Source of the DNA: Halalkalibacterium halodurans | GTDB taxonomy: Bacteria; Bacillota; Bacilli; Bacillales; Bacillaceae_D | Reading direction: 5' to 3' | Assembly: GCF_004376175.1 (NCBI RefSeq) | Contig: NZ_SNUY01000005.1 | Coordinates: forward strand, 75,193-107,192 | Length of the DNA stretch: 32,000 bases | Shown: piece after piece, positions 1-32,000 of the stretch | Layout: the number at the start of each line of letters is the position of its first letter | Position numbering within the stretch: position 1 is the stretch's first letter | Position numbers and translations under genes: made by a program | The notes under the pieces: generated by a model | What the model was told of the DNA's origin: nothing | Seen by the model: the letters and a program-made list of their open reading frames with translations, nothing else | Database searches by the model: none

Positions 1-363
1 CCATACTTTAATACCGATCCCATTTAATCGTCCATTTGTACCAACCCCTAAAATCGATACATTGGAAACATCCTTAATATCGATCTTACTATCAGACGTA
101 TTACTAGGTGTTATCGTACCGTTTACATAAATTGTTAACGGACGATTAGGGTTTTTGGACTTCAAAGCGTTTATTAATTCATTCCCTGTACGAACCGTCA
201 CTACATCTCCACCTGCACCACCAGTTGTTCCCCCATTTAACGTGGCAAAGCCTTGTAAGTTGAAATTTGGCGTATTCGCTTCTGCCGTTTGAAAGGATAC
301 ACCGAGCCATAACATAACCACAACACTGAAAGCAACTAGCTTGACGATGCTTGATCTCATCAT
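1..363 (-). CDS. Pectate lyase (PL1-like), N-terminal 121 codons; the rest lies beyond the window edge
   Basis: Not in the ORF track because it runs off the window. My reverse-strand translation from ATG 363 reads [67 protein letters not shown]...[19 protein letters not shown]. It has a signal peptide with an AEA cleavage site, then the GFA..GGTTGG.GG start and G.GI.V strand typical of secreted pectate lyases. RBS AAGGAAGTGAG lies upstream. Confidence 0.7.
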
Positions 364-446
364 ACTCTCACTTCCTTTTTCAATATAGAGTTTGTCCTAC
401 CATGACCACAAAATGGATCGCTAGCGAAAACAATCCGAGACCTGCC

Positions 447-492
447 CCCTCCTTTCCTTTCACATGAGTGAATCCTACCATAGAAAGGAGGG
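447..492. repeat. Perfect 10-bp inverted repeat CCCTCCTTTC / GAAAGGAGGG with a 26-nt spacer
   Basis: Read directly: 447-456 is the reverse complement of 483-492. It lies about 85-130 nt upstream of the pectate lyase start on the minus strand. No U-run follows on either strand. Confidence 0.6.
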
Positions 493-593
493 AAAATAAG
501 TATCACCAGCCCACTATTTTGAATTTTATAAATATTGTGAAAATACCCTGCGGTTTTTTATTTTTTCTTAGCTATTTTATCTATATAGCTATA

Positions 594-607
594 GTGAAGC
601 GCTTACA
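594..607. promoter_or_regulatory. cre-like (CcpA) palindrome GTGAAGCGCTTACA
   Basis: It has the core AAGCGCTTACA, the same core as at 4966-4979 and 14342-14355. One half matches the ideal cre TGTAAGCGCTTACA and the other half is degenerate. It lies upstream of the pectate lyase gene. Confidence 0.35.
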
Positions 608-784
608 TTATAAGTCATATCTAAGCAAGTGATTATGTTTATAAAAAAACGCGGAGTAGGCTACTGGTCTAAAGAGGGATACGACTAGGACTGGCTATAT
701 ATTGCTTCGCATGTAAAGTAGGTCCATTGCACCCTACTATAAAATATGCAATTAAACTCTCTTAAAATTAAACTCACTTAAATG

Positions 785-821
785 GAAAAAAGCCTACCAT
801 TCCGTATAGGAATCGTAGGCT
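785..821 (-). terminator. Rho-independent terminator of the symporter gene
   Basis: AGCCTACcATTCCgtataGGAATcGTAGGCT hairpin, followed on the minus strand by a U-run (A-run 785-791 on plus). It sits immediately after the stop at 835. Confidence 0.8.
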
Positions 822-834
822 TGTAGTGTATACC

Positions 835-2076
835 TTAGGCGCTTGCTGACGTAGAGGCTGCTTTCGCTTTGCTTCTTTTCTCTGACTCATCAATTACAAC
901 AGCGCATGTAGCGTCTCCAGTAATGTTAATGGCTGTACGGGACATATCCAAGATTCGATCAACCGCAAGGACAAGGGCAATTCCCTCCACTGGTAAACCG
1001 ATGGACTGCAAGACCATGGCTAGCATGATTAACCCAACGCCAGGAACGCCAGCTGTACCAATACTAGCGAGTGTCGCTGTTAAAACAACCGTGAGCAAAT
1101 CACCCATCGAAAGCTGCTGAGCATAAACTTGAGCAATAAATACCGTCGCAACAGCTTGCATGATCGCCGTACCGTCCATGTTAATAGTGGCCCCTAACGG
1201 CTGAACAAAGCTAGAAACAGGCTTAGAGACACCGAGTTTTTCTTGTGCTGTTTTCATGGAGACAGGAAGGACAGCACTACTGCTTGATGTTCCGAAGGCT
1301 AACGCCATTGCTGGGAAGAAGTTTCGCAAAAATTCGAGCGGGTTTCGCTTCGCAACAAATGCGAGGAAGCCACCATAGGTAATGACTGCATGCAGCAGCA
1401 ACGCAAGTAACACGGCTATGACATACATGGCCATTGATCCTAATGCATCAAATCCTAGCTTACCGAGAGCTGAGGCGATTAAGCCAAATGCGCCGTATGG
1501 AGCTAACTTCATCGCAAGGCTCACAAGGTACATCATCACTTCGTTCCCCTGCTCCACGAGTTTTAAAATCCCGCTCGTCTTCTCTCCAAGTCTACCAAGG
1601 GCGAGACCGACTAACACAGCAAACGCAATAATTTGTAGCATTTGTCCTGAAGCTAACGCCTCAATTGGGTTTCTCGGAATAATGTTGAGGATCGTCTCCA
1701 TGACAGGTGGTGCTTCCGTCGCTTCAAACTCCTCTTCGACTGTCCCCATTAGTCCAGGCTCTCCAGGTTGTAATACATAGGCAATCGATAGGCCGATGAC
1801 GAGAGCAATCATCGTCGTTAGCAAGTAAAAGCCGACGGTTTTCGACCCAAGTTTCCCTAACTTTTTCGGATCTCCTAGCCCTGCAGTTCCGAGAATAATC
1901 GAAAACAAAACAAGGGGAACGACGAGCATCATAATTAATCTAAGAAATAATTGCCCCACCGGTGTAAAGACGTACGTATCAATAGGTACAAATAAATCTG
2001 GTGCAAATTTATTCATACCAAGCCCAACTAGAATCCCTAACACGAGGGCAATAATAATCTTCTTCGTTAAACTCAT
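835..2076 (-). CDS. Dicarboxylate/amino acid:cation symporter (DAACS family, GltP/GltT-like)
   Basis: Polytopic membrane protein with DAACS signatures AFGTSSSSAVLPVSM and GATINMDGTA. I place the start at ATG 2076 (MSLTKK) because GAGGAG lies 8 nt upstream. The track start at 2094 would put the RBS inside the ORF. Confidence 0.9.
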   Translation of the reverse strand: MSLTKKIIIALVLGILVGLGMNKFAPDLFVPIDTYVFTPVGQLFLRLIMMLVVPLVLFSIILGTAGLGDPKKLGKLGSKTVGFYLLTTMIALVIGLSIAYVLQPGEPGLMGTVEEEFEATEAPPVMETILNIIPRNPIEALASGQMLQIIAFAVLVGLALGRLGEKTSGILKLVEQGNEVMMYLVSLAMKLAPYGAFGLIASALGKLGFDALGSMAMYVIAVLLALLLHAVITYGGFLAFVAKRNPLEFLRNFFPAMALAFGTSSSSAVLPVSMKTAQEKLGVSKPVSSFVQPLGATINMDGTAIMQAVATVFIAQVYAQQLSMGDLLTVVLTATLASIGTAGVPGVGLIMLAMVLQSIGLPVEGIALVLAVDRILDMSRTAINITGDATCAVVIDESEKRSKAKAASTSASA

Positions 2077-2475
2077 ATCATCATCTCCTCTCACAACTGT
2101 ACACTTTGCTGCACTACTGTATTAATGCAATAAATATGATAACACATGTTACATTTTATCTTTATTTATTAATAAATAAAGAGGCTTGTTAGATATTATG
2201 ACATAAAATTTTTGATAAAGAGTAGATTCATTGGATCGATATTGGCGAAAACCCTCTTCCTCTGCAATGTAAGCCTTGTCAAATAGCCTAACACGCGGGA
2301 ATGATCGCGTCAACGACGCTTTTTTCAAAAAATACCCAACATCTCCTCAAACCCCATCTTTCTCCTTTTTTACCAATGGTATTTCAGATAAATAACGTGT
2401 TGCCTAGTCTAAGGTGGAAGCGTTCGTTTTCTTATCCTCCCACTCCTTGATAGAAGGTAGCCTTCCCTAAAGTAT

Positions 2476-2499
2476 AAAAAAGTGACCAATTAGGCCACT
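2476..2499 (-). terminator. Probable terminator of the DUF1450 gene
   Basis: On the minus strand, AGTGGCC-taatt-GGTCACT (one mismatch) is followed by TTTTTAT. It overlaps the stop codon. Confidence 0.5.
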
Positions 2500-2723
2500 T
2501 ATTTCTTCAGCTTTTTCTTTATTTTTTCGATCAGTTGATCTTCATCTGGCGCAGCAACGGGGCGGTTGTTCACAAATGTGAATGACTTTTTACGACCTGG
2601 ACCGCAATAGGATTGGCAGCGTATATCAATGGTTGCATTTGGGTCTAATTTTTTCAGTTTTGGGATTAGTGTCTTGATGTTTGTCGCTTGACACTCATCA
2701 CAAATACGAAATTCATTTGCCAA
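2499..2723 (-). CDS. Small Cys-rich DUF1450 (YuzB-like) protein
   Basis: EFRICDEC...[10 protein letters not shown] resembles the DUF1450 pattern (EFC..N ... C.SYCG.C). AAGGAG lies 9 nt upstream of TTG 2723. The track ATG at 2747 would contain that RBS, so the shorter start is preferred. Confidence 0.65.
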
Positions 2724-2889
2724 CGCTCCCCACTCCTTTCCCTTCAACCTATTTATTGTAAAAACGAACTTGTAGATGATAAAAGCACTAACTTACAGTA
2801 TAACACGTTTTTACTGGAAGGCAATCGTCAAATTCGCAAGAAAAACTATGCTATAATGAAGCGACGGTATCAAAGGGAGACTGACAATT

Positions 2890-3726
2890 ATGAGTTTATT
2901 GCTACAGCAACATTTATCTCAACCATGGCGATTCTTAGACCACACATCGTTTGGTCCGACATTTCAGGCGCTGCAATCATTTGCTTATGATGACACCCTT
3001 TGCACATCGATTGGAAAGAGTCAATCCCCACCAACTCTTAGAGCGTGGGTTCACCATAACACGGTCGTGCTTGGCATTCAGGACAGTCGCCTGCCTCAAA
3101 TAAAAGCAGGTATTGAAGCGCTAAAAGGCTTCCAACACCATGTGATCGTTCGTAACTCTGGTGGTCTAGCGGTCGTACTCGATTCTGGTATTCTTAACCT
3201 CTCTCTCGTTCTTAAAGAGGAGAAGGGGTTCTCCATCGATGACGGATACGAATTAATGTATGAGCTTATCTGTTCCATGTTCCAGGATCATAGAGAACAA
3301 ATCGAAGCGAGAGAAATCGTTGGTTCTTATTGCCCTGGAAGCTACGACTTAAGCATTGATGGTAAAAAATTTGCTGGTATCTCGCAGCGCCGAATTCGTG
3401 GCGGTGTGGCAGTGCAAATTTATTTATGTGTAAGCGGTAGCGGGGCAGAGCGCGCAAAAATGATCCGAACCTTTTATGACAAAGCAGTGGCCGGACAGCC
3501 GACTAAATTTGTCTATCCTAGAATCAAACCGGAAACGATGGCCTCTTTATCCGAACTATTGGGCCAACCACACAACGTTTCAGATGTTTTGCTGAAGGCT
3601 CTAATGACACTGCAACAACATGGAGCTTCGCTGCTGACAGAATCTTTATCTGCTGACGAATGGCTGTTATATGAGCAGCATTTCGCGCGGATTAGCGAAC
3701 GAAATGAGAAGTTGCTTGCGGAATAA
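2890..3726 (+). CDS. lipL: Octanoyl-[GcvH]:protein N-octanoyltransferase (lipoate/biotin protein ligase fold)
   Basis: [61 protein letters not shown] and [11 protein letters not shown] match B. subtilis LipL (YwfL) as I recall it. It sits next to pta, as in B. subtilis. Confidence 0.85.
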
Positions 3727-3734
3727 GCTAAAAG

Positions 3735-3765
3735 GAGGACCGATCACTGGTTCCTCTCTTTTTAA
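3735..3765 (+). terminator. Possible lipL terminator
   Basis: GAGGACC-gatcact-GGTTCCTC (one bulge) followed by TCTTTTT. Confidence 0.45.
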
Positions 3766-3790
3766 CGACTGACTCCCCTCATCAAAACAC

Positions 3791-3824
3791 AAAAAACCCT
3801 GAAGTGATTTCCTCACTACAGGGT
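3791..3824 (-). terminator. pta terminator
   Basis: ACCCTGaAGTGAtttccTCACTaCAGGGT hairpin with a U-run on the minus strand (AAAAAA 3791-3796 on plus). Confidence 0.75.
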
Positions 3825-3853
3825 TCCCTCTACAGCGCTCGATTACTACGCTC

Positions 3854-4846
3854 CTAGTTATTGTCGCCTTTTTGGTTAATGGCTTGTAACGCAGTAATTA
3901 AAGACAGCTTGTAAACATCGGATGCGTTGCAACCACGGGACAAGTCATTCACCGGTTGGTTCAAGCCTTGCAAAATTGGACCAATTGCTTCGTAACCACC
4001 TAATCGTTGTGCAATTTTATAGCCGATGTTTCCTGACTCTAAGCTTGGGAATACAAAGACATTAGCCTCCCCTTTCAATGGAGATTCAGGTGCTTTTTTT
4101 TGCGCCACAGCTGGAACGAAAGCAGCATCAAATTGAAATTCGCCATCAATGACTAAATCTGAGCGAGCTTCTTGGGCAAGCTTTGTTGCCTCTGCCACTT
4201 TCTCTGTCTCGGGTGAGACGGCAGAGCCTTTTGTCGAGAAACTAAGCATGGCCACTTTAGGATCAATGTCGAACACTTTCGCTGTCTCAGCCGTAGCAAC
4301 TGCAATTTCTGCTAAATCTTCGGCAGTTGGGGCAATGTTGATCGCACAATCAGCAAAGACGAGCTTTTGATCTTCCTTCACCATAATAAAAACACCAGAT
4401 GTTCGTTTAATTCCTGGCTGTGTTTTAATGATTTGCAATGCTGGGCGGACCGTATCTCCGGTCGAATGGGCAGCCCCGCTTACAAGGCCGTCTGCTACGC
4501 CTGTATATACGAGCATTGTTCCAAAATAGTTAACATCTACTAGCTTTTCACGGGCTGTCTCTTCAGTTTCCTTCCCTTTCCGACGCTCCACGAACGCATG
4601 TACCATATCGTCAAATGCCTCATACGATTTAGGGTCGATAATCTCAACAGATCCAAGGTCAATATTTAACTCAGATGCACGTGCCTGAATATCTGCAACA
4701 TTCCCCACAAGAATCGGCTTCACCACTTCATCTTTTGCTAAATTTGCTGCCGCCTCTAAAATCCGCTCATCCGTACCTTCAGGCAGCACAATAGTCGGTT
4801 GGTGACGCTTCACTTGTTCTTGAATGTTACGAAAGAGATCACTCAC
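3854..4846 (-). CDS. pta: Phosphate acetyltransferase
   Basis: Near-colinear with B. subtilis Pta as I recall it (SDLF..IQE.V, PEG.DERILEA, GLVSGAAHSTGDTVRPALQIIKT, FADCAINI, DGEFQFDAAFVP, NVFVFPSLE.GNIGYKIAQRLG, PVNDLSRGC). Start is GTG 4846, with AGGAGG 8 nt upstream. Confidence 0.93.
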   Translation of the reverse strand: MSDLFRNIQEQVKRHQPTIVLPEGTDERILEAAANLAKDEVVKPILVGNVADIQARASELNIDLGSVEIIDPKSYEAFDDMVHAFVERRKGKETEETAREKLVDVNYFGTMLVYTGVADGLVSGAAHSTGDTVRPALQIIKTQPGIKRTSGVFIMVKEDQKLVFADCAINIAPTAEDLAEIAVATAETAKVFDIDPKVAMLSFSTKGSAVSPETEKVAEATKLAQEARSDLVIDGEFQFDAAFVPAVAQKKAPESPLKGEANVFVFPSLESGNIGYKIAQRLGGYEAIGPILQGLNQPVNDLSRGCNASDVYKLSLITALQAINQKGDNN

Positions 4847-4965
4847 TTTACGATTCCTCCTAGGTTTGTTCAATTCCTCACAATAAAAAGCATACTCCTC
4901 TTTTTATAAAAAATAAACCGTTCGGTTAAAGTTCTTTAAAGTTTTATTTTTTATAAAATTCTGAT

Positions 4966-4979
4966 CTAAAGCGCTTACA
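4966..4979. promoter_or_regulatory. cre-like site CTAAAGCGCTTACA upstream of pta
   Basis: One half (GCGCTTACA) is a perfect cre half-site and the other is degenerate. It lies about 120 nt upstream of the pta start. Confidence 0.45.
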
Positions 4980-5025
4980 GATCAATGTTTTTTACAAAAT
5001 TTCATCATTAAAACATTCCATCTAA

Positions 5026-5039
5026 TTAAAGCGTTTCCA
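5026..5039. promoter_or_regulatory. Second cre-like site TTAAAGCGTTTCCA
   Basis: Matches TGNAANCGNWNNCW except at position 2. It lies 100 nt upstream of the crotonase gene. Confidence 0.3.
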
Positions 5040-5138
5040 AAGGAATTTCGGAATATGTGTCGAACTTGTTTAAAATCATTGGTTTACACTTTAATCTAGA
5101 CAGTACGTGTGCAAAAACAAAAGGAGCGTGTATGAAGT

Positions 5139-5879
5139 ATGACAAAATCATCTGTGCTATATGAAGTTACAAATGATGTGGCAACCATTACGTTAAATCG
5201 ACCGGAAGTAAAAAATGCGATAAATAAAGAGATGCATCAAGAGCTCTTTTCTGCTTTTCAACAAGCCGATGGAGATGAAAACGTAAAAGTCATTGTCCTT
5301 CAAGGAAATGGTGATGCTTTTTGTGCCGGTGCAGATCTAAAAAGCATTCCGCTAGAAGAACTTGAAGATTTTGATCACGGTACGTATTTGCGAGATACAT
5401 ACAATCGACTCATTTTGCTTATTGACTCCATTCAAAAGCCAACCGTTGCCTATATTAACGGAACTGCTGTTGGGGCAGGGCTTAGCATCGCCCTTGCCTG
5501 TGATTTACGTGTGGCTACCTATAATGCAAAGCTTGGACTCGGCTTTTTGAAGATTGGCTTAGTTCCTGATGCTGGCGCCTCTTACTTCTTGCCTCGGCTC
5601 GTTGGCTATGGTAAAGCCTTAGAGCTAGCCCTTGGGAACCCTATTTCAGCTGAAGAAGCTTATCGCATCAATTTAATTCATCAAATCGGAGAGCCGGACA
5701 AATTAATCGAACAATTGCGGCATACATCAATTACTGCATTCGGCCTTATGAAACAAACGTTCAAGGCTAGCTTTGAACAAACGCTCCCTTCCATTCTGGA
5801 GCAGGAAGTATTTGCCCAAAGCGAAGCGGGTCAAACACGTGAACACCGACAAGCGATTCAACAATTTTTGCAACGATAA
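5139..5879 (+). CDS. Enoyl-CoA hydratase/isomerase (crotonase) family protein
   Basis: ITLNRPEVKNAIN, FCAGADLK and INGTAVGAGLSIALACDLRVA are classic crotonase oxyanion-hole segments. Confidence 0.85.
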   Translation: MTKSSVLYEVTNDVATITLNRPEVKNAINKEMHQELFSAFQQADGDENVKVIVLQGNGDAFCAGADLKSIPLEELEDFDHGTYLRDTYNRLILLIDSIQKPTVAYINGTAVGAGLSIALACDLRVATYNAKLGLGFLKIGLVPDAGASYFLPRLVGYGKALELALGNPISAEEAYRINLIHQIGEPDKLIEQLRHTSITAFGLMKQTFKASFEQTLPSILEQEVFAQSEAGQTREHRQAIQQFLQR

Positions 5880-5994
5880 CCCACATATCCACAAGTTGTT
5901 CACATAAATGCCTAAGTCTCGTCATTTTGGCACCCTTTTAAAATGTGGTATGATATCGATGGGATTCGTGATTTTAAAAGGAGTGAATCATGCC

Positions 5995-6744
5995 ATGAAT
6001 GAAGCAGCAAAAACGTTAGACGGCTGGTATTGTTTACATGATTTCCGCACGATTAATTGGGCGGAGCTAAAAACTTTATCAACAGAAGAACGTCAACAAA
6101 TCATCAACGAATTTTTAGATCTTATGGAAAAATGGAATGATACAGAGGCTCAAGGTGAAGGAAGCCATGCAGTTTATACGATCGTCGGTCAAAAGGCTGA
6201 CGTGATGCTCATGATCTTGCGTCCGTCGATGGAAGAGTTAAATGAAATAGAAACTGCATTTAATAAATCACGCTTTGCTGAATTTACCGTTCCTGCCTAT
6301 TCATATGTCTCTGTTGTCGAACTGAGCAATTATATGGCCGGAGATAGCGATGATGATCCGTATCAAAACCCGCACGTTCGGGCAAGACTCTACCCGCAAT
6401 TACCGAAGGCAAAGCACGTTTGCTTCTATCCGATGGACAAGCGTCGTCAAGGTGATGACAACTGGTACATGCTTCCGATGGATCAGCGTCGCGAATTAAT
6501 GAAAAGTCACGGCATGATCGGTCGTAGCTATGCAGGAAAGGTGAAGCAAATCATCACTGGATCTGTCGGCTTTGATGACTGGGAATGGGGCGTTACCCTT
6601 TTTTCAGATGACGTGCTTCAATTTAAAAAGCTTGTCTATGAAATGCGCTTTGACGAAGTCTCCGCCCGTTACGGCGAATTTGGCTCGTTTTTTGTTGGTA
6701 ACCTTCTTACAGCAGAAGGTATCCCCTCTTATTTTTATGTTTAA
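5995..6744 (+). CDS. hemQ: Coproheme decarboxylase (HemQ/ChdC, chlorite-dismutase fold)
   Basis: [60 protein letters not shown] and [52 protein letters not shown] closely match B. subtilis HemQ (YwfI). Start is ATG 5995, since the track's 29-codon N-terminal extension has no counterpart. Confidence 0.9.
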
Positions 6745-6750
6745 TTTTAT

Positions 6751-6791
6751 GCGTCTGTTGGTTGGGTTTTCCCTGCCACAGGCGCTTTTTT
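6751..6791 (+). terminator. hemQ terminator
   Basis: GCGTCTGT...ACAGGCGC long hairpin followed by TTTTTTATTTT. Confidence 0.75.
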
Positions 6792-6837
6792 ATTTTGTCT
6801 CATTTGCTCGTCCACCGTCAAAATCTGTTTTGTTTTG

Positions 6838-6866
6838 TCATAGGGCTCGTGCCTCGCACATATAGA
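6838..6866 (+). promoter_or_regulatory. Possible sigma-E-type sporulation promoter for cwlJ-gerQ
   Basis: TCATAGG-14 nt-CATATAGA compared with the consensus kmATATT-14-CATACAnT gives two mismatches in each element with correct spacing. cwlJ is sigma-E dependent in B. subtilis. Confidence 0.3.
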
Positions 6867-6941
6867 TTGGAGTAGCACCGTGCGTGTAGATCACTTTCGA
6901 CACAACGCACCGATATGGCAGAGTTAAGAGGAGGTGAGAAT

Positions 6942-7373
6942 TTGGCCGTCATTCGAACAACATCACGGGATATCGATCTGTTGGCACGCTTAATGAGAGC
7001 CGAGGCAGAAGGCGAAGGGGATCTCGGAATGTTAATGGCCGGGAATGTCATGGTCAATCGTGTCCGTGTCGGCTGTCTTGACTTTGCAGACATTAATACG
7101 GTCGAACGGATGGTCTTTCAGTCTCCTGGCGGATTTGAGGCGACACAAAAAGGGTATTTTTATCAACGGGCACGGGATAGAGATCGCCGCCTCGCACAAC
7201 GAGTTGTGAACGGGGAACGCACCCATCCTGCCGAGTTTTCGCTTTGGTTTTTCCGTCCAGATGGTCCTTGTCCTGAGCAATGGTTCGGACAATGGAATTC
7301 CGGTCGGTATAAAGCCCATTGCTTCTTTAACCCAACTTCGGCAGATTGTCCAGAAGTGTACGGTGTATTCTAG
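6942..7373 (+). CDS. cwlJ: Spore cortex-lytic enzyme CwlJ (SleB/CwlJ Hydrolase_2 domain)
   Basis: AVIRTTSRDIDLLARLMRAEAEGEG, GYFYQRARD, NGER..PAEFSLWFFRP and HCFF match B. subtilis CwlJ. Start is TTG 6942, with AGGAGG 7 nt upstream. It is followed by gerQ, as in B. subtilis. Confidence 0.88.
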   Translation: MAVIRTTSRDIDLLARLMRAEAEGEGDLGMLMAGNVMVNRVRVGCLDFADINTVERMVFQSPGGFEATQKGYFYQRARDRDRRLAQRVVNGERTHPAEFSLWFFRPDGPCPEQWFGQWNSGRYKAHCFFNPTSADCPEVYGVF

Positions 7374-7418
7374 TTGCTGACGTTTTATGGAGAATGAACT
7401 TTGAAGGGGTGATTCATC

Positions 7419-8024
7419 GTGAGTCAAGACAACAACCAAACCGGGCAAGAGCCGGTCGAGGAATACGGAACAAACGAGGTGTCTACGTCTACGTTTCCGT
7501 CATCCATTCCTTATCAATATTCGTTTGCGCCTAACCAAGGATATCGACATAATCTACAACCGCAAACGGGATACGGACAGTTCGGCTCACAGCAAACGCA
7601 TCCGGGAATGCATGGTCAACAAACACCGCAAGGACAGCAACCAGGTTATTTTTCAGCCCAACAGTACCAATTCCAGCCGCCAGGCTTTACACAGCAGCAA
7701 GTCCCCCAACAGCAACAACCGATGATGCAGCCAATGGCAATGCCCGATAGTTTACCATTAGAGCAATCGTACATTGAGAATATTCTTCGCTTAAACCGCG
7801 GAAAACAAGTGACCGTCTACATGACGTTTGAAAACAACCTGCAATGGAACGCGATGGTTTTTAATGGCCGTGTTGAAGAAGCCGGACGTGATCACATCAT
7901 TTTAAGCGATCCAGAGACTGGCCTCAACTATTTACTGCTCATGGTTTATCTTGATTACATTACGTTTGAAGAACCGATCGAATATAGGCCACTTTTTGGT
8001 CTCGCTACTTACGCTCCACGTTAA
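7419..8024 (+). CDS. gerQ: Spore coat protein GerQ (YwdL), Q/P-rich N-terminal half
   Basis: The C-terminal domain (LPLEQSYIENILRLNRGK...AGRDHIILSDPETG..YLL.MVYLDYITFEE) matches GerQ. GTG start at 7419 follows GAAGGGGTGA, and an in-frame TGA lies 6 nt upstream. Confidence 0.85.
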   Translation: MSQDNNQTGQEPVEEYGTNEVSTSTFPSSIPYQYSFAPNQGYRHNLQPQTGYGQFGSQQTHPGMHGQQTPQGQQPGYFSAQQYQFQPPGFTQQQVPQQQQPMMQPMAMPDSLPLEQSYIENILRLNRGKQVTVYMTFENNLQWNAMVFNGRVEEAGRDHIILSDPETGLNYLLLMVYLDYITFEEPIEYRPLFGLATYAPR

Positions 8025-8065
8025 GCATTGACCATCATGAGAGAAAGATTCATTTTTTGTCTATT

Positions 8066-8098
8066 AAAAAAGAAGCAGGCATTCCTGCTTCTTTTTTT
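8066..8098. terminator. Bidirectional terminator between gerQ and ywdK
   Basis: AAAAAAGAAGCAGG-cattc-CTGCTTCTTTTTTT. A perfect stem is flanked by an A-run and a T-run. Confidence 0.85.
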
Positions 8099-8108
8099 CA
8101 TTCCTTTT

Positions 8109-8474
8109 CTACCGGACAACAGCAATCCCTAATAAAATCCATCCAGCAATGAACGCTAGCCCACCAATAGGGGTGATCGCTCCGAGTTTGGTAACTCCGG
8201 TTAACGCCATCGCATAAAGACTTCCAGAGAACAACAGAATGCCGACAAAAAAGCTCCAACCTGCTGCCGATAATAAAGCAGAAGGCAACATCTTAAGCCC
8301 TACAAGACCGACAACAAGGATCCCAATTCCGTGAATCATCTGATATTGCACGCCGGTTTGGTAGTTTTTCATCATTCGTTCACTTAAACGCGGCTCAAGC
8401 CCATGGGCTCCAAATGCACCAATGATGACCGAAAGCCCCATAACGATACTACCAAGTAATAAAAACAATTTCAT
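8109..8474 (-). CDS. ywdK: DUF423 family membrane protein (YwdK-like)
   Basis: Four-TM 121-aa protein with GAFGAHG near the N-terminus, typical of DUF423. It is adjacent to gerQ, as in B. subtilis. Confidence 0.8.
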   Translation of the reverse strand: MKLFLLLGSIVMGLSVIIGAFGAHGLEPRLSERMMKNYQTGVQYQMIHGIGILVVGLVGLKMLPSALLSAAGWSFFVGILLFSGSLYAMALTGVTKLGAITPIGGLAFIAGWILLGIAVVR

Positions 8475-8606
8475 GTCATTTCCCTCCCTAAAAACTTCAG
8501 CATCTCACCGATCTGTATCATTTGATCTGATGGAACAAAATCTAGACCTTACGTTGCAGAAATATGTATACTTAGGTCAAACAAACGGAAAAGGAGTGAA
8601 AACGAA

Positions 8607-9227
8607 TTGGACGAACTGATCGTACGCCCTTATACTCTTGCTGATTTCGACGGCTTATTAGAAGTGCAAAAAGAAGCATTTCCCCCGCCATTCCCAGAAG
8701 AACTATGGTGGAACCGTGCACAAATTGCTGCCCATGTAGAGTCCTTTCCCGAAGGAGCGAAGGTAGCGGTTATCCGAGACAAAATTGTCGGCTCCGCTAC
8801 TTCGCTATTGATTAAGTATGACGGTAAGCCTCACACGTGGGAAGAAGTGGCCGATAACGGATACATCCAAAGCAGTCATCAGCCTGATGGCGATAGCTTG
8901 TACGGGATCGATTTGTGTGTTCGCCCCAGCTTTCGCGGAAAAGGCGTTGCCAGAGCGTTATATGAAGCTCGGAAACAACTCGTCCGTGAGCTTGGCCTCA
9001 CTCGCTTTGTCGCGGGTTGCCGAATCCCTGGCTACCACCAAGTCGCTTCTCAAATGACAGTCGAAGATTACGTTCAAGCTGTTGTGGATGGAAAGCGTCA
9101 CGACCTAGTTCTTACCTTTATGCTAAAACAAGGATTGCGGCCGTTGCAAATCCTCCCAAACTATTTAGAAGATGACGAATCTCTTCATTATGCCGTTCTT
9201 GTCGAATGGAAAAACCCTGACCTTTAG
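8607..9227 (+). CDS. GNAT family N-acetyltransferase
   Basis: Acetyl-CoA-binding motif A-like segment VRPSFRGKGVARALYEARK. TTG start with AAGGAG upstream. Confidence 0.75.
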   Translation: MDELIVRPYTLADFDGLLEVQKEAFPPPFPEELWWNRAQIAAHVESFPEGAKVAVIRDKIVGSATSLLIKYDGKPHTWEEVADNGYIQSSHQPDGDSLYGIDLCVRPSFRGKGVARALYEARKQLVRELGLTRFVAGCRIPGYHQVASQMTVEDYVQAVVDGKRHDLVLTFMLKQGLRPLQILPNYLEDDESLHYAVLVEWKNPDL

Positions 9228-9364
9228 AAAAGCGTAATGCACCCGCTTAAAAAACGTAGCACCTTATCCGTAGGGAGCCCTCGGGAAGGCCTTAAAGCTA
9301 AACTTGTTTTTGCCAAACTCTATCGCGAAGGCGATGTTTACAAAAGCCCTCCGTTGTGTAAATT

Positions 9365-9667
9365 CTAAAAATCAAGCAAGTTTCCTTTCTCTTCGTCTTG
9401 ACGTTGATCCGAATCTACTGTTTGAAAGGGTGTAGCTGCTTTTGACACAATTTGTTGCCCATGAATCGGTTGTTTGACAGAGACTGATGCAGGGATGCGC
9501 GGCGCTGATACACCCTTTTCTACTCCTTCAAGAAATAAATCACAGTACCCTTTTAAAACGGCAGCGTGCTCCGTGAGCGCATTTTTCTGGTCAGCTTGAA
9601 CTGCTGCCTTTAGTTGCTCTAATTGTTTTTCCATTAGCGTTAATACTTTTGTTGTGGATATTTCCAT
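9365..9667 (-). CDS. Hypothetical protein (possibly YwdI-like by position)
   Basis: ORF with AAAGGAG 8 nt upstream of ATG 9667. Helical N-terminal half, no motif I recognise. The YwdI guess rests on neighbourhood only. Confidence 0.5.
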   Translation of the reverse strand: MEISTTKVLTLMEKQLEQLKAAVQADQKNALTEHAAVLKGYCDLFLEGVEKGVSAPRIPASVSVKQPIHGQQIVSKAATPFQTVDSDQRQDEEKGNLLDF

Positions 9668-9807
9668 CCGTACCACTCCTTTGTTTCTACCAATATCATA
9701 TCATAGCTCGATTGCGATTCGCACATCGCTTCCCCTTAAAAATGCCATAAAGGAATCGAGCGTTTAACTTTCTCCTCTTTTTAGAAAGATAAACTTCATT
9801 AAAGGGG

Positions 9808-9836
9808 AAAAAAGCACCCGACCAGTGTCGGATGCT
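9808..9836 (-). terminator. Terminator of the carboxypeptidase gene
   Basis: AGCACCCGAC-cagt-GTCGGATGCT (one mismatch) followed by a U-run on the minus strand. Confidence 0.75.
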
Positions 9837-9844
9837 TCCGTCGA

Positions 9845-10900
9845 TTATTCTCCTTCTTCCTCTCCGATCGGGCGTTGAAGGGGCAGTTCATCCCAAAAAG
9901 AAGTATCCGCCTCCAGAATCGAACCATCAGCAATGGCTTCCATCGCCGCAGTCATGGCAATCTCTGCCTGCTTAATTAAGTAACCATTGCTCTTCTGTCC
10001 GAGAACCGCTTCCTCTCGTGAATGATCAGTCATTCCCCGCATTTCAAAAAGGAGTGTAGAAAACCCATACGTTGACGCTAACCCATTTCGGGCAATCGTA
10101 TTCGCTGTGCCACCATTATATCTTCCGATTAAGCCAAAGCCTCGCGCTTCCACTGCATCGTACACAACTTTTCCTAACTGTTTCGAACCTTCGACCACCT
10201 CGGGAGTGACACTTGAATTGGTCGGGTAAAGCATCGACCCTGACACATAACGGCCATCAATCGCTTGTGATGTGCCTTGGTGATGAAAATCAATCAAATA
10301 ATCAATGTCATACTTTTGCAATACATTTTCGTGTAAAGCCCTCGTTTCCGGTTGGGTTAAATCCGTATGATCACGATTTAAGTCGACTCCGTTGGCATTC
10401 GTTCGTGTCGAAAGCCCACCACCCACGTAATCTTCTAACTCAAAAAGCACGTCTGCCTCTGCCCCATCAGGATTTAAGCGAGGGACAAACAAAACGTTGA
10501 CGCTATCTGCCAACTCGCGTACTTGGCGACTATTCGTGCTTAAATTTTTTATGACGTTTAAGGCCCCTTCTGTGACCATCTCTTCATTTCCATGCTGCTG
10601 GGTTAGAAAAACAATCGTTGGATTATCAGGGTTCGTACCAAACGTGACGAGAAACAAGTCCCGCCCCATAACCGATTGACCAATTGTCTCTAGCTCTAGC
10701 AAATCAGAGCGAGATGTCACATGTTCTAGAAAGGAGACCATTTCTTCATAGTTCTTGACTCGCTCCTTCTTAATCGTCTCGTTCCCATTATAGTTTGGGC
10801 CATTACCTACAGCAAACGCTTGCTGTATTCCACTTGGAACGACAAACAGACTGAGAATAAGAAAAAGACCACTAATTGCCTTCATCCATGCTTTCGCCAC
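9845..10900 (-). CDS. Secreted zinc carboxypeptidase, peptidase M14 family
   Basis: Signal peptide (AISGLFLILSLFVVPSGIQQAFA), the HxxE zinc motif in FLTQQHGNEEM, NPDG, DLNRDH and a later FHHQG segment. GTG start with GGGAGG 8 nt upstream. Confidence 0.85.
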   Translation of the reverse strand: MAKAWMKAISGLFLILSLFVVPSGIQQAFAVGNGPNYNGNETIKKERVKNYEEMVSFLEHVTSRSDLLELETIGQSVMGRDLFLVTFGTNPDNPTIVFLTQQHGNEEMVTEGALNVIKNLSTNSRQVRELADSVNVLFVPRLNPDGAEADVLFELEDYVGGGLSTRTNANGVDLNRDHTDLTQPETRALHENVLQKYDIDYLIDFHHQGTSQAIDGRYVSGSMLYPTNSSVTPEVVEGSKQLGKVVYDAVEARGFGLIGRYNGGTANTIARNGLASTYGFSTLLFEMRGMTDHSREEAVLGQKSNGYLIKQAEIAMTAAMEAIADGSILEADTSFWDELPLQRPIGEEEGE

Positions 10901-11163
10901 CGTCCATTCCTCCCTTGGTTTATGGTATATGAACGGTTACGACGTAAGAAGGAGAAACCCTTTGCCCTTCTTAAAAATTAAGTGAAAGGTACTAGCCTAA
11001 CATATAGAACGGCGTACCATCCTACCTGCACCTCTGTCATTTATTTGAATATGCGATTGGCTCGATCTAATGTTCCACTTTTGATCAACCCTGGTGAAAA
11101 AGCGAAAAATAACACGTCCCAGACCGAACGTAAACATAGGATTGATCTTTTTTGAACGTGCAA

Positions 11164-11199
11164 AATCGTCCTTGATGGCAGATGCCTACAAGGACGATT
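11164..11199 (-). terminator. Terminator closing the amt-NTase-exonuclease operon
   Basis: Perfect 11-bp stem AATCGTCCTTG / CAAGGACGATT with a 14-nt loop, followed on the minus strand by TTTTG. It overlaps the exonuclease stop codon. Confidence 0.6.
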
Positions 11200-11929
11200 A
11201 TTTACGCTGATGAGCCAAATGGACATAAATGTCTCTTAGCGTTTCAAAACCTGCCTCTTTCGCAGCAGCGATGGCCGCTATCCATAGCTTCGCTGTCATT
11301 AGGGAGTCTTCAAGAGCATGATGACGATTTTGTACAGGAATGGAATAATAGGCACAGCAATCATCAAGGGTGACCAGCTCTTGCGGTGCCACTATTTTCG
11401 TTAAAAACGATGTATCAATCACTCGGTGCTCAAAAGGAAGCTTCATCGTTTGCCAAGTGACATGGGACATAAACGCTTTTTCATGACTGGCATGGTGGGC
11501 CACGAGCGTCGAATGACGAATGAACGCATAAAACGATTCAAGCACGCTCGTTAATGGAGGAGCAGCCTCCAGTTCTTCCACGCTCAAACCTGTTAATTCG
11601 AGGATGTTTTCAGGGGGAACTGTATCGGTATGGACGACAGAATAAAATGTTTCCTCCTCCTGAATCGTTAATCCAACAACTTTGACAGCACCAATCGACA
11701 AAATCCGATCCCCTTGGTCTGGATAAAAGCCGCTTGTCTCCAAATCAAAAACGACGACGGGCAGCTTTTCTAACGGGAGATCCAATACGTCAGATCGCCT
11801 TATCTCCCGTTGCAGCTGTCTGACGTAAGACCATTGTTGAGCAGAGGAAGGTGCCTGAGCCGATGTATAGACATTCGGGCTCAATTTCGAGGATAACTGC
11901 TTCATTAGCTGTACCATTTGATTCATCAT
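11198..11929 (-). CDS. DnaQ-like (DEDDh-type, RNase T/Pol III epsilon fold) 3'-5' exonuclease
   Basis: Motif I VVVFDLETSGF, motif II region LVAHHASHEKAF, motif III HHALEDSLMTAKL. Start is ATG 11929, which overlaps the upstream TGA (ATGA). Confidence 0.85.
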   Translation of the reverse strand: MMNQMVQLMKQLSSKLSPNVYTSAQAPSSAQQWSYVRQLQREIRRSDVLDLPLEKLPVVVFDLETSGFYPDQGDRILSIGAVKVVGLTIQEEETFYSVVHTDTVPPENILELTGLSVEELEAAPPLTSVLESFYAFIRHSTLVAHHASHEKAFMSHVTWQTMKLPFEHRVIDTSFLTKIVAPQELVTLDDCCAYYSIPVQNRHHALEDSLMTAKLWIAAIAAAKEAGFETLRDIYVHLAHQRK

Positions 11930-12936
11930 AACGACCATTCCCTTTTCACAGCTTCCTCGACTGAACGGTATAATTTGTGCCCTGTGACCGTCCATGCTTT
12001 TAACTCATTCCGTTCGTCTTTCGTTAACTGTGTGAGATCAAGATAATGAATTCGCTCATAATTGGGTACATCTTGCTGCCACTCCAATCGTTTGGACAGC
12101 AATTGCTCAAACATTCGCTTTGTTTCATAGACGTCCAAATAACGATCTCGAATCGCTTCATATCTGGCGACTGTTGGAGCCGCTGTAATCTGCTCTTTTA
12201 AGGCTAATAGCCGTAGTGCGTTCACATACGGAAACAACGTTACTTGCTTAATATCGAACAGTCCTCTAGCTGTACCCTTTGATTCAACGAGCAACTGTCC
12301 GAACAGACCGATCCCCTTTTTTAGTCGTTCGGTGTTTTGCATAAATCGTTTTAACAGCTGACGATTCGTTTCGATGCGCTGTAGCAAGTTCACCTTGACG
12401 TCTTCCATTAAATTGGCATCCCCAACGAGAGGGCGCCCATCGAAAAACGTTAACAAATGGCGATAGGCTTCCCACGTGTTTTCTTTCATCCATCGTTGCT
12501 GCTGATCATGCCAAGCCGCTTGACTGCAACACCAGCGCGGATGTGAAGCCATGACCAGCCCATCACACCGTTCATAGCCGACTTTGGCTAGCCCCTCCTC
12601 AATTTCACGGCCTAGAGCTAAAAAATAAGCTTGATTGTCATCATGCTCCTCTAAGTAAAGAAGACCGTGATCTTGATCGCTCCAAATTGACTGTTCCATT
12701 CGGCCGGCACTGCCCATCACAAAGAACACAAAGTGAGTAGGAGGTGCCCCCCACTCACTTTCGATTCGTTGTAGTGCTAGTGCAACGACTTGTTTGATGA
12801 TCTCATCATGACAATGGTTTAACGTCTGATGATCCTTTTTTGTAGAGCTAATCAAGGTCAGCCGATGTTGCAAAAGTTCACCATAACTGTCCGCTGCACG
12901 GATAATGCTCAGATCATCCGACCTTTTCTGAGCCAT
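11926..12936 (-). CDS. Pol-beta-fold nucleotidyltransferase, DUF294-type (GlnD-like NTase plus DUF294_C-like helical domain)
   Basis: MGSAGRMEQSIWSDQDHGLLY matches the G-[SG]-x-G-R-x-E...D-x-D NTase signature. The C-terminal half (GLFDIKQVTLFPYVNALRLLALKE) resembles the DUF294 substrate-binding domain. ATG lies 2 nt after the amt stop, with AGGAG inside the amt 3' end. Confidence 0.8.
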   Translation of the reverse strand: MAQKRSDDLSIIRAADSYGELLQHRLTLISSTKKDHQTLNHCHDEIIKQVVALALQRIESEWGAPPTHFVFFVMGSAGRMEQSIWSDQDHGLLYLEEHDDNQAYFLALGREIEEGLAKVGYERCDGLVMASHPRWCCSQAAWHDQQQRWMKENTWEAYRHLLTFFDGRPLVGDANLMEDVKVNLLQRIETNRQLLKRFMQNTERLKKGIGLFGQLLVESKGTARGLFDIKQVTLFPYVNALRLLALKEQITAAPTVARYEAIRDRYLDVYETKRMFEQLLSKRLEWQQDVPNYERIHYLDLTQLTKDERNELKAWTVTGHKLYRSVEEAVKREWSL

Positions 12937-12938
12937 CT

Positions 12939-14204
12939 TTATGCTCCTGATTTTTCGGAACCTGGCATGCTTTCAGGATATCCGTAGCTTCCATGCTCAC
13001 TTAAGTCAAGACCAATGATTTCTTCTTCTTCTGTTACACGAAGACCACCGAGTACAGACTTACATACAAGGAGTAGTACGTATGAAGCGATAAAAGCGAA
13101 CACACCACAAGCGACAACGCTCAACGTTTGAACGCCTAATTGTGCAAAACCACCGCCGTAGAACAAGCCCGCTTGACCACCGTTCATCTCTGCAAGCTCA
13201 GGAGTGGCAAAGAACCCTGTAGAAAGTGTCCCCCACACCCCGGCCACACCATGGACCGAGAGAGCAAAGATTGGGTCATCAATTTTCGCTTTATCGAAAA
13301 ATTTCATGCTGAAGTAAACGATAAGTCCACCAACAATTCCGATGACAACTGCGGCCCACGGCGCAACGAACGCACATGACGCTGTGATCGCAACAAGACC
13401 AGCTAATGCTCCATTTAAGGTTGTCGGTACATCTGCTTTTCCTGATAGAGCCCATGCAATGAACATGGCAGCGACTGCACCTGCAGCGGCAGCAAGCTGA
13501 GTATTTAACGCAACATAACCGAAGAATGCGTCGGCCACTTCTAGCGTACTACCTGCGTTGAAGCCGAACCAACCGACCCAAAGAAGCAATACACCCAATG
13601 CTGTATACACTTGGTTGTGACCTTGAATATCGTTCATCGAGCCATCTTTGTTGTATTTGCCTAAACGCGGCTTTAATAAGATCGTAGCTGCTAGAGCCCC
13701 CATCGCACCCGTTAAGTGAACGACGGTCGATCCTGCAAAGTCTTGTTTTCCTAAGTCAGCAAGCCAGCCATCTCCCCAAATCCAGTGAGCGACAATTGGA
13801 TAAACGAATGCAGAAAACAAAACCGCAAACAGGATATAGACTGATAGCTTCGCACGCTCCGCAAATCCACCAAACGCAATCGTGAGCGCAATGGCAGCGA
13901 ACATTAATTGGAAAAAGAAATCGACCGAGCCGACTAGTCCCTCTTCAGCCGTTGAGTAATCGCCGAAGAAGAAATCAGAAAGACCGATAAAAGCGTTCCC
14001 CTCTCCGTAAGTGAACCCCCAGCCTACTGCCCAATAAACGAGGGATGCAATCCCAACTGTAAAAATCGTTTTTCCGGCAATATGACCAGCGTTCTTCATT
14101 CTTGTTGAGCCAGCTTCAAGTAAAATAAATCCACCTTGCATTAACAAAACAAGAACGGCACATAGCATAATCCACACGTTATCCATTAAAGCAATGGAAT
14201 CCAT
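12939..14204 (-). CDS. amt: Ammonium transporter (Amt/NrgA family)
   Basis: 11-12 TM protein with LMQGGFILLEAG, AGSTVVHLTGA, WFGFNAGS and HGVAGVWGTL, which are Amt/MEP signatures. Confidence 0.93.
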   Translation of the reverse strand: MDSIALMDNVWIMLCAVLVLLMQGGFILLEAGSTRMKNAGHIAGKTIFTVGIASLVYWAVGWGFTYGEGNAFIGLSDFFFGDYSTAEEGLVGSVDFFFQLMFAAIALTIAFGGFAERAKLSVYILFAVLFSAFVYPIVAHWIWGDGWLADLGKQDFAGSTVVHLTGAMGALAATILLKPRLGKYNKDGSMNDIQGHNQVYTALGVLLLWVGWFGFNAGSTLEVADAFFGYVALNTQLAAAAGAVAAMFIAWALSGKADVPTTLNGALAGLVAITASCAFVAPWAAVVIGIVGGLIVYFSMKFFDKAKIDDPIFALSVHGVAGVWGTLSTGFFATPELAEMNGGQAGLFYGGGFAQLGVQTLSVVACGVFAFIASYVLLLVCKSVLGGLRVTEEEEIIGLDLSEHGSYGYPESMPGSEKSGA

Positions 14205-14266
14205 ATAGCCTCTCCTCCCCTTTGTTACTGTAAGTTTTTCTAATATGAACAGTTGATGTACTCCTT

Positions 14267-14295
14267 ATTATAAGGTCTAAATATTCTGAATCTAC
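14267..14295 (-). promoter_or_regulatory. Candidate amt promoter: perfect -10 TATAAT with a weak -35
   Basis: Minus-strand TATAAT at 14272-14267. The hexamer 17 nt upstream is GTAGAT, a poor -35 as expected for an activator-dependent promoter. Confidence 0.35.
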
Positions 14296-14300
14296 AACCA

Positions 14301-14317
14301 TGTCAGATAATCAGACA
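14301..14317. promoter_or_regulatory. TnrA/GlnR-type box 1: TGTCAGATAATCAGACA
   Basis: Matches TGTNA-N7-TNACA at all but position 13. It is part of a 21-nt near-palindrome CATGTCAGATAATCAGACATG. Its centre is about 49 nt upstream of the start site implied by the TATAAT. Confidence 0.55.
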
Positions 14318-14325
14318 TGGTATTT

Positions 14326-14342
14326 TGTGCCTATATCTGACA
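14326..14342. promoter_or_regulatory. TnrA/GlnR-type box 2: TGTGCCTATATCTGACA
   Basis: One mismatch (position 5) to TGTNA-N7-TNACA. Its centre is 25 bp from box 1. Confidence 0.4.
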
Positions 14343-14355
14343 TTAAGCGCTTACA
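14342..14355. promoter_or_regulatory. cre-like site ATTAAGCGCTTACA
   Basis: On the reverse strand it reads TGTAAGCGCTTAAT, with one mismatch to TGNAANCGNWNNCW. It abuts TnrA-type box 2. Confidence 0.3.
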
Positions 14356-14449
14356 GTTTGATTGTGACAGTCATTGACGTACCAATTGTTTTCAGTCGAA
14401 AAAAATGGACAAACAAGCTAAAATAGAGGAGGAGAGGGAGTGAAAAACA

Positions 14450-14791
14450 ATGTTCATTGATGTCTTTGTCCCTTATTCATTCGTGTTGCGGATACGTCAA
14501 CAGCACTCCACCGAGATGGCAACCGTTTCGTTAACGCTGATCGAGCGAACATTTGGCAAGAAAAATGGCCGCTGGACACAAACGACGACATCCCTTGTCT
14601 CAACGGGAAAAGCATTCTCAATCGACGAGCTAGATCTTCCACAAAGCTGGCAGCTAGAGCTAGCATCAAACGAAGGAAGATTCGAAATAGATCAGCCGAT
14701 TCGACGAGATTGGTTTGACGAATATAAGTACGCTTCACCAGAACGACTTTGGGAACTTTGTAAGAAGCTCTATCCAGCCCTTAGCCTGTAA
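14450..14791 (+). CDS. Hypothetical protein, 113 aa
   Basis: GGAGG-rich RBS region upstream of ATG 14450 and its own terminator downstream. No recognisable motif. The true start could be M23 (MATVSL). Confidence 0.55.
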   Translation: MFIDVFVPYSFVLRIRQQHSTEMATVSLTLIERTFGKKNGRWTQTTTSLVSTGKAFSIDELDLPQSWQLELASNEGRFEIDQPIRRDWFDEYKYASPERLWELCKKLYPALSL

Positions 14792-14792
14792 G

Positions 14793-14825
14793 ACAGTTGC
14801 CCTTGTTTGGGGTAGCTGTTTTTTG
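14793..14825 (+). terminator. Terminator of the 113-aa ORF
   Basis: ACAGTTGCCC-ttgtttg-GGGTAGCTGT (with G-U pairs) followed by TTTTTTG. Confidence 0.7.
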
Positions 14826-14921
14826 TTTCATTCGAGTTAAACTCTAGCGATGGGCGTATGGCACCTCCCATAACGAAGCGCATATATTGAAAGAGACTCT
14901 TACATCAAGGAAGGAGATACT

Positions 14922-16361
14922 ATGGCGATCATTAAGGGAAGTGACTATCTCGAGAGAATTAATAAGCTCCAGAATGAAGTATGGATTGGCGGAGAAAAAG
15001 TGACAGGGGCCATTTCAGAGCATCCTGCCTTTAAAGGCATTATGAAAAGCAAAGCTGCCTTGTATGACCTCTATCACCATTCGGATAAAAAGGATTTGCT
15101 CACATGTTGGGATGAAAAAACAAACGAGTATCATTCTTTTTCCTATTCTCAACCAAAAACAAAAGAGCAGCTTCGCAATCGCCGACAAGCGACACAACTT
15201 CTCGCACGAGAGAGCGGTGGAACAATGGGGCGATCTCCCGATTACATTAATACAGCCATCATGTCTCTCGGTAGTGGAGGAGTTGGAATGCCCAAACCTT
15301 ACGGAGACAACGCGCGAAAAATATTTGAAGAAGCAAGGGAAAAAGACTTCTCCTTTACCCACACGTTTATTAATCCTCAAGTGAATCGCTCTAAGCACTA
15401 CGTGGAGTATTCTAATGAAAAAATTATAGGTGCAAAGGTGATTGACGAAACGGAAGAAGGCGCCATCATCCATGGGGCACGACTCTTAGCGACCCAAGGG
15501 GGAATTACCGATCAACTCCTCGTCCTGCCTGCCGGGGGTAATTTTATCGAGCCTTCGTTTGTGTATGGATTTGCTATTCCTTCCAACACTCCTGGCTTAA
15601 AGTTTCTTTGTCGTGAATCGTACGCACACGGTAAAACAAGCAGCTATGATTACCCATTAACGAGTCATTTTGAAGAAGGGGACGCCGTTGTTGTGTTCGA
15701 TCATGTTCTCGTTCCTTGGGAGCGAATATTCATCTACAGCGACCCGTCCCAAGTTCAGACGATGTATGATGAAACGAACATGAACGTATTACTGCTCTAT
15801 CAAGCAGTCAGCCGACAAGCGGTTAAGTCTGAATGGCTTCTTGGACTAAGCGAATGGATGGTGCGAACGATAAATGTTGTTGAACACCAACACATTCATG
15901 AAAAAATGAGCGAAATGATTATAAGTCTTGAGATCATGAATTCCCTTCTGATTGCAGCAGAAGAAGAGGCTCAGCCAAATAAGCACGGGACGATGATTCC
16001 AGACATTCGCAAATTGGGGGCCGCCTGCAGCTATTATCAAAAAACGTATCCTCGCCTCGTCGATGCACTGCAACAAATCGGTGCTAGCGGGTTTATCTCC
16101 TTACCGTCTGAAGCCGATTTCCATTCATCCATTAAGGAAGATCTCCATCAATATTTGCAAGCAGCCAATGAAGATGCCTATGAGCGGGTGCGCATGTTTC
16201 GCCTTGCGTGGGATTTAACAATGAGCCCGTTTGGATCGAGACAAACGCAATACGAACGTTTTTTCTTCGGTGATCAAGTTCGACTATCTAGTTCTCTTTA
16301 TATGAACTATCCAAAAGAACCATTCGTACAGCAAGTGCAATCGTTTTTAAAAAAACGTTGA
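14922..16361 (+). CDS. 4-hydroxyphenylacetate 3-monooxygenase oxygenase-component family (HpaB-like, two-component flavin monooxygenase)
   Basis: The size (479 aa) and N-terminus (GSDYLERINKLQNEVWIGGEKV...HPAFKG), together with SPDYINT, FTHTFINPQVNRSK and ERFFFGD, are typical of HpaB/YoaI-type proteins. Confidence 0.8.
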   Translation: MAIIKGSDYLERINKLQNEVWIGGEKVTGAISEHPAFKGIMKSKAALYDLYHHSDKKDLLTCWDEKTNEYHSFSYSQPKTKEQLRNRRQATQLLARESGGTMGRSPDYINTAIMSLGSGGVGMPKPYGDNARKIFEEAREKDFSFTHTFINPQVNRSKHYVEYSNEKIIGAKVIDETEEGAIIHGARLLATQGGITDQLLVLPAGGNFIEPSFVYGFAIPSNTPGLKFLCRESYAHGKTSSYDYPLTSHFEEGDAVVVFDHVLVPWERIFIYSDPSQVQTMYDETNMNVLLLYQAVSRQAVKSEWLLGLSEWMVRTINVVEHQHIHEKMSEMIISLEIMNSLLIAAEEEAQPNKHGTMIPDIRKLGAACSYYQKTYPRLVDALQQIGASGFISLPSEADFHSSIKEDLHQYLQAANEDAYERVRMFRLAWDLTMSPFGSRQTQYERFFFGDQVRLSSSLYMNYPKEPFVQQVQSFLKKR

Positions 16362-16386
16362 GGAGACGTCTCTGACATCTCCTCGT

Positions 16387-17418
16387 TCACACTCCATTGT
16401 TATCTTGCTTTGAAAACCACTTAATCAGAAATGGTAGGCAAAGGAAAAGGGCAAGCACTCGCGCCATCTGTAAGGTCGCTACCATCGCTGGCTCCATTTG
16501 CAAGGCCGTAGCCGTTGAAGCCATTTCCGCTGCTCCAGCCGGGACAATGCTAAGTAAACTCATGTACCATTCTAGTGGTGTCATCCACGTAAATAAACCT
16601 GCCAATCCAAGACTCATAATGAAATATAGCAACAACGTAATGGCGCTAATAAACCCCATTCGCTTCAATTCACCAAAGGTTTCTCGATCAAATCGAGCAC
16701 CAATTACCGCTCCCATCACTCCTTGAGCCACACCTTGCACATAGCCCGGAAGAATGATCTGAGGAAACAGTGTGTGGACAAGAAAGCCAAGACCGATCGC
16801 AAAGAAGAGGGATGCTCCTGGGAACGTCACATGCTTGCTCAGAAAAATGGTCAACACAACGACTGCCATTAATGCCCCAAGCGCTAAAAGCGTCTCATCT
16901 AGTGGGAGAAACATTGTACCCAGTCCCGTCCGCCCCGTCACATTTAAGCCAACAAATAGAGGGATGACAAAAACAAAAAATGTAATCCTTGTCGTATGAA
17001 AAGCTGCTACAATCCGTTGATCAGCCCCATAGTCTTTACTGAGCGCAATAACCTCCGAGGCTCCTCCTGGCATGCAGCAAAAGAACGCCGTATTGTGATT
17101 CACGTTTGAGAACCGTTTTAAAAACTTCCCGAGTAAAATCCCGCCGCATAATGTCAAAACAAGAGTAACGACAAAAGGACCGAGCAAGGAGTGGTATTGC
17201 AAAAATTGCTCAGGCCTTAACATGAAGCCGATGTTGCCACCAATCACAGCCAATGTCCATTTAAACAATCGATCAGGTAGCATGATTTTCTTTATCCATA
17301 ATGTACAGACCATTCCTGACAAAAGTGAGCCTAATAGCCATCCTGCAGGCACTTGAAAAGCGGCAAACAGCGCGCCAACCGCTACTGTCACCGCGAGAAA
17401 TACCCCTTTACTGAGCAT
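16387..17418 (-). CDS. AbrB-duplication family membrane protein (misnamed 'putative ammonia monooxygenase'; YhjN-like), function unknown
   Basis: 343-aa polytopic protein with the family's N-terminal QVPAGWLLGSLLSG motif and a second internal copy (PGASLFFAIGLG...), indicating an internal duplication. Confidence 0.75.
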   Translation of the reverse strand: MLSKGVFLAVTVAVGALFAAFQVPAGWLLGSLLSGMVCTLWIKKIMLPDRLFKWTLAVIGGNIGFMLRPEQFLQYHSLLGPFVVTLVLTLCGGILLGKFLKRFSNVNHNTAFFCCMPGGASEVIALSKDYGADQRIVAAFHTTRITFFVFVIPLFVGLNVTGRTGLGTMFLPLDETLLALGALMAVVVLTIFLSKHVTFPGASLFFAIGLGFLVHTLFPQIILPGYVQGVAQGVMGAVIGARFDRETFGELKRMGFISAITLLLYFIMSLGLAGLFTWMTPLEWYMSLLSIVPAGAAEMASTATALQMEPAMVATLQMARVLALFLCLPFLIKWFSKQDNNGV

Positions 17419-17523
17419 CGTATCGCCTTCTTTTGCAAATTCAACCCTTCTATCTTATTATGATGGAAAAACGGCTAATACGAAAATCATCTGACTGAAC
17501 AGATGGAAATCACACCCTTACTT

Positions 17524-18210
17524 TTAACATAAAAAGTAGCGACGTTCAGGGCGGCCCACATCTCCATAATTCACTTCGGCCTTTGCCTTTTTTGTATGGA
17601 TCAAATATTCAAAATAGCGGCGAACCGTTGAACGACTTGCCCCAATGAGCCGGGCACCTTCCATCGCCGTAAGCCCTTGAGTTTCCGCCTCCTCTAACGC
17701 CTTTACCACCTTTTCAAGCGTTAGACGATCAATTCCTTTAGGCAATGGAGTCTCCCCTACCTGGACTTGGACTTGACGCAATTGGTCAAGCTCTTCTTGA
17801 CTGACCTGTCGCCTCTCTCCGAACAACTCCCGCTTTTGTACATACGCGTCTAACCGTTGATGAAGGACTTCTTTTTGGACTGGCTTTAATAAATAATCAA
17901 TAATTCCGCCCCGTAGTGCTTCTTGCACCGTATCCACTTCCTTGGCTGCGGTCACCATCATAATGTCCACACCTCGGAACTTTTCTCGAATCGCCCATAA
18001 CAGTTCAAGACCTTTAACATCAGGGATATAGACATCCAAAAGAATCAAATCAAGAGCAGCAGCCTTTTCGCTCAAATAATCGAGCGCTTCAGCCCCAGTC
18101 CGACACGTAGAGATCACATGAAAATTGGGATGATCGTTCACCATTTGCTCTTGTATTTGAGCGACGCGAAAATCATCTTCTATGATAAGTACTTTGTACG
18201 GTTTCGTCAT
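17524..18210 (-). CDS. Response regulator, CitB/CitT/DctR/MalR family
   Basis: Receiver domain (VLIIEDDF...LILLDVYIPD...K) plus a C-terminal HTH (ARLIGASRSTVRRYFEYL). ATG 18210 overlaps the kinase TGA (ATGA), and AAGGAGG lies 9-10 nt upstream. Confidence 0.9.
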   Translation of the reverse strand: MTKPYKVLIIEDDFRVAQIQEQMVNDHPNFHVISTCRTGAEALDYLSEKAAALDLILLDVYIPDVKGLELLWAIREKFRGVDIMMVTAAKEVDTVQEALRGGIIDYLLKPVQKEVLHQRLDAYVQKRELFGERRQVSQEELDQLRQVQVQVGETPLPKGIDRLTLEKVVKALEEAETQGLTAMEGARLIGASRSTVRRYFEYLIHTKKAKAEVNYGDVGRPERRYFLC

Positions 18211-19832
18211 GATACCCAACCCTCCTTTGCTTCATGTTTTGGGATCGTTAATACGAAACAAGCTCCGCCTAACTCACCTTCCTCTAAGAAAATAGCTCCC
18301 CCCAGCTCGTGAACCGCCTTTTTAACAAGGGCTAGGCCAAACCCGCGATGCGTCCCTTCCTTCGTCGAAAATCCCTCTTCAAAGATCGATTCCATTAATT
18401 GCGGCGGAATGCCCGGTCCGTTATCTTCCACTTCAAAGATAAAATCATCGCCCATGTCTGTGAATGAGATGTAAATCTTTTTATTCTCTATCCCACTTGC
18501 TAACAACGCATCAAATGCATTTTCTAACAGATTACCGATCATCGTAACGAGCAGTTCCTGCTGTCGTTCATGTAGCGGTGTCAATAGTTGGCTGGACGGG
18601 TCAATATCCACATCGATTCCAAGTTCCTGGGCCTGACTAATTTTTCCTAATAGAACAGCGCTTACCGTCGGATCGTTCACACGTTCAATAAAAAAGTGAA
18701 TCCATTCTTGCTGAATTTTTCTTTCTTTATGAATAAAGTCAACGGCCTCATCTATCTTTCCTAGCTGAAGGAAGCCTGAGATCGTGTTCAATTTATTAGA
18801 AAACTCATGAGTTTGCGCTCGTAAAGCGTCGGCATAATTTTTCACGTTCGTTAACTCTTCTGAAAGCTTTTTTATTTCATTTCGATCGCGAAACGTAGCA
18901 ACCGCTCCGACAATCTCATGATCGTAGTAAATCGGCACCCGATTGACAACGGCCTGCTTATCCCCAATGCGAAGTTCCTGATCATACTGGCCCTTTCCTA
19001 CTTGAAGCACTTCAGGCAAGCGCGTATGTTTGACAAGATCGGTTACGTGCCGGCCTAATACATCCTCCTTGTCAAGTCCCGGGTCTACATACTTCATAGC
19101 AGCCTGATTAAACAACGTGACCTTCCCTTCTTTATTGACTGCGATAACCCCTTCATGAATCGACTGTAGGATCGCCTCTTTTTGTTGAAATTGCTGACCA
19201 ATCTCCTCTGGTTCTAGCCCTAATGTCGCTTTTTTCACCGTGTTTGCTACGAGCCATGTACCCATTAGACCGAGAATCATGATAACAACGACAATTTGCC
19301 ACATGGCGATTAACCGTTCCCCGATCACTTGCTGAATATCCTCCATTAAAAATCCAACTGAAACAATCCCGATGATTTTTCCATTGTCATCAAAGACCGG
19401 TACCTTGCCGCGAATCGATGGACCGAGCGACCCAACAGCTTTTGATACGTATGATTCCCCGTGTACAAGTGCCCGTTCATTATCACCGCCCACCATCCGC
19501 TGACCGATCCGTTCAGGAAGAGGATGGGCATAGCGGATCAAGTCCGTATTCCCAACAACAATAAACTCAGCCCCTGTTTCGACCCGAATACTCTCAGCAA
19601 TCGGTTGGATGATTTCGTCTGGCCGTTCCGCTGAAAAAGCCTCGCGAAGTTCCGGGATGAGGGCGACCGCCTGTGCCACACTTAGCGCTCGCTCCCCCAT
19701 TTGTTCCTCGAGTGTGCGAGCATATTGCTCATTTAAGAAAACCCCGAGCAACACAAACATGGCAATGATTAATAAAGCGATAAAGCCCATCATTTTTGCG
19801 GAAAATGTAAGTGGAAAGAGTCGTCGTTTCAT
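18207..19832 (-). CDS. Sensor histidine kinase, CitA/DcuS/DctS family
   Basis: Two TM segments flank a periplasmic sensor domain. These are followed by a PAS-like segment, H-box THEFSNKLNTISGFLQLG, and HATPase N/G boxes (NLLENAFDA, DNGPGI, GFGLALV). Start is ATG 19832 (MKRRLFPL), with AGGAG 8 nt upstream. Confidence 0.9.
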   Translation of the reverse strand: MKRRLFPLTFSAKMMGFIALLIIAMFVLLGVFLNEQYARTLEEQMGERALSVAQAVALIPELREAFSAERPDEIIQPIAESIRVETGAEFIVVGNTDLIRYAHPLPERIGQRMVGGDNERALVHGESYVSKAVGSLGPSIRGKVPVFDDNGKIIGIVSVGFLMEDIQQVIGERLIAMWQIVVVIMILGLMGTWLVANTVKKATLGLEPEEIGQQFQQKEAILQSIHEGVIAVNKEGKVTLFNQAAMKYVDPGLDKEDVLGRHVTDLVKHTRLPEVLQVGKGQYDQELRIGDKQAVVNRVPIYYDHEIVGAVATFRDRNEIKKLSEELTNVKNYADALRAQTHEFSNKLNTISGFLQLGKIDEAVDFIHKERKIQQEWIHFFIERVNDPTVSAVLLGKISQAQELGIDVDIDPSSQLLTPLHERQQELLVTMIGNLLENAFDALLASGIENKKIYISFTDMGDDFIFEVEDNGPGIPPQLMESIFEEGFSTKEGTHRGFGLALVKKAVHELGGAIFLEEGELGGACFVLTIPKHEAKEGWVS

Positions 19833-19975
19833 GGCCCGCTCTCCTGCTCTCTTAAAGTAATAAACGCTTTCATTTGTTAATGATAGCGAATTCTCGGTCA
19901 CTTTTCACGGATGGGATGAAAACGGTCACAGCATCCACCCATAATTACCCATATATAGAATCAGTTTATTTGAAA

Positions 19976-20027
19976 TTTTATCATTCTTTTCTATCATTTT
20001 TCGAAAATTCTTAGTAAAATGATAAAA
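19976..20027. repeat. Inverted repeat TTTTATCATT / AATGATAAAA plus an extra direct TATCATT copy, in the divergent promoter region
   Basis: 19976-19985 is the reverse complement of 20018-20027. TATCATT recurs at 19992-19998. Confidence 0.5.
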
Positions 20028-20078
20028 AAGCGTCAAGTGCCCACTAAACATCACGGTTTATCGAAAAACTGGCACAGT

Positions 20079-20099
20079 GGCAAGCCAAAGAGGCTTGCC
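20079..20099 (+). promoter_or_regulatory. 8-bp GC-rich hairpin in the leader of the sensor operon
   Basis: GGCAAGCC-aaaga-GGCTTGCC followed by GTTTAAAAG, 55 nt upstream of the TTG start. The U-run is too short for a clear terminator. Confidence 0.3.
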
Positions 20100-20153
20100 G
20101 TTTAAAAGCATACACTAGCATCGATAACAGATACATGAAAGGGGGAGGTTCTG

Positions 20154-21152
20154 TTGAAGCGCCACCTTTTTTTTGTGGTTGGTTTTATGATTTGTATTAG
20201 TGCTCTCGCAACGTCTATTTATTCGTTCGTCCAAGTCACTAGAGTGGAGACGAATGTCCCTTCATCCACATCTATTTCGCTTCCCTCCTCTCATTTTGTA
20301 TTAATCGCAGAGGAAGAAAACAATTCTTATTGGCGCCTCGTTGAAAAGGGAGCACGAGAAGCAGAAAATCAGTTTGACGTCCTTGTAGAATATAAAGCAC
20401 CGAAGCGCTCCAATCCGGAAGAACAATTAAAACTAATTGACATGGCAATTTCAGCAAAAGTGGACGGGATCATCGTGCAAGCTGTAAACGAAGAAATGTT
20501 TACACCGCTCATCAATAAGGCGGTAGACGCTGGCATCCCGGTTATTACAATTGATACCGATGCACCTCGAAGCAATCGTGTCGCATACATCGGCACCGAT
20601 AACTACTATTCTGGGACGATTGCCGGTAAGGCGATGCTAGACGACATGGAAGGTGACATTCACGTCGCTGTCATCACAGGTAGTCTAGAATCTTCCCATC
20701 AAAAGCTGCGCGTCCAAGGATTTATCGATATGATTTCAAATGAGCCCCGCGTGACGCTTGTTGAGGTGGAAGCATCCAACATTTCTCGTTTAGAAGCGGA
20801 ACTAAAAGCGCATCAACTAATGGAGGAGCATCCACACATTAATGCATTTTACGGAACGAGTGCCCTCGACGGTATCGGGATTGTGGCAGCAGCCGAAAAA
20901 CTGGGCCTAGACGACTTGTATGTGATTGCGTTCGATACGTTACCAGAAAACCTATCGTTACTAGAGCAAGAAAAAATCGATGCTATTGTCGTACAGGAGC
21001 CTTTCGAAATGGGATTGAAAAGCGTCGAGCTCCTTTTGGATATTCGTGAAGGTCAACCCTATTCAATGACAAACCATACGCACACATCGATCATTCGGAA
21101 ACCAGATCTTTCTTTACTTCAAGAACATCAACGGTTAGGTGATAAACAATGA
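20154..21152 (+). CDS. Membrane-anchored periplasmic-binding-protein type I (RbsB/LacI-fold) sugar sensor
   Basis: N-terminal TM helix, then VDGIIVQAVN, AGIPVITIDTD, AYIGTDNY and IDAIVVQEPFEMG, typical of monosaccharide-binding PBPs. TTG start follows GGGGGAGG. The stop overlaps the kinase start (ATGA). Confidence 0.85.
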   Translation: MKRHLFFVVGFMICISALATSIYSFVQVTRVETNVPSSTSISLPSSHFVLIAEEENNSYWRLVEKGAREAENQFDVLVEYKAPKRSNPEEQLKLIDMAISAKVDGIIVQAVNEEMFTPLINKAVDAGIPVITIDTDAPRSNRVAYIGTDNYYSGTIAGKAMLDDMEGDIHVAVITGSLESSHQKLRVQGFIDMISNEPRVTLVEVEASNISRLEAELKAHQLMEEHPHINAFYGTSALDGIGIVAAAEKLGLDDLYVIAFDTLPENLSLLEQEKIDAIVVQEPFEMGLKSVELLLDIREGQPYSMTNHTHTSIIRKPDLSLLQEHQRLGDKQ

Positions 21153-22594
21153 TCCGAATTCGCACAAAACTGTTAGCCTACTTTCTCGTCTTACTCGTTA
21201 TTTTGATAGCGGTTTCATACTTTTTGTACGCAAGCAATCAACGAACACTCTACCAGTATAATGAAAGTTTTGAACGTTTTTTAGTATTAAATGACATTTC
21301 GCAAACGACCAACCAAATTTATGAAACCTTAAACCAATATGTCACGGAAGAAACACCAGACTTATTCGAAGAGTACAGCGAACAACGCAGCAAGCTGATT
21401 ACCATTCAACAGCAAATAGAGAAGCTTATTCGCAATGAACGCAATGCCGTCCATTTAAAGAACTATGACCATATGGTGACGAGCTTTTTAGAAAAAACCG
21501 AGCAAGCGGCCGAAGGATTTGACGAGCAACGGATCGATGCCTACCCGTTCTATTTGGATGAATCCCAGCAAATTGCCCAATATATTCGGGAAATGACCTT
21601 AACGCTGATCGATGATGAACTGACGAACTACCAACAGTTTTATAACAGCATGCTGCAAAAGCATTCGTACACGACACAGCTCGCGATTTCGATCTTCGTA
21701 TCCATCCTTGTGTTAAGTTCTTTTTTTGCCATCTGGCTTTCGGACGGGATTACTAAACCGATTTCTCGGCTGACGAATGCAGCATATGAAATTTCTAGCG
21801 GCCAGCTGGACGGCAAAGATGTGAAGGTTTCCTCCAATGATGAACTGGCCTTTTTAACGGAAACCTTTAACGACATGAGACAGAACATTTCCGGACTCGT
21901 AAAAGAAATGGAGGAAACGTCCCGCTTAAACCAATTGTTAAAGGAGATGGAATTGCGGAGCTTACAAAGTCAAATTAACCCTCATTTCCTGTTTAATACG
22001 CTGAATGTGATTTTGAAAATGTCTTATATCGAGCAGGCGGAGAAAACGGGAAAATTAATTGCTTCCGTCTCCTCCTTGTTGCGCTACAATTTAGGCTCGC
22101 TTGATCGTACGACAACGGTCGCCGACGAAGCCAACATGCTTCAAGAATACTTTCATATTCTTAAGGCCCGTTTCGGAGATTGGATTTCCCTGTCCTTGAA
22201 CGTGGATGATGAGGCTCGGCCTTACCTCATCCCGTGCTTGACGCTGCAACCTCTCGTAGAGAACGCCTTTATTCATGGGGTTGAACAGATGGAATCAGGA
22301 GCAGCCATTGACGTAACGATTCAAAAGGTGGGAGACTCTCTAACCATTTCAATTTCCGACAATGGAGCAGGAATGGACGAAGCGACGAGGAAAGAGTTGT
22401 TATCATCAAAAGAAGAAGACCAGACCGAGAAGCGAGCAAGTGGAGGTCACTCCACAGGAATCGGCATGAGAAATGTCATGAGACGACTGGAGATTTTTTA
22501 TCAGAAAACGGAGTTACTGACGATTGAATCTAGCTTAGGAGAAGGAACAACCGTCTCCTTGCTGCTTCCAACAAAGGAGGTTTGCGATGATTAA
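21149..22594 (+). CDS. Sensor histidine kinase, YesM/LytS-type (HAMP plus His_kinase plus HATPase_c)
   Basis: Two TM segments, a HAMP region (ITKPISRLTNAAYEISSGQLD), the hallmark LQSQINPHFLFNTLN box, and an ATPase domain (LVENAFIHG, DNGAGM, GIGMRNV). Confidence 0.9.
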   Translation: MIRIRTKLLAYFLVLLVILIAVSYFLYASNQRTLYQYNESFERFLVLNDISQTTNQIYETLNQYVTEETPDLFEEYSEQRSKLITIQQQIEKLIRNERNAVHLKNYDHMVTSFLEKTEQAAEGFDEQRIDAYPFYLDESQQIAQYIREMTLTLIDDELTNYQQFYNSMLQKHSYTTQLAISIFVSILVLSSFFAIWLSDGITKPISRLTNAAYEISSGQLDGKDVKVSSNDELAFLTETFNDMRQNISGLVKEMEETSRLNQLLKEMELRSLQSQINPHFLFNTLNVILKMSYIEQAEKTGKLIASVSSLLRYNLGSLDRTTTVADEANMLQEYFHILKARFGDWISLSLNVDDEARPYLIPCLTLQPLVENAFIHGVEQMESGAAIDVTIQKVGDSLTISISDNGAGMDEATRKELLSSKEEDQTEKRASGGHSTGIGMRNVMRRLEIFYQKTELLTIESSLGEGTTVSLLLPTKEVCDD

Positions 22595-24179
22595 CGTACT
22601 CATTGTCGACGATGAACAAATCGAACGAGAAGGCTTGAAGCTTTTTTTAAAAGACCGACCCAACATACACATCGTCGGTGAAGCGAGCAATGGCCGCCAA
22701 GCGATCGAAAAAGCGCTCGAAACCCAGCCTGACCTAATGATGATGGATATTAAAATGCCGGGAGTGGACGGTGTCCAAGCAGTAAAAGAAATTAAACAAC
22801 AGTTACCTGAAACCGAGTTTATTATGGTTTCGGCCTTTGATACGTTTGAATACGCTCGTGAAGTGATGCGATATGGAGTAAAAGAGTATTTATTAAAGCC
22901 GACAACGAAGGAAGATGTTCTTACAGCCCTTGACCGGATCGTGGGTGAAATTGAACAAGCTCGTGAGGAAAAAAACGACCAGTACAAGTTACAACAACGG
23001 TTAGAGCAGATCTCTTCCTTTGTGCAAACCGAATCGATTCTTTATTTACTAATGGACCATATCCAAGACTATGAATGGATGGAATGGAATGAGTGGCTAC
23101 GAACAGAGCAGGAAGGTTATGCCGTCGTCTTCTCTTTCCATCAACAAGGAAAAGAGATTCGCAAAACGGAAAAACAGCAATGGCATGCACGGATAAAAAA
23201 AGAGATCGGGTTACAGTTGCCAAAATCGACGGTTGGTCCGTTTATCGGCCATCATTTACCGATTTTAATGCTCACAGAAAACGAAAATGGTATGACGAAA
23301 CAAGAACGCGAACAAGTGGTGATCCAGCTTTTACATAAGGTGAAACAGGCCGTACAACCTGCAAAAGTAAAGACAGGGGTTGGCGGAATTTACCCATTAC
23401 ACTCTTTTTCTACTTCCTATCGCGAGGCTCTTCTTGCCCTTGATATTATTTATGATCACAAGCAAGCATCGTACTATTTTTATGATAAAAATGTTAAAAT
23501 TAGGGCAGACGAACAACTTCCCATTGAACGGGAAAACAAGCTCATTGAAGCCATTAAAAGTGGGGACGGAGAAAAAGCCCTTCAAGCATTCGACCACTAC
23601 GTCCAAGCAATCTTGCGTTGTTCTAAGCACCCGCTGCATGACATGCGTAAACACTTGCAGCAGCTCTTTATTATACTCGGTCGCCTGTTGAACGAGATGG
23701 GGCTTCACTGGGAGACGGCACAGGATTTCGCTCGTTTCTCCACGGTGCATCAAGTAACCGAACACGGCAAAAGCGAAATTCTCCACATCGTTCGTACACT
23801 GCAAGAATGGCGGACAACCGATGCGCAGTCGCTGATGCTCCTTGCCCGTGACTATGTGCACGATCATTTTCGTGAACCGCTCACCCTCGATGACTTAGCG
23901 AAGCACATTGGACTTAGCCCTTACTATGTAAGCAAGCTTTTTAAAGAGCGGTTTGACTTGACGTTTTCCGAGTATGTGACACAGTTGCGCGTGGAGCATG
24001 CGAAGCAGCTGCTGTCGTTGACCCAAAAGAGCTTAAAAGAAATAACGTATGAGATTGGCTACAAGGACCCGAATTATTTTAGCCGAGTGTTTAAAAAATT
24101 AACTGGCAAAAGTCCGAGCGACTATCGAAAATCGATAAATGGTCTCGGCCCAAGGGAGGATACACTAAATGGGGAATAA
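22587..24179 (+). CDS. Response regulator with AraC-type HTH output (YesN-like)
   Basis: CheY-like receiver (VLIVDDE...DLMMMDIKMPGVDG...K) and a C-terminal AraC/XylS HTH (LDDLAKHIGLSPYYVSKLFK...GYKDPNYFSRVFKK.TG.SP.DYR). AAGGAGG RBS. An 8-nt overlap with the kinase gene. Confidence 0.9.
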   Translation: MINVLIVDDEQIEREGLKLFLKDRPNIHIVGEASNGRQAIEKALETQPDLMMMDIKMPGVDGVQAVKEIKQQLPETEFIMVSAFDTFEYAREVMRYGVKEYLLKPTTKEDVLTALDRIVGEIEQAREEKNDQYKLQQRLEQISSFVQTESILYLLMDHIQDYEWMEWNEWLRTEQEGYAVVFSFHQQGKEIRKTEKQQWHARIKKEIGLQLPKSTVGPFIGHHLPILMLTENENGMTKQEREQVVIQLLHKVKQAVQPAKVKTGVGGIYPLHSFSTSYREALLALDIIYDHKQASYYFYDKNVKIRADEQLPIERENKLIEAIKSGDGEKALQAFDHYVQAILRCSKHPLHDMRKHLQQLFIILGRLLNEMGLHWETAQDFARFSTVHQVTEHGKSEILHIVRTLQEWRTTDAQSLMLLARDYVHDHFREPLTLDDLAKHIGLSPYYVSKLFKERFDLTFSEYVTQLRVEHAKQLLSLTQKSLKEITYEIGYKDPNYFSRVFKKLTGKSPSDYRKSINGLGPREDTLNGE

Positions 24180-25173
24180 CGTACGATGGGGCATTTTAGG
24201 AACGGCTGGAATTGCGAAAAAACAACTGATCCCAGCCATCAAGCGAGCGTCTAATGCTGAAGTGGTAGCGGTCAGCTCTCGAAATGATATGGAAAAGGCC
24301 AATTGCTATGCCGACGAATGTGACATTCCAAAGCGATATGCTCGTTATGAAGACTTGCTTAACGATCCTGACATTGATGCTGTCTATATCCCACTGCCGA
24401 ACCATTTGCACCTCACATGGGCGAAAAAAGCGGCTGAACACGGAAAACACGTGTTATGTGAAAAGCCTGCTGCACTCACAGCAGCTGAGGCAAAAGAAAT
24501 GGTGGACGCTTGCGCAGCACACGGCGTCGTCTTTATGGAAGCGTTCATGTATCAATTCCATCCGCAGCATGGAGAAGTGAAACGTCTAATTGACAGCGGA
24601 AAAATTGGCGAGGTTCGTCTCATCCGCTCAAACTTTTCCTTCCAACTGCCATTAGAAGCAAACAACATTCGCCTTAATCGAGAAATGGGCGGTGGCAGCC
24701 TTTACGATGTCGGTTGCTATTGCATTCACTTAACCCGTTACCTTACAGGGAAAGAACCTGTCCATGCGTACGGCACAGGCTATCTTCATCCCGAGCTTGG
24801 CGTCGACACATCGTTCACCGGTGTTTTACAAATGGAGGGCGGCGTAACATCTGTCTTCACCTCAAGCTTTGAGCAACCTGCCGACGACTCGTATGAAGTG
24901 GTTGGCACAGAAGGCACGATAATCGTTCCATATGCGTTCCGTCCTGACAAGCACCAAGACGGAACTGGAGTCATTATCGTCCGTACAAGCGATGGCCGTG
25001 AGGAAACATTGTCCGTTCAGGGAGACCAGTACCGGCTACAAGTGGAACACGTCTCCGATGCCATTTTAAACGGAACCCCGCTCCTCTACCCTGGGGAAGA
25101 AACGGTCAACAATATGAGTGTGGTTGAGGCTTGCCTTCACTCCTTGCAAGAAAAACACGCACGTGTAAAGTAG
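24169..25173 (+). CDS. Gfo/Idh/MocA family NAD(P)-dependent oxidoreductase
   Basis: Rossmann start VRWGILGTAGIA and the EKP motif (HVLCEKPAA). GGGAGG lies 9 nt upstream. An 11-nt overlap with the response-regulator gene. Confidence 0.88.
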   Translation: MGNNVRWGILGTAGIAKKQLIPAIKRASNAEVVAVSSRNDMEKANCYADECDIPKRYARYEDLLNDPDIDAVYIPLPNHLHLTWAKKAAEHGKHVLCEKPAALTAAEAKEMVDACAAHGVVFMEAFMYQFHPQHGEVKRLIDSGKIGEVRLIRSNFSFQLPLEANNIRLNREMGGGSLYDVGCYCIHLTRYLTGKEPVHAYGTGYLHPELGVDTSFTGVLQMEGGVTSVFTSSFEQPADDSYEVVGTEGTIIVPYAFRPDKHQDGTGVIIVRTSDGREETLSVQGDQYRLQVEHVSDAILNGTPLLYPGEETVNNMSVVEACLHSLQEKHARVK

Positions 25174-25176
25174 AAC

Positions 25177-25215
25177 AAAAACCGGCTAACAGCGTCTATG
25201 TTGGCCGGTTTGTTC
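25177..25215. terminator. Bidirectional terminator
   Basis: AAAAACCGGC-(17 nt)-GCCGGTTTGTT. A-rich and T-rich flanks allow it to function on both strands. Confidence 0.6.
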
Positions 25216-25330
25216 TGCTCGTTTTGATTGAAATCTATAACTCTCGTATCGACCTCTATATTATTGGTATTCACCCTAAAATATCGAAATTGTCATTCAA
25301 AGAAGATACTATTGTTTTGAATTCGTCCAT

Positions 25331-26509
25331 TTAGTTAATGATCTCAAAATCCTGAATATAACGAGTTTGAAATCCTTTCTTTTCCATTTTTTGCAGCTCA
25401 GGAACGTCATAAGTAGCCGTCCGTTCTCCACCCAATGAGTAAACATCGATTACATGTACATCTTTCTGCTCATGAAACCTTATAAAATAGAGTTGATCAT
25501 CGTTAAACGTAATATGCTCATCTATATCCCATTCACCTCTAGTGTAGTCTTCCAACGTAAACAGTGTCTTTACTGCTCTGTTCTGTAAATCCATCTGCTG
25601 AACCTCGCCGTAGCCTGTCACAAAGTAAAGCTCCTTTTCGGTCACATGAAAAGCATCTTGATTGAAGGGAAAAAAGTATGGATCCTCCTCTGCTGGATAC
25701 GTTCCTACTAGGAAGTCGTCTTCCAATTCTAATGTTTCTTTGTTCACCTTCAGCACCCGTAGTTCTTCTTCACCCCTAGAATCCTCTTCCCATAAGTACA
25801 TCACGTACAAATGAGTTGAGTTGCTAACAATATTGGATAAACTTAATTCGAGAGTGTCCTCACGTAATGTCGCTTCTTTTATTTGGAACTCATTCCCTTT
25901 AGGCGTGTATTGTAAAATGTTTAGTTCTCCAAACTCCCCATCACCGATCATCTTAGTTGTCATCATAAAGATGCTTTCCTCGTCTGAACCGTCAGCTACT
26001 AAATAATGAGGAACGTCTGTACACTCGTGCTGTTTTTCATTTCCCCATCTTATAACAGAACGGTAGTTACTCGCATTTTCATCATAGTCTTCAAATCCGT
26101 GATTGAAAAGCTCATAATATATTTCTGACGTCTTCAGATAACCGGATGAATTTTGATAGCCACTATGTACAGAACATTCACTTTTAACCGTATGAACGTT
26201 TCCAGTCCCCTTGTCAACTAAGGTGATGTGATCTTGACCATTTAAAACAATGTCATCAGCTGTGTTTATAACGGTCCCCCATTCGATGTTATCTCTCGTC
26301 ATCTGTTGAATCGTCCCATCCTCTTGTATAAAAGCGGTTACGCCTTTACTATTTTCCGAAAGAGCAGACGTTCCAACATAAACAGCTGCGAACACATCCT
26401 CTAATGTCACCGTGTTTTTATTTGCATACGTTGAATAAAACACGATACCAACGCCAATAGCGATCGCTAATACTACTCCTAAAATCACGTATCGATTAAG
26501 CTTCCCCAT
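25331..26509 (-). CDS. Hypothetical membrane-anchored extracytoplasmic protein, 392 aa, no recognised domain
   Basis: N-terminal TM anchor (YVILGVVLAIAIGVGIVFY) and an acidic, Tyr/Phe-rich ectodomain. TAGGAGG lies 7 nt upstream of ATG 26509. Hand counts give 37 and 36 G+C per 100 nt (25331-25430, 25801-25900), against 48 and 50 in flanking genes (24601-24700, 27381-27480). Confidence 0.7.
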   Translation of the reverse strand: MGKLNRYVILGVVLAIAIGVGIVFYSTYANKNTVTLEDVFAAVYVGTSALSENSKGVTAFIQEDGTIQQMTRDNIEWGTVINTADDIVLNGQDHITLVDKGTGNVHTVKSECSVHSGYQNSSGYLKTSEIYYELFNHGFEDYDENASNYRSVIRWGNEKQHECTDVPHYLVADGSDEESIFMMTTKMIGDGEFGELNILQYTPKGNEFQIKEATLREDTLELSLSNIVSNSTHLYVMYLWEEDSRGEEELRVLKVNKETLELEDDFLVGTYPAEEDPYFFPFNQDAFHVTEKELYFVTGYGEVQQMDLQNRAVKTLFTLEDYTRGEWDIDEHITFNDDQLYFIRFHEQKDVHVIDVYSLGGERTATYDVPELQKMEKKGFQTRYIQDFEIIN

Positions 26510-26533
26510 CAATGCGCCTCCTAAACGTTAATC

Positions 26534-26561
26534 AAGTGCCTCTCTTTGTTAAGAGGCACTT
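26534..26561. repeat. Perfect 10-bp stem hairpin AAGTGCCTCT-ctttgtta-AGAGGCACTT
   Basis: Read directly. It lies 25 nt upstream of the orphan gene start on the minus strand. No proper U-run on either strand. Confidence 0.6.
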
Positions 26562-26724
26562 TGAACCCCTATGTATACAAAATTAGAATAAATGACTTCG
26601 TGCAAAATGATCTTACATCCATATTTATCAATAATCAAGAATTATTTTACATTTCATATTATTTCTTCACTTCCCTCTCTATCCAATGACAAAAAAGTGC
26701 AGAGAGAGGACAAAATCGTCTAGA

Positions 26725-26738
26725 TGAAAGCGATTTCT
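26725..26738 (+). promoter_or_regulatory. cre site TGAAAGCGATTTCT (CcpA operator)
   Basis: Full match to TGNAANCGNWNNCW. It lies 65 nt upstream of the solute-binding-protein start codon. Confidence 0.55.
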
Positions 26739-26802
26739 TTTCTGAAAATTCGTGTTACGTTTAAAGAGTCATCTGACAACCATAGATAAGGGGGAGTTTT
26801 GC

Positions 26803-28113
26803 ATGGTGAAAAAATGGTTCGCTCTAATGATAGCGCTTTCTGTTCTTGTGATTGGACTGGTCGCTTGCGGTTCTTCAGAAGATAGCTCTAATGAGCCAAG
26901 CGAAGAGCCAGAGACGAGTGATTCTGAAGAAGCTACTGGTGAAGCTAGTGGCACGCTCGAAATCTTCAGTTGGTGGACAGGTGCTGGAGAGGAAGATGGA
27001 TTGCTTGCATTGATTGAGTTATTCGAAGAGAAGCACCCGGAAATTGAAGTGGACAATGCAGCGATCGCAGGTGGTGCCGGAACAAACGCTAAAGCTGTTC
27101 TCACAAGCCGCATGCAAGGAAATGATCCACCGGGGACGTTCCAAGTTCATGGCGGTGCAGAGCTAAACGATAGCTGGGTCGCTGCTGGACAAATGGATCC
27201 GTTAAATGACCTCTTTGAAGCGGAAGGCTGGGCTGACAAATTCCCAGAGGAGTTAATCGAACTTGTCAGTAAAGATGGAAACATCTATTCCGTCCCTGTA
27301 AACATCCATCGTGGAAATGTTCTTTGGTACAATACAGAAATCTTTGAAGAGCATGGACTTGAAGTACCAACAACATTTGAAGAGTTTTTTGATGTAGCTG
27401 ATGCTTTGCAAGAAGCGGGTGTCACACCTCTAGCACTTGGAGATCGTGAGCCGTGGGCGGCCACTCATTTGTTTGAAACCGTTCTTCTCGGCACACTTGG
27501 TGCTGACGACTATAACAAGCTATGGTCTGGTGAAGTAGGAATGGACGACCCTCGCGTAGAAGAAGCGGCTGAAATCTTCATTCGTATGCTTGATTACGTA
27601 AATGAAGATCACAGCTCCCGTAACTGGCAAGACGCTTCACAGTTAGTTGCTCAAGGTGAAGCTGCGATGAACGTAATGGGTGACTGGGCGAAAGGATACT
27701 TCGTTAACGATTTGAATCTAGCCGTAAAAGAAGACTTTGGTTGGGCAGCTACTCCTGGAACAGAGGGAACGTTCATGGTTATTACCGATACGTTCGGTCT
27801 ACCAACAGGTGTTGAAAACCCTGAAGTCGTGAAGAGCTTCTTAGCTGTACTAGGTTCTCAAGAAGGACAAGACGCATTCAACCCATTAAAAGGCTCTATC
27901 CCTGCTCGTGTCGATGCCGATGTATCGAAATACGACGAGTATGGACAAGAAACAATTGAAGACTTCAAATCGGCAGAGCTTTCTCCAAGCTTGGCCCATG
28001 GTTCTGCAGCAAATGAAGGCTTCCTTACACAAGTAAACCAAGCGATTAATATTTTCGTGACACAAAAAGATGTCGATAGCTTCGTTGATTCATTGAAGCA
28101 ATATCAGCCATAA
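26803..28113 (+). CDS. ABC transporter solute-binding lipoprotein, family 1 (CUT1 sugar type)
   Basis: Lipobox LVAC-GSS followed by an acidic linker. The size and the LEIFSWWTG... start are typical of CUT1 SBPs. AAGGGGGAG lies 6 nt upstream of ATG 26803. Confidence 0.9.
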   Translation: MVKKWFALMIALSVLVIGLVACGSSEDSSNEPSEEPETSDSEEATGEASGTLEIFSWWTGAGEEDGLLALIELFEEKHPEIEVDNAAIAGGAGTNAKAVLTSRMQGNDPPGTFQVHGGAELNDSWVAAGQMDPLNDLFEAEGWADKFPEELIELVSKDGNIYSVPVNIHRGNVLWYNTEIFEEHGLEVPTTFEEFFDVADALQEAGVTPLALGDREPWAATHLFETVLLGTLGADDYNKLWSGEVGMDDPRVEEAAEIFIRMLDYVNEDHSSRNWQDASQLVAQGEAAMNVMGDWAKGYFVNDLNLAVKEDFGWAATPGTEGTFMVITDTFGLPTGVENPEVVKSFLAVLGSQEGQDAFNPLKGSIPARVDADVSKYDEYGQETIEDFKSAELSPSLAHGSAANEGFLTQVNQAINIFVTQKDVDSFVDSLKQYQP

Positions 28114-28124
28114 ACAAAGATGAC

Positions 28125-28164
28125 CTTGAGCAGAGAATCTTCTCTGCTCAAGGCGTCTGTTTTA
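28125..28164 (+). terminator. Strong intra-operon hairpin between the SBP and permease genes (partial terminator or stabiliser)
   Basis: 14-bp perfect stem CCTTGAGCAGAGAA-tc-TTCTCTGCTCAAGG, with a TTTT run 7 nt downstream. Confidence 0.65.
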
Positions 28165-28180
28165 CAAAGGGGGCACATTT

Positions 28181-29167
28181 ATGGAAACAACACAGAGCAA
28201 ACAGCAACCCTTAACGGCACCGGCCACAAAAGAGGAACAAGCTCCGCAACAGAAGCGGAGGCGCAATAAAGATCAATGGTACGCCATTCTCTTTCTTGCG
28301 CCATCCATTCTTTTAATCGGTGTGTTTATTTATGGATTTATTGGGTGGACAGGTTATGTATCCTTAAGTAATTGGAACTCGCTTGTACCCGATTTTTCGT
28401 TTGCTGGGTTGAAGAACTATCTCTTTTTATTTCAAGATTTTCGCTTCCAAGCGGATTTACGGAACACGCTCTTTTTCACCATCTTATTTATCGGTGCGGT
28501 CATCGTTTTAGGTCAAGGGATTGCGATTTTATTAGATCAAAAAATACGGCAAGAGTCGCTGTTTCGCAATATTTTCTTCTTTCCTATGGCCCTGTCCTTT
28601 GTCGTTACAGGGGTTGTGTGGCAATGGCTATTAAATCCATCTACCGGCGTGAACTTGTTTCTAGAGCGATTTGGCCTTGATTCTCGTTGGTATACTGATA
28701 CGACGATCGTCCCTGCGATTTCACTCGGAAAAATTGAGTTTGGACTTCCCGTTGCGATGATTGCTGTCGTCATCGCTGCCGTTTGGCAGATGACCGGGTT
28801 TGCTGTCGCTATGTATTTAGCGGGCTTACGCGGCATTCCAGATGATGTCCGAGAAGCGGCGCGCATGGATGGAGCAAACGAATTCCAAGTGTATTGGAAA
28901 GTCATTTTACCACTTTTACGCCCAATTACGATGAGTGTCATTATCATCATGGCTCACATCTCATTAAAGATCTTTGATCTCATCTTTGCAATGACCGGTC
29001 CAGGAGCAAACTTTGTCACCGATGTTCCTGGGGTGTACATGTTTGAGACAACGTTCCGCGGGAACTTCTACGGCCAAGGGTCGGCGATTGCCATCATTAT
29101 GTTAGTTTCTGTCGCGATCTTTATCGTTCCTTATTTAATTTCCAGTCGAAAGGGGGAATCCTCATGA
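28181..29167 (+). CDS. ABC sugar permease (MalF/UgpA-like)
   Basis: Six TM segments and the EAA loop EAARMDGANEFQVYWKVILPLLRP. Confidence 0.9.
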   Translation: METTQSKQQPLTAPATKEEQAPQQKRRRNKDQWYAILFLAPSILLIGVFIYGFIGWTGYVSLSNWNSLVPDFSFAGLKNYLFLFQDFRFQADLRNTLFFTILFIGAVIVLGQGIAILLDQKIRQESLFRNIFFFPMALSFVVTGVVWQWLLNPSTGVNLFLERFGLDSRWYTDTTIVPAISLGKIEFGLPVAMIAVVIAAVWQMTGFAVAMYLAGLRGIPDDVREAARMDGANEFQVYWKVILPLLRPITMSVIIIMAHISLKIFDLIFAMTGPGANFVTDVPGVYMFETTFRGNFYGQGSAIAIIMLVSVAIFIVPYLISSRKGESS

Positions 29168-29985
29168 CATTGCAACGAATGACGCGCCCTTTACTTTACC
29201 TCTTCTTAATCGGACTTAGCTTGTTTTTTCTCATGCCTGTCTATGTCATGCTCATTACGAGTGTGAAGCCGATTGATGAAGTGACGTTAGATCAAATGTG
29301 GGCCCTCCCTACCTCCATCGACTGGAGTAGCTACAGCCAAGCGTTTTCTCGGTTGGCGCCCAACTTGCTCAATACATTGTATTTAGTCATCCCCGCAACG
29401 ATATTATCGGCGTTGCTCGGATCTCTTAACGGATATGTTCTTTCTAAGTGGAAGTTTAAAGGGGCCGATTGGATTTTTACAGCGATTTTGTTCGGGATGT
29501 TCATCCCGTATCAAAGCATTCTCATTCCGCTCATCCAATTTTTGCGCGAGGTGAACCTTTACAATACAATTCCTGGGCTCATTCTCGTCCATGTTGTGTA
29601 CGGGATTCCAATTACGACGTTAATGTTCCGTAACTTTTACGCGAACATTCCTAAGGAAATGCTCGAATCGGCTCAAGTGGACGGGGCTGGATTCTTTCGG
29701 ATCTATCGTCACATTATGTTTCCCCTTTCCATCACTGGATTTGTCGTCGTCGGGATTTGGCAGTTTACGAACATTTGGAACGAGTTCCTATTCGCGGTTT
29801 CGATTACGACAACCTCGCAGCAGCCGGTTATGGTCGCACTGCAAAACTTGTCCGGGAGTCAGATCGTGCAATGGAACGTGCAAATGGCGGGTGCGTTACT
29901 CGCAGCATTGCCTACCTTGCTCGTCTATATCATTCTCGGAAAATACTTTGTCCGTGGTCTTCTAGCAGGCTCCGTGAAAGGATAA
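29164..29985 (+). CDS. ABC sugar permease (MalG/UgpE-like)
   Basis: EAA loop ESAQVDGAGFFRIYRHIMFPL. ATGA overlap with the upstream permease. Confidence 0.9.
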   Translation: MTLQRMTRPLLYLFLIGLSLFFLMPVYVMLITSVKPIDEVTLDQMWALPTSIDWSSYSQAFSRLAPNLLNTLYLVIPATILSALLGSLNGYVLSKWKFKGADWIFTAILFGMFIPYQSILIPLIQFLREVNLYNTIPGLILVHVVYGIPITTLMFRNFYANIPKEMLESAQVDGAGFFRIYRHIMFPLSITGFVVVGIWQFTNIWNEFLFAVSITTTSQQPVMVALQNLSGSQIVQWNVQMAGALLAALPTLLVYIILGKYFVRGLLAGSVKG

Positions 29986-30036
29986 GCTTGAATCTTTGAA
30001 GAATTGGTTCGTATAATGGAATAACAGAGCACAATC

Positions 30037-30077
30037 AATAGCCAAGGGTGACCTCCTTTGGCTATTTCACTATTTTT
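30037..30077 (+). terminator. Probable terminator of the ABC operon
   Basis: AATAGCCAA...TTGGCTATT stem followed by TCACTATTTTT. Confidence 0.5.
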
Positions 30078-30109
30078 ACCCTGAAAGCAGTCCTGAAGAG
30101 GAGGATTAA

Positions 30110-30568
30110 TTGTTGCCTAAACGGAAAACGCTCATCGTTTTATCGCTCATTGTTTTAATTGGGGTTGGTGTTGTTTTGTATCAATTGGCAGCGAGAACGA
30201 CCTTTGGGAATGTACTAGACGAAACCATTCCCAGTCAAGAGGACATCACGCACATTACCGTAGAAGCGTATTCAGAAGAACTTGGGGAAACTTTGTGGGC
30301 AACCATTGACGATGTGGAAATTATTGACCATTTACTAACAGAACATAAAGAGATTGCTCTGAAAAAACAAAGGACCAAACATACTAAAATCCTAGACTAT
30401 ACGATGACGATCAGCACACCAACGAAAAGTGATTCGTTTCATTTTGACGAAACTCATTTTGTTGCAAGTGGAACCGACTATAAAATGTTAAACGGTCATT
30501 TGGTTGATTCGATCGATAGGCTGGACGTAGAGTGGCAAACAACCGATGAGTTCCTTGGGATTGAATAA
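30110..30568 (+). CDS. Hypothetical membrane-anchored protein, 152 aa
   Basis: GAGGAGG RBS with a TTG start and an N-terminal TM helix (LIVLSLIVLIGVGVVLY). No recognised motif. A hand count gives 32 G+C per 100 nt at 30301-30400. Confidence 0.55.
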   Translation: MLPKRKTLIVLSLIVLIGVGVVLYQLAARTTFGNVLDETIPSQEDITHITVEAYSEELGETLWATIDDVEIIDHLLTEHKEIALKKQRTKHTKILDYTMTISTPTKSDSFHFDETHFVASGTDYKMLNGHLVDSIDRLDVEWQTTDEFLGIE

Positions 30569-30594
30569 AGAACCGCCGTGACCCGGCGGTTCTT
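30568..30594. terminator. Hairpin between convergent genes
   Basis: 11-bp perfect stem AAGAACCGCCG-tgacc-CGGCGGTTCTT. The U-runs are weak in both directions. Confidence 0.55.
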
Positions 30595-30615
30595 GAACAC
30601 TTTCGTTTAACCTTT

Positions 30616-31452
30616 CTAAAAATCAAAGGAGAAGGAGTCTGGATTTTGTCCGAGGCGGCGGTCTTCATTTAATCCATCGAGAGCTTCGACATCCTCTGGT
30701 GACAGGTGGAAATCGAAAATGTTTGCGTTTTCCTGAATCCGCTCCTCTCGCACCGACTTGGGAATCGTCACGACCCGATGCTCTAAATTCCAGCGCAACA
30801 CAATTTGAGCTGGCGTCTTCCCGTACTTTTTCGCAAGTGCTTGCACGACAGGGTGTGTAAAGATCTCCCCTTTCGTTAGCGGCCGCCACGCCTCCAGTTG
30901 AATGTCGTGCTCCTTGCAAAATGTAAGCAATGGCTTTTGCGTCAAAAACGGATGAAATTCCACTTGGTTGACCATCGGATTAATATCGGAAATGTTCATC
31001 ACCGCCTCTAGATGATGAATGTTAAAGTTGCTCACCCCGATGGCTCGTACCTTCCTCTCTTTATAGAGCGTCTCTAGCGCCCGCCAAGTATCGAGAAACT
31101 TCTCCTTCACCGGCCAATGGATTAAATACAAATCGATGACCTCAAGTCCTAAACGCTTTCGGCTGCGCTCAAAAGCGGCGAGTGTTTCGTCATATCCTTG
31201 TTCAGTATTCCATACTTTTGTTGTGACAAAAATCTCATCTCGCGGAATTCCGCTCTCGCGAATCGCTTGGCCGACCCCTTCCTCGTTTTGATAAAGACTC
31301 GCCGTATCAATGCTTCGGTATCCAGCTTTTAAGGCTGCTCGAACAGCCCTTATCACTTCTTCTCCTTCGGCTGCTTTATATACACCAAGGCCAAACCATG
31401 GCATTTCAACGCCATTGGCTAGTTTGACACGATCTTGTATCGACTGTATCAT
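30616..31452 (-). CDS. Aldo/keto reductase (YtbE/YvgN / 2,5-diketo-D-gluconate reductase-like)
   Basis: GYRSIDTASLYQNEE, LYLIHWP, IGVSNF and IPKS are AKR signatures. AAGGAG lies 7 nt upstream of ATG 31452. Confidence 0.9.
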   Translation of the reverse strand: MIQSIQDRVKLANGVEMPWFGLGVYKAAEGEEVIRAVRAALKAGYRSIDTASLYQNEEGVGQAIRESGIPRDEIFVTTKVWNTEQGYDETLAAFERSRKRLGLEVIDLYLIHWPVKEKFLDTWRALETLYKERKVRAIGVSNFNIHHLEAVMNISDINPMVNQVEFHPFLTQKPLLTFCKEHDIQLEAWRPLTKGEIFTHPVVQALAKKYGKTPAQIVLRWNLEHRVVTIPKSVREERIQENANIFDFHLSPEDVEALDGLNEDRRLGQNPDSFSFDF

Positions 31453-31542
31453 GCAATCACTCCTTGTATTCATCACGTATTGTCAAAACTTTATATAAAA
31501 CAGGCTATTAAATCCTATGTTAGAGGGCTTTATAAGCAAAAA

Positions 31543-31615
31543 AATTGCCACTCCCTGATTTCTGTAGATAATTGAGGTTACCAAACACCCAATTCCAGAA
31601 AAGGAAGTGACAATT
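31543..31615. repeat. Imperfect inverted repeat AATTGCCACTCC / GGAAGTGACAATT with a 48-nt spacer
   Basis: Read directly. The right arm covers the putative RBS (AAGGAAGTGA) and the TTG start of the partial ORF. Confidence 0.4.
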
Positions 31616-32000
31616 TGTACCCTCAAATTATAACCTATTTATTAACTTTTATAAACTATCAAGAACAAATTATTCGAACTTTGCTTACTCTATTGATTGG
31701 AAAAAGCATGTTCGATAAACCCAAAGAAGCTCCTGTTAATCAGCCTTATCGAAAGCTTCAAATTGATGATTTACCTATCATTGAAAAGGTAGAAAAGCTC
31801 GATTATCAGCTTTTATTAACGGAATATCTTCAATCAAAAGGAAAACCGTTAAAACCAGTACGCCGTCGAGCCAATTCTACGCCCGTACCTTCTGCATTGT
31901 GTTGTCCTAAGTGTGGTGCTCCTTCTGCGTATTTGTACGCAAACAACGGAGGAAAAGGACAATATCAATGTAAGGTGTGTGCGTGTGTTTTCAATAAAAA
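31615..32000 (+). mobile_element. Partial ORF, probably the N-terminus of an IS transposase with a zinc ribbon; continues beyond the window
   Basis: 128 open codons from TTG 31615 to the window end, absent from the track because no stop is reached. It ends in CCPKCGAPSAYLYANNGGKGQYQCKVCACVF, a CxxC-x16-CxxC zinc ribbon common at transposase N-termini. The region is AT-rich. The family cannot be assigned from this fragment. Confidence 0.4.

What the first reader, a model, noticed from the sequence alone, without database searches (positions are those of the whole stretch)
11164..14204. The ammonium-transporter operon carries a GlnD-fold (DUF294-type) nucleotidyltransferase and a DnaQ-like exonuclease where the PII gene is expected
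Seen in the sequence: amt (12939-14204, minus) ends at TAA 12939-12941, and the next ORF starts 2 nt later (ATG 12936) with AGGAG embedded in the amt 3' end. That ORF's TGA overlaps the ATG of the third ORF (ATGA, 11926-11929). The only strong hairpin follows the third gene (11164-11199). The three genes therefore look translationally coupled. ORF2 has the pol-beta-fold NTase signature (MGSAGRMEQSIWSDQDHGLLY, nt 12658-12714) and a C-terminal helical half like the DUF294 substrate-binding domain. It lacks the cNMP-binding/CBS sensor domains that I recall as the usual N-terminal partners of DUF294. ORF3 has exonuclease motifs I (FDLETSG) and III (HHALEDS). No PII-sized (about 115 aa) GlnK/NrgB ORF lies on either side. 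Established knowledge: amt is almost always cotranscribed with glnK/nrgB. In proteobacteria PII is controlled by the GlnD nucleotidyltransferase. DUF294 plus exonuclease gene pairs are conserved but uncharacterised, and I recall them mainly beside acetate permease/acs genes. Inference: this is a nitrogen-regulated writer/eraser pair that substitutes for or supplements PII gating of Amt. The NTase would make either a protein nucleotidylylation or a short nucleotide signal, and the exonuclease would remove it.
Basis: partly seen in the sequence, partly recalled or inferred. Interest (0 to 1): 0.78.

Follow-up and report, generated by a model that had tools for sequence, protein, structure and literature searches.

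The report
Ammonium transporter operon with enzyme pair
In this alkaliphilic Bacillus relative, the ammonium-transporter gene is followed in one nitrogen-controlled operon by a GlnE-like nucleotide-transferring enzyme and a DnaQ-like exonuclease instead of the usual PII regulator; the trio was in all 80 related genomes retrieved and its function is unknown.

Summary
On the minus strand, amt (12939-14204), a 336-aa DUF294+DUF294_C nucleotidyltransferase (11926-12936) and a 243-aa DEDDh exonuclease (11198-11929) are packed with a 2-nt gap and an ATGA overlap. TnrA boxes and a -10 element precede them, and a strong terminator follows. No PII gene lies in the 32-kb window.

The sequence is Halalkalibacterium halodurans. 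All 80 related genomic loci retrieved (at least 24 Bacillaceae genera) carry the same three genes in the same order. None has a PII gene within 10 kb, and 79 of 80 have TnrA/GlnR boxes upstream. In 55 of 80 a short GlnR-like gene follows as a fourth gene; it is missing here.

The predicted structure of the transferase matches only the protein adenylyltransferases GlnE and DrrA. Elsewhere, DUF294 is fused to the exonuclease domain or to a PHP domain. It repeatedly sits just after a transporter gene (Amt, or ActP-like SSF).

A 2012 paper noted the amtB-DUF294-dnaQ operon in a table footnote, mostly in genomes without glnK. Nobody has studied it since.

The best reading is a nitrogen-regulated, PII-independent writer/eraser module tied to ammonium uptake. 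Its activity and target are untested.

A conserved terminator-like hairpin inside the transferase gene is a new side observation.

The parts
14326..14342 (-). TnrA/GlnR-type box A (TGTCAGATATAGGCACA, 1 mismatch to TGTNAN7TNACA)
   Evidence: pattern search; the box position class is conserved in relatives
14301..14317 (-). TnrA box B (TGTCTGATTATCTGACA), centred about 49 nt upstream of the predicted transcription start, which is the position typical of TnrA activation
   Evidence: listed as a TnrA site 96 nt upstream of BH3834 with score 0.90 in PMC3412718 supplementary file 3; 68 of 80 relatives have a perfect box at the equivalent place
14267..14272 (-). -10 hexamer TATAAT with only a weak -35, as expected for an activator-dependent promoter
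   Evidence: read directly; the same TATAAT sits about 45 nt downstream of the distal box in relatives
14229..14245 (-). Third TnrA/GlnR-like box (TATTAGAAAAACTTACA) in the 5' leader, a likely operator
   Evidence: listed as a TnrA site 24 nt upstream of BH3834 with score 0.87 in the PMC3412718 supplement; 70 of 80 relatives have at least 2 boxes
12939..14204 (-). amt, ammonium transporter, 421 aa (BH3834 in strain C-125)
   Evidence: Pfam Ammonium_transp 5.3e-119, TIGR00836 419 bits; 70-91% identical to the amt of all 80 loci
12944..12948 (-). Shine-Dalgarno AGGAG for ORF2, inside the last codons of amt
   Evidence: read directly
11926..12936 (-). ORF2: sensor-less DUF294 + DUF294_C nucleotidyltransferase, 336 aa, of the GlnE/DrrA structural class
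   Evidence: invariant G75 S76 R79 E81 S86 D87 D89 D166; pLDDT 94.9; 3k7d E 1.7e-7, 1v4a 8.5e-7, 6yx5 2.8e-6
12655..12717 (-). Catalytic NTase motif MGSAGRMEQSIWSDQDHGLLY (G-S...D-x-D)
   Evidence: aligned with GlnD GGYGRGELHPLSDVD and GlnE GKLGGGELNFSSDID
12730..12761 (-). Conserved terminator-like hairpin inside ORF2 (codons 59-69), followed by a U-rich run of Phe codons
   Evidence: MFE -21.5 kcal/mol here; median z = -3.3 against synonymous recodings in 79 loci, against -0.07 for control segments
11198..11929 (-). ORF3: DnaQ-like DEDDh 3'-5' exonuclease, 243 aa, with a conserved N-terminal extension of about 55 aa
   Evidence: (PRK07740 377 bits)
11729..11749 (-). Exo I motif FDLETSG (D62, E64)
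11477..11497 (-). Exo II motif HHASHEK, with the usual Asp replaced by an invariant Glu150
11303..11323 (-). Exo III motif HHALEDS (H203, D208)
11164..11199 (-). Intrinsic terminator hairpin ending the operon
   Evidence: -25.6 kcal/mol, z = -6.9, 0 of 200 shuffles fold as well

Best explanation
This is a TnrA-controlled three-gene operon, amt-DUF294-exo, of Halalkalibacterium halodurans.

Shown:
- The three genes are tightly packed and were together in all 80 loci retrieved from Bacillaceae, and in a Brevibacillus and a metagenomic contig.
- The operon carries conserved nitrogen-regulator boxes.
- No PII gene is linked to it.
- ORF2 is a stand-alone catalytic core of the GlnE/GlnD/DrrA class of protein nucleotidyltransferases.
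- ORF3 is a DnaQ-fold phosphodiesterase whose predicted catalytic residues are invariant across the family (Glu replaces Asp in Exo II).
- In other lineages the two domains are fused into one protein, and the module repeatedly follows a transporter gene.

Inferred:
- When nitrogen is scarce, TnrA switches the operon on, so the transporter is made together with its own controller.
- The NTase attaches an NMP, most likely AMP or UMP, to a hydroxyl of a protein of the ammonium-uptake and assimilation machinery. Candidates are Amt itself, glutamine synthetase, or a TnrA/GlnR-type regulator.
- The exonuclease-fold enzyme hydrolyses that phosphodiester and releases 5'-NMP. This is the same chemistry as removing a 3'-terminal nucleotide.
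- The pair would then do the job that GlnK, with GlnD in proteobacteria, does elsewhere: fast and reversible post-translational control of ammonium entry in genomes without glnK.
- The sensor-less form may take its signal from contact with Amt or a partner, where long forms use cNMP/CBS/Cache domains.
For: Operon:
- 2-nt gap and ATGA overlap.
- Median gaps of 14 and -4 nt in 80 loci.
- A strong terminator only after exo.

Nitrogen control:
- Boxes at 14301-14317, 14326-14342 and 14229-14245.
- Two of these are published as predicted TnrA sites of BH3834.
- Among relatives, 68 of 80 have a perfect box and 79 of 80 a box with at most 1 mismatch, against a background of 0.13 per 250 nt.
- A GlnR-like gene lies directly after exo in 55 of 80 loci, and tnrA directly upstream of amt in 6 of 80.

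Conservation:
- 80 of 80 triads; Brevibacillus and a metagenomic contig.
- Anoxybacillus, Geobacillus and Paenibacillus in PMC3412718.

No PII:
- None in the window or within 10 kb in 80 loci.
- B. halodurans is tabulated with glnK = 0.
- Six of 8 flagged genomes lack glnK, and the other 2 have extra amtB copies.

Protein-modifying class:
- The only significant PDB fold matches are GlnE (both halves) and DrrA, with TM about 0.62. All other NTases have E>0.07.
- The catalytic motif aligns in register with GlnD and GlnE.
- Catalytic residues are invariant in 120 sequences.

Partnership of NTase and phosphoesterase:
- A natural fusion cNMP-CBS-DUF294-DUF294_C-RNase_T (P0518) and a PHP-...-DUF294 fusion (P0524).
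- Adjacent or overlapping pairs in Pseudomonas, Ruegeria, Hymenobacter and Cytobacillus.

Transporter coupling:
- The module lies after Amt here, and after DUF485/DUF4212-SSF (ActP-like) transporters elsewhere.
Against: - No biochemical or genetic data exist for any DUF294 protein or its exonuclease partner.
- Deletions of the Pseudomonas homologues gave little or no phenotype (PMC5715377; bioRxiv 10.64898/2026.09.07.749794).
- From my own knowledge, no DEDD-fold enzyme is known to remove NMP from a protein.
- The nearest solved relatives of ORF3 are DNA proofreading domains (PolC, DinG, DnaQ).
- Fold similarity to GlnE and DrrA is moderate (TM about 0.62, rmsd 5.5-7.7 A). Sequence-level similarity to GlnD and GlnE is weak (hhalign E 0.012, probability 3.5%).
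- Some DUF294-exo pairs have no transporter next to them (L081, L084, L088). Some DUF294 genes have no exonuclease next to them (L090, L091).
- Many Bacilli have amtB with neither glnK nor, as tabulated, DUF294, so Amt does not strictly need either partner.
- Absence of PII from the whole H. halodurans genome rests on one paper. I could not scan the genome.
Confidence: 0.45

Rival explanations
1. The pair makes and destroys a small nucleotide-derived signal or a nucleotidylylated metabolite. The NTase would join an NMP to a small molecule or to another nucleotide. The DEDDh enzyme, like oligoribonuclease acting on dinucleotides, would degrade the product. The signal would report substrate flux through the neighbouring transporter.
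For: - Weaker fold matches of ORF2 include small-molecule NTases (ANT/AadA/KNTase, probability 0.2-0.6) and CD-NTases.
- DEDDh enzymes normally act on nucleotide 3' ends.
- Long forms carry cNMP-binding and CBS nucleotide-sensing domains.
Against: - The only significant fold matches are protein adenylyltransferases. CD-NTases and antibiotic NTases have E>0.07 and TM<0.31.
- PADLOC finds no signalling or defence NTase model for ORF2.
- No receptor or effector gene is conserved in the operon.
Confidence: 0.2
2. The pair acts on nucleic-acid 3' ends, adding and trimming untemplated nucleotides on an RNA or on DNA. It would travel with transporter genes only because both are needed under the same growth conditions.
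For: - ORF3 is closest to the PolC, DinG and DnaQ exonuclease domains (2p1j 2.7e-31, 8zef 2.4e-23).
- Pol-beta-fold NTases include CCA-adding enzymes, poly(A) polymerases and TUTases (distant matches).
Against: - RNA- and DNA-tailing NTases match ORF2 poorly (TUTase E 0.075, TM 0.18).
- Co-regulation alone does not explain strict adjacency to amt in 80 of 80 loci with translational coupling.
- It also does not explain the GlnR-like fourth gene, or the repeated placement after a different transporter family in other phyla.
Confidence: 0.15
3. The juxtaposition has no functional meaning for ammonium transport. It would be inherited synteny, or a selfish or accessory two-gene cassette that happens to sit after amt.
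For: - Some DUF294-exo pairs occur without a transporter (L081, L084, L088).
- The flanks of the triad are partly syntenic among close relatives (ung upstream; DUF5327, GNAT and DUF423 downstream).
Against: - The triad persists in at least 24 genera while its flanks change.
- Amt-DUF294 coupling also holds in Brevibacillus, with DUF294 only 33% identical.
- Gaps are kept at a few nucleotides.
- Nitrogen-regulator boxes and regulator genes travel with it.
Confidence: 0.04

Closest known systems
GlnE (glutamine synthetase adenylyltransferase/adenylyl-removing enzyme) and DrrA/SidM (Legionella Rab1 AMPylase)
   Same: These are the best and only significant structural matches to ORF2: 3k7d E 1.7e-7, 1v4a 8.5e-7, 6yx5 2.8e-6, TM about 0.62. 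Both have an NTase core followed by a helical domain. The G-x-G-x-E...SD-x-D motif is aligned in register. GlnE also works in nitrogen assimilation.
   Different: ORF2 is a single 336-aa module, whereas GlnE has two NTase modules, one of which removes AMP by phosphorolysis. Here the presumed remover is a separate DEDDh exonuclease-fold protein. Sequence similarity is near noise (hhalign probability 3.5%). The substrate is unknown. From my own knowledge, Bacillus glutamine synthetase is not known to be adenylylated.
GlnD (PII uridylyltransferase/uridylyl-removing enzyme) with GlnK-AmtB
   Same: Both have an NTase of the same superfamily with the same motif. GlnD combines writer and eraser in one system, as the fused DUF294-RNase_T proteins do. 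Both are genetically tied to amt and to nitrogen control.
   Different: ORF2 has no HD domain and no ACT domains. No PII substrate is encoded nearby, and B. halodurans is tabulated without glnK. The eraser would be a DnaQ-fold enzyme, not an HD phosphohydrolase.
amtB-glnK (nrgAB) operon of Bacillus subtilis
   Same: Both have a TnrA-box promoter with the box centred near -49. In both, amt is the first gene and a small regulatory partner is translationally coupled downstream (PMC3412718).
   Different: The partner is not a PII protein but two enzymes. There is no PII similarity in the window at E<=10.
CrbS/R (MxtR/ErdR)-controlled yjcH-actP-DUF294-exonuclease clusters of Pseudomonas and Vibrio (Pflu5625; PP_0354/PP_0353)
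   Same: Both have a DUF294 + DUF294_C NTase immediately followed, and overlapped, by an RNase_T-type exonuclease, directly downstream of a transporter gene (PMC5715377; bioRxiv 10.64898/2026.09.07.749794). Function is likewise unknown.
   Different: Those NTases carry N-terminal cNMP-binding and CBS sensor domains, and their transporter is an SSF acetate permease. Their exonucleases keep the canonical ExoII Asp and lack the conserved N-terminal extension. ORF2 is only 25-31% identical to the sampled long-form and plasmid-borne homologues.
[quoted passage not shown] 2012, Table 1 footnote d)
   Same: This is the same three-gene arrangement, reported for Anoxybacillus, Geobacillus, Paenibacillus and Brevibacillus.
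   Different: It was mentioned only as a footnote, was not flagged for B. halodurans, and received no analysis of fold, distribution, fourth gene or function.

Membership tests
Pfam DUF294 / DUF294_C putative nucleotidyltransferases | Both HMMs matched above the gathering score | tested here: met
   PF03445 114.8 bits (cutoff 21); PF10335 78.7 bits (cutoff 22.5)
Pfam DUF294 / DUF294_C putative nucleotidyltransferases | N-terminal cNMP-binding and/or CBS sensor domains, the common architecture | tested here: not met
   no such domain. The short form is shared by 120 of 120 closest homologues. Long forms were seen. This feature is common but not defining.
Pol-beta-fold nucleotidyltransferase superfamily | G-[GS] ... 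D-x-[DE] plus a third downstream acidic residue, all conserved | tested here: met
   G75, S76, D87, D89 and D166 are invariant in 120 sequences. The model has the expected beta-alpha core.
GlnE/GlnD/DrrA-type protein nucleotidyltransferases | Fold of NTase core plus helical domain superposable on GlnE or DrrA | tested here: met
   3k7d, 1v4a and 6yx5 at E 1.7e-7 to 2.8e-6, probability 1.00, TM 0.61-0.63. The next hit has E 0.075.
GlnE/GlnD/DrrA-type protein nucleotidyltransferases | Sequence-level homology to GlnD or GlnE | tested here: inconclusive
   hhalign gave E 0.012 and probability about 3.5% against single E. coli sequences, although the catalytic motif is in register. No PDB hit by profile.
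GlnE/GlnD/DrrA-type protein nucleotidyltransferases | Transfers NMP to a Tyr, Ser or Thr of a protein substrate | not testable with these tools
   Needs enzymology and mass spectrometry.
GlnD (PII uridylyltransferase) | HD (uridylyl-removing) domain and ACT domains; PII protein as substrate | tested here: not met
   No HD or ACT domain. No PII in the window or in 80 loci. glnK = 0 in B. halodurans C-125 (PMC3412718).
DEDDh (DnaQ-like) 3'-5' exonucleases | RNase_T HMM match and DnaQ fold | tested here: met
   2.6e-24; 2p1j 2.7e-31; DinG-exo and DnaQ, E about 1e-12 to 1e-11
DEDDh (DnaQ-like) 3'-5' exonucleases | Catalytic D-E-D-D plus His | tested here: inconclusive
   D62, E64, H203 and D208 are invariant, but the ExoII Asp is replaced by an invariant Glu150. 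The acidic character is kept. The effect on activity is unknown.
amtB-glnK/nrgAB operons | A PII (PF00543) gene adjacent to amt | tested here: not met
   tblastn with E. coli GlnB: nothing in the window at E<=10, and 0 of 80 loci at E<=1e-5.
TnrA/GlnR regulon | TGTNAN7TNACA box at an activating position upstream of the promoter | tested here: met
   Published as predicted TnrA sites of BH3834. Actual binding was not tested.
Proteobacterial actP-DUF294-exonuclease clusters (CrbS/R regulon) | DUF294 gene immediately followed by an RNase_T gene, downstream of a transporter | tested here: met
   Window compared with P. aeruginosa L083. The transporter family and the regulator differ.
Anti-phage defence NTase systems (CBASS and similar) | Match to a defence-system NTase model | tested here: not met
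   PADLOC: 0 families for ORF2. Only a generic DEDDh domain model matched ORF3.

The most novel reading that the evidence does not exclude
DUF294 enzymes and their DnaQ-fold (or PHP) partners would form a widespread and so far unrecognised class of transporter-coupled reversible nucleotidylylation switches. The NTase would AMPylate or UMPylate the neighbouring transporter or its assimilation or regulatory partner. An exonuclease-fold enzyme would act as a protein de-nucleotidylylase, an activity not known for this fold. In Bacillales the Amt-linked, sensor-less version would replace GlnK as the fast brake on ammonium entry. It would feed into TnrA or a tail-less GlnR encoded as the fourth gene. 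In Proteobacteria and Bacteroidota the sensor-bearing versions would do the same for acetate and SSF permeases.
Probability: 0.3. Interest if true: 0.9.

Novelty: new variant of a known kind. Interest (0 to 1): 0.7.

Why it matters
How ammonium transporters are restrained in bacteria without GlnK is an open question. Many Bacilli, including this one, are tabulated with amtB but no glnK.

This operon offers a concrete and conserved candidate: a minimal GlnE-like transferase and a DnaQ-like hydrolase, co-transcribed and translationally coupled with Amt under TnrA control.

The same enzyme pair, with sensor domains, follows acetate permease genes in Pseudomonas and Vibrio. It is among the genes most strongly dependent on CrbS/R (MxtR/ErdR), yet still has no known function.

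Solving the small Bacillus version could therefore explain a module found in at least four phyla, represented by about 3,800 sequence clusters at 50% identity.

If the exonuclease-fold protein removes nucleotides from proteins, that would be a new activity for a very well-studied fold.

Tried and rejected
1. PDB sequence searches with the DUF294 profile and with the NTase core alone gave only spurious hits: glycoside hydrolase 110, CheA, and designed 'Pizza' repeat proteins. Only the fold search was informative.

2. Rfam found no known RNA family in the whole window.

3. RNAalifold did not recover the intragenic hairpin as a consensus. Register shifts and a weak middle pair are the likely reasons. 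Support for the hairpin comes from per-sequence folding, named-structure counts and synonymous-recoding controls.

4. I tried to test whether triad-bearing genera have PII, using a B. subtilis GlnK sequence recalled from memory. The top 120 hits were B. subtilis-group, clostridial and generic PII proteins, and none came from a triad-bearing genus. Only 8000 candidates were scored and only 120 listed, so this is weak negative evidence.

5. The H. halodurans genome itself was not returned by the genome scan, so a whole-genome PII search was impossible. I rely on PMC3412718 for glnK = 0.

6. A defence-system reading (NTase plus nuclease) is rejected. PADLOC has no model matching ORF2, and the context is housekeeping genes.

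7. The idea that the conserved Gly-Ala at the Amt C-terminus merely reflects the embedded Shine-Dalgarno sequence is rejected. It is present in 58 of 76 loci, including those where the next gene starts 20-40 nt later.

8. Full-text searches for 'DUF294' with 'exonuclease', and for amtB/nucleotidyltransferase/exonuclease/TnrA combinations, found no study of the triad.

9. P0413, an apparent short DUF294-RNase_T fusion of 339 aa, lacks DUF294_C and half of the exonuclease domain. I did not use it as evidence.

Full report
**1. What is in the sequence**

On the minus strand lie three ORFs:
- amt, 12939-14204, 421 aa.
- ORF2, 11926-12936, 336 aa.
- ORF3, 243 aa from the ATG at 11929, ending at 11198.

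amt ends at TAA 12939-12941. ORF2 starts 2 nt later at ATG 12936, and its AGGAG (12944-12948) sits in the last codons of amt. The ORF2 TGA overlaps the ORF3 ATG (ATGA, 11926-11929).

Pfam and NCBIfam results:
- amt: Ammonium_transp 5e-119; TIGR00836 419 bits.
- ORF2: DUF294 3.6e-33 plus DUF294_C 5.2e-22, with no CBS or cNMP domain.
- ORF3: RNase_T 2.6e-24; PRK07740 equivalog 377 bits against a cutoff of 261, a model still named 'hypothetical protein'.

The hairpin after ORF3 (11164-11199) folds at -25.6 kcal/mol with z = -6.9. No part of the window resembles PII, even at E<=10.

There are three small corrections:
- A second strong, terminator-like hairpin lies inside ORF2 (12730-12761).
- A 113-aa ORF with no family match lies divergently upstream (14450-14791).
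- ExoII of ORF3 has Glu where Asp is usual.

**2. Origin and promoter**

ORF2 is 100% identical to a hypothetical protein of Halalkalibacterium (Bacillus) halodurans.

Upstream of amt are TnrA/GlnR-type boxes at 14326-14342 and 14301-14317, a TATAAT at 14267-14272 with a poor -35, and a third box at 14229-14245 in the leader. The middle box is centred about 49 nt upstream of the predicted start. From my own knowledge of the B. subtilis literature, this is the position of TnrA-activated promoters.

The supplement of Kormelink et al. 2012 (PMC3412718) lists two of these boxes as predicted TnrA sites of amtB = BH3834. ATGTCTGATTATCTGACAT lies 96 nt upstream and ATATTAGAAAAACTTACAG lies 24 nt upstream.

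**3. Conservation**

A scan of one genome per species with a profile of 28 short DUF294 proteins returned 80 loci from at least 24 Bacillaceae genera.

- All 80 carry amt, DUF294 and exo in the same order and on the same strand. Identity to the window is 70-91% for amt, 41-53% for DUF294 and 43-74% for exo.
- None has a PII gene within 10 kb.
- The amt-to-DUF294 gap has a median of 14 nt.
- The DUF294-to-exo junction has a median of -4 nt and never exceeds 7 nt.
- A perfect TGTNAN7TNACA box lies within 250 nt upstream of amt in 68 of 80 loci. A box with at most one mismatch occurs in 79 of 80, and at least two boxes in 70 of 80. The background is 0.13 per 250 nt.
- The triad also occurs in Brevibacillus and in a metagenomic contig, where DUF294 is only 33% identical to ORF2.

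The flanks vary, so the triad is a unit and not passive synteny.

**4. A fourth gene that this window lacks**

In 55 of 80 loci a short MerR-family gene follows exo within 200 nt on the same strand. It has a MerR_1 domain. It is 54% identical to the N-terminal 90 residues of B. subtilis GlnR, a sequence I recalled from memory. At 90-128 aa it lacks the C-terminal tail.

In 6 further loci a true tnrA (NF053740, 180 bits against a cutoff of 140) lies 156-431 nt upstream of amt.

The window has neither gene (tblastn at E<=1). This agrees with the published statement that B. halodurans lacks glnR. A nitrogen regulator gene is thus physically attached to the triad in 61 of 80 genomes, which ties the enzymes to nitrogen control independently of the boxes.

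**5. What the two enzymes are**

*ORF2.* The residues G75, S76, R79, E81, S86, D87, D89 and D166 are invariant in 120 homologues. This fits the pol-beta NTase pattern.

No solved structure is detectable by sequence. The AlphaFold model is confident (pLDDT 94.9, pTM 0.92). Its only significant PDB neighbours are:
- the adenylylation half of E. coli GlnE (3k7d, E 1.7e-7);
- the deadenylylation half of GlnE (1v4a, E 8.5e-7);
- the Legionella Rab AMPylase DrrA (6yx5, E 2.8e-6), with TM about 0.62.

TUTases, CD-NTases and aminoglycoside NTases score E>0.07.

hhalign against single E. coli GlnD and GlnE sequences is weak (E 0.012). It does place MGSAGRxEQSxWSDQD on GGYGRGELHPLSDVD and on GKLGGGELNFSSDID. 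ORF2 is therefore a stand-alone catalytic module of the class that nucleotidylylates proteins.

*ORF3.* It has the DnaQ/PolC-exo/DinG-exo fold. D62, E64, H203 and D208 are invariant, and Glu150 replaces the ExoII Asp in all 93 Amt-linked homologues. Exonucleases paired with long DUF294 forms keep the Asp. ORF3 also has a conserved N-terminal extension of about 55 residues, predicted at low confidence. This is what one expects of a segment that folds on a partner.

**6. The pair is a unit, and it follows transporters**

The DUF294 profile finds 3,799 clusters at 50% identity (2,782 at E<=1e-10). The short forms are the nearest, and the cNMP/CBS, PAS and Cache forms are further out.

Adjacent or overlapping DUF294-exonuclease pairs occur in:
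- Pseudomonas aeruginosa: DUF485, acetate symporter, cNMP/CBS-DUF294, exo;
- Ruegeria: DUF4212, SSS transporter, DUF294, a hypothetical gene, exo;
- Hymenobacter: exo, DUF294;
- a Cytobacillus megaplasmid.

Two fusions were found:
- One metagenomic protein (P0518, 877 aa) has cNMP-CBS-CBS-DUF294-DUF294_C-RNase_T in one chain. It lies after an SSF transporter and a Cache protein.
- Another (P0524, 1091 aa) carries a PHP phosphoesterase domain at its N-terminus, with the DUF294 module at the C-terminal end of the same chain. It lies after DUF485-SSF.

A phosphoesterase is thus an integral partner of this NTase. The module recurs immediately downstream of a transporter: Amt in Bacillales, and ActP-like SSF permeases elsewhere.

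There are exceptions. Some pairs have no transporter (L081, L084, L088), and some DUF294 genes have no exonuclease (L090, L091).

**7. What is already known**

Kormelink et al. [quoted passage not shown]
- Six of these eight genomes have no glnK.
- The two that have glnK have two or three amtB copies.
- B. halodurans is tabulated as tnrA 1, glnR 0, amtB 1, glnK 0, but was not flagged.

No other paper in the searchable library links DUF294 with an exonuclease or with amtB.

For the proteobacterial pair (Pflu5625; PP_0354/PP_0353), two papers state that the function is unknown and that deletion phenotypes are weak.

**8. Most likely mechanism**

*Shown:*
- An operon with conserved TnrA/GlnR boxes, so predicted to be nitrogen-regulated.
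- No linked PII.
- A GlnE/DrrA-class NTase.
- A DEDDh-fold hydrolase whose predicted catalytic residues are invariant.
- Fusion of the two domains elsewhere.
- Coupling to transporters.

*Inferred:*
- TnrA turns the operon on under nitrogen limitation.
- The NTase attaches an NMP to a protein of the uptake and assimilation machinery: Amt, glutamine synthetase, or a TnrA/GlnR regulator.
- The DnaQ-fold enzyme cleaves the O-P(5')-nucleoside phosphodiester and releases 5'-NMP. This is chemically equivalent to exonucleolytic removal of a terminal nucleotide.
- The result is a fast, reversible brake analogous to GlnK (with GlnD).

I put this at 0.45. The rivals are a small nucleotide-derived signal (0.2), processing of nucleic-acid 3' ends (0.15) and no functional link to Amt (0.04).

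The weakest points are:
- There is no biochemical evidence at all.
- No DEDD-fold protein de-nucleotidylylase is known.
- The fold similarity is only moderate.
- Many Bacilli appear to run amtB with neither partner.

**9. Side observation: a hairpin inside ORF2**

The 14-bp hairpin at 12730-12761 spans codons 59-69 (ESEWGAPPTHF). It is followed by U-rich Phe codons and is the top terminator-like hit in the region.

- The homologous segment folds at a median of -20 kcal/mol in 79 loci, against -8.9 for shuffles.
- 84% of cells pair in the named structure, against 46-59% for slid controls. No shuffle out of 500 reaches the observed covariation score.
- Against synonymous recodings that keep the protein and the local codon usage, the native sequence has a median z of -3.3. 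It falls below -2 in 80% of loci.
- Control segments of the same genes have a median z of -0.07 and fall below -2 in 5%.

Codon choice is therefore constrained to keep an RNA hairpin. It may be an internal attenuator or a 3'-end stabiliser that sets the ratio of Amt to the two enzymes. A Neobacillus-like subgroup (L050, L060, L071-L073, L077), which has tnrA upstream, lacks it.

**10. Verdict**

The writer/eraser activity and the replacement of PII remain hypotheses.
- The gene association was noted in 2012 but never analysed.
- New here are:
  - the GlnE/DrrA structural class;
  - the 80 of 80 census;
  - the GlnR-like fourth gene;
  - the fusion proteins;
  - the transporter-coupling pattern across phyla;
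  - the ExoII Glu signature;
  - the intragenic hairpin.

Noticed in passing
window 12730-12761 (minus strand, inside ORF2): A terminator-like 14-bp hairpin followed by U-rich Phe codons lies 175 nt into the DUF294 coding region. It is conserved in most of 79 related loci. Native folding energy is far below that of synonymous recodings (median z -3.3, against -0.07 for control segments). It may be an internal attenuator or an mRNA 3'-end stabiliser.
   Followed up: partly
L001-L080, directly downstream of exo (for example L005:11718-11990, L001:11749-12099); absent from window 10901-11197: In 55 of 80 relatives a short GlnR-like MerR gene (90-128 aa, lacking the C-terminal tail of B. subtilis GlnR) is a fourth gene of the operon. 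Six other loci have tnrA just upstream of amt. H. halodurans has lost or never had the fourth gene.
   Followed up: partly
window 2187-2203 and 2277-2293, upstream of ORF 835-2094 (minus strand): Two perfect TnrA/GlnR boxes lie upstream of a sodium:dicarboxylate (glutamate-type) symporter gene (Pfam SDF 3.7e-135). This is probably a second nitrogen-regulated transporter in the window.
   Followed up: no
window 11477-11497 (ORF3 residues 145-151, HHASHEK): The ExoII catalytic Asp is replaced by Glu in all 93 Amt-linked exonucleases. Exonucleases paired with long, sensor-bearing DUF294 proteins keep the canonical F-D. This could mark a changed substrate.
   Followed up: partly
window 11930-11995: The public annotation of ORF3 (P0121, 265 aa) starts at the ATG at 11995 and overlaps ORF2 by 70 nt. 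Homologues are 237-250 aa and align from the ATG at 11929, so the annotated start is probably too far upstream.
   Followed up: partly
window 14450-14791 (+), with a terminator-like hairpin at 14790-14822: A 113-aa ORF divergent from amt has no Pfam or NCBIfam match and is not PII-like. Among the 80 loci it is conserved only in Halalkalibacterium ligniniphilum (46% identity, L001:7974-8312).
   Followed up: partly
window 12942-12947 (last two codons of amt) and the amt 3' ends of L001-L080: The Amt protein ends in Gly-Ala in 58 of 76 loci, whatever the distance to the next gene. The embedded Shine-Dalgarno sequence does not explain this. The reason is unknown.
   Followed up: partly
L095:4335-6968 (P0518) and L098:2238-5513 (P0524): These are natural fusions. 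One is cNMP-CBS-CBS-DUF294-DUF294_C-RNase_T in a single 877-aa protein. The other is a 1091-aa PHP-Cache-PAS-CBS-DUF294 protein. Each lies directly after an SSF transporter gene.
   Followed up: partly
window 16387-19901 (minus strand) and 20154-24179 (plus strand): The neighbouring genes are an AbrB-family membrane protein with a DpiA/DpiB-like two-component system, followed by a sugar-binding protein, a histidine kinase and an AraC-type response regulator. They have no evident link to the amt operon.
   Followed up: no
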